Shown: piece by piece, positions 1 to 32,871 of the stretch
How positions within the stretch are numbered: position 1 is the first letter of the stretch
Layout: every line of letters starts with the position of its first letter
IMG/VR virus record: IMGVR_UViG_3300027509_000010
Strand: one strand, 5' to 3'
Origin: a virus
Length of the DNA stretch: 32,871 nt
Made by a program: the position numbers and the translations under genes
Notes under the pieces: generated by a model
Databases searched by the model: none
The model's input: the letters and a program-made list of their open reading frames with translations, nothing else
Told to the model about the DNA's origin: nothing

Positions 1-127
1 ATGGGTGGAGGTATTGGCGGCCGGTGCGGCCGGGGACTGCTAGCTCTGGCTGGGTCATGCTTGGGTCTCCAGGGTGTACTCGATGGTGGTGGATTGATCG
101 ATGCCCAGGGCGACGGTGTGGGTGGGG
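1..127. repeat. Left copy of a 127-bp exact direct terminal duplication, indicating a circular or terminally redundant contig
   Basis: Bases 1-127 (atgggtggaggtattggcgg...gtgtgggtgggg) are identical base for base to 32745-32871. Confidence 0.95.
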
Positions 128-288
128 TTGGCCGTGAGCCAGGTGGTGATGGCCTTGGCCGCTTCCCGTTTGTCGTAGCCACTGTGGATGGCGTATTGGC
201 GGACGGAGCGTCCGGCGCTGTCTTTGACCACGGCCGAAGCGTGGTAGAGGACGTCGTCCGTCCTGGTGGTGGTTTGGGTGACTTTCAT
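55..288 (-). CDS. Hypothetical protein, 77 aa
   Basis: ATG start overlaps the stop of the upstream gene as ATGA (285-288). Its TGA overlaps the ATG of the 705-aa nuclease gene across the circular junction (55-58 = 32799-32802). Amino-acid composition looks normal rather than antisense-like. Confidence 0.7.
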   Translation of the reverse strand: MKVTQTTTRTDDVLYHASAVVKDSAGRSVRQYAIHSGYDKREAAKAITTWLTANPTHTVALGIDQSTTIEYTLETQA

Positions 289-569
289 GGTTGGTTCTTT
301 CGGTGTAGGTGATCTATTGCGATTGTGACAGCGAGGTAGGACAGTGCCAGCCAGGCCAGCGGTTTGTGGCCGGTGTATGCCCAGGCGATGGCGGCCAGCT
401 CGGCGCCGACGAGGAGTAGGACTATCCAGCGGAGTGGCGACCTCGGGGTGGTCCCGTAGTGGTCATGCCAGCCTGGAGGGATGAGCACTGGAGCGGACAC
501 GTTCGGGAGGTGGCGGTGTCGCCGGTTGTGGCGGAGCGTCGAGCGGACGGCGGATGCCCAGCTCATCAT
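285..569 (-). CDS. Small membrane protein, 94 aa, two predicted TM helices
   Basis: Start MMSWAS sits in an ATGATGA overlap with the upstream stop. Hydrophobic segments are WIVLLLVGAELAAIAWAY and LAWLALSYLAVTIAI. Confidence 0.65.
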   Translation of the reverse strand: MMSWASAVRSTLRHNRRHRHLPNVSAPVLIPPGWHDHYGTTPRSPLRWIVLLLVGAELAAIAWAYTGHKPLAWLALSYLAVTIAIDHLHRKNQP

Positions 570-916
570 CGGGAGAGTTTCTGGTCGTTGACGTAGGTGG
601 AGGCGGAACCGGCGAGCCAGAGGCCCAGGCGGAGTCCGGCGTTGCGCCAGAATGGGCGACGGACAGGGGACTCCCAGAGCGCTCCGCCGATTTCGATGGT
701 GTAGACCAGGCGGTCCCGGTGCTTGTGGCCGGGGGCCACGACGACGTCGGAGTGGCGGGCGTGGAGGGCGAACTCGTCGGCCCTGGTCTGGGCCTGGAGG
801 CTGTTGGCGTAGGTGTCGATGCACCACCAGCGGCGACCCAGGGCCAGGTAGTGGAGATATGCCTCCATCTGGTGTGGCTCACCGATGCAGATGGAGGCGA
901 TGCGAAACTGGGGCAT
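566..916 (-). CDS. Hypothetical protein, 116 aa
   Basis: Internal ATG of ORF 566..1114 overlaps the TAA of the upstream 61-aa gene by 1 nt. Composition is rich in W/Y/I/F/K, unlike the Gly/Val/Ala-rich antisense frame. Confidence 0.65.
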   Translation of the reverse strand: MPQFRIASICIGEPHQMEAYLHYLALGRRWWCIDTYANSLQAQTRADEFALHARHSDVVVAPGHKHRDRLVYTIEIGGALWESPVRRPFWRNAGLRLGLWLAGSASTYVNDQKLSR

Positions 917-1101
917 TACTGGCCGTACTTGGTGCGGAGGGTTTCTCCGGTGTAGATGACGGCGCCGTCGGTGTCGCTGTCGAGCTGGCGGGAGATGGCG
1001 TCCCAGCTCAATCCCTCCCCTCGACGTTCGGCGACCCAGTCCGGGAGGGCCTGGTCGAGCTTGATGTGGGCGAGTGTTTCCTGGGGTGTCTGTTTGGTCA
1101 T
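916..1101 (-). CDS. Small helix-turn-helix DNA-binding protein, 61 aa; first gene of the early operon
   Basis: The segment GLSWDAISRQLDSD has an HTH-like turn and recognition helix. The gene sits at the head of the long minus-strand gene string, divergent from the plus-strand gene at 1198. Confidence 0.6.
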   Translation of the reverse strand: MTKQTPQETLAHIKLDQALPDWVAERRGEGLSWDAISRQLDSDTDGAVIYTGETLRTKYGQ

Positions 1102-1197
1102 AGTCGCAGATCATATGGCAGATGGTTTGGAGAGGTCGGGATGGTGGCGGTGGGCGGGCCTATCGTTGACGGAATCCCTACAGAAAGCAACACACCC
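1102..1197. promoter_or_regulatory. Divergent intergenic control region
   Basis: 96-bp gap between divergent genes. On the minus strand TATGAT (revcomp of 1111-1116) lies 9 nt before the ATG at 1101 with no SD, which looks leaderless. GCAGAT is directly repeated at 1106-1111 and 1118-1123 around a CATATG palindrome. On the plus strand there is a TATCGT (TANNNT) at 1161-1166. Confidence 0.35.
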
Positions 1198-2454
1198 ATG
1201 ACAACCAACCGAGCGACACGGCCCCTGTTGGTCGTCGCACTCCTGGCCATGCTCCTGTCGAGCTTGTTCATTGCGACGGCCTCCGACTCCCAGGCCCAGG
1301 ACGGCGCTACCTGTCCGGCCGGGTTTCAATTGACGGCCGACGCCACCGCGTGTTTCCAGGCGGCGACGACGTCGACCAGCCCAGGAGTATGCGCCACTGG
1401 CCAGCCCACTCCCGACTCCCAGAATTGCTACGTCCTGGCGCGAGCTACAACCGAGACCGGCGAGGCCGTATGCCCAGATGACTACTCTCCAGACGACTCT
1501 CTTGGTGGGACGTGTGCTCGATTCGAGGCCGCCGCCCAGGACGCCGACATCTGCCCCGCTGGCGCCCGTGGAACTCCTGGCGCTTGCTACATCCTCGTGG
1601 CCAAGGGCTCGGACTCGGCGCCCGCTTGCACGGCGGAGGGCGCGGCCGCTGGCGGTGTCGTCTCTGGCTCCACTTGCGTCATCCCAGGACCGGCCCCGGA
1701 GGCTGGCACCAGGTGCCCCGTATCGGCAACGGTGACAGAGGCGGACGGTTCATGCTTTGAGACGGTCAGCCAGAACGTCTCCCCTGGCGCTTGCTCGGTC
1801 CCCTACATCGAGGTCGGCACCATCTGCAAGTTTCTCCCACCACTGGTCCAGGACGGTGGCTATGTCTGCCCAGAGGTTGCCGGTGTCACGATTGACAACG
1901 CCAGCCACAATCCAGGAACCCACACCAAGCTGACCCTCTGCTCCTACACCCCGGCCGCTATCAACACTGGATGTCCAGCCGGGACCACCCAGGTCGGCGA
2001 GACTTGCCGACGACCTCACCCTCTGGAGAACACTGGGTTGGCTTGCCAGGCGCCGTTTACCATCATTGACGGAGATACGTGTGTCCGCCACGAGGCCACG
2101 GTCATCATGGACGGCCAGTGCCCCACCACCTCGACGGAGGACACGGCGAACAATTGCCGCAAACCAGTCGCCAACCAGGACGGCCCATACATCTGCCCGA
2201 ACGGCGGGGCGCTCTCCGGGACGTCGTGCGTGTTCACTGCTGGGTTCCTGATTGACACGGACTCCATCTCCTACATGTGCGAGGCCGGTGACAGCGCCGT
2301 CCTCGCTGGGCAAGCGGTCTGTCTCCTGGCTGGCCCCACTGATGTCGTCGGTGTTGGATGCCTCCAGGGTGTCCTCTCGACGGACGGCCAGTTCTGCCTC
2401 GTGGACCTGGTCGTGACTCCGGCCTCGGTTCCTGTGCCAAGCTTTACTGGCTGA
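1198..2454 (+). CDS. Secreted cysteine-rich repeat protein, 418 aa, 14 two-Cys modules
   Basis: Sec-type signal peptide MTTNRATRPLLVVALLAMLLSSLFIATA/SD. The mature part has 28 Cys arranged as 14 pairs spaced 10-15 residues apart (one pair 23), and 8 pairs begin with CP, often as CPxG. It is a plus-strand gene followed by a strong hairpin terminator. Confidence 0.8.
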   Translation: MTTNRATRPLLVVALLAMLLSSLFIATASDSQAQDGATCPAGFQLTADATACFQAATTSTSPGVCATGQPTPDSQNCYVLARATTETGEAVCPDDYSPDDSLGGTCARFEAAAQDADICPAGARGTPGACYILVAKGSDSAPACTAEGAAAGGVVSGSTCVIPGPAPEAGTRCPVSATVTEADGSCFETVSQNVSPGACSVPYIEVGTICKFLPPLVQDGGYVCPEVAGVTIDNASHNPGTHTKLTLCSYTPAAINTGCPAGTTQVGETCRRPHPLENTGLACQAPFTIIDGDTCVRHEATVIMDGQCPTTSTEDTANNCRKPVANQDGPYICPNGGALSGTSCVFTAGFLIDTDSISYMCEAGDSAVLAGQAVCLLAGPTDVVGVGCLQGVLSTDGQFCLVDLVVTPASVPVPSFTG

Positions 2455-2499
2455 CAACTTCCGCTGGGACCCAGGAGCCGACGCCTGGGAGACCACGCG

Positions 2500-2550
2500 A
2501 AAAGGCCCCGCCACTTCCATCGCTGGAGGTAGCGGGGCCTTTCTCGTTTT
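2500..2550. terminator. Bidirectional intrinsic terminator between convergent genes
   Basis: aaaggccccgc (2501-2511) pairs with gcggggccttt (2532-2542). An inner 7-bp stem acttcca/tggaggt carries a tcgc tetraloop. The plus strand continues ctcgtttt, and the minus strand has a TTTT run. Confidence 0.6.
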
Positions 2551-2553
2551 GGG

Positions 2554-2748
2554 TTAAGCCAGGAGGTTGCGGCGGAGGCGGAGGCAGTGCTCGGCCTGGC
2601 GGTCGACGTCGAGGGCCAGGCGGAGGAACCGGCGCCCAGCCTGGGAGCCGTGGCCCCGCTCGGACGCCTTGCGGCGGAGGTCGTCGGCCTCGTTGCGGTG
2701 GATGCCCTCTGCGTTGTAGAGGCGGGTGATGTCTGCGGTGTTGTCCAT
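2554..2748 (-). CDS. Hypothetical protein, 64 aa; last gene of the accessory operon
   Basis: ATG-initiated ORF ending 4 nt before the bidirectional terminator. The sequence is charged and helical-looking. Confidence 0.55.
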   Translation of the reverse strand: MDNTADITRLYNAEGIHRNEADDLRRKASERGHGSQAGRRFLRLALDVDRQAEHCLRLRRNLLA

Positions 2749-2794
2749 AACAACACCCTACCGTGTACCAGGTGGCATACGCAACCTTGGTTGT

Positions 2795-3256
2795 TTATTC
2801 GAGCTGGAAAGGTTCCGTCCGCCACGTATGGAGGAGACCCTCGCGTCCACCCTCGGTGTCGATGGGAGTCTCGTGGCCGGTGAGCATCCAGACGGCGCCA
2901 CCCAGGGCCTCGTCCGCCTCCCGGACCTCCTCGGGGATGAGGTTGACGAACGTCTGAGTGACGCACCCCTCACGGTCTTGGCCGGTACCGGTCAGCAATC
3001 CCAGGACCACGCCTGGGGGCTCGACCGATTGCCACCAGAATGAGCCGACAACGTCCACCCTCTCGCGGTAGCACTTGGTCCCGGTGACGGAGACGGACTC
3101 CTCGGTGACCTCGTTGACGACCTGGACGGGGAAATCGGCGATGGGGTCCCAGACCCTGTTGGCGGCGACGGCGGCGAGGATGGCGGAGGTGGTGACCAGG
3201 GTCATGACGACCAGGGCGACCCAGGCGATTCGTGGAGTGTGGCGCTCGGGGCTCAT
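2795..3256 (-). CDS. N-terminally membrane-anchored protein, 153 aa
   Basis: ATGA overlap with the upstream gene (3253-3256). A single TM helix IAWVALVVMTLVTTSAILAAVAA is followed by a soluble domain of about 115 aa containing two Cys. Confidence 0.75.
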   Translation of the reverse strand: MSPERHTPRIAWVALVVMTLVTTSAILAAVAANRVWDPIADFPVQVVNEVTEESVSVTGTKCYRERVDVVGSFWWQSVEPPGVVLGLLTGTGQDREGCVTQTFVNLIPEEVREADEALGGAVWMLTGHETPIDTEGGREGLLHTWRTEPFQLE

Positions 3257-3588
3257 CTCTTGCCCTCGCTCGCCCAGTCGAGTTGCCGGTCCAGGGCGGC
3301 GGCCAGGGCGGCCTCTCGTTTCTGACTCTCCAGGAGGAGGACCTCCAGTTGCTTCTCTCGGTCCGCGGTGTCGGCCGTCTTCTGGCTGACGAGCTGGCCC
3401 CTGATGACAGCCCAGCCCAGGCCCAGGGTGACCAACCCCAGGACCCCGGTGGAGCCGTACTGGAGGACGTCGACCCCTGGGGTGACTGGGGTGGTCTGGC
3501 CCAGCCAGAGTCCGGCCTGGGCGGCGACGTTAGCGGCGAATGCGGCGGCGGTTGTGCCGAACGCTACGGGGAGGAGTGGGAGTGCCAT
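3253..3588 (-). CDS. Membrane protein with C-terminal coiled coil, 111 aa (holin-like topology)
   Basis: The internal ATG (MALPLLPVAFG...) is chosen because the longer ORF would overlap the upstream gene by 40 nt. There are two hydrophobic segments, then the charged helix KTADTADREKQLEVLLLESQKREAALAAALDRQ. Confidence 0.6.
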   Translation of the reverse strand: MALPLLPVAFGTTAAAFAANVAAQAGLWLGQTTPVTPGVDVLQYGSTGVLGLVTLGLGWAVIRGQLVSQKTADTADREKQLEVLLLESQKREAALAAALDRQLDWASEGKR

Positions 3589-3632
3589 ATCCGGCGAATG
3601 ATAGACCACCCATCCCCCACCCCTCGGCGATG

Positions 3633-3926
3633 TCAGGCCAGGCCGTTGAGCGCCCAGGACAACACCTCCCACTGGGCGTGGGCCACGAGCCCACCCAGGC
3701 CGTCCTCGCGGGCCTGGATGGACAGCTCCTGGAGCCGCTCCTCCATCTCGGTGTCACTCGGCGGGTCACCCAGCGGGGAGCATGAGGCGATGTCCACGGC
3801 GAGCCGGTTGTGGGCGATGGCCAGGCAGTCGTTGCACCACTCCCGGCCCTCGCCCAGAAAGGTGGCTGGCTGACCACAATGGCAGGGCGTGGAGACGGGG
3901 AGCCCCTCCAGGTCGAACAGTCTCAC
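3633..3926 (-). CDS. Zinc-ribbon protein, 97 aa
   Basis: GTG start overlaps the upstream TGA as GTGA (3923-3926). The motif is CHCG-x12-CNDC. Confidence 0.6.
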   Translation of the reverse strand: MRLFDLEGLPVSTPCHCGQPATFLGEGREWCNDCLAIAHNRLAVDIASCSPLGDPPSDTEMEERLQELSIQAREDGLGGLVAHAQWEVLSWALNGLA

Positions 3927-4696
3927 GGCGTCCCCCAGTTCGTGAGACGTCGAGGTGGTCGGACGTTGGCGATGGCCAGGCGAGTGGCCACCTCGTCCTC
4001 CCGGTGAAGGTGGCAGAGTGGGCGGCGGCGCTCGGCCCTGTTCCTGGTCCACGCCGGGAGCCCGCAATGGCGACACTCCCCGGCCAGGCCGCTGTCCTCA
4101 CCCAGGACGAGAGGGTCCGGCCCTCCACTCAGGGCGAGGGAGAGAGGGGCGAACGCCTCCGCCACTCGCTCCATGGCCTCGACCCACTGGTCCGACGCCT
4201 CGACGACCTGGACGACGGAATCGAACCACAGGTCCGGCCTGGGTAGGTCTCGGTCTCGGATGGTGAACTCCCGGAACCCTGGAGTGGCAGGGCCAGCCAC
4301 GGAGTGGAGGACCAGCGGGGAGATTCCCAGAGGCCAGCGCGCTCCGCCCGCCTCGACCAGGTCCCAGTAGTCCTCCGCCAGAGGGTCGAGCTGTCGCTCC
4401 GACGGGGAGGATGGGAACGGCGGCCGCCTGGCGACCAGGCCCTCCTCGTCCCGGACCTCGGTCATGTAAAGGCGACACGGTTGGCAGAACCATCCGTCCT
4501 CCAGGTCGAGGTGGAGCGAGGTGCAACGGACGCATCCATCGTCTATGACTGGGCCGACGTCGCTGTAGTGCTCCATGCTCCGCTGGGTGGGCGAGGCGAG
4601 GACGTCGAGGACGGCGTGGGTGGCCCTGGTGATGACGTCGGCCGGGAGGTGGAGGTCATCAATGCCCTCCAGGATGGAGTCGTAGGTGGTGGTCAT
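3923..4696 (-). CDS. Hypothetical protein with two zinc-ribbon motifs, 257 aa
   Basis: ATGA overlap with the upstream gene (4693-4696). Motifs are CVRC-x12-CQPC near the N-terminus and CRHCG-x15-CHLH near the C-terminus. Confidence 0.75.
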   Translation of the reverse strand: MTTTYDSILEGIDDLHLPADVITRATHAVLDVLASPTQRSMEHYSDVGPVIDDGCVRCTSLHLDLEDGWFCQPCRLYMTEVRDEEGLVARRPPFPSSPSERQLDPLAEDYWDLVEAGGARWPLGISPLVLHSVAGPATPGFREFTIRDRDLPRPDLWFDSVVQVVEASDQWVEAMERVAEAFAPLSLALSGGPDPLVLGEDSGLAGECRHCGLPAWTRNRAERRRPLCHLHREDEVATRLAIANVRPPRRLTNWGTP

Positions 4697-4887
4697 TTGA
4701 GCCAGCCCGATAGTCCGGTCCGGCCCTTGACGACCATGGCCGCCTTGCCCTCGTGGAGGGAGCAGTAGCGGCCGGGGTTGTAGATGGACAGGATGGTCCC
4801 GCACCCCTCGGCGCATCGGCGGCCCTCGACCTTGGCCTTGGGCTCGTGGGTGACGGTCTCTCCTGGCCGGTTCCGTAACGTCGCCAT
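4693..4887 (-). CDS. Small zinc-binding protein, 64 aa
   Basis: Start overlaps the LuxR gene stop by 1 nt. The motif is CAEGCG-x11-CSLH. Confidence 0.7.
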   Translation of the reverse strand: MATLRNRPGETVTHEPKAKVEGRRCAEGCGTILSIYNPGRYCSLHEGKAAMVVKGRTGLSGWLK

Positions 4888-5186
4888 TAGAGGAGCGCCT
4901 CCGGGACCTGATCGGCGGCGCCTGGGTGGAGGGCACCCATGACCACAATGGCCTTGTCCAGTTGCTTGACCCTGTAGCCCAGGACCAGGGCGACGGCCTT
5001 GGTTTGGCTGGGGACGTCGAGCTTGCGGAGGATGGCCTTGACCTGGTTGCGGACGGTGCCCTCGCCTTTCTTGAGTTTGGTGGCGACCTCGGCGATATCG
5101 AGGCCCTTGGTGAGGAGGCGGAGGACGTCGACCTCGGCCGGGGTGAGTGTCTTTATGAGCGAACCCAGAGGCTTGCGGCCGGTCAT
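4887..5186 (-). CDS. LuxR/GerE-family helix-turn-helix transcriptional regulator, stand-alone, 99 aa
   Basis: LTPAEVDVLRLLTKGLDIAEVATKLKKGEGTVRNQVKAILRKLDVPSQTKAVAL matches the GerE-type HTH pattern (LT.rE..vL.l...G....eIA..L..s..TV..h...i..KL.v..r..Av). ATGA overlap with the upstream gene. Confidence 0.88.
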   Translation of the reverse strand: MTGRKPLGSLIKTLTPAEVDVLRLLTKGLDIAEVATKLKKGEGTVRNQVKAILRKLDVPSQTKAVALVLGYRVKQLDKAIVVMGALHPGAADQVPEALL

Positions 5187-5401
5187 TGCTGGGCCTCCTT
5201 GCGTAGGTCGGCGATGACTTCCAGGAGCTGATTGCGTGTCCGCTCGGCGCCGTCGTTCTCCGCGTAGTTGAGGAGGCCGACCATGCGGAGGGCCACGTCC
5301 TCGCTCATGCCGGAGATGAGTGGCGTGCGGTCGAGGACTGTGCAGATGGCCCAGCGGTTGACGTCCCAGGAGTGTGGGCGGGCGGTAAATTTAATGCCCA
5401 T
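5183..5401 (-). CDS. Hypothetical protein, 72 aa
   Basis: The ATG (MGIKFT...) overlaps the upstream TGA by 1 nt. The ORF track extends it two codons to a TTG. Confidence 0.65.
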   Translation of the reverse strand: MGIKFTARPHSWDVNRWAICTVLDRTPLISGMSEDVALRMVGLLNYAENDGAERTRNQLLEVIADLRKEAQQ

Positions 5402-5649
5402 CAGCAAGACCCAAACCGCTCAGAGATTAGAGCGCCAGCAAACTCGCCATTTACATCAATCTCAAACCCATAGGATTCAAGACTCTCAACATGTTCAGGG
5501 GTGAGACTTTCCGCCCATCCAGGGCCTGGTGCTGGAATCCAGAACACGTCATGGCTACATCCAGAGAATCGGCTTACCCCTCCATCTGGGAGGTATTGCT
5601 GAATGATCCGTAGAGCCTTGATGAAATCCTCCAGGTGGTGCCGGTCCAT
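5401..5649 (-). CDS. Small acidic hypothetical protein, 82 aa, in a low-GC islet
   Basis: The ATG overlaps the upstream TGA by 1 nt. My hand count gives 129/249 GC (about 52%) against about 65% in the flanks. The protein has 13 Asp/Glu and 5 Lys/Arg. Confidence 0.65.
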   Translation of the reverse strand: MDRHHLEDFIKALRIIQQYLPDGGVSRFSGCSHDVFWIPAPGPGWAESLTPEHVESLESYGFEIDVNGEFAGALISERFGSC

Positions 5650-5783
5650 CAGAATGCCCAGCGGAGGAGGGCGACGGCGGTGGCGAACACGGCGAGGGCC
5701 AGGATGGCCAGGATGGTGACGGTGGCTCCGATGACGACGATGCGGGCCGTGTCCTCCGTGAGCTTGTCGTGGGTGGACTTCAT
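5649..5783 (-). CDS. Single-pass small membrane protein, 44 aa
   Basis: Internal ATG of ORF 5649..5846, preceded by AGGAGA 6 nt upstream. The TM helix is IVVIGATVTILAILALAVFATAVALL. Confidence 0.65.
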   Translation of the reverse strand: MKSTHDKLTEDTARIVVIGATVTILAILALAVFATAVALLRWAF

Positions 5784-5812
5784 AGGTTTCTCCTGTTGGT
5801 AGGTGTGGGGGT

Positions 5813-5841
5813 ACCATACAGGACAGGGCGCCCGGTTCCAA
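5813..5841 (-). promoter_or_regulatory. Sigma-70-like promoter for the accessory operon
   Basis: On the minus strand: TTGGAA (5841-5836), a 17-nt spacer, then TATGGT (5818-5813). The -10 ends 29 nt upstream of the ATG at 5783, and the leader contains the AGGAGA SD. Confidence 0.45.
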
Positions 5842-5982
5842 ACCATCTGGGATATGGGCCGCTCGACCCATGGAGAAACACCCAGCCAGGGCCGACCAGA
5901 TAGACATGGAAACCACGGCCATCCTCATCGCCTACCTCGACGGACACCTCCGCCTCGACCAGCTCGACGTGGCCCTGGCCTC

Positions 5983-6027
5983 AAAAAAGGGGAAAGGCCC
6001 TCCACCCCTGGAGAAAGGTGGAGGCCC
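5983..6027 (-). terminator. Intrinsic terminator ending the late/lysis operon
   Basis: On the minus strand: gggcctccacc, a 10-nt loop, ggtggagggcc (8 bp, one mismatch, 2 bp), then TTTCCCCTTTTTT. It starts 22 nt after the endolysin stop. Confidence 0.6.
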
Positions 6028-6048
6028 TCGACGTCGGCAACTACGACG

Positions 6049-7008
6049 TCACCCCGGCGCTAACGTCCCGCGCGCCTTGGCAAGGATTGACTCCGCCCGC
6101 TCCAGGTCCCCGCGACCCGAAGCAATGAACCGGCCAGCCAACGCCAGCGACTCCACCAGGTCAGCGTCGACAGAGACAGCAACAGGGACGACAGGGTCAG
6201 GCGCCTGGGCCGGTGGGGCGGCCGCCAGCAACCTCTCCGCCCGCCTGGTGTCGTCGCCATAGATGCCGTCCACCCAGAGCGCCCTCATCGGATATTTACC
6301 CAGGTCGATGAGACCAAGCTCGGGGCGAGCCAGGGCCGCCGCCCAGAGGTCCGCCTGGAGGTCCTTGACTTGCTGACCGACAGGGACGTCCGGGAGGTCG
6401 ATGGCGGCCTGGTCGAGGTCCGGCAGTTCGTGACCCAGGACGGCCCCGGCGAACACGGCCCAGGTCCGGTCCGTCATATCTGGGTCCGTATGGTCCTGCT
6501 CTGGAATCTGGCCGTGACCAAACCAGCCGCGGCCGTCGTCCCATTGCTGGTTGGTGGCCTTGCGGTAGGGCTTGGTCATGCGCCCCAGGGGGAACGCTGG
6601 GAGGACCCAGCCGGTGGCGGTGAGCCAGCGGAGCAGAGCGGCCAGGGCCACGAGTAGCTCGGTGGTGTGCTCGTGACCGGCGTGGCCCTCCAGCTCGATT
6701 TGGATGGCGCCGTCCGTGTTGGTCTCCACCCCGCCGCGACGATTACGTAGCGCCCGCGAGTAGTGGTCCAGGCGGTAGTGCTGGTGGACGGCCCCGGTGG
6801 CGAGGACGGTGAAATGAGGGATTCCTCCGCTCTGGGGGTACCAGTTGAGAACTCCGCCGCTGGCCTGGTTGAAATCGTTGAGCGAGGAGGGGCCGCCCTG
6901 GGTGGTGTGGGCGACGCCCTTGCGGTTCTCGGGGTCACGGAACGCGGCCGTGGGCCACTCTTCATAGGCGGTCCAGATGGCGTCCGGGTAGATGACTTGG
7001 CGCTCCAT
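6049..7008 (-). CDS. Endolysin: N-acetylmuramoyl-L-alanine amidase (Amidase_2/PGRP-like) with a C-terminal peptidoglycan-binding domain
   Basis: The N-terminal part has amidase_2-like motifs (VAHTTQG, IPHFTV, NTDGAIQIELEGHAGH, GHGQIPEQDHTDP). The C-terminal part, VKDLQADLWAA...LWVDGIYGDDTRRAERLL, resembles PG_binding_1. The gene lies directly downstream of a holin-like gene. Confidence 0.85.
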   Translation of the reverse strand: MERQVIYPDAIWTAYEEWPTAAFRDPENRKGVAHTTQGGPSSLNDFNQASGGVLNWYPQSGGIPHFTVLATGAVHQHYRLDHYSRALRNRRGGVETNTDGAIQIELEGHAGHEHTTELLVALAALLRWLTATGWVLPAFPLGRMTKPYRKATNQQWDDGRGWFGHGQIPEQDHTDPDMTDRTWAVFAGAVLGHELPDLDQAAIDLPDVPVGQQVKDLQADLWAAALARPELGLIDLGKYPMRALWVDGIYGDDTRRAERLLAAAPPAQAPDPVVPVAVSVDADLVESLALAGRFIASGRGDLERAESILAKARGTLAPG

Positions 7009-7322
7009 CAGACGTCCTTATAGACGGCGGTGTTGATGGCGTCGGTCATCCGGTCACGGACGGCCTGGACCCTGTCCGGTGCTGCGGTGTTCTTCCAGAC
7101 GAGGAGGTAGGTGGCGCCCTGGACCAGCATGATGCGGACGAAACACTCGATGGCGGACGACCAGGTGGCACCTATGGCCATGAGGGCCTCGGCGGCCGTC
7201 AGAGCCACGGAGGCACCCATGGCCACGAGCCAGCGCTGGGACTTGTCGCGGGCGATAGCGGCGAGGATGGGAATGAGGGGGGCGAGTGTGGCCGCCCACC
7301 AGGAAAGCTCGAAGATGGTCAT
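7008..7322 (-). CDS. Holin-like membrane protein, 104 aa, about 3 TM segments
   Basis: The internal ATG (MTIFELSWW...) is preceded by AAAGGGA. There are three hydrophobic segments. The stop overlaps the endolysin ATG by 1 nt. Confidence 0.65.
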   Translation of the reverse strand: MTIFELSWWAATLAPLIPILAAIARDKSQRWLVAMGASVALTAAEALMAIGATWSSAIECFVRIMLVQGATYLLVWKNTAAPDRVQAVRDRMTDAINTAVYKDV

Positions 7323-7403
7323 GGGGTAGGTCCCTTTCATTGTTGAGGCCACCCACACTACTGACCGGCGAGCCCTCCAGGCGGACGCCACCCACCTCGA
7401 GGT

Positions 7404-9635
7404 CTAGAAAGTGACAGTCCCCGCCTCCGTCAGACCAGTCCCTCCAGAGGCGGCCACGGCCGTCCCCGTGGTTCGCGCCGTGACGTTGTCGATCCGCTTG
7501 AGTGCGGTGGCGGCGAGGACGAGGAGCTGGGTCTCGTGGCAGTCAATGAGGAGGTCGGAGGAAATAACCTCGTCGGTCGCTCCCAGTTTGACGGCCCTGT
7601 TGACGGTGCCGGTGGTGACCTCGTCGCGGAAGGTGCAACCGCGGGCGACGGTCTGCCGGTTACTGGAGGTCTCCAGCAACACCAGGAGGGTGCCGGTGGT
7701 GTTGTGCACGTACAACCCGACGAACTCGGCCAGGCCGTCGTGGAACGCGTAGATGACCCTGGAGGAGGTGTTGGGGTTGCTCGTGACGAACGTGTCGCCC
7801 ACACTCTTCCAGTAGGCCAGCGGGGCTCCGTCAATGCGGGCCATGTACTGGATGGCCTCGGTGCCAGTGTCCTCGAAACGATTGTTGCGGGTCTCCAGGC
7901 TGGTCGCTGCTGGGGTGGCGCTGGGTCCGTCCCCGATGAACAAGGCCGGACCGGAGAAGGCGCCCACCCACTCGACTGACTCCACGCGGATGGAGCCCTG
8001 GAAATACCCGACGGTGTTAGATGCGATGAGCCCCTGGGAGGCGACTGGGCTAGAGCCCTTGACGTCCACCACCTTGAGGTCGCCGGTCATGAACGAGGTG
8101 GTGTTCCGGCCTCGGACGATGCTGATGGGTTCGGTGACGGCGTCCGCTACGACCCCGGAGATGGAGACGCTATGGCCTCGCTGGAACTCCACGACGGCCC
8201 CATCGTTGTCGGCCTGCCCGAACTTGGAGCCCAGGCGGGCGCCGTCGAGGAGGAGGGACCCACTGTTCATGGCGACGACGGAGTAGGCGCCGTCCACGGT
8301 GACGTTCTCGACGTTGACCTGGTCCGTGGTCACTCCGCTGGACCCAGCATTGACAGCAAGGGCGCCAGAGGTCGAGGAGTCGAAGTGGAAACCCACGACA
8401 CTGTTGATGTCCCCCTGGGCCACCACTCCGTTCTCGAATGCGCCCAGGACCTTGTCGTCGGTGCTCCGGTAACTGGAGCCCAGTTGGTAGCGGAAACCAG
8501 TGAGGACAGAGGTCTGGCCCTCGGCCTTGAGGTCGTCCACCCAGATGAGGTTGCCGATAGTTCGACCCACGATGCTCTGGAGTTTCGCTGCGCTCTTGAG
8601 GACGTTGCGGAACAGGGAGTCCCGGATGGTGACCTGGGTGCGGTCGAGGGCCGCCTGGTTGGCGGTGGTTCGCGCAGCGTCGCCAGCGTCCTCATAGAAG
8701 AAAACGCGCACCCCGTCAGAGTCTGGGAACAGGAGGCCGCCCCCGTTCCGCTTGGTCCAGATGTCAGAGAAAAGACAAGCGTCGAATAGATGGGAGACCG
8801 GCGCCAGGTCGTCGGCCCCGTCCGAGTTGTTGGAAATCCAGGCGCCTCCGCAGAAACCTCCAATACCTCCGGTGTCGGTGACGGTGGTGATGTTGGACCA
8901 GGAGCATCCGCGGTGCTCGGTGTGGGCTCCCAGGTAGTAGGCGGAGCCGTATTGCTTGTGGTTCTCGGCCCCGTTGACGCTCCTGTAGTGGACGTCCGTT
9001 TCGTTGACCTGGGCGCCGTAGTCAATCATCCCCGTCTCCGCCCCGTCGATGAACGAGTGGCCACCTCCGTCGAATGTGACGCCGGAGATTTCGACGTCTC
9101 CCTGGAACTCGATGGCTGGACCGGCGTGGCCTCCGGTGGCCGTCAAGATGGGGTTGCCTATCCCCTCGACTTTGATGGTGTCGGGGACCTCGATGCCTGG
9201 GGCGTAGCTGGCGTCCTGGTCCACGACGAGCCAGGCCACGTCCGATGTCAGAGCGGCGACCAGGTCCCCTCCGAAGTCTCGGGACAGGAACCGGACCGGA
9301 GAGGCGTCTTGGTGCCAGTCGCTCCCGTCGTAGGTCAGGTCCACCCTCTGACCTCCGGTGTAGTCGCGGAGGGTGCCGTTGATGCTGACCGACATCGAGC
9401 CGCCTGTTGCGACAGTCAGGCGGACCATGTCTCCGGGGTCGGCCGTTGCCGGGAGGGTGACGGTTCCGGTGGCCACGTAGGAGCCGCCGACCTTGGCCGT
9501 CTCCCCGTCTGCCAGGGCGCCCAGGGGGCGGAGCATCACCTCCTGGTTGTCGCGGACTTGGCGCCCCCATAGAGATATGGGGAAATTGACGGCGGCGGTC
9601 GGGATTTGGTGAGTGGCGAGGTCCACGTAGGTCAT
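7404..9635 (-). CDS. Tailspike / receptor-binding protein with a right-handed beta-helix (pectate-lyase-like) domain, 743 aa
   Basis: The start MTYVDLATHQIP is preceded by AAGGAA. Gly/Asn/Val-rich rungs recur (e.g. VNVENVTVDGAYSVVAMNSGSLLLDGARLG, VEISGVTFDGGGHSF). It is the last structural gene before the lysis genes. Confidence 0.75.
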   Translation of the reverse strand: MTYVDLATHQIPTAAVNFPISLWGRQVRDNQEVMLRPLGALADGETAKVGGSYVATGTVTLPATADPGDMVRLTVATGGSMSVSINGTLRDYTGGQRVDLTYDGSDWHQDASPVRFLSRDFGGDLVAALTSDVAWLVVDQDASYAPGIEVPDTIKVEGIGNPILTATGGHAGPAIEFQGDVEISGVTFDGGGHSFIDGAETGMIDYGAQVNETDVHYRSVNGAENHKQYGSAYYLGAHTEHRGCSWSNITTVTDTGGIGGFCGGAWISNNSDGADDLAPVSHLFDACLFSDIWTKRNGGGLLFPDSDGVRVFFYEDAGDAARTTANQAALDRTQVTIRDSLFRNVLKSAAKLQSIVGRTIGNLIWVDDLKAEGQTSVLTGFRYQLGSSYRSTDDKVLGAFENGVVAQGDINSVVGFHFDSSTSGALAVNAGSSGVTTDQVNVENVTVDGAYSVVAMNSGSLLLDGARLGSKFGQADNDGAVVEFQRGHSVSISGVVADAVTEPISIVRGRNTTSFMTGDLKVVDVKGSSPVASQGLIASNTVGYFQGSIRVESVEWVGAFSGPALFIGDGPSATPAATSLETRNNRFEDTGTEAIQYMARIDGAPLAYWKSVGDTFVTSNPNTSSRVIYAFHDGLAEFVGLYVHNTTGTLLVLLETSSNRQTVARGCTFRDEVTTGTVNRAVKLGATDEVISSDLLIDCHETQLLVLAATALKRIDNVTARTTGTAVAASGGTGLTEAGTVTF

Positions 9636-9648
9636 CGGCTTGGGTTCC

Positions 9649-9677
9649 TTGTTGGGTGGGTGTCCGCCCAATAGTAC
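9649..9677 (+). promoter_or_regulatory. Possible weak promoter for the HNH gene
   Basis: TTGTTG (9649-9654), a 17-nt spacer, then TAGTAC (9672-9677), 24 nt before the ATG at 9702. Confidence 0.25.
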
Positions 9678-9701
9678 GGCCCCGCCCCTACTGTCGAGGT
9701 C

Positions 9702-9962
9702 ATGTCCAGAGGAGGCCGCCCCTGGAGGCGCAAGTGTGAGCGAGTCAGACGGGAGGAGTCCCATTGCTGGCTATGCCATCGGGAGATAGACAAGTCCCTG
9801 GAGTACCCGGACCCTGGCTACTTCTCCGTGGACCACGTTGTCCCGGTCAGCAAGGGCGGAGGCGACGAGAGGTCCAACCTCCGCGCGGCCCACCTCGAAT
9901 GCAACCAGTCGCGGGGCAATAGTGACCCAGAGCGGACACGGCCTCAATCTCGGGAATGGTGA
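9702..9962 (+). CDS. HNH endonuclease, 86 aa
   Basis: Motifs are CWLCH...DHVVPVSKGGGDERSNLRAAHLECNQSRG, i.e. a zinc knuckle plus the H-N-H core. Confidence 0.88.
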   Translation: MSRGGRPWRRKCERVRREESHCWLCHREIDKSLEYPDPGYFSVDHVVPVSKGGGDERSNLRAAHLECNQSRGNSDPERTRPQSREW

Positions 9963-9966
9963 GATT

Positions 9967-10027
9967 TCCCACGGAGCGTGGCGTTTTGGCTCTGCCGGCG
10001 GAGCATTTCGCCCACTCTCCGTGGGGA
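9967..10027. repeat. Imperfect inverted repeat between the convergent HNH and tail genes (possible terminator)
   Basis: tcccacggagcgtggcg (9967-9983) pairs with cgcccactctccgtgggga (10009-10027). This gives about 16 bp with 2 bulges and 1 mismatch and a 25-nt loop. There is no clear U tract. Confidence 0.3.
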
Positions 10028-10041
10028 TTTCGAGCTCAATT

Positions 10042-11142
10042 TTAGGCCGGTTCTACGGTCACCAGCGGGGTGTCCACCAGGCCGTTGACGCCAGCGGTGG
10101 ACTTGCGGCCCAGGGTGACGACGGTGTCCTGGCGCTCCGCCGTGATGGTGGTGGTGGAGTCGGCGACGGCCAGGCGGAGGGTCTCCTCGCCCAGGCGGAC
10201 GTCAACAGACTGTCCGACTCTGGGGATGGACCGGAACCTGGACAGCTCGAAAGTGACGGCCAGGGAGCGGCCGCCAGTGAGGACAGCGGCCTGGGCTAGA
10301 TCGGTGAGAGTTGCGCCGTCTGCCCCTGCTTGCTGGCTAAGTGCCTCGACGCGGCGCCATGGGTCCCCTCCGCTCGCGTCGAACACGGCGGAGGCCCTGT
10401 CCGCTCCGTCCCCTTGGCCCAGGTAGTAGACCGCGGAGGCTGTTGCTGGGACCACGTCGGCGTCGATGGCGGAGGCGGTCCCGGCCTCGATTGAGACGGG
10501 GAGGTCGAGGTGGTCGAGGGGTTGGACGGAGAACTCCAGGGAGCCCTCTGACCATCGTGTCTCCATGCGGTAGTCGCTGGTCCCGATGGCGGCGGCCGCC
10601 ACGTCTCCCACGAAGGTGTAGCGGGCGGAGATGGATGCCTGGGGACCCAGGCCGGTGTCCGTGATTGTCCAGCCGGGGAACGCTCGGCCTGGTCCGGCGT
10701 CTGGCCCCATGTTCGCGGCGATGAGGGCGGCGACAGCGGAGCCGACAGGGCCGGTGGCCTCGAACCTGTCGGAGTGTTCAGGTGGGAGGGCGAGACGATG
10801 CCAGAGGGTGGCGGTGTCGTCTGGGCCGGTGGCGGCGATGGTTGCCTGGGCGCGCTGCCGTCCGGCCGCTTCGTAGCTGTAGCGGAGGCGGGCGCCGTCG
10901 TTGCCCACTCCGATGGGGCCGGAGAATAGTTGCTCGTCGGTCTCTGGGTCGAGGACCACGATGCCGTCGCCTGGCTGGGAGAGGGCGGACGCTCCTGGGT
11001 GGTTCTCTGGGTAGGTCAGGACCCAGCCGCCGCGGCCGTTGAGGGCTTCGCGGTAGATGAGGGAGACGTAGCCGGTGGTGAGGTCGGCGGTGGATTCCAT
11101 CGAGCCGTTCCTGGCCAGGACCTTTAGGAGCATGTCAGCCAC
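10042..11142 (-). CDS. Minor tail protein (Tal-like / baseplate hub N-terminal-type), 366 aa
   Basis: The position after the Dit-like gene fits the conserved Dit-Tal order of siphoviruses. It starts at GTG 11142, or alternatively at ATG 11133. Confidence 0.65.
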   Translation of the reverse strand: MADMLLKVLARNGSMESTADLTTGYVSLIYREALNGRGGWVLTYPENHPGASALSQPGDGIVVLDPETDEQLFSGPIGVGNDGARLRYSYEAAGRQRAQATIAATGPDDTATLWHRLALPPEHSDRFEATGPVGSAVAALIAANMGPDAGPGRAFPGWTITDTGLGPQASISARYTFVGDVAAAAIGTSDYRMETRWSEGSLEFSVQPLDHLDLPVSIEAGTASAIDADVVPATASAVYYLGQGDGADRASAVFDASGGDPWRRVEALSQQAGADGATLTDLAQAAVLTGGRSLAVTFELSRFRSIPRVGQSVDVRLGEETLRLAVADSTTTITAERQDTVVTLGRKSTAGVNGLVDTPLVTVEPA

Positions 11143-12050
11143 TTGTCATACCAGCGGACGGATGCGGACGGCGGGTTGTTGTTGCCTTCCAGGCCGATGA
11201 TGTAGGGGGTGGCGGTTGAGGGCGGGAACGACCAGAAGGTGGACCGGACGTCGATGTCGCTGTATCTGTTGGCGCCGTTGACGGTGACGGAGCGGCGAGC
11301 GGGGTCGGTCACGATCTCCAGGGTTTCGCCGTCGAGGACGTCGCCGTTGAACCATAGGAGGAGGTCTCCCAGGCGGGCGGCGAATGAGGTGAATGGGCCG
11401 TCCACCTCCCAGGTTGGCCATGATTCCACGGCGCCGTATTCGCCGATGAGTCCAGAGTCGAAAGACTCGGCGTAGACAGGCCCCCACATTGCGCCGTCGT
11501 CCCAGAGTGCTGTTGGTTCATCCCAGAGCGGGGTCACGTCGCCGGAGAAGTCGAGGACGTCGGAGCGTTCCGGGCTCCTCCAGTAGGGGTCCTCTGCCCG
11601 AAATGCCAGGATGACCTTGGCGGAGCGCATCTCACAATGGAGGATGGAGAGGCCGGTCTGGCCTCCGATGAGGACGGCGTCTATGTGTCGGTCGTTGAGG
11701 GTGCCGTAGGGGCTGGTGTAGGTAAAGGTGACGGGGTCGTCTTGGAGGACGGGGTCCACTCCGTCCATGAGGCGGGCGATGACCTGGTCCACGGTTTGGG
11801 TGTCGTCTGTTCGGATGGTGAGGGGGAGGATGATGTCGCGGGCGCCGTGGGTGACGGTGGTGATCTGGGAGCCGGGGAGCCCCACGAGGGGGCGCTCCCG
11901 GAACCTCGACGGAGGGCCGCCCCAGAGGGCCGGGTTGGAGCCCAGGCGTAGCTCTGCGTTGGTGTCGCCGAATGCTCCGGTGGCGCTTTCTCCGTAGATG
12001 AGGGGGACGGTGAAGTCTCCGCGGCTCATGACTAGCTGGCGGGGTCCCAT
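11124..12050 (-). CDS. Distal tail protein (Dit-like), 308 aa
   Basis: It lies immediately downstream of the tape measure gene, with a 1-nt start/stop overlap. Size and position are typical of siphovirus Dit. Confidence 0.7.
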   Translation of the reverse strand: MGPRQLVMSRGDFTVPLIYGESATGAFGDTNAELRLGSNPALWGGPPSRFRERPLVGLPGSQITTVTHGARDIILPLTIRTDDTQTVDQVIARLMDGVDPVLQDDPVTFTYTSPYGTLNDRHIDAVLIGGQTGLSILHCEMRSAKVILAFRAEDPYWRSPERSDVLDFSGDVTPLWDEPTALWDDGAMWGPVYAESFDSGLIGEYGAVESWPTWEVDGPFTSFAARLGDLLLWFNGDVLDGETLEIVTDPARRSVTVNGANRYSDIDVRSTFWSFPPSTATPYIIGLEGNNNPPSASVRWYDKWLTCS

Positions 12051-14638
12051 TACTGTCCTCTCAATGCTTGGGCCAGGCGTAGCTCGTCGTCAATTGAGCG
12101 GCCGTCCTGGACGATTAGGTTACCGATGAGTGGTCCCGTTGGCTGGGAGCTGCCCCCGTTGGTTTCCAGGGCGGCGAGCTGGTCGCCGGTGAGGACGAAC
12201 TCTCCGGCCTCCAGGAGGTTGATGGATTCGTTGGGTGCGATTCCCAGGGCACGGGTGGTGCTCCGCCGTATGCGGCCGACTGGGCCGCCGTCGTGGAACA
12301 GTCCGCCGATGTCCACGCCGTCGGCGTTGAATATGACAGGAGGGGCGACCTCTGGGGCGTCGCCTCCGCCGCCTCCTGGGAGGTCCACGAATGGGATGCC
12401 TGGGCCGAAATCTCGGATGCCGCCCAGGATGTCGGTGACCTTGTCGTAGATGGACTGGAGTGGGGCCACGACGGCGTCGAGCAAGAACTGGCCGATGCCC
12501 TCCAGGCCAGCCTTGAGGCCGTCCTTGAGCTTGGTGAACAGGTCGCGGCCAGCGTTATAGAACGTCGTGGCCAGGCCGACTATCCAGTCCTTGATGCCGT
12601 TGAATCCCTTGATGACAGCGGAGCGGGCCAGGTTGATGCCGTAGGTGACGCCCGCCTTGGCGCGGTCGAACACGGCCAGGGCGGCGTCGTAGAAATCCTG
12701 GGCGGTGTTTCGTATCCAGGACTTGATGCCGTTCCAGGCGGCGACGATGACGCCACGGACGGCGGACAAGGCTGATGATGCGGCGCCCTTGATGGACTCC
12801 CAGGCAGCGTCTATCGCTCCCTTGATTCCATTCCAGCCAGCGGATGCCCCGGCCTTGATGCCAGCCCAGGCGGCGGAGAGGACGCCCTTGATGATGGCGA
12901 TGGCCGCGGAGACGGTGCCCTTGATGGCCTCCCAGGCGCCGGAGACGGTTTGCTTGATGGCCTCCCAGGCCGCTGACCAGTCGCCCTTGAGTACGGACGT
13001 GAATGTTCGGATGATTCCCTGGATGACATCGAGGACTCCGCTGATGACTTGCCGTATGCCGTTCCAGACGTCGGTGGCGACCTTGGTGATGTCCTCGCCC
13101 CACTTGTCCCAGATGGTAGAGATGACGGCGACGGTTGTTTCGATGATGGCCTTGACGGCCTGGATGGCGCGCTTGACGGCGATCTCAATGGCATCCCAGA
13201 CGTCCTCTATGATCTCCTGGATTTGCGGCCAGTAGACCTTGAACTCGTCCACCAGGGCGGACACGACACGGAGGACCACGTCAATGACGTCCTCGATTGT
13301 CTCCTGGACTCGGGGCCAGTATCGCCGGACCTGGGTGACAACATCCTCGCTGACCTCCACGATGCGCTCGATGGCCTCGACGGCGAACTCCATGGCCACC
13401 TCGATGGCCTCCTGGATTTGCGGCCAGTACTTCTTGAACTCCTTGGTGAGCTTCTTGACGAAATTGGTGATGCGCTTGACGACACGGCCGACGACCTTCT
13501 GGATGTCTGGCCACTTCTCCAGGAACTGGTCCACGAGGTCCTCGACCACGGGGAGGACCTTGTCTCCGATGAACTCGGCGAGGCGCTGGAACCCCTTGCG
13601 GCGGATGCTTGAGAGCTTGGACTGGAGTGTGTCGCCCATGGCCTCGGCGGTGGCGAGCGCCTGGCCCTCCACCACGGTGAGGCCCTCTCCGGCGCCTTGC
13701 ATGGCCTCCAGGAATGCGGGGATTTCGGAGGTGCCCAGGTCCTCCAGGGGCGTGCCGAACAGGGCGATGGCGGCGTTGGCCTGCTCCACTGGGTCCTCGA
13801 TGCCCTGGAGGCCCCGGATGATTCCGAACGTTGCGTCCCTGGCGGCGTCTCCGCCCTCCAGGAGTAGCTCGGCGTAGAGGTCGGCGTCCTTGCCCATGGC
13901 CTCGAATGCCTCGCGGCTGGAGGCGCTGGCGTCGGTGCCTCGGATGGTTAGCTCCTTGATGGCGTCGCCGAACTTGTCGATGCCGAACACGCCGGACTCG
14001 GCGAAGCCCGTGAGCCGAGAGAATGTCTCCTCCCCGTTGAACCCCAGGTCCGCGAAGAAATCGCCGTATTCGTTGCTGGCCGCAAATAGCTCCTCCCGGA
14101 TGGTCGCTGGCATCGCACCCAGGCCAGCGTCGAACAGGTCGAACGCCTCGTCCGCGCTATCGACCAGGCCAGCGGAGACGGCCTCACTGGCCGCGTTGAT
14201 GGCCTCGGTGACGTCCACGTCGTACTTGTCGGCCAGGGCGAGCGCCTGAATTCCGGCGTTCTCGAGGTCGTCGCCGACAGTCTCGCCCAGCTTGCTGCCC
14301 TGGATGTCGGCGAGGACCTGGGCGACCTCCTCGACGGAGCCGCCCCAGTTGTTGGAGTAGACGGCGGCGGCGTCCTCTATGAACTCCTTGGCCGCCCCGC
14401 TACCCAGTCCCAGTTGCTCGCCGAACTTGGCGGCGAGACCCTGCTGGTCCATGGCCTCTATGAATCCGGCCGTGACGCTTGCGGCGACAGCGACGCCAGC
14501 GGCGGCGGCGCCACCCTTGAGGATGGAACCGGCGCCACTGGCGAAGTCGGAGAGGATACCAGACGACTCTCGGACGCCCGCCTTGAGGCCGGAATTGTCG
14601 GCCAGAATCTTGGCGGTGATTGTCGTCTTGCGAGCCAT
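12050..14638 (-). CDS. Tape measure protein, 862 aa
   Basis: It is the largest gene and follows the G/GT chaperone pair. It is Ala/Gly/Ile-rich and helical, with periodic Trp repeats: xWPxIQ four times at aa 376-475, and AxWxxIKG at about 11-aa periodicity over aa 545-645. Confidence 0.92.
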   Translation of the reverse strand: MARKTTITAKILADNSGLKAGVRESSGILSDFASGAGSILKGGAAAAGVAVAASVTAGFIEAMDQQGLAAKFGEQLGLGSGAAKEFIEDAAAVYSNNWGGSVEEVAQVLADIQGSKLGETVGDDLENAGIQALALADKYDVDVTEAINAASEAVSAGLVDSADEAFDLFDAGLGAMPATIREELFAASNEYGDFFADLGFNGEETFSRLTGFAESGVFGIDKFGDAIKELTIRGTDASASSREAFEAMGKDADLYAELLLEGGDAARDATFGIIRGLQGIEDPVEQANAAIALFGTPLEDLGTSEIPAFLEAMQGAGEGLTVVEGQALATAEAMGDTLQSKLSSIRRKGFQRLAEFIGDKVLPVVEDLVDQFLEKWPDIQKVVGRVVKRITNFVKKLTKEFKKYWPQIQEAIEVAMEFAVEAIERIVEVSEDVVTQVRRYWPRVQETIEDVIDVVLRVVSALVDEFKVYWPQIQEIIEDVWDAIEIAVKRAIQAVKAIIETTVAVISTIWDKWGEDITKVATDVWNGIRQVISGVLDVIQGIIRTFTSVLKGDWSAAWEAIKQTVSGAWEAIKGTVSAAIAIIKGVLSAAWAGIKAGASAGWNGIKGAIDAAWESIKGAASSALSAVRGVIVAAWNGIKSWIRNTAQDFYDAALAVFDRAKAGVTYGINLARSAVIKGFNGIKDWIVGLATTFYNAGRDLFTKLKDGLKAGLEGIGQFLLDAVVAPLQSIYDKVTDILGGIRDFGPGIPFVDLPGGGGGDAPEVAPPVIFNADGVDIGGLFHDGGPVGRIRRSTTRALGIAPNESINLLEAGEFVLTGDQLAALETNGGSSQPTGPLIGNLIVQDGRSIDDELRLAQALRGQ

Positions 14639-14650
14639 GGGGCTCCCTTC

Positions 14651-15132
14651 CTATCGGCGGCGCTTGTTTGCTTTCTTGGCCGCTTTCTCCTTGGCCTTCT
14701 TGATCTCCCTGTATGCCTTGAGGAGGGCCTCCTCCTCGTCGGTGTCGAGTGACATGTAGGTCTCCCAGGAGACCCCGGTGTGAAGGCAGGTGATCCAGGC
14801 CGCCTTTAGCTCTTGGCGGTGGTTCGCTTCCCAGCGGGCGCTTTCGCTTTTGGGGCCTTCTCCTCGCCCGCCAGTTCGTAGTCGCTGTCCAGGAATTCGT
14901 CCCAGGTCATGGCCTCGTTGCCGGGGACTCGGCGGACGGCGATGTAGAGCAGTTCCATCTCCAGGGCGAAGATGTCCACGCCGTCTGGCATGACGACCTC
15001 TCCGTCCTCGTCGCGGCCGGTGCCCATGAGGTCGGCCATGGTGCATCCGGTGTTCTTGCCGAAACCCAGCTTTTCGCGCTTGGTGAGTGTGGAGAACTCG
15101 GGGGCCTTGAGTGTGTTTGCCTTGGTTGCCAT
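14651..15132 (-). CDS. Tail assembly chaperone -1 frameshift product (gpGT-like), 160 aa
   Basis: A -1 slip at C_CCA_AAA (revcomp of 14848-14854) joins the G frame to the ORF frame ending ...SESARWEANHRQ...KKANKRRR, with its stop at 14651, 13 nt before the tape measure ATG. Confidence 0.7.
14806..15132 (-). CDS. Tail assembly chaperone (gpG-like), 108 aa
   Basis: It is located directly upstream of the tape measure gene and contains a CCCAAAA slippery heptamer 14 codons before its stop. Confidence 0.8.
   Translation of the reverse strand: MATKANTLKAPEFSTLTKREKLGFGKNTGCTMADLMGTGRDEDGEVVMPDGVDIFALEMELLYIAVRRVPGNEAMTWDEFLDSDYELAGEEKAPKAKAPAGKRTTAKS
14848..14854 (-). promoter_or_regulatory. Programmed -1 ribosomal frameshift heptamer CCCAAAA
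   Basis: The plus strand reads TTTTGGG. In the G reading frame the minus strand reads GCC CCA AAA GCG, an X_XXY_YYZ pattern. Confidence 0.7.
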
Positions 15133-15161
15133 GGTGGTTTGCTTCCTTGTTTGTAGGTGAC

Positions 15162-15542
15162 TCAGTCGAGCCCGTGGTCCCGGATGATCCGGGCCAGGCC
15201 CCTATCGTAGATGGCCAGGACCTCGGGGAGTGACAGGTCGATGGCGTCGTAGATGAATGGCTGGGGTTTGATGCCTCTGGCCTTCCAGCCCCAGTGAATG
15301 GGAGGGGCGTATGGGAGGGAGCCGAAACCCACGCGGACCACGCCGGTCTTGGCCTGGGCGGAGGAGCGGACGGAGCCCTTGAGGCGTCCGGTGCGGACGG
15401 GGACGAGGCGCTCGGCGACTTGCTCGACGTGGTCGGCGGCGGTGGCGTGGACCTTGCGCATGTTGTCGGTGGCGCCCTCCACCTTGCGGAGTCCTCTGAT
15501 GAACTCGGGGACGCCGTCGATTTCAACCTTGGGCTGGGTCAT
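15162..15542 (-). CDS. HK97 gp10-family tail-completion / head-tail joining protein, 126 aa
   Basis: VPVRTGRLKGSVRS...VRVGFGSLPYAPPIHWG resembles the gp10-family signature (tG.L..S..., YA..vefG). The start is preceded by GGGAGGA. Confidence 0.75.
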   Translation of the reverse strand: MTQPKVEIDGVPEFIRGLRKVEGATDNMRKVHATAADHVEQVAERLVPVRTGRLKGSVRSSAQAKTGVVRVGFGSLPYAPPIHWGWKARGIKPQPFIYDAIDLSLPEVLAIYDRGLARIIRDHGLD

Positions 15543-15563
15543 GTTGGTCCTCCCTGGAACGAC

Positions 15564-15619
15564 AAAAACCCCGCCCCGTGGAAGTTGGTCACCTACGAAC
15601 CAAGTTTCCAGGGGCGGGG
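15564..15619 (-). terminator. Strong intrinsic terminator downstream of the major tail protein gene
   Basis: On the minus strand: ccccgcccctggaaacttggt, a 9-nt loop, accaacttccacggggcgggg (about 19 bp with small internal loops), followed by TTTTT. Confidence 0.75.
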
Positions 15620-15639
15620 TCGGCCGGGGTTGCCGCTTG

Positions 15640-16068
15640 CTAGGCGGTGGCGAATACGGGTTCGCCGATGGCGGTGAGCTCGAAATCGAATTCCGTCTTT
15701 TCACCGATGCCAGCGTCGACAAATGGGACCGATGGCAGGAACGCCTCGAACGTCGCCGTGGGGTTGCCCACTGCTGGAGTCCCAGCGGCGTCGGTTGGTT
15801 GGATGAGGATGGTCTTGCGGGTCTTGCGCATCGCGTGCAGGAGGTTCCAGGCGCCGTCCGCTCCGAACGACTGGAGGAGCGAGATGGACGAGGTCCAGGT
15901 GGTAGTCCCTGGTTGCTCCAGGCCGGGGGCACAGAACGTCTCCACGTCCTCCAGGTTGTCCTCGGGGACCAGTGAGAGGTTGCGGCCGTGGCACTTGAGC
16001 TGTAGCTCGTTGGGGCCGCCTGGGTCGATTGTGATGAGTGGGTCCACCATCAGGTGAGCGTCAGCCAT
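15640..16068 (-). CDS. Major tail (tube) protein, 142 aa
   Basis: Small acidic protein in the tail-gene position, followed by a strong terminator, which is typical of highly expressed structural genes. The call rests on position and sequence style, not on a search. Confidence 0.6.
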   Translation of the reverse strand: MADAHLMVDPLITIDPGGPNELQLKCHGRNLSLVPEDNLEDVETFCAPGLEQPGTTTWTSSISLLQSFGADGAWNLLHAMRKTRKTILIQPTDAAGTPAVGNPTATFEAFLPSVPFVDAGIGEKTEFDFELTAIGEPVFATA

Positions 16069-16141
16069 GGGGTTGCCTTTCGTTTGCGGGGGTTGTGGGT
16101 TCCGGGTTCCAGGCTACTCGGTGGACCTGGAGCTGTCGGTC

Positions 16142-16306
16142 TTAGTCGTCGACCTTAGGAGGCTTAGCGCCCTCAATGAGGTCAGGGCGGACACGGGTCA
16201 GGAAATCGAGGGTCCGGCCGGGTGGCACGGTGTCGCCCTTTTTGTAGGTGGTCCCGGCGTGCTCGAATGTGCCGGTGGCCTTGAATGTCTTGGGGGTCGT
16301 CTTCAT
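16142..16306 (-). CDS. Small hypothetical protein, 54 aa (below the ORF-track size cutoff)
   Basis: My translation is MKTTPKTFKATGTFEHAGTTYKKGDTVPPGRTLDFLTRVRPDLIEGAKPPKVDD. AAGGAC lies upstream of the ATG. The ORF fills the gap between two structural genes. Confidence 0.5.
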   Translation of the reverse strand: MKTTPKTFKATGTFEHAGTTYKKGDTVPPGRTLDFLTRVRPDLIEGAKPPKVDD

Positions 16307-16316
16307 GGGTCTGTCC

Positions 16317-16718
16317 TTACTTGAGGGTGGTGGAGAATGGGGCGAGGGTGACGACCATGGCCAGGAGGGAGGAGGACTCCGCCACGGAGGACGGGGGGCC
16401 GCTGGTCATGGCTCGGGGGCACTGGGCTCCGCTGGGGAGTGGTTGCTTGAATAGCTCGGCGAATAGCTCGACGACCCACTCCTCTAGCTGCTCCTGGGCG
16501 GCGACGAATTCGACGGCGGAGGCGAGGAGGGTGATTTGGAAAGTGACGTCCACGTCGCAGAACGTTCCGTCCGCTGCTGACAGCCAGTCCCCTGGGGCTG
16601 GTCGGATGCCTGCCGTGTCTGGCTGGGGGTCTCCCTCGACGTCGGAGGCGCATGGGATTCCCAGGACGGCGGTGACGGCGCCCGCGATTTCCTCGCGGAT
16701 GGTGCGGAGACGGGTCAT
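16317..16718 (-). CDS. Head-tail joining / neck protein (putative), 133 aa
   Basis: ATGA overlap with the upstream connector gene. The position lies between the adaptor and tail genes. Confidence 0.6.
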   Translation of the reverse strand: MTRLRTIREEIAGAVTAVLGIPCASDVEGDPQPDTAGIRPAPGDWLSAADGTFCDVDVTFQITLLASAVEFVAAQEQLEEWVVELFAELFKQPLPSGAQCPRAMTSGPPSSVAESSSLLAMVVTLAPFSTTLK

Positions 16719-17080
16719 GCCTCTGGTTGGTAGACGTACTCATGGAGCATGCGCTCGACGTCGGCGTCTGCTCCGCTGACTCGGACGAGTAGTTCCTGGG
16801 TGGCGATGACTCCGTTGGCGGAGTGGCGGCGGGTGAGGAGTCGGGCGCCGTCGAGGATGAGGGCGTCGCGGATGTCTGGCCAGCAAGTGTCTCCGCCCAG
16901 GTCGCTGGCGTCCGGGTCGTAGTTGGCTGGCATTGTGTCTGGATAGATGCGTCGCACGGCGAGCCGCTTGACGGTCTCCATGAGGTCGCTGACGAAAGGC
17001 GCGGCGGCCTGGGCCGTTGAGGTGTCTGTCCCCAACCATGTGGTGAGGTCGGCCCCTACGGGCCAGGCCACTGCGCTCAT
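16715..17080 (-). CDS. Head-tail adaptor / connector protein (putative), 121 aa
   Basis: It is the first sizeable gene after the capsid gene. Size and position are typical of gp6-like head-tail connectors. Confidence 0.6.
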   Translation of the reverse strand: MSAVAWPVGADLTTWLGTDTSTAQAAAPFVSDLMETVKRLAVRRIYPDTMPANYDPDASDLGGDTCWPDIRDALILDGARLLTRRHSANGVIATQELLVRVSGADADVERMLHEYVYQPEA

Positions 17081-17084
17081 CTCG

Positions 17085-17252
17085 TTACTTGCCTTTCTTC
17101 TTGGCTGCCGCCTTCTTGGCGGGCGCCTTCTTGGCGGGCTTGCCTGCCATGAAGTCGTCCAGCGTCTGGCACTGGTCGGCGGTGACGCCGTCAGGGAGTT
17201 GGTCCTTGCGGAACTGTTGCCCGCGATAGACCAACATGGTCACGTCTGCCAT
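17085..17252 (-). CDS. Small Lys-rich hypothetical protein, 55 aa (below the ORF-track size cutoff)
   Basis: My translation is MADVTMLVYRGQQFRKDQLPDGVTADQCQTLDDFMAGKPAKKAPAKKAAAKKKGK. The ATG lies 2 nt after the capsid stop, and the ORF fills the capsid-connector gap exactly. Confidence 0.5.
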   Translation of the reverse strand: MADVTMLVYRGQQFRKDQLPDGVTADQCQTLDDFMAGKPAKKAPAKKAAAKKKGK

Positions 17253-17254
17253 GA

Positions 17255-18514
17255 CTACGGAGCCACCGTGGCGAGGCGGACAACGTTGGCTGGCTGGAGA
17301 ACGTCGTTCATGCCTCGGGTCTCACCCAGGACGGTGAGCTTGTTCTCCTTGAACTGGTCGTTAACCCAGCCGGTGCGGACACTGACCGGCGAGCGCGAGA
17401 CCCACATCAGCTCCTCAATCGGTCCCAGGTAGGCGGTGCCTGCTGGGATGGCGGAGGTGCCGAACTTCTGGAGGTCCCATGGCTTGGTTGCTCCGCCGCC
17501 GTATGCGCCACCACCAAGGAACTGGCCGTTGGCGTCCGTGAGGAGGTCGAGGCGGGCGGAGTCCATGTTGTTCATGAGGAGGCCGGTGGCGTCGGAGAAT
17601 TCCTCCACGCCAGCGATGCCCATGCGGATGGTGGTGAGGAGGTCGGTGTCCCAGGCTTGGACCTGGACGCCGGTCAGGGCGGCGAGCCAGGTGGCGGCCT
17701 GGGCCTCAACGCGGCGGAGCACCCCGTTAATCATCACCGTGTCAATGAGTGATTTCATGTACTCATTGTCTGCCAGTGCCTCCTCGGTGATCTCGATGGA
17801 GTGCGCGATCTTGACGACGTTCTCGGTGAAGTCCGCGAACGTGAGGTCGCTGGGTGGCTTGGCGGCGCCCTCGGCGACGACGTCGGCGCCGTTGACGAAG
17901 GTGGCGCGGGTCGTGGTGATGGAGTCGCGGCGGGTGCTCATGCCGGTGTTCATGGCCGCCAGGAGTCGGCGGGCCTTGAATTGTGGGCCGACCACGCGGA
18001 TGGGGCCGGTGCCGGTGTTGTTCGCCTCGACCAGGTTCTTGGTTTCCACGCCGGTGCCTGGCTCCATTGAGACCACGCACTGGTCGCCGGAGGGGAGGCC
18101 GTCGGCCTTCTCGATGGCGGTGGTGTAGCCCTTGGACTCGATGAACTGGTCGCCCAGGCTCTTCTCCTCCACTGGTTGGGCGGCGCCCTTGATGAGGTGG
18201 AACACCTTGTCGCCGATGGCGTCGGTGATGTCCTTGGTTTCGCCGTCGTCAGCGGCGCCAGACTCGGCGCCTCCGGCGTCGGTGGCGGCGGCGGCGGTGG
18301 CCTTGAAACCATCCAGGAGGGCCTTGCCCTCGGCGGTCTTGGTTTCGACCTGGTCGCCTTCCTTGATGAGGCCGTCGAGGACGCCAGCCTCGACCAGGAG
18401 GGCGTCGTAGCTCTTCTGTTCGGTGTCGTCCATGGGGCGCTTTGCCTCGTCGGCTTGCGCCTGGAGGGCTTCCATCTTGGCGACCTTGTCGGCCAGTGCG
18501 TTCTTGAGTGACAT
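17255..18514 (-). CDS. Major capsid protein, HK97-fold, 419 aa
   Basis: It follows the prohead protease gene. An N-terminal coiled-coil delta-like domain (KVAKMEALQAQADEAKRPMDDTEQKSYDALL) precedes a capsid-like body. Confidence 0.88.
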   Translation of the reverse strand: MSLKNALADKVAKMEALQAQADEAKRPMDDTEQKSYDALLVEAGVLDGLIKEGDQVETKTAEGKALLDGFKATAAAATDAGGAESGAADDGETKDITDAIGDKVFHLIKGAAQPVEEKSLGDQFIESKGYTTAIEKADGLPSGDQCVVSMEPGTGVETKNLVEANNTGTGPIRVVGPQFKARRLLAAMNTGMSTRRDSITTTRATFVNGADVVAEGAAKPPSDLTFADFTENVVKIAHSIEITEEALADNEYMKSLIDTVMINGVLRRVEAQAATWLAALTGVQVQAWDTDLLTTIRMGIAGVEEFSDATGLLMNNMDSARLDLLTDANGQFLGGGAYGGGATKPWDLQKFGTSAIPAGTAYLGPIEELMWVSRSPVSVRTGWVNDQFKENKLTVLGETRGMNDVLQPANVVRLATVAP

Positions 18515-18549
18515 GGGGTTTCTTTCCTTGTTCGGGTGGTGGGGTTGCG

Positions 18550-19200
18550 TTAGAGGCCGTGCTTGAGCTTCAACAGTGCCAGGCGGTTGCGGGCGTCCAT
18601 AGATGCCTCCGGGGCCTCGTCTTGCGAGGGGCCGGTGGGGACTATGTCGGCGGACTTTGCCTCAATCATTGCTGTCTTTGGGTTCATACCTCGGAATAGC
18701 GGGCCTGCCTCGAATACTTGCATTTCAAGTATTTCACGCAGAGTCCGGCCCTCGTGGGTTATCCGGTTGAATCGCGTGACCTTGAATGTGAGGGAGAACT
18801 CGCGGATGCGGCCGCCCTTGAGGAGCTTGAATACCTGGCGCGCCCGGACGTCTTCTTTCTCCTTGTCCAGTCTGGCGTGAATCCAGAACCCACCATAGGG
18901 TCGCAGCTCCTCGGGGAGGAGAGGGTCGCCAGCGGCCAGCTCTTTCATATCCAGGGCGTATCCGATATGGGACGCCGGGTCATTGAAATCGTGAGCCCAG
19001 AGCACTGGCATGGGCTGGGCCGGGTTGCCCAGCCAGGCGGCGATGGCCTTGGCGACGGCGCCGTAGCGGATGACGTCGTTGTTGAAATCCACGACGTCGT
19101 AGACGGCCACGATGGCGGTGAATTCGTGGTCATCGCTTTCGAGGACTTTGACGGAGACGGGGAATGCCTTGGTTTCCATGGCTGGCTGGGTGGTGGTCAT
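18550..19200 (-). CDS. Prohead (capsid maturation) protease, HK97 family, 216 aa
   Basis: The start MTTTQPAMETK overlaps the portal stop as ATGA. Motifs VLWAHDFNDP and IREFSLTF resemble the catalytic His and Ser regions of S78-type proteases. The gene lies between portal and capsid. Confidence 0.85.
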   Translation of the reverse strand: MTTTQPAMETKAFPVSVKVLESDDHEFTAIVAVYDVVDFNNDVIRYGAVAKAIAAWLGNPAQPMPVLWAHDFNDPASHIGYALDMKELAAGDPLLPEELRPYGGFWIHARLDKEKEDVRARQVFKLLKGGRIREFSLTFKVTRFNRITHEGRTLREILEMQVFEAGPLFRGMNPKTAMIEAKSADIVPTGPSQDEAPEASMDARNRLALLKLKHGL

Positions 19201-20483
19201 GGGGTTGGCTCCTCTGTTGGGTTGGCCTCGGGGTCTTGGATGTAAATGGGGATGACCAGCTTGTCCATGGCTGGGTCGTCGTGGAATCGGGGGAGGTTGA
19301 GTTTCTCGCGGCCCTCGTTGGGGGTGAGTGTTGGCACCCCGGTGGCCTTGGCGATGGCCTCCATTTGTTCCCCAAGGTTGCCCTGGTTGCGGGTGGTGGA
19401 GAATTCGACGTACTCGTCCGGGGCCGCTCCCACGATGGGGAGGAGGCGGAGGTTGTATGCCTGCTGGACTTGGACGACGAACGAAGAGAGGACGGCGCTG
19501 TCCAGTATTTCGTTGTAGGCGGACACGTTTGAGTAGTTGGCGGAGTCGCTGGCGCCGACCAGGGTGGCGTCGACTCCGAAGAATGAGGAGACCTCTGCCT
19601 TGGAGATGACGCGGGCGGCGACTTGTTGGGCGTCGTGAGGGGACAGTCGGTTGACCTCCTGGACCTTCATGCCGTCCTCTAGGAGGCGGGTGCCGCCCTT
19701 GGTTCCGCCGCTCCATGAGGACTTGAATTTGTCGCGCACTGGCTTGGACCAGGAGGGGGCGGCGAGGGGGCGGCGGATGACGACGTCGAGGCGGGCGCCG
19801 TTCTCCCAGAGCTGGGCGCTGTACTTGGCGGACTCGTCTTGTTCCACCAGGATGCGCTTGATGGCGTCGATGGGTGACCCCTTGGAGGGGTAGGTGTCGA
19901 GCCAGAGAAAGTTGTCGAGCGGCCAGACGATGGAGTCGCCGTTGGGCATGTTCTGTCGGATGCCCTCGACCCCGCTGATGCTGTCCCGGTGGAACTTCCA
20001 GGTGGCTGGGTCCAGTCTTGAAATCTGCCAGCCGTGGTCTCCCATTGTGACCATGGCGGCGTAGCGGTCCCACATGCAGAGGTCCACGATGAGGTCGAAC
20101 ATGAATTCGTAGGGGGTCCGCTTGGAGCGTCCGCCCTTGTATGGCATCGGGTTGGCCATGAGCTTGGCGGCCGCCGTCTCGCGGTTGCGGATGCGGTCGC
20201 CGTTGTCACCCCTGCTGAATGAGTGGGCGACGAGCTGGGCGGCGTTCTTGGCCAGGAATTTGACGACGGTGCGGACGTGGGGTTGCCATCTCCAGATGTG
20301 GTGCGGGTGGGTGGAGAATGTGTTGCCGTCCCCTGCCAGGAATGACTCATAGTCCAGATACCCGCCATAGGTGTCGACTCCGTCGATGTTTTGGAGGCCG
20401 GGGGTGTTGGGGAGTCCATCGGCGAACGAATAGACGCGATTGTCGAGGGAGACACTGAGGCCCCCGGAGCGGATGAAATCCAT
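19197..20483 (-). CDS. Portal protein, 428 aa
   Basis: Size and position (after terminase, before protease) fit the canonical HK97-like order. Confidence 0.88.
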   Translation of the reverse strand: MDFIRSGGLSVSLDNRVYSFADGLPNTPGLQNIDGVDTYGGYLDYESFLAGDGNTFSTHPHHIWRWQPHVRTVVKFLAKNAAQLVAHSFSRGDNGDRIRNRETAAAKLMANPMPYKGGRSKRTPYEFMFDLIVDLCMWDRYAAMVTMGDHGWQISRLDPATWKFHRDSISGVEGIRQNMPNGDSIVWPLDNFLWLDTYPSKGSPIDAIKRILVEQDESAKYSAQLWENGARLDVVIRRPLAAPSWSKPVRDKFKSSWSGGTKGGTRLLEDGMKVQEVNRLSPHDAQQVAARVISKAEVSSFFGVDATLVGASDSANYSNVSAYNEILDSAVLSSFVVQVQQAYNLRLLPIVGAAPDEYVEFSTTRNQGNLGEQMEAIAKATGVPTLTPNEGREKLNLPRFHDDPAMDKLVIPIYIQDPEANPTEEPTP

Positions 20484-20746
20484 CAGACTCGGACCTGCCA
20501 GACGGTCACGCGGCGGACCTCAATGACGACGTATTCGCCGTCCATGGGGACCATGCCCTGGTCAGTGTGGGCCTCGGCGTTAGCCAGTCGCATGAGCCGG
20601 GGGCCACGTCCGACCAGGAGGCCGTCGATGGCCTCGCCCGTGTCGAGGTGCACCGTGACGGGGCGACCGTGGAGGGACTTGGCGCGCCATCCCGCCGCGC
20701 CTATGGCGAGGAGGATGGGGGCGGCGACGAGGAGGGCGAGGACCAT
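20483..20746 (-). CDS. Small membrane-anchored hypothetical protein, 87 aa
   Basis: N-terminal TM helix MVLALLVAAPILLAIGAAGW. The stop overlaps the portal ATG by 1 nt. Confidence 0.6.
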   Translation of the reverse strand: MVLALLVAAPILLAIGAAGWRAKSLHGRPVTVHLDTGEAIDGLLVGRGPRLMRLANAEAHTDQGMVPMDGEYVVIEVRRVTVWQVRV

Positions 20747-20803
20747 GGGGGTAGATGGTAGTGGCCTCTACCATACGGAGGCGCCACCCCTGGGGCATCA
20801 CCT

Positions 20804-22297
20804 CTAGAACGGGTCGAAATCGTAGTCCTCGTCATAGGCGGTGGACTTGGGCTCGATGGCGCCGGAGGCCCAGACCCCCACGGTCATGGCGGCGAGGGCG
20901 ACGGCGGCGGAGCTTTGTGCCCAGGCCCAGCGCTGGACCTTCTCGCCGTCCTCGCCCTGGGCGACTCCGTAGGCTCGGACGTTGGCGGCGCTGATGGCGT
21001 TGGTGATGTCGATGTCGCCCAGGTGCCAGAGCTTGCCCTCCTCGATTTGGTTGGCGACGTTCTGGCAGGCGGAGACGTAGCCGGTGGTCCCTACTCGGAC
21101 GACGGGGACCTCTGGTGTGGCGGCGGAGCAAACACCCTCCACCTCCTTGGCGAGTGAGCTGGCTGGACCCATTGAGTCGTAGGCCACGGCGTCCGGCCGG
21201 TTCTTGGCGACGAGGGCGGCGAGTCTTGCGGGGACCCAGGTGATGCCGGGGGAGGATTCGATGGTCTCGGTGTGGAGGTCTCCGTCGACTCGGTGGCCGG
21301 TGGCGTTGATGAGGGCGCCGTCCTGTTCGGGGTTGAGGGCGACGGTGTAGACCAGGCCGCCCTCGATGCTGGACTTGCTGTCGACCTGGGCGGCCCAGTC
21401 CCCGGTGGCAATCTTGTCCTGTTTGGTTCCCTTGTCTCCGGGGAGTGGGTCCCAGGCGCCAAGGTGTTCGCGGACGAATGTCTTGGGGAGGAGGAGCCGC
21501 TGGTTGACCATCCAGTCCTCATTGAACCTGCCGAACTCCATGGCGGAGCTGGCCAGGTACCAGTTGGCACGGTCGTCCTCGTCCGGGAGGATGAACACTG
21601 GCCGCCCGTGCTGGTCCATCGTCCAGCTTTCCGCGGTGCGCTCCAGCCACACCATGGTCCCCACTCGCTGGACGAACGAGCCGCCAGCAAAGTCCTTGCC
21701 GTTGGCGATGATGGCCTTGAGTCGGAGACCCCACCAGTAGGCGGATGAGGCCAGGCCGCCAGAGCCAGCGAACCATATTTGGGAATGTTCGGCGACGCCA
21801 CTGGCGGGCGAGCTGGCGGCGACGTGCTCCTCCGGGAGATGCTGGGCCTCGTCGTAGACCACCAGGGACACGTCGTCCAGGCCGCGGCCTGCCTTGCCAG
21901 AGCGAGCACGGTAAGCGATCACGCCACCAGACAGGAACGAGATGGTGGGGCCGGGAGACTTGCCGTATGCGATCTGGTCGATTTCGGCCTCCAGCCATGA
22001 GCCCATGATGGCGGCCTCCGCTCGGTCGAATGCGTTCTTGGCCGTCTCCATGTGGTGGGCCGTGTGCATGATGCGATCGGAGAGGACGTGGGCGCCGTAA
22101 AGCTCGCGCGCCTGGAGTCGTTCGCCCTTGCCGTCCTGGCGGGTGTCGCAATCGGCGACGGTCTTGGATTTCCAGGAGCCGCGCCGGTCCACGACCATCT
22201 CCTCCTGGAGGCATCCCGCTTGGTACGGGTCGAATGTCGTTCCTAGTGAGGCGGCGAACTCGATGCACTCGTCCGCCAGTGCGGTGGCCTTGCTCAT
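20804..22297 (-). CDS. Terminase large subunit, 497 aa
   Basis: Walker-B-like LVVYDEAQHL in the N-terminal ATPase half and a nuclease-like C-terminal half. The gene lies upstream of portal and has an ATGA overlap with the upstream small gene. Confidence 0.9.
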   Translation of the reverse strand: MSKATALADECIEFAASLGTTFDPYQAGCLQEEMVVDRRGSWKSKTVADCDTRQDGKGERLQARELYGAHVLSDRIMHTAHHMETAKNAFDRAEAAIMGSWLEAEIDQIAYGKSPGPTISFLSGGVIAYRARSGKAGRGLDDVSLVVYDEAQHLPEEHVAASSPASGVAEHSQIWFAGSGGLASSAYWWGLRLKAIIANGKDFAGGSFVQRVGTMVWLERTAESWTMDQHGRPVFILPDEDDRANWYLASSAMEFGRFNEDWMVNQRLLLPKTFVREHLGAWDPLPGDKGTKQDKIATGDWAAQVDSKSSIEGGLVYTVALNPEQDGALINATGHRVDGDLHTETIESSPGITWVPARLAALVAKNRPDAVAYDSMGPASSLAKEVEGVCSAATPEVPVVRVGTTGYVSACQNVANQIEEGKLWHLGDIDITNAISAANVRAYGVAQGEDGEKVQRWAWAQSSAAVALAAMTVGVWASGAIEPKSTAYDEDYDFDPF

Positions 22298-22677
22298 TTC
22301 TTGGCCCCGGTCCGCTTGCCTGGTCTCCGGCCGACAGTCTTCTTGCGACTGGAGCCAGCCCCGCGGCGGCCCTCGAACTTGGCGACGGTCCCATCCTTGA
22401 CGCCCTTGTCCTCCGCTGCTTTCTTCTTGGCGGCCGCCGTCTCCTCCTTGGCCTCCGCCGCCGCTCGGAGTCGGTCCGTGTCGATGCGGGTCAGTCGCTC
22501 GTTGATTTGCCGAAGCTCCCGCGACAGCGTCGATGCCTTGGAGCCATCGGTCTCCGCCTTGAGCAATTTGCGGAGCTGGACGCGCTGTTCCTTGAGGTCC
22601 TTGATTTCCTCGGTGCGCGCTTTCGACGTCGAGGAGCGCGAGCGCTTGCGGGCGGCGGAGCTGGCGGACTCGGTCAT
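22294..22677 (-). CDS. Candidate terminase small subunit / basic coiled-coil DNA-binding protein, 127 aa
   Basis: It is translationally coupled (ATGA) to TerL. The protein is very basic with coiled-coil character. The call rests on position only. Confidence 0.45.
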   Translation of the reverse strand: MTESASSAARKRSRSSTSKARTEEIKDLKEQRVQLRKLLKAETDGSKASTLSRELRQINERLTRIDTDRLRAAAEAKEETAAAKKKAAEDKGVKDGTVAKFEGRRGAGSSRKKTVGRRPGKRTGAKK

Positions 22678-22880
22678 CGGCTTAGCGCCTTTTTGATTTC
22701 GCCCTCCAGGTCGCTAGGGGGGTCGAACGGAGAGAGGCAGTCTCCACGGGGGTGGGGGGGCTGGTGATTTTTCGAGCCCCCTGGGGGCTGGGGGTGGGGG
22801 GTGCCATGTGGGACTGTGCTGGAGGGTGTCTGGGTTGCCCGGATTTCGGCCTTGTACCAGGTGGGAGGGGGGGTGCCAGG

Positions 22881-22889
22881 TGGTATACT
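22881..22889 (+). promoter_or_regulatory. Extended -10 promoter element TGGTATACT for the plus-strand peptidase gene
   Basis: TGn-TATACT at 22881-22889 lies 27 nt upstream of the ATG at 22917. The leader carries GAAAGG 7 nt before the ATG. No good -35 is present. Confidence 0.4.
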
Positions 22890-22916
22890 GGAACCAAGCA
22901 ACCAGAAAGGCGCAAG

Positions 22917-23375
22917 ATGCGCATTCAACCTACATACCAAACCATCGGCGCGGAAGGTGTTGGTAACTGTATGCCAGCGTCTATTGCAACGATCACTGGC
23001 ATTGACCTGGCGGAGATTCCGCACTTCGTTGAGGCGGCGGTGGAGGCGGGGGCGGTGGCCGTTGATGGCTCCACCCTTGAGCCCATGGCCTGGCTCGGGG
23101 TGTTCGCCACGGTCCAGGGTTGGCTCACTCGGAACGGTTGGTCGCTCGATGTTGTCGAGCGCAACGGTGCGAGTCAGCTCGCTCACTCGGAGCCGGTGAT
23201 GTGCTTGGCGTTGGTGATGTCCCAACAGGTGGAGGGTGCCCCCCACGTCATCGTTGTGGATGGGGCGGGTCGTCAAGTGTGGGACCCCCAGTCGCTCAAT
23301 GAGCGAAGCTATCAGCCGGACGAGGTGCTGGCGATGGGGGCGGTGACCAAGCTGGCCTGGCCGCCTCGGGACTGA
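22917..23375 (+). CDS. Papain-fold cysteine peptidase, C39-like, 152 aa
   Basis: YQTIGAEGVGNCMPASIATITG fits a Gln...Cys nucleophile context, and APHVIVVDGAGRQVWDPQ fits a His...Asp context, as in peptidase C39-like domains. No signal peptide is present. It is a plus-strand gene with its own promoter-like element and terminator. Confidence 0.6.
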   Translation: MRIQPTYQTIGAEGVGNCMPASIATITGIDLAEIPHFVEAAVEAGAVAVDGSTLEPMAWLGVFATVQGWLTRNGWSLDVVERNGASQLAHSEPVMCLALVMSQQVEGAPHVIVVDGAGRQVWDPQSLNERSYQPDEVLAMGAVTKLAWPPRD

Positions 23376-23387
23376 GTCGGTGGGTGT

Positions 23388-23427
23388 GGGGGGGTGGGTG
23401 GATACCCACCCCCCCTCCTCGTTTTGG
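23388..23427 (+). terminator. Intrinsic terminator of the peptidase cassette
   Basis: gggggggtgggt (23388-23399), loop ggat, acccaccccccc (23404-23415), a 12-bp perfect stem, then tcctcgttttgg. The minus-strand version lacks a U tract. Confidence 0.65.
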
Positions 23428-23431
23428 TTGG

Positions 23432-23980
23432 TCATGTTGTGGCCTGGTTGATGAGTTGGGTGATGGGTTCGATGGCTCTGGTGTGGGTGGCTGGGAGTCC
23501 CAGGTGGTTTAGGTCTGGGTCTCGGACGGCGGCCTGGGTGAGGTGCCACAGCCAGAGGGCGTCCGCCTCGTCCTCGCTGTTGCCGTCGTAGTTCAGGCGC
23601 CGGACGGCGGCCAGGAGGACGTCGGTCTTGCTGGCGTTGCCCTTGCCAGTGGCGTAGGTCTTGATGGCCTGGGGTGGGACCTCCACGAACTGTATGCCTC
23701 GGAAGATGAGGCGCTTGCGGAGGATGCCTCCGAACTCGGCGAGGTCGTAGGCGCTGGAACCCTTGGCGTTGTAGGCGTATCGCTCGATGGCGACGAGGGT
23801 GGCTGGCTCGACTGCCTCGACCACGTCGGCGGCGAGGTTGTCGTATCGCTCGATGCGGAGGCGAGGGCTGGCGTCCTGGTCCTGGTGCTTGGTGCTGGTG
23901 TGGACGCTGGCCTCGCCTTGGGGGTTGATGACTCCGGTGGCTCGGATGCTGGGGTCGATGGCGGCGATGAGGTGGCTCAT
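23432..23980 (-). CDS. RuvC-like Holliday junction resolvase, 182 aa
   Basis: The start MSHLIAAIDPS supplies the catalytic Asp. VAIERYAY supplies the Glu, and NSEDEADALWL the C-terminal acidic pair. This is the typical RuvC-fold motif order. Confidence 0.8.
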   Translation of the reverse strand: MSHLIAAIDPSIRATGVINPQGEASVHTSTKHQDQDASPRLRIERYDNLAADVVEAVEPATLVAIERYAYNAKGSSAYDLAEFGGILRKRLIFRGIQFVEVPPQAIKTYATGKGNASKTDVLLAAVRRLNYDGNSEDEADALWLWHLTQAAVRDPDLNHLGLPATHTRAIEPITQLINQATT

Positions 23981-24015
23981 GGTGTTGGCTTTCTGTAGGT
24001 GGACTGGATGGTAGT

Positions 24016-24306
24016 TCGCGACACTCGCGACACTCGCGACAGGTGCGGCGGCCGCTCTGGGTGTCGCGAGTGTCGCGTGTCGCGTGGGGTTGCCGGAGGC
24101 CGGTGGGCTGACACGGTCACACAATCCCATAATCCCTGGAAACAACAGGGAGAGAGAGAGAGTTATCGTTTTGACCCTTTAACGCGACACGCGACTGGCG
24201 CGACACTTCGCCACTGTCAGCGGTTGCCTCGCGCTCTGGGTGGTCGGTGTCGCGTGGGTGTCGCGTCGGCTCCGGGACTGACGGAGGTGTCGCGAGGTGT
24301 CGCGAG
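24016..24306. repeat. Iteron-like array: 12 copies of (T)CGCGACAC / GTGTCGCG(A) flanking an AT-rich tract; candidate replication origin
   Basis: Forward copies lie at 24016-24042 (x3, tandem), 24183-24190 and 24199-24206. Inverted copies lie at 24061-24084 (x3), 24247-24254, 24258-24265, 24287-24296 and 24297-24306. The stretch 24121-24180 is 26/60 GC and includes (AG)6 at 24151-24162. Confidence 0.6.
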
Positions 24307-26978
24307 GCGTCCACGACGGTCTGGACGAGGAGGGTGGTGTCAGAGCACTGGAGCGCCCACTTAGCCACTCCGCTGGCCGTGGTCCCGGCCGGTGCCACCC
24401 AGCCCGCCACCACCAGCTCCAGGAGTGCCGCCTCGACGTCCTCGGCCTTGTGAGCTTTCCCTCCTGGCGAGCGCGGCCCGGTGCGGGTGATGTCTCGAAG
24501 GGTGTAGGTCTCGGTGGCCCTCTCGTCTCCGTTGCGCTTGGTTCGGCACCACCACTGGACCAGCTCGACGGCCAGAGTGACGTCGGCCTCCTCGGCGGTG
24601 CCGCATAGGTTGACGATGTGGGCGAGCCAGTACTGGCCCAGCTCGATGGCGGACTGGACGGTGGCCACACCTATGTCCGGCGCCGGGACCCTCCCCCCCT
24701 CCATCTCAATAGCGAGATGGAACAGGACGGCGGCCCTGGCGGTCGAGGACACCAGCTTGGGGATGTGGTCGGTGATGCGCCCCTCATATTCTCCGCCTGG
24801 CCGCTGCTTGACCTCCAGGGATTGATGCCACGCCAGGAACGTCCGCTGGGCGTCCGGGTCGAGGCGAAACTCCTGGGTGTCCGCCTTGGCGATGCGCTCC
24901 AGGAGCTGCTCCCACTCCGGCGCCAGGTGCGGCGGCGGTGCATTGAGGACGGTGCGGTCGGCGTAGCCAGGGACGAAATACGGTTCCGCTGGCATGAACC
25001 TCTGGGTGAGACCCCGCCCCGCATACTCGGCGTTCCGATAGATGCGGTGGGCCACGATGGGTTGCATGGCCAGGCTGATGACAGCGCGGGCGTTGTCCAC
25101 TATCAGCTCCCTCCCATCGGCGCGGTCCACGATGAGGCGGCCAGCGTCCCACCCTATGAGTAGGTTCTTGAGGGCCGGTGCCTTGCCTGGGTTGGCGTAG
25201 CGGTCGAGGGATTCCAGGAGGTCACCCTCGGAGCTGATGGCGTTGAGCTTGCCCCTGTTCCCGGCGAGGATGCGGACCATGCCCTCCGGGGTGAAGTCAT
25301 CAGACCAGAACTTTCGGACCTCGGGGATGTCGACCTCCACTCGTTGGCCGATGATGCGGACGGCCTCGTCCATGGCGGCGCCTTGCTCTGTTGGGTCCTT
25401 GGCCTTGGCCGCCCGCTGCTCCTCAATGGACAGGGCCTTGTCGAGGACCCTGGCCTTGGACTCTGCCTCTGCCCGGACCATAGAGGAGCGGGCGCCCACC
25501 CTGTCGGCGGTGGACTCCAGGCCCTTGATGAGTCTGGAGATGGTGGGCGACTTGCCGCCTCCGGTGCGCATCGCCAGGACCAGGTAGAGGTTGCATGGTT
25601 CGATCCAGCCGCCTCCGATGTGGATGGTGGCCCCCGACTCATTCCCGGCCGCTGACAGACAGGCGAGGGCTTTCTGCCCTGGGACGGCCAGTGGGGTCTT
25701 GAGGGCGTCGGAGATGGCGGTGGTGTAGGTGCCGACGATGCCGGGGAGGACGTGGACGGGGAACGCCGGGGGATGCCTACGGACGATAAGCGGCCGGGGT
25801 TGACCCTCCACTGGAGGTGCAGACTCCGCCCCCGTTTCGCCACTCTGGGTGGCGGAATCGGGTGAGCTCGCAGCTGCCGGCGCCACTGTCCGTGGGATTT
25901 CCTCGAGCAAATCGTGGGAGTGAGTGGACGACTCGGCGGCCTCCAGGAGCCACGCATCGGACTCCGCATTGAGGACAGCGGAGGCGGCGGTCGAGTGGTC
26001 CCCTCCGTGGTCGAGCGTCGCCATCAGACCAAAGGCGTCATACCAGCGGTCTTGCTCCAGCTTGTCATCGGCGGAGGAGTGACAGTTGAATGAGCCGTCC
26101 GGGTAGGTGGTGCCGGACTTGCCAGCGGTGTCCTTGCCTGGGCGGCGCCAGTGCTGTTGCCCAGGTGGCGCCCGGTCTGGCATTGGGGTCCAGCCGTGAC
26201 GGAGGAGGACCTCGGAGCATGGGGTCACGTCGTTGTAACGGTTCCCTGGTGTGTCCGCTCCATCGTGCTGGCGGAGCTGGTCCATGCGGCCGTGGTCGAC
26301 TGGCTCGGCGAGGAGGTAGGGCTCCAGGTCGTCCAGGTCGTAGGTGACAGGTGTGTCCTTGTAATGGGCGGCCACGGTGGGGGCGAGGCCGTCCACCTTG
26401 ATGTTGATGGTGCCGGGGAGTCGGAGGACTCTGTCCAGGTTGGACACGTTGTCGAGGTTGTATCCGGCCTGGACGAACCTGGCGTCCCATGTGTTGTGCC
26501 AGGCCCTGGAGAGGTCCGCGACGTCGGCGGCGTCCTGGGGCTCGGTGAATAGCCAGTAGAGGTGGAGGCCGTAGCCGGTGTCCACTACGGCGGATGGGCG
26601 GAGGGGGAACTCGGCGAGGATGGCGGCGGCCGCCTCTGGTGTCGGGTTGGGTAGCTGGCTGGGTTTGCGTTTGTGGGCCTGGTCGTGGTGGTAGTCCACG
26701 TCCAGCCAGAGTCCTGGGATGGTGACGACGTCGTCGCGGGTGCCGCGGCCCTCGACCACGTCGCGGCGGGTGCCTACCCCCCACCAGACGTTGTGCGTTC
26801 CGTGGAGGTCCTCGGCGACGATGTCGGCCAGGAGGTGGCGGTCGGCGACGGTGGCCCACTCGATGACCTGGTCCCCGGCGCCGTTGATGGCGAACAGGTT
26901 GAGGTATTCGTCCTGGGGGTGTTCGGAGTAGAGGAGGTCCAGCCAGTCGGTGAGTTGTTGGCGGTCGTCTGGTGTCAT
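24117..26978 (-). CDS. Bifunctional primase-polymerase (AEP/PrimPol) fused to a DUF3987-like P-loop helicase, 953 aa
   Basis: AEP motifs are LWLDVDY (DxD), DTGYGLHLYW (sGxGxHxY) and VLRLPGTIN. A Walker A motif MRTGGGKSPT lies downstream. The start MTPDDRQQL overlaps the upstream TGA as ATGA. Confidence 0.88.
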   Translation of the reverse strand: MTPDDRQQLTDWLDLLYSEHPQDEYLNLFAINGAGDQVIEWATVADRHLLADIVAEDLHGTHNVWWGVGTRRDVVEGRGTRDDVVTIPGLWLDVDYHHDQAHKRKPSQLPNPTPEAAAAILAEFPLRPSAVVDTGYGLHLYWLFTEPQDAADVADLSRAWHNTWDARFVQAGYNLDNVSNLDRVLRLPGTINIKVDGLAPTVAAHYKDTPVTYDLDDLEPYLLAEPVDHGRMDQLRQHDGADTPGNRYNDVTPCSEVLLRHGWTPMPDRAPPGQQHWRRPGKDTAGKSGTTYPDGSFNCHSSADDKLEQDRWYDAFGLMATLDHGGDHSTAASAVLNAESDAWLLEAAESSTHSHDLLEEIPRTVAPAAASSPDSATQSGETGAESAPPVEGQPRPLIVRRHPPAFPVHVLPGIVGTYTTAISDALKTPLAVPGQKALACLSAAGNESGATIHIGGGWIEPCNLYLVLAMRTGGGKSPTISRLIKGLESTADRVGARSSMVRAEAESKARVLDKALSIEEQRAAKAKDPTEQGAAMDEAVRIIGQRVEVDIPEVRKFWSDDFTPEGMVRILAGNRGKLNAISSEGDLLESLDRYANPGKAPALKNLLIGWDAGRLIVDRADGRELIVDNARAVISLAMQPIVAHRIYRNAEYAGRGLTQRFMPAEPYFVPGYADRTVLNAPPPHLAPEWEQLLERIAKADTQEFRLDPDAQRTFLAWHQSLEVKQRPGGEYEGRITDHIPKLVSSTARAAVLFHLAIEMEGGRVPAPDIGVATVQSAIELGQYWLAHIVNLCGTAEEADVTLAVELVQWWCRTKRNGDERATETYTLRDITRTGPRSPGGKAHKAEDVEAALLELVVAGWVAPAGTTASGVAKWALQCSDTTLLVQTVVDASRHLATPPSVPEPTRHPRDTDHPEREATADSGEVSRQSRVALKGQNDNSLSLPVVSRDYGIV

Positions 26979-27268
26979 CGGTTGTTTGTCCTCGACGGGT
27001 TGGGGCGGAGATGGAGTGGGGTGTGGATGGTGCCGTCCAGAAGCTCGAACGAGCAAGGACCGGAGGGGCCGCGGTAGTTGTCCCAGACGTCGGTGCCGTC
27101 GTAGAACCTGGGGAGGCCCAGGCGTTCGCGGGCGTCGGCGAAATACTCGTGGGGGAATTGGCCGTCGTCAATGATGAGGGGCTCCTCCAGGACTCGCCTG
27201 GCGCACTCCTCCAGACAGGGGTCACAATGACCCAGCGCCCTGGTGTGACGGCAGAATCTCGGAATCAC
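26975..27268 (-). CDS. Cys-rich hypothetical protein, 97 aa
   Basis: GTG start overlaps the upstream TGA as GTGA (27265-27268), and the stop overlaps the primase ATG. The motif is C-x8-C-x2-C-x3-C (CRHTRALGHCDPCLEEC). Confidence 0.6.
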   Translation of the reverse strand: MIPRFCRHTRALGHCDPCLEECARRVLEEPLIIDDGQFPHEYFADARERLGLPRFYDGTDVWDNYRGPSGPCSFELLDGTIHTPLHLRPNPSRTNNR

Positions 27269-27636
27269 TGGGCGGCCTCTCTGGGGAATTGGTAGTAGGT
27301 GGTGGCCGGGGTGGCGGCCTGGGTTGGTGTGAGTGGGTCTCCGTTGTCGTGGTGACCCAGGCAGGCGAGGACAGTGCCTGGCGATGCCTCGACGGTGGCG
27401 ATGACTCCGTGGGCGGTGAGACCCATGGCGGCGGGCGAGGTTCCCCAGGCGGCCAGGACGACGTCGGCGGCGCGTATCTCCTCGCTGGTCCTGGCTCGGT
27501 CCGGGTTGCCTCCCCATCTCCAGAGGTTGACGATGGCGAACGACTCGGCGCCCAGGCTGGCGGCGTGGTTGGCGGCGTGGCCCTGGGTGTCCTGGGTGCT
27601 GTCGAGTGGCTCCCAGGTCAGAAACAGGACCCTCAT
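27265..27636 (-). CDS. DUF1643-like protein, 123 aa
   Basis: The start MRVLFLTWEP overlaps the upstream TGA as ATGA. The pattern VLFL...IVNLW...VVLAAWG...ACLGHHDNGDPLTP resembles the DUF1643 signature as I remember it. Confidence 0.55.
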   Translation of the reverse strand: MRVLFLTWEPLDSTQDTQGHAANHAASLGAESFAIVNLWRWGGNPDRARTSEEIRAADVVLAAWGTSPAAMGLTAHGVIATVEASPGTVLACLGHHDNGDPLTPTQAATPATTYYQFPREAAQ

Positions 27637-27998
27637 GACTTGCGCCATGGGGAGAGGGTGACGACGGCCTGGGCTAGATGGCTGGGAGACTCGATGGCTA
27701 TGGCCACGCCGGTCACCATGTCGCTGATGTCGTTACCGTCGAGGGAGAGGCGATGGTCTGGCCCCTTGCTGGTGAGGATGAGGCGGCCCTCCCCCAGGTT
27801 GACGTGGAGGACTTCTGGAGTCAGGTCGACCACCTCGGTGACCTCGACCACTGGCGGGGGCATCTCGATGGGCCGGACCCTCTCGACCATCCTGGAGCTG
27901 GAGCACTCTGGGCAGTCGTAGACACGGAATTCGGCCTCCGTCCATCGTCGGCAGGCGAGGCACTTGAACCATCGGCGGAGGAGCTTGCGGTCTCTCAT
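27633..27998 (-). CDS. Zinc-ribbon protein, 121 aa
   Basis: N-terminal CLAC-x13-CPEC motif. ATGA overlaps occur at both ends. Confidence 0.7.
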   Translation of the reverse strand: MRDRKLLRRWFKCLACRRWTEAEFRVYDCPECSSSRMVERVRPIEMPPPVVEVTEVVDLTPEVLHVNLGEGRLILTSKGPDHRLSLDGNDISDMVTGVAIAIESPSHLAQAVVTLSPWRKS

Positions 27999-28813
27999 GC
28001 TGCTGTCCTTGTGAACACCAGGAGGCGCTCGGCGTCTCGCTCCCTCGTCGGAGACAGGCCGTATCCGGTGTCCGACTCGATGACGACCTCCTCGTCCAGC
28101 GCCCAGCCCATCGCCTCCAGTGTCGAGGTGTGCCAGCCGGGGACGTCCTGGAACACGTCGCCCTTATAGAAACCTTTCACGTTGAGGAGGAGCTGGCCGT
28201 TGGGCTTGACGAGCGGGGTGAATGCGGCCCAGGCGAGCCGGTGGAGGTCGCGGTAGTGGCGGCCCCAGTGGAGCGCCCCTCCGTTGCCGTGGGTGAGCTG
28301 GCGGCCCAGGTCGATGACGTACCCGAACCTGGACGTACCGTCTGGGAGTGTCGTGTCTGCTCCGCGGTTGCCGTAGGCGCATGAGGTGACGATGGCGTCC
28401 AGCTCTGGCCCCTTGCGCTTGTTCTCCAGGGCGGCCCGGTGGCGGTCGTAGGCCCAGAGGATGGAGTCGGCACACTCCGTGTCTGGGTGCATCGCCGCGT
28501 ACTCCGGTTCTAGCTCGGTGGCCAGGATGGTGAGCTGGTCGCGTTTGAGGCGGCCACGGAGCTGGTGGAGGTCGTGGATGCGTCCGCTCCCGGCGTAGGG
28601 GTCCCATATGGTTCCGCCGTCGAGGTGGAGGCTGATGGCGGCCAGGATGGCGTCGGAGTATTTCGCCCAGTGCTTGGAGGCCGGGAGCGGGGACGATGAG
28701 GCCCATGAGAGGCCGCAGTCGGAGCATCCAACAGAGCGGACGCTTTCCGCCTCGATGGTTCCGGGGCAGTTGGACTTGGGGCAGTTGGAGGCGAGCGCTG
28801 GGAGGTTGCTCAT
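27995..28813 (-). CDS. SAM-dependent methyltransferase (putative DNA MTase) with an N-terminal zinc ribbon, 272 aa
   Basis: Motif I is WDPYAGSG. An acidic residue ends beta-2 (ILATELE). The motif-IV position reads IVTSCAYGN instead of (D/N/S)PP(Y/F). The N-terminus carries CPKSNC...CSDCG. ATGA overlaps occur at both ends. Confidence 0.6.
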   Translation of the reverse strand: MSNLPALASNCPKSNCPGTIEAESVRSVGCSDCGLSWASSSPLPASKHWAKYSDAILAAISLHLDGGTIWDPYAGSGRIHDLHQLRGRLKRDQLTILATELEPEYAAMHPDTECADSILWAYDRHRAALENKRKGPELDAIVTSCAYGNRGADTTLPDGTSRFGYVIDLGRQLTHGNGGALHWGRHYRDLHRLAWAAFTPLVKPNGQLLLNVKGFYKGDVFQDVPGWHTSTLEAMGWALDEEVVIESDTGYGLSPTRERDAERLLVFTRTAA

Positions 28814-29361
28814 GAGTATCGGGCCTCCAGGCGATTGCGGGCGGCGCGGCCGATGTCGGAGATGACTTTGGTGATGGGGCTTGAGTAGTAGTTGACCCTG
28901 GGCTCCCAGCGGCCGTTGGTGTTTGGGGTCTCGGCCTCTGTGAGACAGTGCTCGGCCCAGGAGGCGAACACGGCGGCGCATTGGATTAGCTCCTCCTGGC
29001 GGAGGGTCGAGGCGGTCGATTCGTCCAGGGCCTCGCCGATCTCCTCCAGGGCGATCTCTAGCCACTCCTGGTCCCACCTCCCGGAGAAGTCGGTCCCCCA
29101 CTTGTCGTCCTGGCGGAGTCGCTCCTCGTGGATGGCGTCGATGACGTCCTGGGTATTCATGGTGTTTCTCCTTGGTAGGGTGGTGAGAGAGTGGGGGCGG
29201 TTGCAGACGAGGAGGCCGTCTATCTCCTGCCAGTTGGCCGGGGTCTTGGCCATGATGAGGGTGGACGGGTTGGCACCCCTGCCTCGGGGGGCGGTCCTGG
29301 ATGGGGCGAGGTGCTTGACCTGGCCGCATAGATCGCATTGCCAGCGGACGTGGATGGCCAT
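28810..29361 (-). CDS. MazG-like nucleotide pyrophosphohydrolase with an in-frame Cys-containing N-terminal extension (183 aa; alternative 116-aa product from ATG 29160)
   Basis: The MazG-like core is AIHEERLRQDDKWG...LEEIGEALDE. The ATG at 29361 overlaps the upstream stop by 1 nt. The in-frame ATG at 29160 is preceded by AAGGAG with 7-nt spacing. No stop codon lies between them. Confidence 0.7.
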   Translation of the reverse strand: MAIHVRWQCDLCGQVKHLAPSRTAPRGRGANPSTLIMAKTPANWQEIDGLLVCNRPHSLTTLPRRNTMNTQDVIDAIHEERLRQDDKWGTDFSGRWDQEWLEIALEEIGEALDESTASTLRQEELIQCAAVFASWAEHCLTEAETPNTNGRWEPRVNYYSSPITKVISDIGRAARNRLEARYS

Positions 29362-29768
29362 CAGTCGAGGTCCGCCCGATAGGGCAAGTCTGGAAGGTCG
29401 TAGTCCTCCTGGGATGGAGAGGCGCCGTATTCGATGAGGCAGGAGTCGCAAGTCCCGACCACGCCCTGGACCCCGCAGAGGTCACAGACAGGCGCGGCCG
29501 GGGCTTGCTGGCTCGGGGCGGGAGACTCGGAGGGGGAGTCCGTCTGTCCGTCCCGGCGTAGGTGCTCCACGTAGCACTGGGAGCCGCTGGGCTCCCCGTC
29601 TCGCGGGAGGCAGAAGATGGAGCCCTGGACGCCGACGATGGCCTTGGCCCCTGGGACTAGTTTGGCGTCGCAGAATGAGCAACGTGGGAGCGCCCTGGCC
29701 TCCTGGCGGAGGTGCTTGGCGATGGTCTCCAATTGTTGCGCCATCCCTGCGGTGGATGTTGTGCGCAT
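29361..29768 (-). CDS. Zinc-finger protein (ClpX-ZB-like C4 motif) with an acidic C-terminal tail, 135 aa
   Basis: CSFCDAK...GSIFCLPRDG...CYVEH resembles the ClpX-type zinc-binding domain. A second cluster is CDLCG...CDSC. The C-terminus is EDYDLPDLPYRADLD. Confidence 0.65.
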   Translation of the reverse strand: MRTTSTAGMAQQLETIAKHLRQEARALPRCSFCDAKLVPGAKAIVGVQGSIFCLPRDGEPSGSQCYVEHLRRDGQTDSPSESPAPSQQAPAAPVCDLCGVQGVVGTCDSCLIEYGASPSQEDYDLPDLPYRADLD

Positions 29769-29840
29769 AGCCCCCGCCCCAGGTCTCGCTCCTGGTGGCC
29801 GTCTCTGAACGGCGGCGGGGTGTCATCTACTCCGTAGCGC

Positions 29841-30380
29841 TTATCCGAGAAGCGACGCCGGAGCGACTGGTGGAGCCGCTGCTGGTGCAGGAGCTGGAGC
29901 CGCTGCTGGTGCAGGAGCTGGAGCCGCTGCTGGTGCAGGAGCTGGAGCCGCTGCTGGTGCAGGAGCTGGAGCCGCTGCTGGTGCAGGAGCTGGAGCCGCT
30001 GCCTCGGTGAGGTAGTGGCCCTTGGCGACGTCCAGGGTGAAACGCTTGGGGGCGTTCTGGCCAGGCTGGGCCTCGCCGTCCTCGGTGTAGATGAGGACGT
30101 GGCGGTCGCCGGACTCTGGCTTGGCCGCTGACAGGAGACTCTTGGCCATCCCCTGGCTGGCGGTGTACCAGAACAGTTGCGGCCATGGCGCCTCCGGGTC
30201 TCCCATTGCGATGCCGTCAGAGACCGGGGCCTCATGCTCGGCGCAACGGTAGAGGACCTGGGGCGAGCGCTTGCCCTTGTACTCGTTGACCTCCATGCGG
30301 ACGTACTCTCCGCCGATCCAGTCGCCCATACGGTGGGGCTTCCAGTAGTTGCTTGCTGTCTCGAATTCGGACCAGCTCAT
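29841..30380 (-). CDS. Hypothetical protein with a C-terminal (AAAPAPAP)n repeat, 179 aa
   Basis: ATGA overlap with the upstream gene. A globular N-terminal part of about 125 aa is followed by a perfect Ala/Pro repeat. Confidence 0.75.
   Translation of the reverse strand: MSWSEFETASNYWKPHRMGDWIGGEYVRMEVNEYKGKRSPQVLYRCAEHEAPVSDGIAMGDPEAPWPQLFWYTASQGMAKSLLSAAKPESGDRHVLIYTEDGEAQPGQNAPKRFTLDVAKGHYLTEAAAPAPAPAAAPAPAPAAAPAPAPAAAPAPAPAAAPAPAPAAAPPVAPASLLG
29872..30003. repeat. Perfect 24-bp tandem repeat, 5.5 copies (ggagccgctgctggtgcaggagct)
   Basis: Units at 29872, 29896, 29920, 29944 and 29968 are identical, and a 12-bp partial unit follows at 29992. On the minus strand they encode AAAPAPAP repeats. 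Confidence 0.95.
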
Positions 30381-30688
30381 AGTTGGGTTTCCTTGTTGGT
30401 TGGTGATTGCGAGGCGGGCGCCTCTATGTCACGAAGTGACAGATCATATGGCAAGTCATTTGCCGGGTGGTGGATGTGGCACTCGGGGTGGGGGTTGTGG
30501 TCTCCGTGGCACCAGCCCTGGCGGGTCATGTTGCGGCGGAAGTCCTCCGGCGTCGACCAGGTGACTGGGTGGCCGTCACGTAGGCCCTCCGACAGCGGGG
30601 GCACGATGAGACTGTCCCCGTCTCTGGACCCAGCCGAACCATGCACCTCGGACACTGGTGCCAGACCGGCGCCGTCGTCGTCTCTCAT
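30377..30688 (-). CDS. His/Cys-rich hypothetical protein, 103 aa
   Basis: ATGA overlaps at both ends support translation. The cluster is WCHGDHNPHPECHIHHP. Confidence 0.6.
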   Translation of the reverse strand: MRDDDGAGLAPVSEVHGSAGSRDGDSLIVPPLSEGLRDGHPVTWSTPEDFRRNMTRQGWCHGDHNPHPECHIHHPANDLPYDLSLRDIEAPASQSPTNKETQL

Positions 30689-32802
30689 TCCTTGCCTCCG
30701 TCGATGACGGTGAGGGCCGGGGCTGGCGCCTCGTCTGGATGCTTGGCGGCGAGGTGGTTGGCGAGACCCCGCTCAGTCTTATAGGTCTTGGGACAGTGGG
30801 GACACTGGCCTGGGTCGATGGTCGGCGGGGCCTCGGTTGGCTCCCCTGGGGTCGGTGGGACTGCCTTGGGCTTGGCCTTGGGTCCGGCGCTGGCCGCCAC
30901 CACCTTATTGCCGTCGTCCTTGGGTTTGACCAGGACGGACTCCGGTGGGTCCGCTTGCATCGTGAGGGCGTAGAGGACTGGGTCGTTGGCGACGGCCTTG
31001 GTGGAACGAGGTGAGGGGCGGCCGTGGCGGTTGGCCTGCCAGCGGGCGACCCCGCGGGCCACGGTCTTAGTCCCCCAGTATTGCTCCAGCTTGTACTCCC
31101 GGTCACGAGCGGTGGCCTCCAGGTAGTCGGCGTCCCCCACGGGGTCCACACTGATCTCATCGAGCGACCAGTGGCGGACCAGGGCCACCAGGCGCTCCAG
31201 CTCCAGGTCAGACATTGCCGAACCGACAGCGTCTTTGTTCCCCGTGGCCGCCCAGAGAATCGCCAGGGCCTCCTTGTCCAGGACGTTGTGGACCTGGAAC
31301 GCTACACACTCGGCGCGTCGAGCGGCCACGGCCTCGGCGACGTCGAGGATTTCGGTGATGCGCTCGACGTGGGCGGACGAGGCCTTGGGCGAGGACAGGT
31401 TGGGGATGTCCTCGCGCATCCTGGTCAGGTTCACGCGGGCGGCGAGGTCCTGGGGCAGGGCGTGCCAGCGCGGCCCGATGGCCTCGACGGCGGCCGGGTC
31501 AGCCTTGACAAACGTGGGAGTATCTGGCCCTGGCGACGCCTCCACCGCGGCCATGGCCGGAGTCCTGGTCGGTGGCGCCGGGGTCACGACGAATGGGAGC
31601 TGGTTGTGGGCCTCGACCCTGTCCAGCCACTCGTGAATCTGGCGGAAGTCTCCGGGGGTGTAGGTGTAGCGGGAGGTCTCGGCGCCCTCCGGCCCCCCGA
31701 ACGGTGGGATGGTGCCGGTGACCCAGAGGGTGCCCAGGTCTAGGAGGGCCTTGGCGCCTTTCTTGACGGTGGCCGGGTCCTCGGAGTGCTCCATGGCCAT
31801 GATGGCCGCAATGCGCGCCCTGGCGACGTCGTACGGGGTGGACGGTGTCGCTGTCGGGATGGGCTCCGGTGGGAATATCTCGTCGCCGATGACGGAGCGC
31901 TTGCCGACGTTGGACCAGTCGCCGGTCGGGATGGCTCCGACGAAGATGGCGAACTGGGATTCGTCGCAGACCACTGGTTTGACGTGGAGGCCGGTGGACC
32001 AGTTCTTGGACTGTTGCCACTCGGGGAGGGTGTAGGTCTTGCCTCCGTTGACCTTGACGTTGCGGGCGGGGTGGACGGGGAATACGTGCTCCTCGTCCGG
32101 TCGGATGGAGATGGCGACACCACCAGCGACCTCGGGGATGGGCTCCCGGCGCCAGGTGCCATCCTCGCCCTTGATGACCATGTAATCGGCGTAACGGATG
32201 GCGGCGAGCTGGAGGGCGACCTCTGGCCAGATGCCGGACCTCGATGTCTTGAGGTCGGCGACGACGAGGCCGTAGCCGGGGAGGTAGGCGATGAGGTCGA
32301 GGGTCCCGGCGTAGCCGTAGGTCTCGGAGAACACGGTGACCTCGACGTGGTCACAGACCGGTTGCCACTCTCGGAAAAAGCGTTCCACCACTGGAGCGAA
32401 CGGCCCGCACGATGTGCGACACCAATCGGACCCAGGGCCGCCCAGGGCCAGCTCCTCGAAATACTCGTGGGCGGCGTCGCCCTGGTCCCCGGCGTGGTCA
32501 CGGTCGCGGTCTGATGCCTTGGCGATCCGGTCCATGATGACTTTGGGGTCATCGGGGTATTGGGTGGAAACCTCCAGCCACTCCTCCAGGCCCCAGTAGG
32601 CATACTCGGCGGTGCCGTATTTGATCCAGTTGTCGAGCTGTTTGGGGATGCCGCGCTTGATGACGGTGGTGATGGAGGTGTAGCGGTAGTCCAGGGGCCG
32701 GTGGTCTGGTTGGTAGTCGGCGGGGAGGGGCGGGTTGTGGGCGGATGGGTGGAGGTATTGGCGGCCGGTGCGGCCGGGGACTGCTAGCTCTGGCTGGGTC
32801 AT
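30685..32802 (-). CDS. PD-(D/E)XK (RecB/Cas4-like) nuclease with a long C-terminal extension ending in a classical C2H2 zinc finger, 705 aa
   Basis: Nuclease motifs are GYAGTLDLIAY (D), VVADLKTSRSG (D-x-K) and QLAAIRYADY (QxxxY). The C-terminal CPHCPKTYKTERGLANHLAAKH has the form C-x2-C-x3-Y-x5-L-x2-H-x4-H and maps to 30739-30804. Confidence 0.8.
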   Translation of the reverse strand: MTQPELAVPGRTGRQYLHPSAHNPPLPADYQPDHRPLDYRYTSITTVIKRGIPKQLDNWIKYGTAEYAYWGLEEWLEVSTQYPDDPKVIMDRIAKASDRDRDHAGDQGDAAHEYFEELALGGPGSDWCRTSCGPFAPVVERFFREWQPVCDHVEVTVFSETYGYAGTLDLIAYLPGYGLVVADLKTSRSGIWPEVALQLAAIRYADYMVIKGEDGTWRREPIPEVAGGVAISIRPDEEHVFPVHPARNVKVNGGKTYTLPEWQQSKNWSTGLHVKPVVCDESQFAIFVGAIPTGDWSNVGKRSVIGDEIFPPEPIPTATPSTPYDVARARIAAIMAMEHSEDPATVKKGAKALLDLGTLWVTGTIPPFGGPEGAETSRYTYTPGDFRQIHEWLDRVEAHNQLPFVVTPAPPTRTPAMAAVEASPGPDTPTFVKADPAAVEAIGPRWHALPQDLAARVNLTRMREDIPNLSSPKASSAHVERITEILDVAEAVAARRAECVAFQVHNVLDKEALAILWAATGNKDAVGSAMSDLELERLVALVRHWSLDEISVDPVGDADYLEATARDREYKLEQYWGTKTVARGVARWQANRHGRPSPRSTKAVANDPVLYALTMQADPPESVLVKPKDDGNKVVAASAGPKAKPKAVPPTPGEPTEAPPTIDPGQCPHCPKTYKTERGLANHLAAKHPDEAPAPALTVIDGGKE

Positions 32803-32871
32803 GCTTGGGTCTCCAGGGTGTACTCGATGGTGGTGGATTGATCGATGCCCAGGGCGACGGTGTGGGTGGGG
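32745..32871. repeat. Right copy of the 127-bp terminal duplication
   Basis: Identical to 1-127. It duplicates the 3' end of CDS 55..288 and the start codon region of CDS 30685..32802. Confidence 0.95.

What the first reader, a model, noticed from the sequence alone, without database searches (positions are those of the whole stretch)
1198..2454. Opposite-strand cassette encoding a secreted protein made of 14 two-cysteine modules (28 Cys)
This is one of only three plus-strand genes. It is insulated from the accessory operon by a strong bidirectional hairpin (2500-2550). The product has a clear Sec signal peptide (AxA-type site ATA/SD).

The mature part consists of 14 successive modules of about 25-30 aa. 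Each has one Cys pair spaced 10-15 residues apart (one pair is 23 apart). Eight of the 14 modules begin with CP, often as CPxG: CPAGFQLTADATAC, CPAGARGTPGAC, CPAGTTQVGETC, CPNGGALSGTSC.

The pattern resembles small disulfide-stapled hairpin repeats of the EGF/furin-like kind. I do not recognise it as a named bacterial or phage family. A secreted repeat protein transcribed against the flow of a phage genome has the hallmarks of a moron. Candidate roles are surface modification, superinfection exclusion, an adhesin or a decoy.
Basis: partly seen in the sequence, partly recalled or inferred. Interest (0 to 1): 0.7.

Follow-up and report, generated by a model that had tools for sequence, protein, structure and literature searches.

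The report
Phage copy of host cysteine-repeat protein
A phage of uncultured marine or lake actinobacteria carries its own copy of a host gene for an exported, disulfide-stapled rod protein from an unnamed family; every member ends in the same seven residues, and the likely role is to alter the surface of the infected cell.

Summary
ORF 1198-2454 (+) encodes 418 aa: an N-terminal signal peptide, then 28 Cys at near-constant spacing, read as 14 two-Cys modules. A strong two-way terminator hairpin (2497-2547) follows.

Pfam, NCBIfam, PHROGs, PADLOC and PDB searches give no named family. It is nevertheless a real, conserved family:
- About 60 full-length homologues (42-50% identical) keep all 28 Cys, the signal peptide and an invariant C-terminus, P-x-P-x-F-T-G-COOH.
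- Most homologues with readable context are cellular genes of uncultured Acidimicrobiales. They are stand-alone or in tandem arrays of 2-3, with conserved ends and a variable middle.
- They carry a conserved structured 5' leader that the phage copy lacks.
- One homologue lies on a second phage-like contig that shares no other detectable protein.
- Larger paralogues built from the same modules end in class-E-sortase-type LAxTG signals.

The window is a complete, 127-bp terminally redundant actinophage genome of about 32.7 kb. No integrase or repressor was detected, so the lysogenic-conversion part of the "moron" reading is unsupported.

Best reading: a host-derived, exported envelope or stalk protein expressed as a self-contained cassette to remodel the infected cell surface, for example by masking a receptor. 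That function is inferred, not shown.

The parts
1102..1197 (.). 96-bp divergent intergenic region between the Cys-repeat gene (+) and the first gene of the early operon (-). It is presumed to hold both promoters.
   Evidence: Sequence read. TANNNT-type -10 candidates: TATCGT at 1161-1166 (+), and TATGAT on the minus strand at 1115-1110, 8 nt before ATG 1101. The sigma-70 consensus scan found no promoter-like site. The promoters are inferred only.
1198..2454 (+). Gene for the 418-aa exported protein: signal peptide, 14 two-Cys modules and a C-terminal tail ending PVPSFTG.
   Evidence: There are 61 homologues with E<=1e-3. An alignment of 52 sequences keeps all 28 Cys. The AlphaFold2 model has mean pLDDT 83.6 and consists of short beta-hairpins.
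1198..1299 (+). Signal peptide, residues 1-34: MTTNRATRPLLVVALLAMLLSSLFIATASDSQA, with predicted cleavage before Q35.
   Evidence: Hydropathy peak at residue 10. It aligns to the conserved host signal, LAALSMLLSGLFIATASRSDA. Small relatives use AxA|Q sites. Majority-residue conservation is 0.90 in the h-region against 0.67 for mature non-Cys positions. No SignalP run.
1312..2397 (+). Fourteen two-Cys modules, C39 to C400. Modules 1-4 and 11-14 are conserved; modules 5-10 are the variable part in host homologues.
2431..2451 (+). C-terminal heptapeptide PVPSFTG, followed directly by the TGA stop at 2452-2454. This is the signature of the family.
   Evidence: P412, P414, F416, T417 and G418 are invariant in 52 sequences. 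77 of 203 related proteins end in F-[T/S]-G; over the 80 tails ending [F/Y]-[T/A]-G (the window's own included), -5 is P in 77/80, -3 F in 79/80, -2 T in 79/80 and -1 G in 80/80. Reading through the stop gives no hydrophobic segment (sequence).
2497..2547 (.). Two-way intrinsic-terminator-like hairpin between the Cys-repeat gene and the end of the converging minus-strand operon.
   Evidence: -54.8 and -53.9 kcal/mol, z-scores -4.8 and -4.1, none of 200 shuffles as stable. U-runs follow on both strands.
916..1101 (-). Context: a 61-aa gene, first of the divergent minus-strand operon. That operon continues through genes of 116, 94 and 77 aa and, across the terminal repeat, into the 705-aa exonuclease and the primase/helicase.
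   Evidence: JGI gene calls, GC3 analysis, PHROGs. No family hit for the 61-aa protein.
2554..2748 (-). Context: a 64-aa gene, last of the converging minus-strand operon (tail genes, amidase, GerE regulator, small ORFs).

Best explanation
What it is.
- ORF 1198-2454 is a functional phage gene, most simply read as captured from the host lineage.
- The protein is exported by the Sec pathway and its signal peptide is removed. Outside the cytoplasm it folds into an elongated string of 14 beta-hairpin modules, each stapled by one disulfide. It ends in the invariant tail P-x-P-x-F-T-G-COOH.
- It belongs to an unnamed protein family of uncultured Acidimicrobiales (Actinomycetota).

What the host family looks like.
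- The genes are stand-alone and often tandemly duplicated.
- Their ends (signal peptide, modules 1-4 and 11-14, tail) are conserved and their middle is variable.
- Larger paralogues made of the same modules carry LAxTG sorting signals, the type used by class E sortases to anchor proteins in the cell wall.
- Together this points to a cell-envelope or surface stalk protein.

What the phage does with it (inferred).
- The phage expresses its diverged copy as an autonomous cassette. A promoter is presumed in the 96-bp divergent region shared with the early operon, and the cassette has its own two-way terminator.
- My best guess at the role is remodelling of the infected cell's surface. The phage version keeps the ends that plug the protein into the host envelope but differs in the exposed middle. 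It could therefore replace, mask or compete with the host's own copies, which would reduce further phage adsorption (superinfection, or loss of progeny on debris).

Shown versus inferred.
- Shown: gene reality, family membership, architecture, host distribution, cassette anatomy.
- Inferred: export and disulfide pairing, surface location, direction of transfer, timing of expression, and the whole exclusion or masking function.
- I put about 0.8 on the descriptive part and about 0.25-0.3 on the specific function.
For: The gene is real and under constraint.
- 61 homologues; full-length ones are 42-50% identical, with all 28 Cys, the signal peptide and PxPxFTG invariant.
- dN/dS is 0.06-0.69 in every region and pair that could be measured.

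Fold.
- AlphaFold2 mean pLDDT 83.6, with 222 residues at 90 or above; only short hairpins. The low pTM of 0.43 fits a rod.

Pairing register.
- Small proteins of 81-118 aa contain only the last pair, or the first and last pairs.

Host origin and surface role.
- Cellular contexts in L001 (between pyrH and frr), L003, L004 and L049.
- All five hits among GTDB species-representative genomes are metagenome-assembled Acidimicrobiales or Actinomycetota genomes.
- NCBI names two short relatives as Acidimicrobiales proteins.
- Tandem arrays of 2-3 copies occur in L026, L028, L015 and L017.
- In the more diverged host pairs the middle modules have 2-3 times higher dN than the ends; close tandem copies show little difference.
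- Paralogues with the same modules carry LAxTG plus a membrane segment plus an RRR tail, SpaA-like or CarboxypepD_reg domains, RTX repeats or dockerin-like ends.
- Actinobacteria use class E sortases on LAXTG, and MdbA for disulfides in exported proteins (PMC11231552, PMC9046445).

Use by phages.
- The window is a complete siphovirus-type genome with a 127-bp terminal repeat.
- A second phage-like contig (L002: large terminase, minor tail protein), which shares no other detectable protein in the 11.6 kb held, also carries a copy.
- The two phage copies group together outside the host clade.
- The phage copy lacks the conserved host promoter and leader.
- Its G+C (0.649) matches the phage (0.655) rather than the three measured host genes (0.54-0.63).
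- Host family members occur in the same sample and its sister sample (L037, L053, L036, L049).
Against: - No experiment or expression data exist, and the promoter was not detected by the consensus scan.
- The function of the host family is itself unknown.
- Region-level dN/dS never exceeds 1, so there is no direct sign of an arms race in the variable middle.
- The window copy has lost the VPR[IL]D motif that precedes the tail in host copies (CLVDLVV instead). This could mean altered function or partial decay.
- GC3 of 0.75 is below the 0.80-0.87 of other phage genes. That is compatible with a less integrated, more recent passenger.
- The grouping of the two phage copies could be long-branch attraction.
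- No related phages are available to show that the gene is retained over time.
Confidence: 0.45

Rival explanations
1. Interaction with sortase. The tail [P]-[S/A/T]-F-T-G-COOH is a class-E-type sorting pentapeptide (LAxTG, for example LAFTG) cut off by a stop codon directly after the Gly. It has no membrane segment and no charged tail. The protein would either be processed or anchored by the host's class E sortase in an unusual way, or it would act as an uncleavable mimic that occupies the sortase and so changes which proteins the infected cell displays.
For: - Paralogues with the same modules end in a Pro/Ala-rich linker, then LA[V/F/L/A/H/Y]TG, then a membrane segment, then RRR. Three of them have exactly LAFTG.
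- Family tails have the same Pro/Ala-rich linker followed by x-[S/A/T]-F-T-G, and they always stop at G.
- LAXTG is the class E signal in Actinobacteria, and LAFTG is the signal of C. diphtheriae SpaB (PMC11231552, PMC9046445).
- For S. aureus SrtA the Gly 'cannot be a free carboxylate' (PMC5714338). A ...TG-COOH end would therefore be a poor substrate, which fits a mimic.
Against: - The position of Leu is an invariant Pro, and the free 'x' position is an invariant Phe. The constraints therefore differ from LAxTG.
- Both defining downstream elements of a sorting signal are absent.
- In about 480 kb of host DNA, no protein outside this family ends in FTG, so it is not a general sorting tag.
- No sortase gene was seen next to any copy.
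- The resemblance may be only T-G plus a small residue.
Confidence: 0.12
2. Released adhesin or decoy. The protein is secreted into the medium or loosely bound to the wall. It would bind an external ligand such as particles, polysaccharide, other cells or competing phages. The benefit would come from its binding activity, not from replacing host copies.
For: - It has a signal peptide but no membrane anchor, lipobox or wall-sorting signal.
- It has a rod-like repeat architecture.
- Paralogues combine the modules with adhesin-type stalk domains, RTX repeats and dockerin-like ends.
Against: - No recognisable ligand-binding domain.
- The most conserved parts are the two termini, not a candidate binding surface.
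- It does not explain why the signal peptide and the tail are held so constant.
Confidence: 0.18
3. Neutral passenger. The gene is a recently captured host gene with no benefit to the phage and is on its way to decay.
For: - GC3 of 0.75 is lower than in neighbouring phage genes.
- The gene sits at a module boundary where insertions are tolerated.
- The VPR[IL]D motif has been lost.
- No related phages are available to show retention.
Against: - The ORF is intact with all 28 Cys, the signal peptide and the tail, despite 50-58% amino-acid divergence from every known host copy.
- Overall G+C equals that of the phage.
- The host regulatory leader has been replaced, and the gene has its own strong terminator.
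- A second phage-like contig with no other shared protein keeps a copy.
Confidence: 0.12
4. Virion or tail-fibre component, or a lysis accessory protein.
For: Repeat-rich rods are common in phage fibres. The only significant structural match was to an unnamed 981-aa viral protein in BFVD (E=3e-8).
Against: - A Sec signal peptide and extracytoplasmic disulfides do not fit assembly of virions in the cytoplasm.
- The gene is on the opposite strand, outside the structural module and the amidase module.
- Most homologues are stand-alone cellular genes.
Confidence: 0.03

Closest known systems
Single-disulfide beta-hairpin ('beta-finger') modules of eukaryotic cysteine-rich domains: the C5-C6 sub-domain of EGF/cEGF, and the furin-like and TNFR/laminin-type modules
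   Same: - Short beta-hairpins, each closed by one local disulfide, strung into a rod.
- Module 1, CPAGFQLTADATAC, resembles the cEGF motif C-P-x-G-[FY]-x-L...C.
- The only Pfam hits are sub-threshold ones to cEGF and EGF_LRP2.
- Weak, non-significant Foldseek hits include CD40, HVEM, NELL2 and VLDLR.
   Different: - Two Cys per module of about 26 aa, not six per 40.
- Scores of 11-13 bits against cut-offs of 27-30.
- No PDB fold match at E<0.5.
- The family is bacterial or phage-borne, with its own signal peptide and FTG tail.
Class E sortase substrates of Actinobacteria (LAXTG wall-sorting signal; for example Streptomyces long chaplins, C. diphtheriae SpaB with LAFTG)
   Same: - Signal peptide, extracellular repeat body, Pro/Ala-rich linker, then x-[S/A]-F-T-G.
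- True LAxTG-anchored paralogues share the same Cys modules.
   Different: - The protein stops at the Gly, with no hydrophobic segment and no basic tail.
- Pro replaces Leu, and Phe is fixed at the 'x' position.
Phage morons and receptor-blocking or superinfection-exclusion proteins exported to the envelope (my own knowledge: T5 Llp, TP-J34 Ltp, phi80/N15 Cor, lambda Lom/Bor)
   Same: - A small autonomous transcription unit with its own terminator.
- An accessory position at a module boundary.
- An exported product.
- A plausible effect on the cell surface.
   Different: - No sequence or profile similarity.
- No lipobox.
- No sign of lysogeny in this genome.
- Here the gene is a homologue of a host envelope-protein family rather than a phage invention.
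Chaplins of Streptomyces (my own knowledge): a family with short secreted forms and long sortase-anchored forms
   Same: - The family comes in small versions (signal peptide plus one two-Cys domain), medium versions and long LAxTG-anchored versions.
- It is actinobacterial and exported.
   Different: - No sequence similarity.
- The modules are not hydrophobic or amyloid-like.
- The FTG tail has no counterpart in chaplins.

Membership tests
Unnamed 'FTG-COOH' Cys-repeat family of Acidimicrobiales (defined here) | Full-length collinear homology, with all Cys positions conserved | tested here: met
   E=1e-95 to 1e-57 for full-length members, query coverage 93-100%. All 28 Cys columns are conserved in the alignment of 52 sequences.
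Unnamed 'FTG-COOH' Cys-repeat family of Acidimicrobiales (defined here) | Terminal module C-x-x-G-V-L-S-x-D-x-x-x-C, then a linker, then P-x-P-x-F-T-G directly followed by a stop codon | tested here: met
   The window has CLQGVLSTDGQFC...PVPSFTG followed by TGA. It lacks the VPR[IL]D motif present in most members.
EGF-like / cEGF domains (Pfam PF12662, PF24468 and relatives) | Profile match above Pfam's gathering score | tested here: not met
   11.5 and 12.5 bits against cut-offs of 26.6 and 30. The same holds for homologues.
EGF-like / cEGF domains (Pfam PF12662, PF24468 and relatives) | Six cysteines (three disulfides) per domain of about 40 aa | tested here: not met
   Two Cys per module of about 26 aa, with spacing of 11-17 throughout.
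Class E sortase substrate (LAXTG cell-wall sorting signal) | N-terminal secretion signal | tested here: met
   n/h/c architecture and hydropathy. No SignalP run.
Class E sortase substrate (LAXTG cell-wall sorting signal) | Pentapeptide L-A-x-T-G | tested here: inconclusive
   The tail is P-S-F-T-G. T, G and a small residue at P3 agree; Leu at P4 is replaced by an invariant Pro.
Class E sortase substrate (LAXTG cell-wall sorting signal) | Hydrophobic membrane segment and positively charged tail after the pentapeptide | tested here: not met
   The stop codon directly follows Gly418. Read-through or shifted frames give no hydrophobic segment and run into the terminator.
Phage moron (autonomous extra gene in a phage genome) | Own terminator and own promoter | tested here: inconclusive
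   The terminator is strong. The promoter is inferred only: TATCGT at 1161 is a candidate, and the consensus scan found nothing.
Phage moron (autonomous extra gene in a phage genome) | Inserted between genes that are adjacent in related phages | not testable with these tools
   No related phage was found in INPHARED or IMG/VR, nor by protein search. The closest portal proteins are 36% identical or less, in Arthrobacter and Gordonia phages.
Phage moron (autonomous extra gene in a phage genome) | Base composition different from its neighbours | tested here: inconclusive
   GC3 is 0.75 against 0.80-0.87 for neighbouring genes, but overall G+C is 0.649 against 0.655 for the window.
Phage moron (autonomous extra gene in a phage genome) | Expressed from a prophage (lysogenic conversion) | tested here: not met
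   No integrase or repressor family was found in the window proteins scanned. The genome is a stand-alone contig with a terminal repeat. Expression itself was not testable.
Known superinfection-exclusion or anti-phage defence proteins | Profile similarity to a described family, or a lipoprotein or membrane anchor | tested here: not met
   No hit in PADLOC or PHROGs. There is no lipobox cysteine; the first Cys is residue 39, after the predicted cleavage site.
Bacterial cysteine-rich repeats in NCBIfam, and RTX proteins | Profile match | tested here: not met
   NCBIfam gives no hit for the window protein at E<=1. RTX repeats occur only in the distant, longer relatives P0058, P0060 and P0061.

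The most novel reading that the evidence does not exclude
The invariant ...P-x-P-x-F-T-G-COOH end marks a new class of actinobacterial envelope proteins. Their terminus would be a stop-codon-truncated relative of the class E sortase signal, recognised by the sortase or by another dedicated partner. Phages of Acidimicrobiales would have captured such a gene to impersonate a variable host surface protein, possibly their own receptor, so that the infected cell becomes refractory to further adsorption. This would be a host-mimicry form of superinfection exclusion. It would also give a first handle on cell-surface biology and phage-host recognition in an abundant, uncultured aquatic lineage.
Probability: 0.15. 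Interest if true: 0.8.

Novelty: new variant of a known kind. Interest (0 to 1): 0.55.

Why it matters
- Acidimicrobiales are abundant in seas and lakes but are almost entirely uncultured. Their envelope proteins and their phages are essentially uncharacterised.
- This locus defines an unnamed exported protein family. Its fixed C-terminal motif echoes the actinobacterial sortase signal yet lacks the anchor, which poses a clear biochemical question.
- The locus also links a complete phage genome to a probable host lineage through a shared gene.
- It is a candidate case of a phage expressing a look-alike of a host surface protein.
- If the masking or mimicry idea holds, it would be a new route to superinfection exclusion.
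- If it does not hold, the result is still a well-delimited new family, plus a conserved leader RNA upstream of the host copies.

Tried and rejected
Searches that found no named family.
- Pfam, NCBIfam, PHROGs and PADLOC profile searches of the protein and its neighbours.
- A PDB sequence-profile search: the only hit is a chance match at E=1.
- Foldseek against PDB: nothing below E=0.5.
- Foldseek against BFVD: one significant match (A0A6M6DDH0, 981 aa, E=3e-8), but no name or sequence was on hand and no paper mentions it.

Searches for related phages.
- Megablast of 8 kb and tblastn of the protein against INPHARED found nothing.
- Three scans of IMG/VR found nothing: two peptide-pattern searches and one degenerate DNA pattern.

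Ideas tested and rejected or left open.
- The 32,884-bp contig from the sister sample (L049) is cellular, not a sister phage. It has the same ABC-transporter to DUF3159 gene order as L004.
- FTG-COOH is not a general sorting tag. In about 480 kb of related DNA, only this family and spurious ORFs end that way. A dedicated tail profile found only seven small relatives.
- Positive selection in the variable middle was not shown: region-wise dN/dS stays below 1.
- Read-through of the stop codon into a membrane anchor is rejected by direct reading of the sequence.
- The antisense ORF 1750-2520 is not the real gene. Homologues, conserved Cys columns and the frame all support the plus strand.

Dead ends.
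- A full tblastx of the loci against the window gave only noise.
- Cluster look-ups gave no taxon names for the LAxTG paralogues.
Full report
OBSERVATION
- ORF 1198-2454 on the plus strand translates to 418 residues.
- It has 28 cysteines. Successive gaps are 11-17 residues, with one of 24 (mean 13.4, CV 0.19). In 100,000 random placements of 28 Cys the lowest CV was 0.43.
- The modules are related in sequence and not only in Cys spacing. Profiles built from each module hit other modules reciprocally: m1/m2 2e-7, m5/m12 8e-7, m9/m11 3e-6, m4/m6 1.6e-4, m7/m10 2.6e-4.
- The N-terminus, MTTNRATRPLLVVALLAMLLSSLFIATASDSQA|QDG, has the n/h/c layout of a Sec signal. It contains the only strongly hydrophobic stretch in the protein.
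- The hairpin after the gene lies at 2497-2547. It is far more stable than shuffled sequence on both strands (z = -4.8 and -4.1) and is followed by U-runs on both strands.
- The public gene call for this contig starts at an internal GTG (1732) and gives only 240 aa. Homologues align from residue 1, so ATG 1198 is the true start.

GENOMIC SETTING
- The window has a 127-bp direct terminal repeat. It is therefore a complete genome of about 32.74 kb, circularly permuted or terminally redundant.
- Almost everything is on the minus strand:
  - exonuclease, primase/helicase and RuvC-like resolvase;
  - large terminase, portal, protease and major capsid protein;
  - tape measure, Dit, a Sipho_Gp37-like tail protein and a 743-786-aa protein with no family;
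  - an amidase, a GerE/LuxR-type regulator and small ORFs.
- No integrase or repressor family was detected in the window proteins scanned.
- The closest isolated phages by portal protein are Arthrobacter, Gordonia, Mycobacterium and Microbacterium phages, at 36% identity or less. This is a distant, orphan actinophage.
- No related genome was found in INPHARED or IMG/VR.
- The Cys-repeat gene sits exactly between the end of the late or accessory minus-strand operon, which it converges on at the shared terminator, and the start of the early minus-strand operon. That operon runs from the 61-aa gene at 916-1101 through three small genes and, across the terminal repeat, into the exonuclease. The Cys-repeat gene diverges from it across 96 bp.
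- In temperate siphoviruses this slot usually holds the lysogeny module; here it holds only this gene.
- Candidate -10 hexamers exist for both divergent units (TATCGT at 1161 on the plus strand, TATGAT at 1115-1110 on the minus strand). This is inference only, and the sigma-70 consensus scan found nothing.

THE PROTEIN FAMILY
- Pfam, NCBIfam, PHROGs and PADLOC contain no matching family. The only hits are sub-threshold ones to cEGF and EGF_LRP2.
- A PDB sequence-profile search found nothing.
- A search of 5.8 billion proteins found 61 relatives. Full-length ones (365-495 aa) are 42-50% identical to the window protein and collinear with it.
- In an alignment of 52 sequences, all 28 Cys columns, much of the signal peptide and the last residues (P412, P414, F416, T417, G418) are invariant.
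- A profile search of 1.84 billion cluster representatives found only 146 proteins at E<=1e-3, so this is a rare family.
- 77 of the 203 proteins collected end in F-[T/S]-G. Over the 80 tails ending [F/Y]-[T/A]-G (the window's own included), -7 is P in 74, -5 P in 77, -3 F in 79, -2 T in 79 and -1 G in 80.
- Some relatives are complete small proteins of 81-118 aa. They consist of a signal peptide (AxA|Q), zero or one CPxG...C module, the terminal module N-[VI]-T-T-T-S-C-x-Q-G-V-L-S-x-D-G-x-x-C-[IV]-V-P-R-[LI]-D, a Pro/Ala-rich linker and P-[VI]-P-[SAT]-F-T-G.
- These small proteins show two things. The C-terminal 45 or so residues are the core of the family.
- AlphaFold2 run on the family alignment gives mean pLDDT 83.6, with 222 residues at 90 or above. 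The model has only short beta-hairpins, a low pTM of 0.43 as expected for a rod, and a disordered extreme C-terminus.
- Foldseek finds no PDB relative below E=0.5.
- In BFVD there is one significant match to an unnamed 981-aa viral protein, A0A6M6DDH0 (E=3e-8), which I could not identify.

WHERE THE HOMOLOGUES LIVE
- Cellular contexts examined:
  - P0003 lies on a 132-kb contig between pyrH and frr, in the conserved rpsB-tsf-pyrH-frr-cdsA-dxr-rseP-ispG cluster.
  - P0014 lies among fatty-acid metabolism genes.
  - P0019 and L049 lie after an oligopeptide ABC transporter, HlyIII, SpoU and DUF3159, and before an ECF sigma factor.
- All five hits in the GTDB species set are metagenome-assembled genomes of Acidimicrobiales or Actinomycetota. 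NCBI labels two short relatives as Acidimicrobiales.
- Host contigs carry tandem arrays of two or three copies (L026, L028, L015, L017). One has an 82-aa small version 2 kb from a full-length copy (L003).
- Members occur in the phage's own sample and its sister sample (L037, L053, L036, L049).
- One homologue, P0002, lies on a different phage-like contig (L002) with a large terminase, a small-terminase-like protein, a minor tail protein and an endonuclease VII-like protein. That contig shares no detectable protein with the window phage in the 11.6 kb held.
- In a neighbour-joining tree the two phage-borne copies are sisters on long branches outside the host clade. Long-branch attraction cannot be excluded.

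EVOLUTIONARY SIGNALS
- All regions are under purifying selection (dN/dS 0.06-0.69).
- In the more diverged host pairs, modules 5-10 have two to three times the dN of modules 1-4 and 11-14; close tandem copies show little difference. The ends are conserved and the middle is variable, but no region reaches dN/dS above 1.
- Host copies share a strongly conserved upstream region of about 190 nt. It comprises a promoter-like TTGCGT...GTTATGGT and a leader of about 105 nt with two hairpins inside an outer stem. Two pairs in the first hairpin show compensatory changes (CCGGG/CCCGG, CCAGG/CCUGG, CCAAG/CUUGG). A strong ribosome-binding site follows, and the start codon is GTG.
- Rfam has no match for this leader.
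- Synonymous divergence in the part of the gene encoding the signal peptide is several-fold lower than in the rest of the gene, for example 0.13 against 0.97-1.41.
- Neither phage copy has this leader.
- The window gene's G+C (0.649) equals that of the phage (0.655) and exceeds that of the three measured host genes (0.54-0.63). Its GC3 (0.75) is somewhat below the 0.80-0.87 of neighbouring phage genes.

PARALOGUES AND THE C-TERMINAL TAIL
- Larger proteins (365-1550 aa) built from the same modules end in a Pro/Ala-rich linker, then L-A-[V/F/L/A/H/Y]-T-G, a hydrophobic segment and an Arg-rich tail.
- That is the class E sortase wall-sorting signal of Actinobacteria (PMC11231552). Three of these proteins have exactly LAFTG, the motif of C. 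diphtheriae SpaB (PMC9046445).
- Some of them contain SpaA-like prealbumin or CarboxypepD_reg domains. Others end in RTX repeats or dockerin-like motifs.
- The module is therefore a building block of extracellular, wall-associated proteins in this lineage.
- The family tail, a Pro/Ala-rich linker followed by P-[S/A/T]-F-T-G and a stop, looks like such a signal cut off directly after the Gly.
- It differs from the canonical signal in three ways: an invariant Pro where Leu should be, an invariant Phe at the free position, and no membrane segment or charged tail.
- For S. aureus sortase A the Gly of LPXTG cannot be a free carboxylate (PMC5714338). By analogy this end would be a poor substrate.
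- In about 480 kb of related DNA, no protein outside this family ends in FTG, so it is not a general tag.
- I treat the sortase link as a lead, not a finding.

HOW IT MOST LIKELY WORKS
- Shown:
  - a real, constrained gene in an autonomous cassette;
  - a product with a signal peptide, 14 homologous two-Cys hairpin modules and the family tail;
  - a family otherwise encoded by Acidimicrobiales chromosomes, with wall-anchored paralogues.
- Inferred:
  - The protein is exported by Sec and oxidised outside the cytoplasm. Actinobacteria have MdbA-type oxidoreductases (PMC9046445).
  - It forms a rod that associates with the envelope through its conserved ends.
  - The phage captured it from a host, replaced the host regulatory leader, and expresses it from the early-region divergent promoter.
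- My preferred function is surface remodelling. A phage-made variant of a host stalk protein would compete with or mask the host's own copies and so reduce further adsorption. I give that specific function about 0.25-0.3.
- Rivals are a released adhesin or decoy, a sortase mimic or unusual sortase substrate, a neutral passenger, and (very unlikely) a virion or lysis component.

COMPARISON AND NOVELTY
- In kind, this is a phage accessory gene of host origin that encodes an exported protein, which is a familiar category.
- It is not a member of the EGF, TNFR or RTX families, of canonical sortase substrates, or of any described superinfection-exclusion or defence family. The defining features were tested and not met.
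- New elements are:
  - the family itself;
  - its invariant FTG-COOH terminus;
  - its small, medium and wall-anchored forms;
  - the conserved leader RNA of host copies;
  - its presence in two phage genomes that share no other detectable protein;
  - the link it provides between an orphan phage genome and Acidimicrobiales.
- I rate it 'new variant of a known kind', with interest 0.55.

Noticed in passing
window 1-127 and 32745-32871: The first and last 127 bases of the window are identical. The window is therefore a complete phage genome of about 32.74 kb, terminally redundant or circularly permuted. The JGI contig Ga0114957_1001035 (32,867 bp) is the same genome starting at a different point.
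   Followed up: partly
window 1198-1731: The public (JGI) gene call for this gene starts at GTG 1732 and gives a 240-aa product (P0001). It misses the signal peptide and the first five and a half modules. The homologue alignment shows the true start is ATG 1198.
   Followed up: yes
L004 about 9810-10003; also L001, L005-L009, L011-L055 (33 distinct upstream regions): Host copies of the gene have a highly conserved promoter-like region and a structured 5' leader of about 105 nt. The leader has an outer stem enclosing two hairpins; two pairs show compensatory changes, and a small hairpin overlaps the ribosome-binding site. The start codon is GTG. Rfam has no match. The leader is absent from both phage copies. 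It is a candidate new cis-regulatory RNA of Acidimicrobiales.
   Followed up: partly
L026 5944-7281, 7776-9113, 9914-11251; L015, L017, L028; L003 13253-13501 (-): Host genomes carry tandem arrays of two or three full-length copies, each with its own leader. At least one also has an 82-aa small version 2 kb from a full-length copy. Synonymous divergence is several-fold lower in the part encoding the signal peptide than in the rest of the gene, which suggests constraint at the nucleotide level or gene conversion at the 5' end.
   Followed up: partly
proteins P0062, P0064, P0065, P0075, P0076, P0079, P0083, P0085, P0088, P0123, P0147, P0180, P0188: Larger paralogues built from the same Cys modules end in class-E-sortase-type signals (LAxTG, then a membrane segment, then RRR). 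Others end in RTX repeats plus a CxGGxGxDTAxxxCE motif, or in dockerin-like DAxRLLQCLVDD..C ends. P0209 (1128 aa), from the same 90%-identity cluster as the LAxTG-ended P0064, lies on a 6,285-bp JGI contig, the same length as Ga0114957_1011231 (L053) from the phage's own sample; its own C-terminus was not inspected.
   Followed up: partly
structure model m39618dcd5741 against BFVD: There is one significant structural match to an unnamed 981-aa viral protein, UniProt A0A6M6DDH0 (E=3e-8, 16% identity over 465 columns). A weaker match is to a Clandestinovirus 'hemagglutinin' (E=1e-3). The identity of the first could not be looked up.
   Followed up: no
window 2554-5401 (-): Downstream of the amidase, the minus-strand operon ends in about ten small genes with no family match, except a GerE/LuxR-type helix-turn-helix protein (4887-5186).
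   Followed up: partly
window 7404-9764 (-): A 743-786-aa protein directly after the Sipho_Gp37-like tail protein has no Pfam or PHROG match. By position it is the likely receptor-binding protein, and so the natural partner to test against the host Cys-repeat family.
   Followed up: no
window, whole: No integrase, excisionase or repressor family was detected in the window proteins scanned, and there are no tRNA genes and no Rfam matches. The phage shows no sign of being temperate.
   Followed up: yes
L002 (Logan SRR22808013_18395, 24,121 bp), gene at 10001-11293: A second phage-like contig carries a homologue (48% identical). It lies on the same strand as, and just downstream of, the large terminase and two small ORFs, near the contig end. 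This insertion site differs from the one in the window phage.
   Followed up: partly

Follow-up and report, generated by a model that had tools for sequence, protein, structure and literature searches.

The ten minus-strand genes (g1 to g10) that follow the lysis genes in the window (the whole stretch of DNA analysed, 32,871 nt; IMG/VR record IMGVR_UViG_3300027509_000010) are a transcriptional unit and not a conserved functional cassette. As read from its signals, this block is autonomous in transcription and insulated by strong terminators at each end. On balance, we favor its being an early regulatory or takeover operon that would be transcribed by host RNA polymerase, would encode envelope-directed proteins, and would form the first of two non-structural units.

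Genome layout and lifestyle

The genome is ~32.7 kb with a circular assembly, and its gene groups run from replication through packaging, head and tail to a holin-like gene and the endolysin, and then to the block. Its affinity is with actinophages, and the phage is predicted to be a lytic siphovirus without an integrase and with an actinobacterial host. As the sequence-only reading had stated, no integrase, excisionase, ParAB, or protelomerase turned up when essentially every ORF of the genome was scanned against Pfam and PHROGs; likewise, no repressor or defence-system protein was detected in the genome. Four contigs, all ~32.8 kb, carry g6; the two examined are circular permutations of each other, and no host junctions were seen.

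The sequence-only reading had placed the block at the usual site of a lysogeny module. In the commonest architecture of lytic actinophages, almost all genes are on one strand, lysis genes follow the tail genes and precede small non-structural genes, 1-3 genes are reversed, and integrase and repressor are absent (PMC7302621). Similarly, in Arthrobacter phage 1191A, the nearest deposited phage judged by its portal, the lysis genes are separated from the exonuclease/replication genes by a single reverse gene and a run of ~17 small hypothetical genes. Hence, the layout is standard for lytic actinophages, and the block is not a replaced lysogeny module. Actinophage genomes are also dominated by small, non-essential genes of unknown function (PMC7474061).

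The block resembles the right-arm arrays of lytic actinophages (Microbacterium clusters EB/EC/EF and Arthrobacter phage 1191A) in lying directly after the lysis cassette and ahead of exonuclease, primase, and resolvase genes, in sharing the strand of the structural genes, and in having many small, overlapping orphan genes. Unlike in those arrays, a bidirectional terminator and a convergent gene for a secreted protein split the non-structural genes here into two transcription units, a canonical promoter of its own serves the first of these, and no deposited phages with sequence similarity to this genome were found. This terminator and convergent gene, between the block and the replication operon, are excess insulation for the start of an early arm, which counts against an early operon.

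Transcription signals

The late/lysis operon closes, as had been proposed, at an intrinsic terminator (5983-6029, minus strand) composed of a hairpin (6029-5994, dG -28.2 kcal/mol) and then UUUCCCCUUUUUU, with the U-tract extending to 5983. Beyond it, we located the previously described promoter (5841-5813, minus strand), which reads as sigma-A/sigma-70-like: TTGGAA (5841-5836), a 17-nt spacer, and TATGGT (5818-5813), with a predicted TSS at ~5806 and the SD AGGAGA ahead of g1. Its score is 8/12, a weak match to the consensus and under the E. coli-type scan threshold. The pattern TTGNNN-(16-18)-TANNNT has only three matches genome-wide, two of which are intergenic, correctly oriented, and immediately 5' of g1 and g10. 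The g1 promoter is the most host-like (sigma-A-like) in the genome.

The match at g10 is a putative second promoter, TTGCGT-18-TAGGGT (2755-2784, minus strand), within the 46-nt gap 5' of this gene. Since only 6 nt separate the end of the -10 from the g10 ATG, a leaderless transcript is suggested, probably from a promoter that serves g10 on its own. The block ends where the sequence-only reading had put a bidirectional terminator (2498-2546, both strands): a stem (2546-2498) common to the block and the convergent Cys-rich gene, with dG of -36.9 and -37.0 kcal/mol, z = -6.9 and -5.6, and U-tracts on both strands.

Gene models and small orphan proteins

For nine of the genes (all but g2), codon usage supports the stated frame, with scores of +0.12 to +0.59 per codon against lower or negative ones in alternative frames; these nine were also called independently by gene callers on two other assemblies and are all present in the protein database. 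The stop/start overlaps (TGATG, ATGA, and GTGA) are real, and translational coupling is tight for g1-g7 and g8-g9; however, coupling is uneven, with gaps of 23-44 nt ahead of g8 and 46 nt ahead of g10. Hence, the earlier description of ten tightly coupled genes holds for nine of them, apart from these gaps, while g2 is doubtful.

The first gene after the endolysin, g1 (5649-5783, minus strand), has a strong SD and encodes 44 aa with a single TM segment (residues ~15-33 by hydropathy); its codon score is +0.59 (+0.70 without the stop codon), and it matched no family in Pfam or PHROGs. The 82-codon acidic ORF g2 (5401-5649, minus strand) lies at the GC minimum of the genome (0.50 vs 0.655) and has a TGATG overlap at each end. 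Its codon score of -0.25 (-0.21 without the stop codon) gives no coding signal by codon usage, and it was never called as a gene, neither on other assemblies nor in the protein database. Its frame is the sole open one of six, the other five having 2-8 stops (p ~0.02 given composition), and as RNA it had no Rfam match and a fold z of +0.43. We consider g2 probably a real, if unproven, gene of foreign composition. The orphan g3 (5183-5401, minus strand; 72 aa, codon score +0.35) clusters with contigs of this phage alone and had no family in Pfam, PHROGs, PADLOC, or a further profile search.

By hydropathy, g8 (3253-3609, minus strand) has two TM segments and then a charged, heptad-like C-terminal region. 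The two TM segments agree with the sequence-only reading, whereas its length of 111 aa (ATG 3588) gives way to 118 aa from GTG 3609, the more likely start because of an SD-like GGGGGA upstream; both versions are in databases, and no family was found. From hydropathy, g9 (2795-3256, minus strand; 153 aa) has an N-terminal signal-anchor or signal peptide. An AF2 model of low confidence (pLDDT 57) has a helix at residues 8-32 and then seven strands, so a beta-rich exported domain of ~120 aa with two Cys is predicted; g9 had no fold match and no lipobox. Lastly, g10 (2554-2748, minus strand) encodes a basic orphan of 64 aa (codon score +0.34) that is helical by inspection only.

Eight of the ten products are strict ORFans with no relative detected and g6 belongs to a tiny family, which bears out the statement that nothing beyond the LuxR HTH is recognizable. 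The general description of the products also held, with three zinc-ribbon proteins by motif and three envelope-directed proteins by hydropathy.

Zinc-ribbon proteins and the g6 family

The zinc-ribbon proteins are encoded by g5, g6, and g7, all on the minus strand. The basic, 64-aa g5 product (4693-4887) has a CCCH zinc knuckle, CAEGCGTILSIYNPGRYCSLH, and weak, motif-level similarity only to small ORFs in two uncultured phage-like contigs (L003 and L005). The g7 product (3633-3926; 97 aa, with a GTG start, a GTGA overlap, and a supporting codon score) has one zinc ribbon and an acidic C-terminal half that is helical by inspection only, and had no family in Pfam or PHROGs.

The acidic, 257-aa g6 product (3923-4696) has two conserved zinc ribbons and belongs to a metagenome-only family. 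An indexed search returned only g6 itself, and an exhaustive search returned three small-protein relatives (P0013, P0014, and P0016), with GCVRC..DGWFC..CRL and C..C..R..C conserved; there was no PDB match, and the AF2 model was unusable (pLDDT 34). A search of 185,579 species-representative genomes detected no gene of this family and hence no copy in a prophage. Two of the three relatives could be placed, in uncultured phage-like contigs, amid or adjoining early-type genes, with a small gene of DNA-binding or zinc-knuckle type immediately 5' of each. In L003, where the relative is among recombination and replication genes, a MerR-like HTH gene is on one side, and RHH, recombinase-like, SSB, and methyltransferase-like genes are on the other; the methyltransferase-like gene is a homolog of an early 272-aa protein of the window (tblastn E = 1e-29). 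The remaining block genes were absent around the relatives in these two contigs. Hence, the block is not a conserved unit, a result that rests on g6, the only gene with locatable relatives, and that largely counts against the self-contained module of the sequence-only reading.

Orphans also make up most of this phage's early genes, four of which have CxxC...CxxC motifs. Hence, neither orphan status nor richness in zinc ribbons is special to the block.

The g4 regulator and a shared 20-bp element

The proposed LuxR HTH was confirmed in g4 (4887-5186, minus strand), which encodes a stand-alone GerE/NarL-type (LuxR C-terminal) protein of 99 aa and pI 10. It matched Pfam GerE at 5.7e-10 (profile positions 2-56 of 57), the NarL/NarP C-terminal domain at 6e-8, and, in PDB, response-regulator C-terminal domains, NarL, and GerE. 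Residues 11-69 align over the entire four-helix DNA-binding domain of the GerE and NarL/FixJ effectors (PF00196), and the alignment included NarL, VraR, RcsB, DosR, and GerE. Like GerE, g4 lacks a receiver or ligand domain, and Pfam gave no second domain; unlike these proteins, it is phage-encoded, very divergent, and extended by 30 residues at its C-terminus. It is the sole transcription-factor match among the non-structural proteins, and an indexed search of 5.8 billion proteins gathered eight candidates, of which only g4 itself scored. Phage LuxR-type quorum-sensing receptors, which also place a LuxR-family HTH on a phage, bind host autoinducers (PMC6456758). Such a receptor role was ruled out for g4, which has 99 aa and no second domain or other Pfam match.

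A 20-bp element, CATATccCAGATGGTTTGGA (5837-5856, minus strand; core GATGGTTTGG at 5847-5838), is a candidate operator over the -35 of the g1 promoter. A second copy (1112-1131, plus strand) lies where the early operon (first ATG 1101, putative -10 TATGAT at 1115-1110) and the Cys-rich gene (ATG 1198) diverge. The two are identical at 18/20 positions, which 5/600 shuffles of intergenic DNA reach (p ~0.008). Exactly three copies of the 10-nt core are present genome-wide (0.07 expected), with statistics that are partly post hoc; the third copy (22937-22946, minus strand) is in the divergent region 5' of terS (late operon), within the first codons of a reverse 152-aa gene. Hence, each of three inter-operon control regions has one copy. 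The element lacks the inverted-repeat form of classical LuxR-family sites, and g4 is the only recognizable transcription factor that could bind the core.

Alternative explanations

The sequence-only reading offered three options, of which a regulatory or host-takeover module fits best, whereas lysis timing and superinfection exclusion could concern only the three membrane proteins. We consider it unlikely that g8, g1, and g9 are lysis regulators outside the holin-endolysin pair, with the soluble proteins as unrelated passengers. The topology of g8 is that of the D29 holin gp11, i.e. two TM helices and a C-terminal coiled-coil region, which in gp11 matters for oligomerization and lysis timing (PMC9671378), and g1, next to the endolysin, has one TM segment, as do the 1TMD partners of such LysF1a-type two-TMD regulators. 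Actinophage lysis cassettes typically have 1TMD and 2TMD regulators, which can be encoded outside the core cassette, since cluster A phages encode them and an accessory lipoprotein in different genome regions (bioRxiv 10.64898/2026.08.27.747656). However, a 3-TM holin-like gene (7340-7008, by hydropathy) is already coupled to the endolysin, whose start it overlaps, a strong terminator and a separate promoter divide the endolysin from g1, and g8 is only the eighth gene of this separate unit. Moreover, g8 and g1 lack sequence similarity to these regulators, the cytoplasmic tail of g1 is almost absent, unlike the long charged C-terminal domain of one-TM holin-like and LysF1b-type proteins, g9 lacks a lipobox, and no PHROG lysis family was matched. 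Quite unlikely, too, is superinfection exclusion or defence, in which g8 and g9 (with or without g1), regulated by g4 and made early, would block DNA entry or wall penetration by other phages. The lytic phage T4 protects the infected cell with small envelope proteins, the products of imm and sp, which stop DNA injection and peptidoglycan degradation (PMC11436027). The block, for its part, is set off by terminators and equipped with its own promoter. Imm and Sp are comparable in topology to g8 (two TM) and g9 (N-terminal anchor, exported domain). This likeness is only topological, though, as g8 and g9 have no homology to Imm and Sp, a different host envelope, and a predicted function only. Furthermore, PADLOC, Pfam, and PHROGs gave no match to an exclusion or defence protein, PADLOC matching only the g4 HTH (to CARF/Csa3-type regulators), and the gene set is absent as a unit elsewhere.

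The block may instead lack concerted function, as a mosaic of orphan genes that are unrelated, could each be dispensed with, and have just a promoter in common. The eight ORFans, the foreign composition of g2, and the g6 relatives found without other block genes agree with this, as does the statement that small actinophage genes are mostly dispensable and of unknown function (PMC7474061); we nonetheless regard it as improbable, because of the tight translational coupling of g1-g7 and g8-g9, the presence in the block of the only recognizable regulator, and the promoter motif that the block has in common with other control regions. A cryptic lysogeny-like or carrier-state switch is very improbable. 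There, g4 would be an immunity repressor made from a constitutive host-type promoter, which would bind the element over the -10/spacer region of the early replication operon and so silence that operon. The core copy at 1121-1130 does lie 6-15 nt 5' of the putative early-operon -10, the block promoter is the most host-like, and the block is between the lysis and early genes. Against this, integrase, excisionase, partition, and protelomerase genes are absent, the g6 family is missing from the species-representative genomes, all genome features match lytic actinophages, and the g6 contigs are circular permutations (in the two examined of four) with host junctions not seen.

Proposed role of the block

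For the early regulatory or takeover operon, host RNA polymerase would transcribe the block early with no phage factors needed, a timing suggested by the promoter type and by synteny in just two independent relatives. g4 would bind the core-containing element at its own -35, in the early-operon promoter spacer, and 5' of the late operon, and so would couple autoregulation with the temporal program. Composition and topology only point to roles for the eight homolog-less products: the zinc-ribbon proteins g5-g7 would act early on nucleic acid or on host/RNAP proteins, and g1, g8, and g9 would be membrane-inserted or exported, where they may exclude superinfecting phage or modulate lysis. We are inclined to see the block as an ordinary feature of such phages, i.e. 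as the usual small, fast-evolving genes between their lysis cassette and replication genes.

Genome layout and the place of the operon

We found that the window (65% GC) carries a 127-nt exact terminal direct repeat (1-127 = 32745-32871). The exact protein of g6 (g1-g10 are the ten genes of the minus-strand operon at 2554-5841, in transcription order from the endolysin side) is present on four contigs, each about 32.8 kb, of which we retrieved one from ENA and another from JGI. Both are circular permutations of the window, and in both assemblies the operon is 100% identical to that of the window. From the terminal repeat and the circular permutation of the fetched contigs, the window therefore represents a full genome (about 32.74 kb) that is either circular or terminally redundant.

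Nearly all genes lie on the minus strand. Read along this strand, four small genes (1101-55) precede, across the junction, the gene (start 32802) of a 705-aa protein whose N-terminal region is exonuclease-like, followed by a DUF3987 primase-helicase and RuvC, then terminase, portal, prohead protease and major capsid, then tape measure and Dit-like and Tal-like tail proteins, and lastly a three-TM protein of 110 aa, with the stop of its gene overlapping the endolysin (319 aa) start. Exactly three genes are reversed: a Cys-rich gene (1198-2454, +), an 86-aa HNH endonuclease (9702-9962, +; Pfam HNH 1.9e-10) and a 152-aa protein between RuvC and terS (22917-23375, +). No tRNA genes or Rfam families were found anywhere in the window. 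The best relatives of the portal are in Arthrobacter, Gordonia, Mycobacterium and Microbacterium phages (30-36% identity), blastn against 50,697 deposited phages gave no match for the operon and likewise none for the window, and IMG/VR pattern scans with the endolysin and portal found no relatives. The window phage is a distant, uncultured actinobacteriophage.

The operon had been read as a self-contained block in the place where a lysogeny module would normally sit. The reported lack of an integrase, excisionase, ParAB or protelomerase was borne out with Pfam and PHROGs in every ORF scanned (non-structural, structural-region and reverse-strand), and no repressor was found either; the components of a temperate-phage lysogeny module, i.e. 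an integrase/recombinase or ParAB/protelomerase together with an immunity repressor, are not seen among these ORFs. The proposed location did not hold up, as the layout is the standard one of lytic actinophages. In Arthrobacter phage 1191A, which by portal is the nearest of the deposited phages, the holin is followed by one reverse gene and then ~17 small hypothetical genes, with exonuclease and replication genes only after these. Nearly all early genes of the window phage are without a family and four carry CxxC...CxxC motifs; neither orphan status nor zinc ribbons are special to the operon. PMC7474061 describes small, abundant, non-essential genes without known function as typical of actinophage genomes. 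As the first part of the non-structural arm, the operon is ordinary.

The reverse genes have features of their own. The Cys-rich gene, convergent with the operon, encodes a 418-aa secreted protein with a signal peptide and 28 Cys, whose regular spacing of ~13 residues gives 14 hairpin-like 'C-P-x(9-14)-C' units before the end ...PSFTG. Its codon usage is atypical (score -0.01), gene callers dispute its start (437 aa vs 240 aa), and searches of Pfam and PHROG gave no family. A relationship to a secreted protein (9870-10529, end ...VGFTG) on L003, a metagenomic contig with a g6-like gene, was rejected, with nothing significant past the terminal FTG. The HNH gene is uncalled and fills what looked like a 406-nt gap between two tail genes, the Tal-like one and that of a 743-aa protein. 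The 152-aa protein has a GNCMPAS...H...D pattern reminiscent of a cysteine peptidase and no family match; a G/C-run hairpin (about 23385-23431) lies past its gene, which shares a divergent control region with the late operon of structural genes.

Three further repeats or hairpins were seen. Between the primase-helicase and RuvC genes, GTGTCGCGA/CGCGACAC is clustered in direct and inverted orientation at 23981-24116 and 24182-24206 (25-nt arms, 88% complementary), and this cluster looks like iterons or an origin. A 12/24-nt tandem repeat at 29847-30026 (10 overlapping copies) encodes the low-complexity (APAPAPAA)n C-terminal tail of a 179-aa early protein. Within the tail-gene region, a strong hairpin with a U-tract (CCCCGCCCC...GGGGCGGGGTTTTTG; 15543-15639, -) is probably an internal attenuator or terminator of the late operon.

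Boundaries, promoters and gene models

The boundaries described in the sequence-only reading stood. Past the endolysin stop, we found a terminator hairpin (6029-5994, dG -28 kcal/mol) with a U-tract reaching 5983, then the promoter TTGGAA-17-TATGGT at 5841-5813, an AGGAGA Shine-Dalgarno sequence and the g1 ATG at 5783. The genes are joined by TGATG, ATGA and GTGA stop/start overlaps, and a bidirectional terminator closes the operon (hairpin 2546-2498, dG -37 kcal/mol on both strands, U-tracts either side). Both terminators escaped a simple terminator scan, and both have the GC-rich hairpin and U-tract of intrinsic (rho-independent) terminators.

The promoter is a weak consensus match (8/12) that falls under the threshold of the scan. 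The relaxed pattern TTGNNN-(16-18)-TANNNT has only three matches genome-wide, two of them intergenic, correctly oriented and immediately upstream of g1 and g10; we estimated the chance of such placement at ~0.004 because correct-strand intergenic DNA makes up ~3.5% of positions. The second match, TTGCGT-18-TAGGGT, lies in the 46-nt gap ahead of g10, with its -10 ending 6 nt before the ATG. Hence, g10 probably also has its own leaderless transcript.

Other features near the g1 promoter were set aside. A 55-codon minus-strand ORF (5947-5780) that would swallow the promoter has a codon score of -0.18. The plus-strand ORF 5870-6262 has no stop until deep within the endolysin antisense and was rejected as a gene; its score of +0.51 over the first 38 codons probably reflects CTCGAC repeats, visible as in-frame Leu-Asp pairs in its translation. 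The GTCGAG cluster upstream of the promoter is matched in density in 451/2000 random placements.

Ten genes had been proposed. Nine were supported by positive codon-usage scores, in the proposed frame only; these nine are called by independent pipelines and all are present in the protein database. The tenth, g2, is without a codon signal (-0.21 to -0.25 per codon vs -0.02 to +0.59 for real small genes) and was never called by any pipeline. Its region (5381-5630) is the lowest-GC 250 nt of the genome (0.50 vs a mean of 0.655, sd 0.030), which suggests recent foreign origin or a special constraint. The g2 frame is the only stop-free one of six (p about 0.02 given composition), and both its ends overlap the neighboring genes exactly. 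A structured RNA was rejected for this region (no Rfam family; fold z = +0.43, not unusually stable). Hence, g2 is probably a real, although unproven, gene of foreign composition, which would be why standard gene callers missed it. For g8, the GTG start at 3609 is the more likely one, with an SD-like GGGGGA upstream.

g4 as a stand-alone GerE-type protein

We found that the LuxR/GerE HTH assigned to g4 is supported by Pfam, NCBIfam and the PDB alike. The match to Pfam GerE (PF00196) reaches 39.1 bits (cut-off 23.5; 5.7e-10) over profile positions 2-56 of 57, that to the NCBIfam NarL/NarP C-terminal domain reaches 6e-8, and the PDB matches are the C-terminal domains of NarL, VraR, RcsB, DosR and GerE. 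No autoinducer-binding N-terminal domain was found with Pfam or NCBIfam in this 99-aa protein, which has 12 residues ahead of the HTH, nor a receiver domain, the response-regulator matches being confined to their C-terminal domains. Hence, g4, with neither receiver nor ligand-binding domain, is a stand-alone effector domain. In this it resembles GerE and differs from the quorum-sensing receptors described for some phages (PMC6456758). An indexed search of 5.8 billion proteins retrieved only g4 itself. From these matches, g4 appears to be a very divergent stand-alone GerE-type regulator.

Homology and co-occurrence

That nothing in the operon but the LuxR HTH is recognisable remained true for Pfam, PHROGs, NCBIfam and PADLOC, but g6 turned out to have a four-member family. 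With the ten products concatenated, tblastn against 50,697 phages and 72,556 plasmids matched the g4 HTH only; as a positive control, the phage search returned the same two records as g4 alone. As a single concatenated query, the eight orphans (every product except g4 and g6) matched no solved structure significantly, and the nine called products form 90%-identity clusters with contigs of this phage only.

For g6, the indexed search of 5.8 billion proteins also retrieved only itself, but three small relatives (P0013, P0014 and P0016; E = 8e-10 to 2e-6) emerged when 1.84 billion representatives were searched exhaustively with HMMER. The four-sequence alignment keeps GCVRC..DGWFC..CRL invariant, whereas the C-terminal ribbon shares no more than C211, R223 and C228 across all four; CxxC..NR..RR.P.C..H holds in g6, P0013 and P0014. 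Neither g6 nor the family alignment found relatives in IMG/VR by pattern scan, and 185,579 species-representative GTDB genomes hold no copy of the family, so no prophage copies were found. By this distribution, g6 appears to belong to a tiny double-zinc-ribbon family confined to phage-like contigs.

The g6 alignment recovered two independent metagenomic contexts, the contigs L003 and L005 (the latter identical to L004). The gene order in L003, with assignments read from ORF translations, is a MerR-like HTH, the g6-like gene, RHH, recombinase-like, SSB, methyltransferase-like, a small zinc-knuckle, the secreted protein and an HNH endonuclease. Its methyltransferase-like protein is a homolog of the early 272-aa protein of the window (tblastn E = 1e-29), and L003 is an early region of a phage. 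On L005, a 72-aa ORF precedes the g6-like gene and an HNH protein follows it. phmmer with every window protein against these contexts brought up no further gene in common. Linkage is hinted at solely by a motif-level likeness, G..C..C...L.[IL]YN, between g5 and small ORFs, one adjoining the g6-like gene in L005 and one 4.6 kb from it in L003; as homologues these knuckles were rejected, with nothing at E <= 1 by phmmer.

Hence, the operon as a conserved multi-gene cassette finds no support, since the g6 relatives of L003 and L005 stand without the other members; independent occurrence of the genes is largely what was found, with relatives locatable for only 1/10. The genes of the operon are new, eight being strict ORFans and one (g6) belonging to a four-member family.

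Zinc-ribbon and membrane proteins

CxxC/CxC...CxxC/H motifs are present in g5, g6 and g7. None of the three matched Pfam, PHROG or NCBIfam at E <= 1, including DksA/TraR C4 and Ogr/Delta; a CxxCG...C..H likeness to TraR-type fingers was seen by eye. The single-sequence AF2 model of g6 was unusable (pLDDT 34). g1 has one TM segment and g9 an N-terminal signal-anchor or signal peptide, and g8 has two TM segments, with hydrophobic windows at 1-23 and 49-67, and a charged, heptad-like C-terminal stretch of 45 residues. The low-confidence AF2 model of g9 (pLDDT 57) is a helix and then a roughly seven-strand beta domain, for which Foldseek returned generic beta-sandwich matches only (E > 0.01) and no meaningful structural neighbor.

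An element shared by the control regions

Among all compared intergenic regions, we found CATATnnCAGATGGTTTGGA to be the best common element. By statistics that are partly post hoc, its 18/20 identity between the g1 promoter (5856-5837, over the -35) and the divergent region of the Cys-rich gene and the early operon of replication genes (1112-1131) was reached in only 5/600 shuffles, and its 10-nt core GATGGTTTGG has exactly three genomic copies vs 0.07 expected, a number reached in 0/100 shuffles. The exact 13-mer alone was not significant (p about 0.14). The third copy of the core is at 22946-22937 in the divergent region upstream of terS, so the three control regions lying between the transcription units of the genome have one copy each. 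In the early operon, a putative -10, TATGAT (1115-1110), stands 8 nt before the first ATG, and the core is found 6-15 nt upstream of this -10; from this spacing, the core has a repressor-like position. At the g1 promoter it falls on the -35. The element lacks inverted-repeat symmetry.

No transcription factor other than g4 is recognisable in the genome, which makes this protein the natural candidate for binding GATGGTTTGG, and we infer that it may bind this candidate site. Another sequence, CCACCTGGTACA, has one exact copy within the spacer of the g10 promoter and another in the terS-proximal control region, upstream of that gene (2764-2775, 22853-22864, 22872-22883, -), with a near-copy 19 nt from the terS-side copy; it is a possible second shared regulatory motif, judged not individually significant.

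Roles of the operon

We lean, by a narrow margin, toward the operon being an early, non-structural unit transcribed by the host RNAP, with the regulator g4, the zinc-ribbon proteins g5-g7 and three envelope-directed proteins. Here, g5-g7 would be early zinc-ribbon proteins, probably acting on nucleic acid or host proteins. Far less probable, and in our view a long shot, is that g4 and GATGGTTTGG form a minimal phage master switch in which a GerE solo acts at three sites. g4, made from the only canonical host-type promoter, would autoregulate at its own -35, repress the replication operon at the -10/spacer and act on the late control region, setting the temporal program or a non-integrative carrier state in this integrase-less phage, with g5-g7 as partners or antagonists. 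A lysogeny-like switch is the least likely of the rival readings.

The membrane proteins g1, g8 and g9 may have one of two more specific roles. The first would be lysis regulation. [quoted passage not shown] 1TMD/2TMD lysis regulators of actinophages can be encoded away from lysins (bioRxiv 10.64898/2026.08.27.747656). However, the endolysin already has a holin-like gene coupled to it, a terminator, a promoter and seven genes lie between the endolysin and g8, and g8 has no PHROG or Pfam holin match. The second, argued from topology only, would be exclusion of superinfecting phage in the manner of T4 Imm/Sp (PMC11436027). A defense system, which had also been proposed, was not borne out, as PADLOC-DB 2.0 gave no effector or sensor match; g4 met only the HTH of CARF/Csa3/CasR models, and the matches of g8 and g9 were short stretches at E > 0.005.

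Hence, lytic actinophages by default carry, past the lysis cassette, an unrecognisable block of HTH, zinc-ribbon and membrane proteins, and such a block is no evidence for a replaced lysogeny module or a defense system; the value of this result is mainly to calibrate expectations. g4 and the core in three control regions offer a concrete, cheap hypothesis for how temporal control may work in an uncultured phage lineage.

What the first reader, a model, noticed from the sequence alone, without database searches (positions are those of the whole stretch)
24016..24306. Iteron array around an AT-rich (AG)6 tract at the 3' end of the primase-helicase gene: candidate replication origin
Twelve copies of an 8-9 bp motif occur within 290 bp. 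Three tandem TCGCGACAC units lie at 24016-24042. After an 18-nt spacer, three inverted units lie at 24061-24084, and these two sets can pair over at least 16 bp. Two more forward copies lie at 24183-24190 and 24199-24206. Four inverted copies lie at 24247-24254, 24258-24265, 24287-24296 and 24297-24306. The overall orientation pattern is FFF|RRR ... FF|RRRR.

Between the clusters, 24121-24180 is 26/60 GC (43%) in a genome of about 65% GC, and it contains (AG)6 at 24151-24162. I did not notice the motif elsewhere in the window.

Iterons next to an easily melted tract, sitting inside or beside the replication initiator gene, is the layout of lambda ori in gene O and of iteron plasmids. The last ~65 codons of the primase-helicase ORF (...SRHLATPP...RHPRDTDHP...) are built from these repeats, so coding and cis-acting roles overlap.
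Basis: partly seen in the sequence, partly recalled or inferred. Interest (0 to 1): 0.75.

Follow-up and report, generated by a model that had tools for sequence, protein, structure and literature searches.

The report
Phage replication origin beside primase-helicase gene
A cluster of about thirteen copies of one 8-base motif around an easily melted stretch, at the end of a phage's primase-helicase gene, is most likely where that protein starts copying the phage DNA; this layout is already known from other mobile elements, so it is a good but ordinary find.

Summary
GTGTCGCG occurs 11 times exactly, plus one 1-mismatch and one 2-mismatch copy. All copies lie in 24017-24304 of a circular 32.7-kb phage genome, and there are none elsewhere (P about 2e-26).

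The layout is 3+3 inverted copies, then a 96-nt spacer, then 3+4 inverted copies. The spacer holds the genome's second most AT-rich 60-mer and an (AG)6 tract. The array straddles the stop codon of a 953-aa primase-polymerase/DUF3987 helicase.

Comparison with other loci supports an origin:
- Two viral contigs encode homologues 25-30% identical to the window protein. Both carry the same 8-mer in arrays at the same gene end.
- Two further homologues carry different iterons there, again in both orientations around an AT-rich tract.
- Of 71 primase-polymerase/helicase fusion genes from viral and bacterial contigs, 35 have such two-orientation arrays at the stop codon. Only 2.7% of control windows reach the same repeat count.

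The best reading is an origin bound by the initiator's C-terminal winged-helix-like domain, as in SaPI Rep, SCCmec Cch2 and P4 alpha. This makes it a new member of a known kind. Binding and origin activity are untested.

The parts
24017..24042 (.). Iteron set A, distal half. On the + strand it reads CGCGACAC, CGCGACAC, CGCGACAG with a 9-bp period. It is intergenic.
24061..24084 (.). Iteron set A, proximal half: GTGTCGCG x3, with starts 9 and 7 bp apart. With 24017-24042 it forms a 17-19 bp inverted repeat. As single-stranded DNA the hairpin folds at -33.9 kcal/mol (z -7.0).
   Evidence: (I3, I5)
24085..24181 (.). Spacer and putative unwinding element. Its AT-rich core is 24121-24180 (43% GC in a 65.5% GC genome). 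It holds (AG)6 at 24151-24162, which is a (CT)6 tract on the coding strand, and GATAAC on the minus strand at 24162-24167, a hexamer shared with the spacers of L018 and L025. The stop codon of the primase-helicase lies at 24117-24119.
24182..24206 (.). Iteron set B, proximal half: CGCGACAC, CGCGACTG (degenerate), CGCGACAC. It is an 88% inverted copy of 24061-24085, so the two triple-iteron units face each other across the spacer. It lies inside the ORF tail.
   Evidence: (I2)
24247..24304 (.). Iteron set B, distal half: GTGTCGCG at 24247, 24258, 24287 and 24297, as two doublets with 11-bp and 10-bp periods. It lies inside the ORF tail.
24117..26978 (-). Primase-helicase gene (953 aa, P0001). 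It has an N-terminal primase-polymerase domain, a DUF3987 helicase domain (residues 427-790) and a C-terminal helical bundle plus winged-helix-like domain. The last 65-70 residues or so are a tail encoded by the origin.
24339..24587 (-). Coding region for the predicted winged-helix-like domain (about residues 798-880), the inferred iteron reader.
   Evidence: weak fold matches only

Best explanation
This is the phage's origin of replication, of the type served by a self-loading primase-helicase initiator.

**Shown**
- Thirteen GTGTCGCG-type sites form two inverted clusters (3+3 and 3+4).
- The clusters flank a 96-nt spacer that contains one of the most easily melted stretches of the genome.
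- The array sits exactly at the 3' end of a primase-polymerase/DUF3987-helicase gene.
- The same architecture recurs at the same gene end in distant homologues, with the same or with different repeat sequences.

**Inferred**
1. The C-terminal winged-helix-like domains of the helicase bind the 8-bp iterons. About six sites per cluster would fit one hexamer on each side.
2. The two assemblies melt the AT-rich, CT-tract spacer.
3. The helicase rings load onto single strands.
4. The N-terminal primase-polymerase makes the first primers.
5. A host polymerase then extends them, bidirectionally at first.

Because the origin overlaps the end of the gene, the last 65 or so codons are simply the origin read in frame. 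GC3 falls there, and homologues of the window protein do not share this tail. Transcription of the early operon runs through the origin and may help to open it.
For: **Clustering and uniqueness of the motif**
-.

**Anatomy**
- Inverted triple-iteron units flank the AT tract (I2).
- The AT tract is the second-lowest-GC 60-mer of the genome.

**Gene identity**
- DUF3987, E 8.9e-57.
- PHROG DNA helicase and DNA polymerase/primase families.

**Same iteron next to homologues**
- A scan for three tandem GTGTCGCG returned 23 viral loci.
- Two of them, L018 and L025, encode homologues 25-30% identical, and each array sits at the 3' end of that gene.
- None of 61 control loci had the helicase plus C-terminal domain with an array at its end.
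- The window and L018 share GTGTCGCG x3, a spacer, then CGCGACAC x3, in the same orientation relative to the gene.

**Different iterons, same architecture**
- L027 has CATCCGGGAC-type repeats. The 8-mer GTCCCGGA counts 14 copies in the 800-bp region downstream of the gene, out of 15 in the locus.
- L050 has TTGGGGACAT, with all 7 copies in the locus in this region.
- In both loci the repeats lie in both orientations around an AT-rich tract just after the stop codon.

**Generality**
- Among 71 primase-polymerase ORFs of at least 600 aa, 39 have an 8-mer present at least 5 times within 800 bp of the stop. In 35 of these the 8-mer occurs in both orientations.
- Only 53 of 1946 control windows (2.7%) reach that count.
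- In 27 of the 35 arrays, the span contains a 60-mer within the lowest 2% GC of its locus.

**Homologue tails**
- 32 of 42 tails carry tandem tripeptide repeats of differing sequence, against 25 of 210 body windows.

**C-terminal domain**
- An AlphaFold2 model (pLDDT 87) shows a helical bundle followed by an H-strand-H-H-strand-strand unit.
- Its best PDB neighbours are the lid plus winged-helix regions of MCM and ORC, and isolated winged-helix domains.

**Precedent**
- SaPI Rep/PriRep5 (PMC9371898).
- SCCmec Cch2, whose C-terminal domain binds iterons downstream of its gene (PMC7581432).
- P4 alpha and pRN1/BIP-1 (PMC4234260).
Against: - Nothing here shows binding, melting or initiation.
- No PDB fold match reaches E <= 1e-3 (best 0.075), so the winged-helix assignment is weak. 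Sequence and profile searches of PDB found nothing.
- Cumulative GC skew has no inflection at 24 kb. This is uninformative in a genome transcribed almost entirely from one strand.
- One homologue locus (L033) has no array at its gene end.
- The array lies at the boundary between the replication and packaging modules in the window and in L018, so a packaging or late-regulation role is not excluded by position alone.
- Tandem arrays of arbitrary 8-mers are common in viral contigs. Controls gave 52 and 9 loci against 23 for this motif, so the number of GTGTCGCG arrays by itself means nothing.
- No DnaA box lies near the array in the window.
Confidence: 0.8

Rival explanations
1. Packaging signal. 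The repeats are binding sites for the small terminase (as the R sites of lambda cosB are), and the AT-rich tract holds or adjoins the cos or pac cut.
For: - The array lies at the end of the early module, 1.3-1.7 kb upstream of the putative terminase genes at 22294-22677 and 20804-22297.
- In L018 the array is followed by an HNH endonuclease-like ORF and then by a small DNA-binding ORF that directly abuts the large-terminase-like ORF and may be the small terminase.
Against: - In the window, RuvC and an opposite-strand gene separate the array from the terminase genes.
- The association that recurs across unrelated genomes is with the primase-helicase stop codon, usually within 0-60 bp. Neighbouring genes are not conserved.
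- In the window, in L018 and in many homologues the array is inside the primase-helicase ORF. A genome end there would split the gene.
- L025 has a perfect DnaA box inside its array.
- In L027, none of four ORFs tested in the 3.9 kb downstream matched any PHROG family, so no terminase was recognised there.
Confidence: 0.06
2. Transcriptional control element at the early/late boundary. The set A hairpin would act as a terminator or attenuator of the early operon, and the repeats would be operators for a phage regulator. Candidates are the LuxR-type HTH protein at 4887-5186 and the 61-aa protein at 916-1101.
For: - Set A forms a very stable hairpin (-33.9 kcal/mol, z -7.0) in the 136-bp gap before the next gene.
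- The genome encodes a GerE/LuxR HTH protein.
Against: - The consensus scan found no terminator-like or promoter-like site, and no T-run follows the hairpin.
- Thirteen sites in both orientations around an AT-rich tract, with half of them inside a coding region, is not a usual operator layout.
- The architecture tracks primase-helicase genes across genomes that share no other detectable genes.
- Rfam gave only spurious sub-threshold hairpin hits.
- A secondary terminator role for the hairpin is compatible with an origin and cannot be excluded.
Confidence: 0.06
3. Partition or copy-control site. The repeats would serve as a centromere (parS-like), or as handcuffing or incompatibility sites for a plasmid-like prophage state.
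For: Arrays of about 8-bp repeats in both orientations are known as parS sites in some actinobacteriophages. This is my recollection of the parABS literature and was not checked here.
Against: - No ParA, ParB, integrase or RepA-type family was detected among the early-region and accessory ORFs scanned.
- The array is tied to the primase-helicase gene in relatives.
Confidence: 0.03
4. The repeats have no cis function. They would be a coding repeat, or slippage debris, in a disordered C-terminal tail.
For: Seven of the copies lie in the ORF and give a low-complexity tail.
Against: - The copies occur in both orientations, and six are outside the ORF.
- GC3 drops in the tail.
- In L027 and L050 the arrays lie wholly downstream of the stop codon.
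- The exact 8-mer is kept in proteins only 25-30% identical.
Confidence: 0.02

Closest known systems
SaPI origins with Rep/PriRep5 self-loading helicase initiators (Staphylococcus aureus pathogenicity islands; PMC9371898)
   Same: - The origin sits at the 3' end of the initiator-helicase gene.
- It has 6-12 short iterons, split by a central AT-rich region, with iterons on the two sides pointing in opposite directions.
- The helicase carries a C-terminal DNA-binding domain.
- In SaPI5 the primase and helicase are fused.
- A model with one hexamer on each side has been proposed.
   Different: - The iterons here are 8 bp, not 5-6 bp.
- The helicase domain here is Pfam DUF3987, and the primase is of the primase-polymerase type.
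- No sequence or significant fold match to the solved Rep structures was found.
- The origin here partly overlaps the ORF.
- The host genome is a high-GC tailed phage, not a satellite.
SCCmec Cch2 helicase and its putative origin (PMC7581432)
   Same: [quoted passage not shown]
- Hexamers and dodecamers form.
- A separate or fused primase-polymerase primes at the origin.
   Different: - Cch2 has three direct repeats, whereas here there are about 13 sites in inverted clusters.
- The helicase family differs (Primase_Cterm/D5_N type).
- The primase is a separate protein complex in SCCmec.
Satellite phage P4 alpha protein with ori and crr
   Same: One polypeptide combines primase, helicase and a C-terminal winged-helix origin-binding domain that recognises octamer iterons present in both orientations. 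This is as summarised in PMC4234260, plus my own recollection of the type I iteron TGTTCACC.
   Different: - The P4 primase is of the Toprim type.
- P4 needs a second cis region (crr) several kb away. No second cluster exists here.
pRN1 ORF904 and Bordetella phage BIP-1/BPP-1 replication proteins (PMC4234260)
   Same: The domain order is primase-polymerase, helicase, then C-terminal winged helix. The origin lies directly 3' of the gene. A large inverted repeat or stem-loop is present there. Set A here is such a stem-loop.
   Different: The pRN1 origin is described as a stem-loop without iterons. Here the stem-loop is itself built of iterons, and a second cluster and an AT-rich spacer are present.
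Lambda ori inside gene O, and RepA-type iteron plasmids
   Same: Initiator-binding repeats lie next to an AT-rich tract. In lambda the origin is embedded in the initiator's coding sequence.
   Different: - Lambda O and plasmid Rep proteins are not helicases and must recruit host DnaB.
- Their iterons are 17-22 bp and mostly direct.
- No O-like or Rep_3-like protein and no DnaA box are present here.

Membership tests
Origin served by a self-loading primase-helicase initiator (SaPI Rep / Cch2 / P4 alpha / ORF904 class) | The initiator gene encodes a hexameric-type P-loop helicase, fused or adjacent to a primase | tested here: met
   DUF3987 matches at E 8.9e-57 over residues 427-790 (numbered on the 953-aa product). 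PHROG families for DNA helicase and for DNA polymerase/primase match residues 7-228. Oligomeric state was not tested.
Origin served by a self-loading primase-helicase initiator (SaPI Rep / Cch2 / P4 alpha / ORF904 class) | A C-terminal winged-helix DNA-binding domain on the helicase | tested here: inconclusive
   The AlphaFold2 model of residues 690-890 has pLDDT 87, with H-strand-H-H-strand-strand topology after a helical bundle. The top Foldseek PDB hits are MCM/ORC lid plus winged-helix regions, VPS25, cullin WHB, the Cdt1 winged helix and TubR, but none reaches E <= 1e-3. There is no Pfam hit for this region.
Origin served by a self-loading primase-helicase initiator (SaPI Rep / Cch2 / P4 alpha / ORF904 class) | Multiple short repeats at or immediately after the 3' end of the initiator gene, confined to that place in the genome | tested here: met
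   There are 11 exact and 2 degenerate copies in 24017-24304, straddling the stop codon at 24117, and none elsewhere.
Origin served by a self-loading primase-helicase initiator (SaPI Rep / Cch2 / P4 alpha / ORF904 class) | A central AT-rich region with iterons on both sides in opposite orientation | tested here: met
   The inverted 25-bp triple-iteron units 24061-24085 and 24182-24206 flank a spacer that holds the second-lowest-GC 60-mer of the genome (I2).
Origin served by a self-loading primase-helicase initiator (SaPI Rep / Cch2 / P4 alpha / ORF904 class) | The architecture is conserved with the gene in relatives, while the iteron sequence may change | tested here: met
   L018 and L025 carry the same 8-mer. 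L027 and L050 carry different iterons. L033 has none. Of 71 fusion genes, 35 have two-orientation arrays at the stop codon, against 2.7% of control windows reaching the same repeat count.
Origin served by a self-loading primase-helicase initiator (SaPI Rep / Cch2 / P4 alpha / ORF904 class) | Sequence-specific binding of the initiator to the iterons, and initiator-dependent replication of the fragment | not testable with these tools
   This needs EMSA or footprinting and a replication assay.
Lambda-type origin within the O gene | The initiator is an O-type protein (N-terminal DNA-binding domain, recruits the P-DnaB complex), and the iterons lie in the middle of its gene | tested here: not met
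   The initiator is a primase-helicase. No O/P-like families were found. The repeats lie at the extreme 3' end and beyond it.
RepA/pi/TrfA-type iteron plasmid origin | 17-22 bp direct iterons, a Rep_3/WH1-WH2 initiator, and DnaA boxes | tested here: not met
   The repeats are 8 bp and in both orientations. No Rep family hit was found. No DnaA box within one mismatch lies near the array.
parS/ParB centromere | ParA and ParB genes adjacent to the repeat arrays | tested here: not met
   No ParA or ParB family appeared among 24 ORFs (the early, accessory and array-flanking genes) scanned with Pfam, 11 of them also with PHROGs. The structural-gene region was not scanned.
cos/pac packaging site | Terminase-binding repeats adjoining the terminase genes; virion DNA ends at the site | not testable with these tools
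   Position argues against this reading: two genes intervene, and the array lies inside the primase-helicase ORF. Virion ends are unknown, because the contig is a circular assembly with a 127-bp overlap.

The most novel reading that the evidence does not exclude
In this large family of primase-polymerase/DUF3987 helicases, the origin may be more than a neighbour of the gene. It may be deliberately kept inside the reading frame, so that the same DNA serves both as the initiator's binding array and as the disordered linker leading to a conserved C-terminal tip.

- After the winged-helix-like domain, 32 of 42 homologue tails carry translated iterons.
- 19 of 42 then end in an acidic tip with an aromatic or hydrophobic last residue (DDDW, NPF, DIF and the like). 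This resembles the SSB and T7 gp4 C-terminal tails.
- 20 of 149 homologues contain 'xVDN'. In L025 this peptide is the translation of a perfect DnaA box.

If the frame is under selection, initiator binding at the origin could also gate synthesis of the tip-bearing isoform. The window's own protein, which stops in the AT spacer, would then be a naturally tip-less variant.
Probability: 0.25. Interest if true: 0.55.

Novelty: new member of a known kind. Interest (0 to 1): 0.4.

Why it matters
It gives a concrete, testable origin for an uncultured high-GC phage. It also gives a simple rule that locates candidate origins in many phages and prophages that encode primase-polymerase/helicase fusions: look for a two-orientation short-repeat array with an AT-rich centre at the stop codon of the gene. 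About half of 71 such loci showed one.

The cognate pairs of iteron and C-terminal domain found here could be used to study how these helicase initiators read DNA, and to build orthogonal replicons for actinobacteria. Three pairs are in hand: GTGTCGCG in the window, L018 and L025; CATCCGGGAC in L027; and TTGGGGACAT in L050.

It does not reveal a new principle of replication initiation.

Tried and rejected
- **Close relatives for alignment.** Megablast of 23400-25400 against the phage collection found nothing. tblastn found only distant helicase matches below 27% identity. The search for related loci with the single protein in viral contigs found none. The only other contig holding the protein is identical over the 15.9 kb retrieved.
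- **Word-indexed protein searches.** These were nearly empty, with 7, 8 and 0 hits. The exhaustive phmmer search was what revealed the family: 385 homologues at E < 1e-30, the best at 37% identity.
- **P0002 locus.** No DNA is held for it. P0004 (L002) shares only the primase domain.
- **Structure.** The model of residues 395-953 built from a 5-sequence alignment was unusable (pLDDT 42). PDB sequence and profile searches were empty.
- **GC skew.** No inflection.
- **Promoter/terminator scan and Rfam.** Nothing meaningful.
- **'GTGTCGCG is a widely shared iteron'.** I rejected this as a claim. Two same-composition control 8-mers gave 52 and 9 tandem-array loci, against 23 for GTGTCGCG.
- **Extending L025 beyond its end.** This failed because the stored record stops there.
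- **L033.** Its only array is a one-orientation coding repeat (Q/P-rich) in the upstream gene, not an iteron array.
- **DnaA box in the window.** None found.

Full report
**Context**

The window is a circularly assembled metagenomic contig. Bases 1-127 repeat at 32745-32871, so the unique genome is 32,744 bp at 65.5% GC. It comes from JGI sample 3300009073.

Nearly all genes are on the minus strand. In the direction of transcription the order is: small early genes; an exonuclease-like gene; a 953-aa primase-helicase (24117-26978); RuvC (23432-23980); one opposite-strand gene; then large terminase (by gene order and size), portal, protease, capsid and tail genes. Capsid relatives are phages of Microbacterium, Arthrobacter, Curtobacterium, Gordonia and Mycobacterium, at under 31% identity. 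No close relative exists in the phage collection.

**Observation**

GTGTCGCG occurs 11 times exactly, and all copies lie in 24017-24304. The whole window would be expected to hold 2.6, and 0 of 100 shuffles reached 11. One-mismatch sites add only 24035-24042 within the cluster, and elsewhere they are at chance density. A 2-mismatch copy lies at 24190-24197. The Poisson probability of 11 or more exact copies in 288 bp is about 2e-26. No other 400-bp stretch of the genome has an 8-mer clustered in both orientations.

**Anatomy**

On the coding (minus) strand the order is as follows.

| Element | Coordinates | Content |
|---|---|---|
| Set B, distal | 24304-24287 | CGCGACAC x2 |
| Set B, distal | 24265-24247 | CGCGACAC x2 |
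| Gap | | 40 nt |
| Set B, proximal | 24206-24182 | GTGTCGCG, CAGTCGCG, GTGTCGCG |
| Spacer | | 96 nt |
| Set A, proximal | 24084-24061 | CGCGACAC x3 |
| Gap | | 18 nt |
| Set A, distal | 24042-24017 | CTGTCGCG, then GTGTCGCG x2 |

- The two triple units next to the spacer are an 88% inverted repeat of each other (I2).
- The spacer holds the second-lowest-GC 60-mer of the genome and a (CT)6 tract on the coding strand.
- The stop codon at 24117-24119 lies inside the spacer. Set B and the AT tract are therefore translated as the last 65 or so codons, and set A lies in the 136-bp gap before RuvC.
- Set A alone folds, as single-stranded DNA, into a hairpin of -33.9 kcal/mol (z -7.0).
- GC3 falls to 0.62 in the last 50 codons, against 0.78-0.92 over most of the gene. 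Only the block at codons 351-400 is equally low.
- The best word-indexed homologue aligns only to residue 870.

The tail is therefore shaped by the DNA, not by protein function.

**The gene**

Pfam finds DUF3987 over residues 427-790 (E 8.9e-57, renumbered on the 953-aa product as). PHROGs finds a DNA helicase family and, for residues 7-228, a DNA polymerase/primase family.

An exhaustive phmmer search finds 385 homologues at E < 1e-30, the best only 37% identical. Most alignments stop at query residues 862-872.

A 28-sequence alignment of residues 690-890 gave an AlphaFold2 model with pLDDT 87. It shows a helical bundle followed by a helix-strand-helix-helix-strand-strand unit. Foldseek against PDB gave no hit at E <= 1e-3. 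The best neighbours are nevertheless the lid plus winged-helix parts of MCM4/5/6 and ORC4/5, and isolated winged-helix domains: VPS25 (TM 0.68), cullin WHB, the Cdt1 C-terminus and TubR. Against predicted viral structures it matches other DUF3987 helicases. I take the winged-helix assignment as plausible, not proven.

**Comparative evidence: the same iteron**

A scan of 2.9 million viral contigs for three tandem GTGTCGCG gave 23 loci. Two of them, L018 (70% GC) and L025 (71% GC), encode homologues of the window's primase-helicase at 25-30% identity, and in both the array is at the 3' end of that gene.

L018 has CGCGACAC x3, GTGTCGCG x3, a 60-nt spacer and CGCGACAC x3, all inside the ORF tail. 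The window and L018 align as GTGTCGCG x3, spacer, CGCGACAC x3, with a shared GATAAC in the spacer.

Two same-composition control 8-mers gave 52 and 9 loci, so the count of 23 is background. However, none of the 61 control loci had this helicase plus C-terminal domain with an array at its end. At 25-30% protein identity, neutral DNA would be unrecognisable. Exact retention of an 8-mer in many copies, in both orientations and at the same place, therefore indicates a selected cis element tied to this protein.

**Comparative evidence: different iterons, same architecture**

L027 and L050 are homologues about 25% identical to the window protein.
- Just after its stop codon, L027 has CATCCGGGAC-type repeats. 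The 8-mer GTCCCGGA counts 14 copies in that region out of 15 in the locus.
- L050 has TTGGGGACAT, with all 7 copies in the locus there.
- In both, the repeats lie in both orientations around a conspicuously AT-rich tract.
- L033 has no array at its gene end.

**Generality**

I examined 133 loci that encode a primase-polymerase domain, from viral contigs and bacterial genomes.
- Of the 71 whose ORF runs at least 600 aa (fusions with a helicase), 39 have an 8-mer present at least 5 times within 800 bp of the stop codon. In 35 the 8-mer occurs in both orientations.
- Of the 62 shorter ORFs, 5 reach that count.
- Of 1946 control windows, 53 (2.7%) reach it.
- In 27 of the 35 arrays, the span contains a 60-mer in the lowest 2% GC of its locus. 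Most arrays begin 0-60 bp after the stop codon.
- Neighbouring genes are not conserved between these loci and the window.

**Homologue tails**

After the position equivalent to residue 870, the tails have a median length of 98 aa. Tandem tripeptide repeats occur in 32 of 42 tails, against 25 of 210 body windows. The repeat peptides differ between proteins. Examples are SRVSRVS...DTRDTRD, SHVSHVSHV...THETHGTHD and HARHARHAR, as expected for translated iterons in two orientations.

**Mechanism (inferred)**

By analogy with SaPI Rep/PriRep5, whose C-terminal winged helix binds 6-12 iterons split by an AT-rich centre immediately downstream of rep (PMC9371898), and with SCCmec Cch2, whose isolated C-terminal domain binds the iterons downstream of its gene (PMC7581432), I propose the following.
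1. The C-terminal domains of the primase-helicase bind the two clusters of about six sites, one hexamer per side.
2. The AT-rich, CT-tract spacer is melted.
3. The rings load onto single strands.
4. The N-terminal primase-polymerase primes.

The steps shown here are the anatomy, the uniqueness of the motif, the gene identity and the conservation. The steps inferred are binding, stoichiometry, melting and priming.

**Rivals**

- **Packaging site.** Position near the terminase genes in the window and in L018 suggests it. Against it: two genes intervene; the array lies inside the primase-helicase ORF; it tracks that gene across unrelated genomes; and L025 has a perfect DnaA box within its array.
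- **Regulatory or terminator role.** This is possible for the set A hairpin as a secondary function. No terminator- or promoter-like site was found.
- **Partition site.** There is no ParA or ParB.
- **Pure coding repeat.** This is excluded by the two orientations, the intergenic copies, and the arrays that lie downstream of the stop codon in L027 and L050.

**Comparison with known systems, and novelty**

The closest known systems are SaPI ori/Rep (especially the fused PriRep5), SCCmec Cch2, P4 alpha with its octamer iterons, and pRN1 ORF904 and Bordetella phage BIP-1, whose origin lies directly 3' of a gene for primase-polymerase, helicase and winged helix (PMC4234260). Lambda O and RepA-type plasmids share only the general logic.

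I found no paper that links DUF3987 helicases with iterons. The finding is therefore a new member of a known kind. Its useful extra is that the architecture is widespread, and often embedded in the reading frame, in this family.

**Unresolved**

- Whether the winged-helix-like domain really reads the 8-mer.
- Why L018 and L025 keep the same iteron while L027 and L050 do not, at similar protein divergence.
- What the conserved GATAAC / TGTGGATAAC element of the spacers does.
- Whether the open reading frame through the origin is under selection in relatives whose tails end in an acidic, aromatic tip.

Noticed in passing
Protein tails of homologues P0008-P0156 (no DNA held); compare window 24117-24330: After the stretch that looks like translated iterons, 19 of 42 homologue tails end in an acidic tip whose last residues are aromatic or hydrophobic (for example DDDW, GNLW, DFNPF, AEDPF, DDDIF). 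This resembles the C-terminal tails of SSB and T7 gp4. The window's protein lacks such a tip because its stop codon falls in the AT-rich spacer.
   Followed up: partly
L025:13396-13404; window 24162-24167 (minus strand GATAAC); L018:1053-1061: L025 has a perfect DnaA box (TGTGGATAA) inside its iteron array. Its in-frame translation, 'PVDN', recurs as 'xVDN' in the tails of 20 of 149 homologues: 22 per 19,370 aa, against 2 per 103,018 aa in the protein bodies. The window and L018 keep only GATAAC, and the window has no DnaA box within one mismatch near the array.
   Followed up: partly
L017:557-1432(-), L020:5952-6932(-), L019:6112-6983, L004:1990-2775(-), L012:3431-3553, L021:1017-1162, L024:2098-2296: Tandem GTGTCGCG arrays also occur in unrelated viral contigs of 38-71% GC. 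Several show the layout of iterons, AT-rich tract and inverted iterons. Several lie inside or next to ORFs that look like other kinds of replication initiator (N-termini 'MRIRSIKPEFW...' and 'MARSRMIKPEFF...'). Control 8-mers show that the number of such loci is at background level.
   Followed up: partly
window 29847-30026: A tandem repeat of 12-nt period (24-nt unit TGGAGCCGCTGCTGGTGCAGGAGC, about 7 units), all in one orientation. It lies in a region where the gene calls disagree. It is probably an Ala/Pro-type coding repeat on the minus strand (D1).
   Followed up: no
window 652-2454 (+), probable start near 1159: This is a plus-strand ORF in a genome otherwise transcribed almost entirely from the minus strand. 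It encodes a Cys-rich, Thr/Ala/Gly-rich protein with a signal-peptide-like N-terminus (MTTNRATRPLLVVALLAMLLSSLFIATA...). It has no Pfam hit and may be a moron or host-interaction gene.
   Followed up: no
window 22917-23375 (+): A second plus-strand gene (152 aa, phrog_5845, function unknown) sits between RuvC and the putative small terminase. It creates convergent and divergent transcription at the early/late boundary.
   Followed up: no
window 30685-32802 (-), running into the 127-bp terminal overlap (1-127 = 32745-32871): A 705-aa ORF has an exonuclease-like N-terminal part (phrog_298, E 1e-26) and a weak C2H2 zinc-finger match near its C-terminus. The identical 127-bp ends show that the contig is a circular assembly.
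   Followed up: no
L033:3200-3560: The gene upstream of the L033 primase-helicase contains a long Q/P/W-rich coding repeat (GCAGTGGGG and CCCCGCAG units, one orientation). It mimics an iteron array in k-mer counts but is a protein repeat.
   Followed up: yes

Follow-up and report, generated by a model that had tools for sequence, protein, structure and literature searches.

A phage gene that appears to join a RecB-like exonuclease to a single zinc finger of the classical eukaryotic type raises the questions of whether the finger is real, whether it belongs to the enzyme family, and what it could do for a nuclease acting at DNA ends. The gene lies on the minus strand at 30685..32802 (stop codon included) of a 32,871-nucleotide stretch of viral DNA, hereafter the window, and encodes a long-form exonuclease of 705 aa. 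Its ATG shares an ATGA overlap with the stop codon of an upstream 77-aa gene, the following ORF begins with an ATG that overlaps its stop codon, and its GC3 of 0.85 is typical of the genuine genes of the window, which has 65% GC. Four contigs of ~32.8 kb encode exactly this protein, and three further assemblies of that ~32.8-kb genome, which may derive from one sample, carry the gene with identical DNA. The source is an uncultured actinobacterial siphophage, highly divergent and with a small genome (32.7 kb), and megablast against GenBank phages returned no match for the exonuclease gene or for 25 kb of the window. The operon in the window also codes for a RuvC-like resolvase and a primase/helicase; in other lineages the exonuclease gene lies early in the operon, behind HTH genes, and in L006/L007 and L008 it is preceded by integrase, repressor and HTH_17 genes.

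The N-terminal region (aa 1–317, core about aa 38–300; 31852..32802, minus strand) is a PD-(D/E)XK exonuclease, as the initial annotation had concluded from the motifs GTLDLI, ADLKTS and QLAAIRY. These motifs form a block at 32209..32298 (minus strand), and in the alignment of the query with 21 long homologs (A1) D169, D183 and K185 (D183-L-K185 in the window protein) and Q198 occupy invariant columns, as do H112 and E154, so that the catalytic D ... (D/E)-x-K signature is common to all 22 long forms. Moreover, PHROG 298 (‘exonuclease’) matches aa 40–245 with E = 1e-26, the AF2 model is confident over the domain (pLDDT mostly 85–95), and AF2 and Foldseek together recover the restriction-endonuclease-like alpha/beta fold, with MGME1 as the best structural match (E = 2e-5, target-normalised TM 0.65–0.70), followed by AdnAB, RecE, Exo5, lambda Exo and Cas4. 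MGME1 is also the best sequence-profile match of the alignment (E = 2.7e-5). An insert at aa ~236–275 is poorly modelled and does not occur in other long forms. In the Q-h-x-x-Y motif Q198 is invariant and the Tyr four residues on, kept by most homologs (QLAAY), is Ile here (QLAAIRY); the homologs P0002 and P0007 have Ile or Leu at this position. Pfam PDDEXK_1 (PF12705), a precomputed annotation on two short homologs, was not found in the query, and no nuclease family of Pfam matched it even at E ≤ 1.

The original label ‘RecB/Cas4-type’ was too loose. A Cas4-type Fe-S cluster built on Cys128, 132, 150 and 279 of the query was considered and rejected, those residues being unconserved in A1; there is no invariant or near-invariant Cys column in alignments A1 and A3, and because no Cys is conserved the cluster is absent. 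By fold, Cas4 structures match only weakly (Foldseek E about 1). Among solved structures the closest relative is human MGME1 (PDB 5ZYT, 5ZYU, 8XA9), likewise a RecB-type PD-(D/E)XK nuclease without an Fe-S cluster, which is 14–16% identical to the phage enzyme and has neither helical module nor finger. MGME1 is a bidirectional exonuclease specific for ssDNA (PMC11040146, PMC6237815). The architecture, the catalytic motifs and the nuclease fold are observed features of the phage enzyme, its activity as a nuclease is inferred, and the ssDNA-specific bidirectional activity of MGME1 (PMC11040146) may extend to it.

Homologs in about 240 actinophage genomes carry an exonuclease annotation. The N-terminal ~300 aa are homologous to the actinophage ‘exonuclease / Cas4 family exonuclease’ proteins of PHROG 298 (27–31% identity, E down to 3e-21), examples being gp26 of Arthrobacter phage Soondubu, gp25 of Arthrobacter phage BaileyBlu and gp34 of Streptomyces phage Samy, and the Soondubu neighbourhood is broadly similar, with an endolysin upstream and a Holliday-junction resolvase and primase/helicase downstream. 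These actinophage proteins, however, are about 260–280 aa long and end after the nuclease, with no module, partner gene or finger; in the GenBank phage collection coverage by any one record is at most 46% for the 705-aa protein and at most 45% for the long homolog P0009. The long forms were revealed by an exhaustive representative search, whereas alignment-based word-indexed searches returned almost only short forms.

What follows the nuclease had been described as an unrecognisable extension of ~350 aa. It consists of ~300 conserved residues and of ~50 disordered linker residues before the finger, and the conserved part (aa 318–616; 30955..31851, minus strand; alignments A1 and A2) is not featureless: it is an all-alpha C-terminal module, modelled by AF2 with 14 helices at a mean pLDDT of 84.5, which carries the motifs WPxGVPTL-like, HTxxxLxxI..VE..PF, R..ALPxDL and GxPNLxS..T..H and ends in GSKxxxLxAAK..A..PRSxxxVAxDPxLxAL. 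An HMM of A2 found the module in 46 of 264 sampled homologs (47 of 265 sequences when the query is included). The window ORF, itself in the seed alignment, matches this HMM at E = 4.5e-72, and has the full long-form architecture of a nuclease and a ~300-aa helical module ending in GSK...PRS...DPxLxAL. The extension did remain without a database match, since Pfam searches of 22 members gave scattered single matches only and no module family, a profile search against the PDB gave no significant match, and in neither the PDB nor BFVD did Foldseek return a match below E = 1. The idea that the nuclease is fused to an annealing-protein domain was rejected, as the module is all-helical and unlike known SSAP folds; an intein or homing-endonuclease insert was also rejected, because such motifs are lacking and because the module is conserved and stands at the C-terminus.

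Beyond the module lies a lineage-specific tail of ~90 aa (aa 617–705; 30688..30954, minus strand), absent from the 21 aligned long homologs. It contains a Lys/Pro-rich basic stretch, read from the sequence (aa 626–646, KPKDDGNKVVAASAGPKAKPK; 30865..30927, minus strand), and a single classical-type C2H2 finger, identified by consensus, Pfam and phmmer (aa 667–688, CPHCPKTYKTERGLANHLAAKH; 30739..30804, minus strand). Exactly as first claimed, the finger agrees with the full classical consensus, here C-x2-C-x3-Y-x5-L-x2-H-x4-H, at every position. The predicted ligands C667, C670, H683 and H688 are spaced C667-x2-C670-x12-H683-x4-H688, within the allowed C-x2-4-C-x12-H-x3-5-H, and the hydrophobic core has its aromatic residue four positions after the second Cys (Y674) and its Leu three before the first His (L680). 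Among 200,000 shuffles of the 705-aa protein, 3 produced the strict C2H2 pattern and 77 the loose one, and in a six-frame translation of the window the finger is the sole in-frame strict match. Two C-x-C...H...H strings elsewhere, at 22861–22923 and 23967–24032, both fail the strict pattern; the former sits in an ORF that fails the GC3 coding filter, and the latter lies out of frame with both adjacent genes.

Single fingers often score under the whole-protein cut-offs of Pfam, and here zf-C2H2_4 (PF13894; E = 0.0011, 19.9 bits) and zf-C2H2 (PF00096; E = 0.0046, 17.8 bits) do not reach their gathering thresholds of 27 and 25.2. All 47 matches, weak as they are, of a phmmer search of the tail against PDB sequences are C2H2 finger proteins, the best being ZNF524 (E = 0.0024) and the GAGA factor (E = 0.0088), and the ZNF524 alignment runs past the ligands (PxQCPxC...L..H...KHP). 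Hence Pfam, shuffling and phmmer bear out the proposal that the C-terminal motif is, by its sequence, a classical-type C2H2 finger, and this predicted finger may bind zinc and DNA. The tail is predicted to be disordered up to the finger, with AF2 pLDDT below 50 for aa 625–674. AF2 places a helix at aa 677–687, where the finger helix is expected and where both His ligands sit, at a pLDDT of 37–70, with no hairpin assigned and an alignment that is query-only there. The GC3 of the tail is 0.78 compared with 0.85–0.87 upstream, the third still being the highest in-frame codon position.

The finger is not a family trait. None of the 264 homologs examined has a classical C2H2 motif, be it the 184 other fetched proteins or the 80 IMG/VR homolog ORFs, which agrees with the earlier view that the combination of nuclease and finger is unusual, and none of the 46 other long forms has the tail. 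They stop no more than about 20 residues past the module, apart from a few exceptions with different tails; the closest long forms, P0002 and P0007, have charged C-terminal tails of 24–43 aa. Orthologs lacking the Cys/His ligands had been named by the initial annotation as an observation that would speak against the finger, and formally this is what we found, because the orthologs lack the entire tail. No close relative was found through the C-terminal half in IMG/VR and JGI metagenomes or through the primase/helicase in IMG/VR, a degenerate DNA pattern for CPHCPKTY(KT) had no match in metagenomes and IMG/VR, and a scan of genome contigs returned distant short forms only. The relatives, none of which carries the finger, give no sign of selection on its Cys/His ligands. 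The finger is real as far as its sequence can tell, yet it is common to no relative.

The genes downstream of the exonuclease were said to include no recognisable annealing partner. This is correct for the known families, as searches of the downstream genes with PHROGs and Pfam found no SSAP family (Red-beta/RecT, ERF, Rad52-like, Sak4 or gp2.5), but it overlooks a conserved small gene of SSB-like architecture that follows the long forms. In the window this partner gene lies at 29841..30380 (minus strand; 179 aa; blastp, HMM and alignment A5). Blastp of its product against genes downstream of long forms gave E = 1e-19 for L008 and 8e-14 for L006, and by HMM the gene is present downstream in all eight long-form lineages with readable downstream DNA (the window, L006, L008, L012, L036, L097, L098 and L099), immediately downstream in seven and next but one in the window; the HMM found it at none of the other fetched loci (about 80, nearly all short forms). 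The partner protein has a globular N-terminal part of ~130 aa (~110 aa in homologs), a Pro/Ala linker and a hydrophobic C-terminal tip, ASLLG. The C-termini across lineages read ASLLG, ASSLV, ASDLL, ESDIF, ADELI, ADLFAS, ASDLI or AALLG, and a Pro/Ala-rich linker precedes the tip in six of the eight, the two shortest proteins (L012 and L036) being almost linker-free. Such an arrangement of compact domain, flexible Pro/Ala linker and acidic or hydrophobic C-terminal tip is SSB-like. The partner matched no PHROG of known function, no Pfam and no NCBIfam family; a profile search against the PDB gave non-significant matches only, mostly to the OB fold of RuvBL2 domain II (E = 0.55–1.3) and one to the unrelated PrsA (E = 0.3), and kinship with T7 gp2.5 was rejected (hhalign probability 0.2%).

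The partner linker, (AAAPAPAP)n, is encoded by a 24-bp tandem repeat of 5.5 copies (29871..30002, listed without strand), a copy number that is uncertain, the repeat being collapsed in assembly L001 and two contigs ending in or beside it. This is the sole nearby tandem repeat. No intergenic iteron array that could be a target of the finger was found, and the steering of the nuclease to specific DNA by the finger, as first proposed, is speculation. Between the exonuclease and partner genes the window has a His/Cys-rich ORF of 103 aa (30377..30688, minus strand; WCHGDHNPHPECHIHH), which intervenes only in the window phage; the partner directly follows the exonuclease in the seven other long-form lineages. 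This ORF had no match in Pfam, PHROG or NCBIfam, no HNH motif by eye, and a GC3 of 0.72.

The reading that we prefer, with a probability of roughly one half, is that of an MGME1-like end-processing exonuclease working with a small ssDNA-binding partner, to which a recent Lys-rich tail with a finger has added an extra nucleic-acid anchor. The exonuclease gene would then comprise three layers of different age, namely nuclease, helical module and tail. The nuclease would degrade or resect DNA ends in phage replication and recombination, and the helical module would dock the small partner, plausibly through the C-terminal tip of the latter, so that the exposed single strand could be passed straight to the partner, as from lambda Exo to Red-beta or from E. 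coli ExoI to SSB; this contact between module and partner is inferred from their co-occurrence. Lambda Exo with Red-beta and RecE with RecT are likewise pairs of a PD-(D/E)XK exonuclease and an adjacent small gene, placed in the early operon of a phage that is (probably) temperate. Among the weaker fold matches of the phage nuclease are lambda Exo and RecE (Foldseek E = 0.3–0.5), which have no counterpart of the ~300-aa helical module, the putative docking element here; unlike Red-beta and RecT, the phage partner matches no known annealing-protein or SSB family.

The tail, probably a recent gain that came in with the neighbouring 103-aa ORF, would be a zinc-dependent auxiliary anchor that raises the local affinity of the enzyme for DNA or biases its loading site, in the manner of the basic region and one finger of the GAGA factor. 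A lone classical finger usually binds DNA weakly, which counts against an anchor, and a basic region upstream is what lets the single GAGA finger bind DNA (PDB 1YUI). The phage tail likewise has one classical finger after a Lys-rich segment, and phmmer aligns query residues 641–688 to residues 1–48 of the GAGA chain, from P641 onward with its N-terminal Lys-rich residues, a marginal match with E = 0.36 for the full protein and 0.0088 for the tail alone. Unlike in GAGA, an acidic, Pro-rich spacer of about 20 residues parts the basic stretch from the finger. Fusions of this kind may have precedents, as suggested by weak tblastn matches of the tail (E = 0.01 to 1) to endonucleases of Bacillus phages AR9 and PBS1 and of Staphylococcus jumbo phages, which carry the annotation ‘endonuclease fused to N-terminal Zn finger domain’. 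Likewise aprataxin, with its HIT and C2H2 arrangement, is a DNA-processing enzyme with an accessory C2H2-like finger. Like the phage enzyme, these proteins combine DNA processing with one small C2H2-like accessory DNA-binding finger; the catalytic domains, however, are others, the similarity is limited to the finger consensus, and in the phage endonucleases the finger is N-terminal, not C-terminal as here.

The tail could instead be a recent and functionally neutral accretion, in which the finger may fold and yet adds nothing to the nuclease, an account we hold to be possible but doubtful. Foreign DNA of about 0.55 kb, comprising the tail and the 103-aa ORF, would have been inserted between the exonuclease and partner genes, and a small stand-alone zinc-finger coding segment would have become fused to the enzyme when the original stop codon was lost or bypassed. 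Consistent with this, nothing separates the exonuclease module from the partner gene except in the window phage, the other long forms extend no more than 20 aa past the module, and GC3 falls from 0.85–0.87 to 0.78 over the tail and to 0.72 over the 103-aa ORF, which fits a recent, possibly neutral acquisition. Moreover, PHROG 6283, a phage family of 56 positions with no function assigned, weakly matches the finger region (E = 0.008), so that small stand-alone finger genes may exist. The tail is, however, an unbroken in-frame extension of 89 codons with a coding-type GC3, all consensus positions of the finger including its hydrophobic core are intact where neutral sequence should decay, and the charged tails of P0002 and P0007 show that C-terminal appendages are tolerated and recurrent.

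A bolder interpretation, which we likewise hold to be possible but doubtful, takes the long-form exonuclease and its obligate partner as a new two-gene module for recombination or replication restart in actinobacterial temperate phages, with an MGME1-like nuclease and with a built-in helical adaptor and a partner of novel fold, where the adaptor would recruit an ssDNA-binding or annealing partner through the C-terminal tip of the latter and where, in this phage, the eukaryote-type C2H2 finger would direct the module to particular DNA.

A finger that is functional without reading DNA seems unlikely. It could contact a replisome or repair protein of the host or the phage, bind RNA or ssDNA, or stabilise the C-terminus; single eukaryotic C2H2 fingers often bind protein or RNA, the finger has weak Pfam matches to zf-C2H2_jaz (dsRNA-binding) and zf-Di19, and its predicted base-contact positions T676, R678, G679 and N682 are not strongly basic. 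Set against this are the Lys/Pro-rich stretch 20–40 residues upstream, like the GAGA arrangement, and the fusion partner, which is a DNA enzyme. It is very improbable that Cys and His residues of a low-complexity tail fell into this pattern by chance, with no zinc site, as the sub-threshold Pfam scores, the low AF2 confidence over the finger and the lack of a homolog of the finger might suggest, given how rarely shuffling yields the strict pattern from a protein with only 7 Cys and 20 His, and given PDB matches that are all to C2H2 fingers, with alignments reaching beyond the ligands.

If the finger binds DNA, this gene would be a natural case of a phage joining a finger of the classical C2H2 type to a processive nuclease that acts on DNA ends; the joining of finger and nuclease is the design principle of engineered zinc-finger nucleases and is rare in bacterial viruses. 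The pairing of the conserved helical module with the small partner is a sturdier result than the finger. For the aligned long forms the label ‘Cas4 family exonuclease’ is misleading, as they have no Fe-S cysteines and are MGME1-like. The pairing marks an uncharacterised and apparently widespread exonuclease accessory system in phages of high-GC Gram-positive hosts, and such pairs are raw material for recombineering tools, which are still limited for many Actinobacteria.

The first and last 127 nt of the window (1-127 and 32745-32871) form an identical direct repeat, and the window is therefore a circularly closed assembly of a 32,744-bp genome. GC content is 65%, and the minus strand carries almost all credible genes as judged by third-position GC, among them genes for a terminase, a RuvC-like resolvase (237 aa, 23432-24145 (-)), a primase-polymerase fused to a DUF3987-type helicase (979 aa, 24117-27056 (-)) and tail proteins including one of the Sipho_Gp37 type; the resolvase and primase-helicase lie 3.6 kb downstream of the exonuclease, and no DNA polymerase was recognised among the window genes scanned. 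The terminase is <30% identical to that of any GenBank phage and its top matches are actinophages, and the window is thus the complete genome of a very divergent phage with a high-GC Gram-positive host. The sole sizeable candidate gene on the plus strand (652-2454 (+)) failed the GC3 coding filter; its mechanical ORF is 600 aa, gene callers predicted 437 aa in two of three assemblies and 240 aa in the other, its product has no Pfam or PHROG match, and it sits where the related contigs L006 and L008 carry an integrase. Several small early-operon proteins have CxxC pairs, as typical for zinc ribbons, and the phage appears to encode an unusual number of putative zinc-binding proteins. The early-operon products include a 135-aa protein with CSFC...C..C and CDLC...CDSC (29361-29768 (-)) and a 121-aa protein with weak Pfam C1_2 and DUF7129 matches (27633-27998 (-)), and a 183-aa gene (~28810-29361 (-); 13346-13897 in L001, another assembly of this genome) encodes a protein that begins with CDLC and matches PHROG 2831.

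The ORF claimed for the nuclease is real. It encodes 705 aa at 30685-32802 (-), its start and stop codons overlap the stop codon of the upstream gene and the start codon of the next ORF, respectively, its first 58 nt are duplicated at window positions 1-58, and three further assemblies of this genome, broken at different points, carry an identical copy. Residues 40-245 matched PHROG 298 'exonuclease' (E=1e-26), and about 240 actinophage genomes encode a counterpart of the first ~320 residues (tblastn; 27-31% identity), which is ~270 aa long and labelled exonuclease, Cas4 family exonuclease or RecB-like; 1,608 relatives came from an exhaustive HMMER search among 1.84 billion representatives. 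In an alignment of the query with 21 long relatives, H112, E154, D169, D183, K185 and Q198 were invariant, and the three nuclease motifs named in the initial annotation are among these invariant residues. AlphaFold modelled the nuclease domain confidently, with human MGME1 as the top PDB structure match (nine chains, E=2e-5 to 2e-4; TM 0.60-0.70, target-normalised); AdnAB, RecE, Exo5, lambda Exo and Cas4 came next with far poorer scores. The alignment profile detects MGME1 by sequence too (E=2.7e-5). MGME1 is a bidirectional, ssDNA-specific exonuclease (PMC11040146, PMC6237815). Placement in the PD-(D/E)XK superfamily thus has good support, but the Cas4 part of the earlier 'RecB/Cas4-type' label does not, because no cysteine is conserved in the exonuclease homolog alignments and the Fe-S cluster that defines Cas4 is therefore absent. 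The domain also holds an insert of ~40 residues (DEEHVFPVHPARNVKVNGGKTYTLPEWQQSKNWSTGLHVKPV; aa 236-275, ~31978-32097 (-)), modelled partly at pLDDT <50, which is missing in nearly all aligned long forms (homologs with nuclease and helical module), and the long forms P0002 and P0007 have shorter inserts there.

The extension behind the nuclease domain had been described as unrecognisable, and it indeed has no counterpart in Pfam, PDB sequences, PDB structures or the BFVD viral structure set, but it proved to be a conserved module. Many exonuclease relatives are 480-830 aa long and can be aligned with the query through a common C-terminal signature, GSKxxxLxAAK..A..PRSxxxVAxDPxLxAL, which finishes at about residue 614 in the query, and an HMM of the module (aa 318-626) detected it in 47 of 265 sequences searched (185 proteins from metagenomes, 80 ORFs from IMG/VR). 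Modelled alone, the module was confidently all-helical, with 14 helices and a mean pLDDT of 84.5. The only suggestive BFVD row, a 475-aa 'PD-(D/E)XK nuclease' of an uncultured phage, is presumably a further long form. Among GenBank phage records, coverage never exceeds 46% for the query or 45% for the long homolog P0009, thus cultured phages have so far yielded no member of the long-form family. In L006/L007 and L008 the long form stands at the head of the early operon after integrase, repressor-type HTH and HTH_17 genes, and in L099 it is preceded by a run of HTH genes. On contig L047, a separate ORF of ~505 aa (4573-6129 (+)) lies downstream of a short-form exonuclease (nuclease domain only); its N-terminus may resemble recombination directionality factors of the phiC31 gp3 type, and its C-terminal part has weak similarity (E=6e-4) to the final subdomain of the helical module, so that the module may also occur as a polypeptide of its own.

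A gene for a small protein (116-179 aa; homologous throughout) follows the long form, directly except in the window, in all eight lineages with readable downstream DNA, namely the window (29841-30380 (-)), L006 (7399-7830), L008 (11889-12293), L012 (~4226-4573), L036 (~5428-5780), L097 (5542-6018), L098 (5611-6060) and L099 (5848-6291), and is absent at all other fetched loci (about 80, nearly all short forms). In all eight partners, the N-terminal part is compact and the C-terminus forms a short tip, acidic or hydrophobic (ASLLG, ASSLV, ASDLL, ESDIF, ADELI, ADLFAS, ASDLI, AALLG), and in six a Pro/Ala-rich linker joins the two; the two shortest, from L012 and L036, are almost linkerless. Bacterial and phage SSBs have the same architecture, and their C-terminal tips recruit partner enzymes. 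The family is thus like SSBs in compact domain, linker and tip, although homology to them could not be shown. The partners matched nothing in Pfam and, among PHROGs, no family of known function; PDB gave non-significant matches only, most of them to RuvBL2 in its OB-fold domain II (E=0.55-1.3). Homology to T7 gp2.5 was excluded (hhalign probability 0.2%). The earlier statement that no annealing-protein partner is recognisable downstream therefore holds for known ones among the genes scanned, but overlooks a partner of SSB-like architecture that follows the long forms. In the window, the linker sequence (AAAPAPAP)n is encoded by a perfect 24-bp tandem repeat of 5.5 copies (29871-30002). This repeat is collapsed to about 1.5 copies in L001, where the partner is 147 aa instead of 179 aa, and contigs L002 and L003, also from this genome, terminate in or just beside it, so that its copy number is either variable or an assembly artefact. 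A coding repeat like this one might pass for an iteron array, and the idea that the finger targets an iteron/origin region is without support, the only tandem repeat nearby being the one that encodes the linker.

The 89 residues of the exonuclease past ~616 are present in no relative. In this tail, a stretch rich in Lys and Pro (aa 626-646) is followed by a spacer that is acidic and Pro-rich, by the finger CPHCPKTYKTERGLANHLAAKH (aa 667-688) and by 17 further residues. No C2H2 motif was found in 184 other fetched proteins or in 80 IMG/VR homolog ORFs, and targeted searches for close relatives of the window phage found none. Only the window phage has material between module and partner gene, consisting of the tail (267 bp) and a 103-aa ORF (312 bp; 30377-30688 (-)) that separates the exonuclease from the partner gene, is translationally coupled to the exonuclease stop (ATGA), contains a dense His/Cys cluster (WCHGDHNPHPECHIHH) and has no family match. 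GC3 of the tail (0.78) and of the 103-aa ORF (0.72) lies below that of the gene body (0.85-0.87). Tail and ORF look like one recent insertion of about 0.55 kb, the first part of which was fused in frame to the exonuclease. Such a history is compatible with a newly gained, useful DNA-binding appendage and with a neutral accretion, the latter of which we consider unlikely. Several relatives carry appendages of differing kinds, with charged C-terminal helices in the two closest long forms, P0002 and P0007, a CRCG...H tail of 69 aa in P0037, a common C-terminal C..x.CGHHxxLH...GC motif in three short forms of 326-395 aa (P0026, P0063, P0053), a CxxC...CxxC insert inside the nuclease domain of P0020 (grouped with P0151/P0152) and a Cys-rich tail in P0149; no classical C2H2 finger is among the Cys/His appendages of these other members. 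Hence, the exonuclease C-terminus tolerates and repeatedly gains add-ons, some of them putatively metal-binding.

A role of the finger other than reading DNA would also be conceivable, and we judge it rather improbable. Possible precedents for the arrangement are endonucleases of the phages AR9 and PBS1 and of Staphylococcus jumbo phages, which are annotated as fusions with a Zn finger and which the tail matched weakly in tblastn (E=0.01 to 1); tail matches to small proteins of actinophages with the annotation 'C2H2-type domain-containing' or 'DNA binding' were not significant (E=5 to 9). That the C2H2 pattern is a product of chance is scarcely credible, the strict pattern having arisen in 3 of 200,000 shuffles. 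As the initial annotation had noted, the finger fits the classical consensus completely, core Tyr and Leu included. Pfam C2H2 models match it at E ~1e-3, under their gathering scores, and the tail alone gave 47 matches to PDB sequences, all of them C2H2 finger proteins, with alignments that reach flanking residues, for example against ZNF524 finger 4, and that extend over the N-terminal Lys-rich residues and single finger in the case of GAGA factor. AlphaFold placed a helix at 677-687, the expected site of the finger helix, at low confidence and with no hairpin assigned; neither is surprising, because the alignment there comprised the query alone. Taken on its sequence, we regard the finger as genuine. 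Classical C2H2 fingers have been described as almost exclusively eukaryotic, and archaea and archaeal viruses also have examples (PMC3541406).

The best-supported account combines an MGME1-like enzyme, a module-coupled partner and a tail anchor. The enzyme would be an end-processing exonuclease, and the helical module would dock the small, putatively ssDNA-binding partner and so couple it to the exonuclease. In the window lineage, the flexible basic tail and its one zinc finger would add an extra nucleic-acid anchor, by analogy with GAGA factor, in which a basic region accompanies a single finger, and with the accessory finger of aprataxin. Thus the initial observation was confirmed and its interpretation supported in part: this is a known exonuclease family, of which the window phage has an uncharacterised long version that goes with an obligate partner gene and bears a classical zinc finger seen in no relative. 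For now, the finger is a curiosity, and the pairing of module and partner is the more reproducible and more testable lead.
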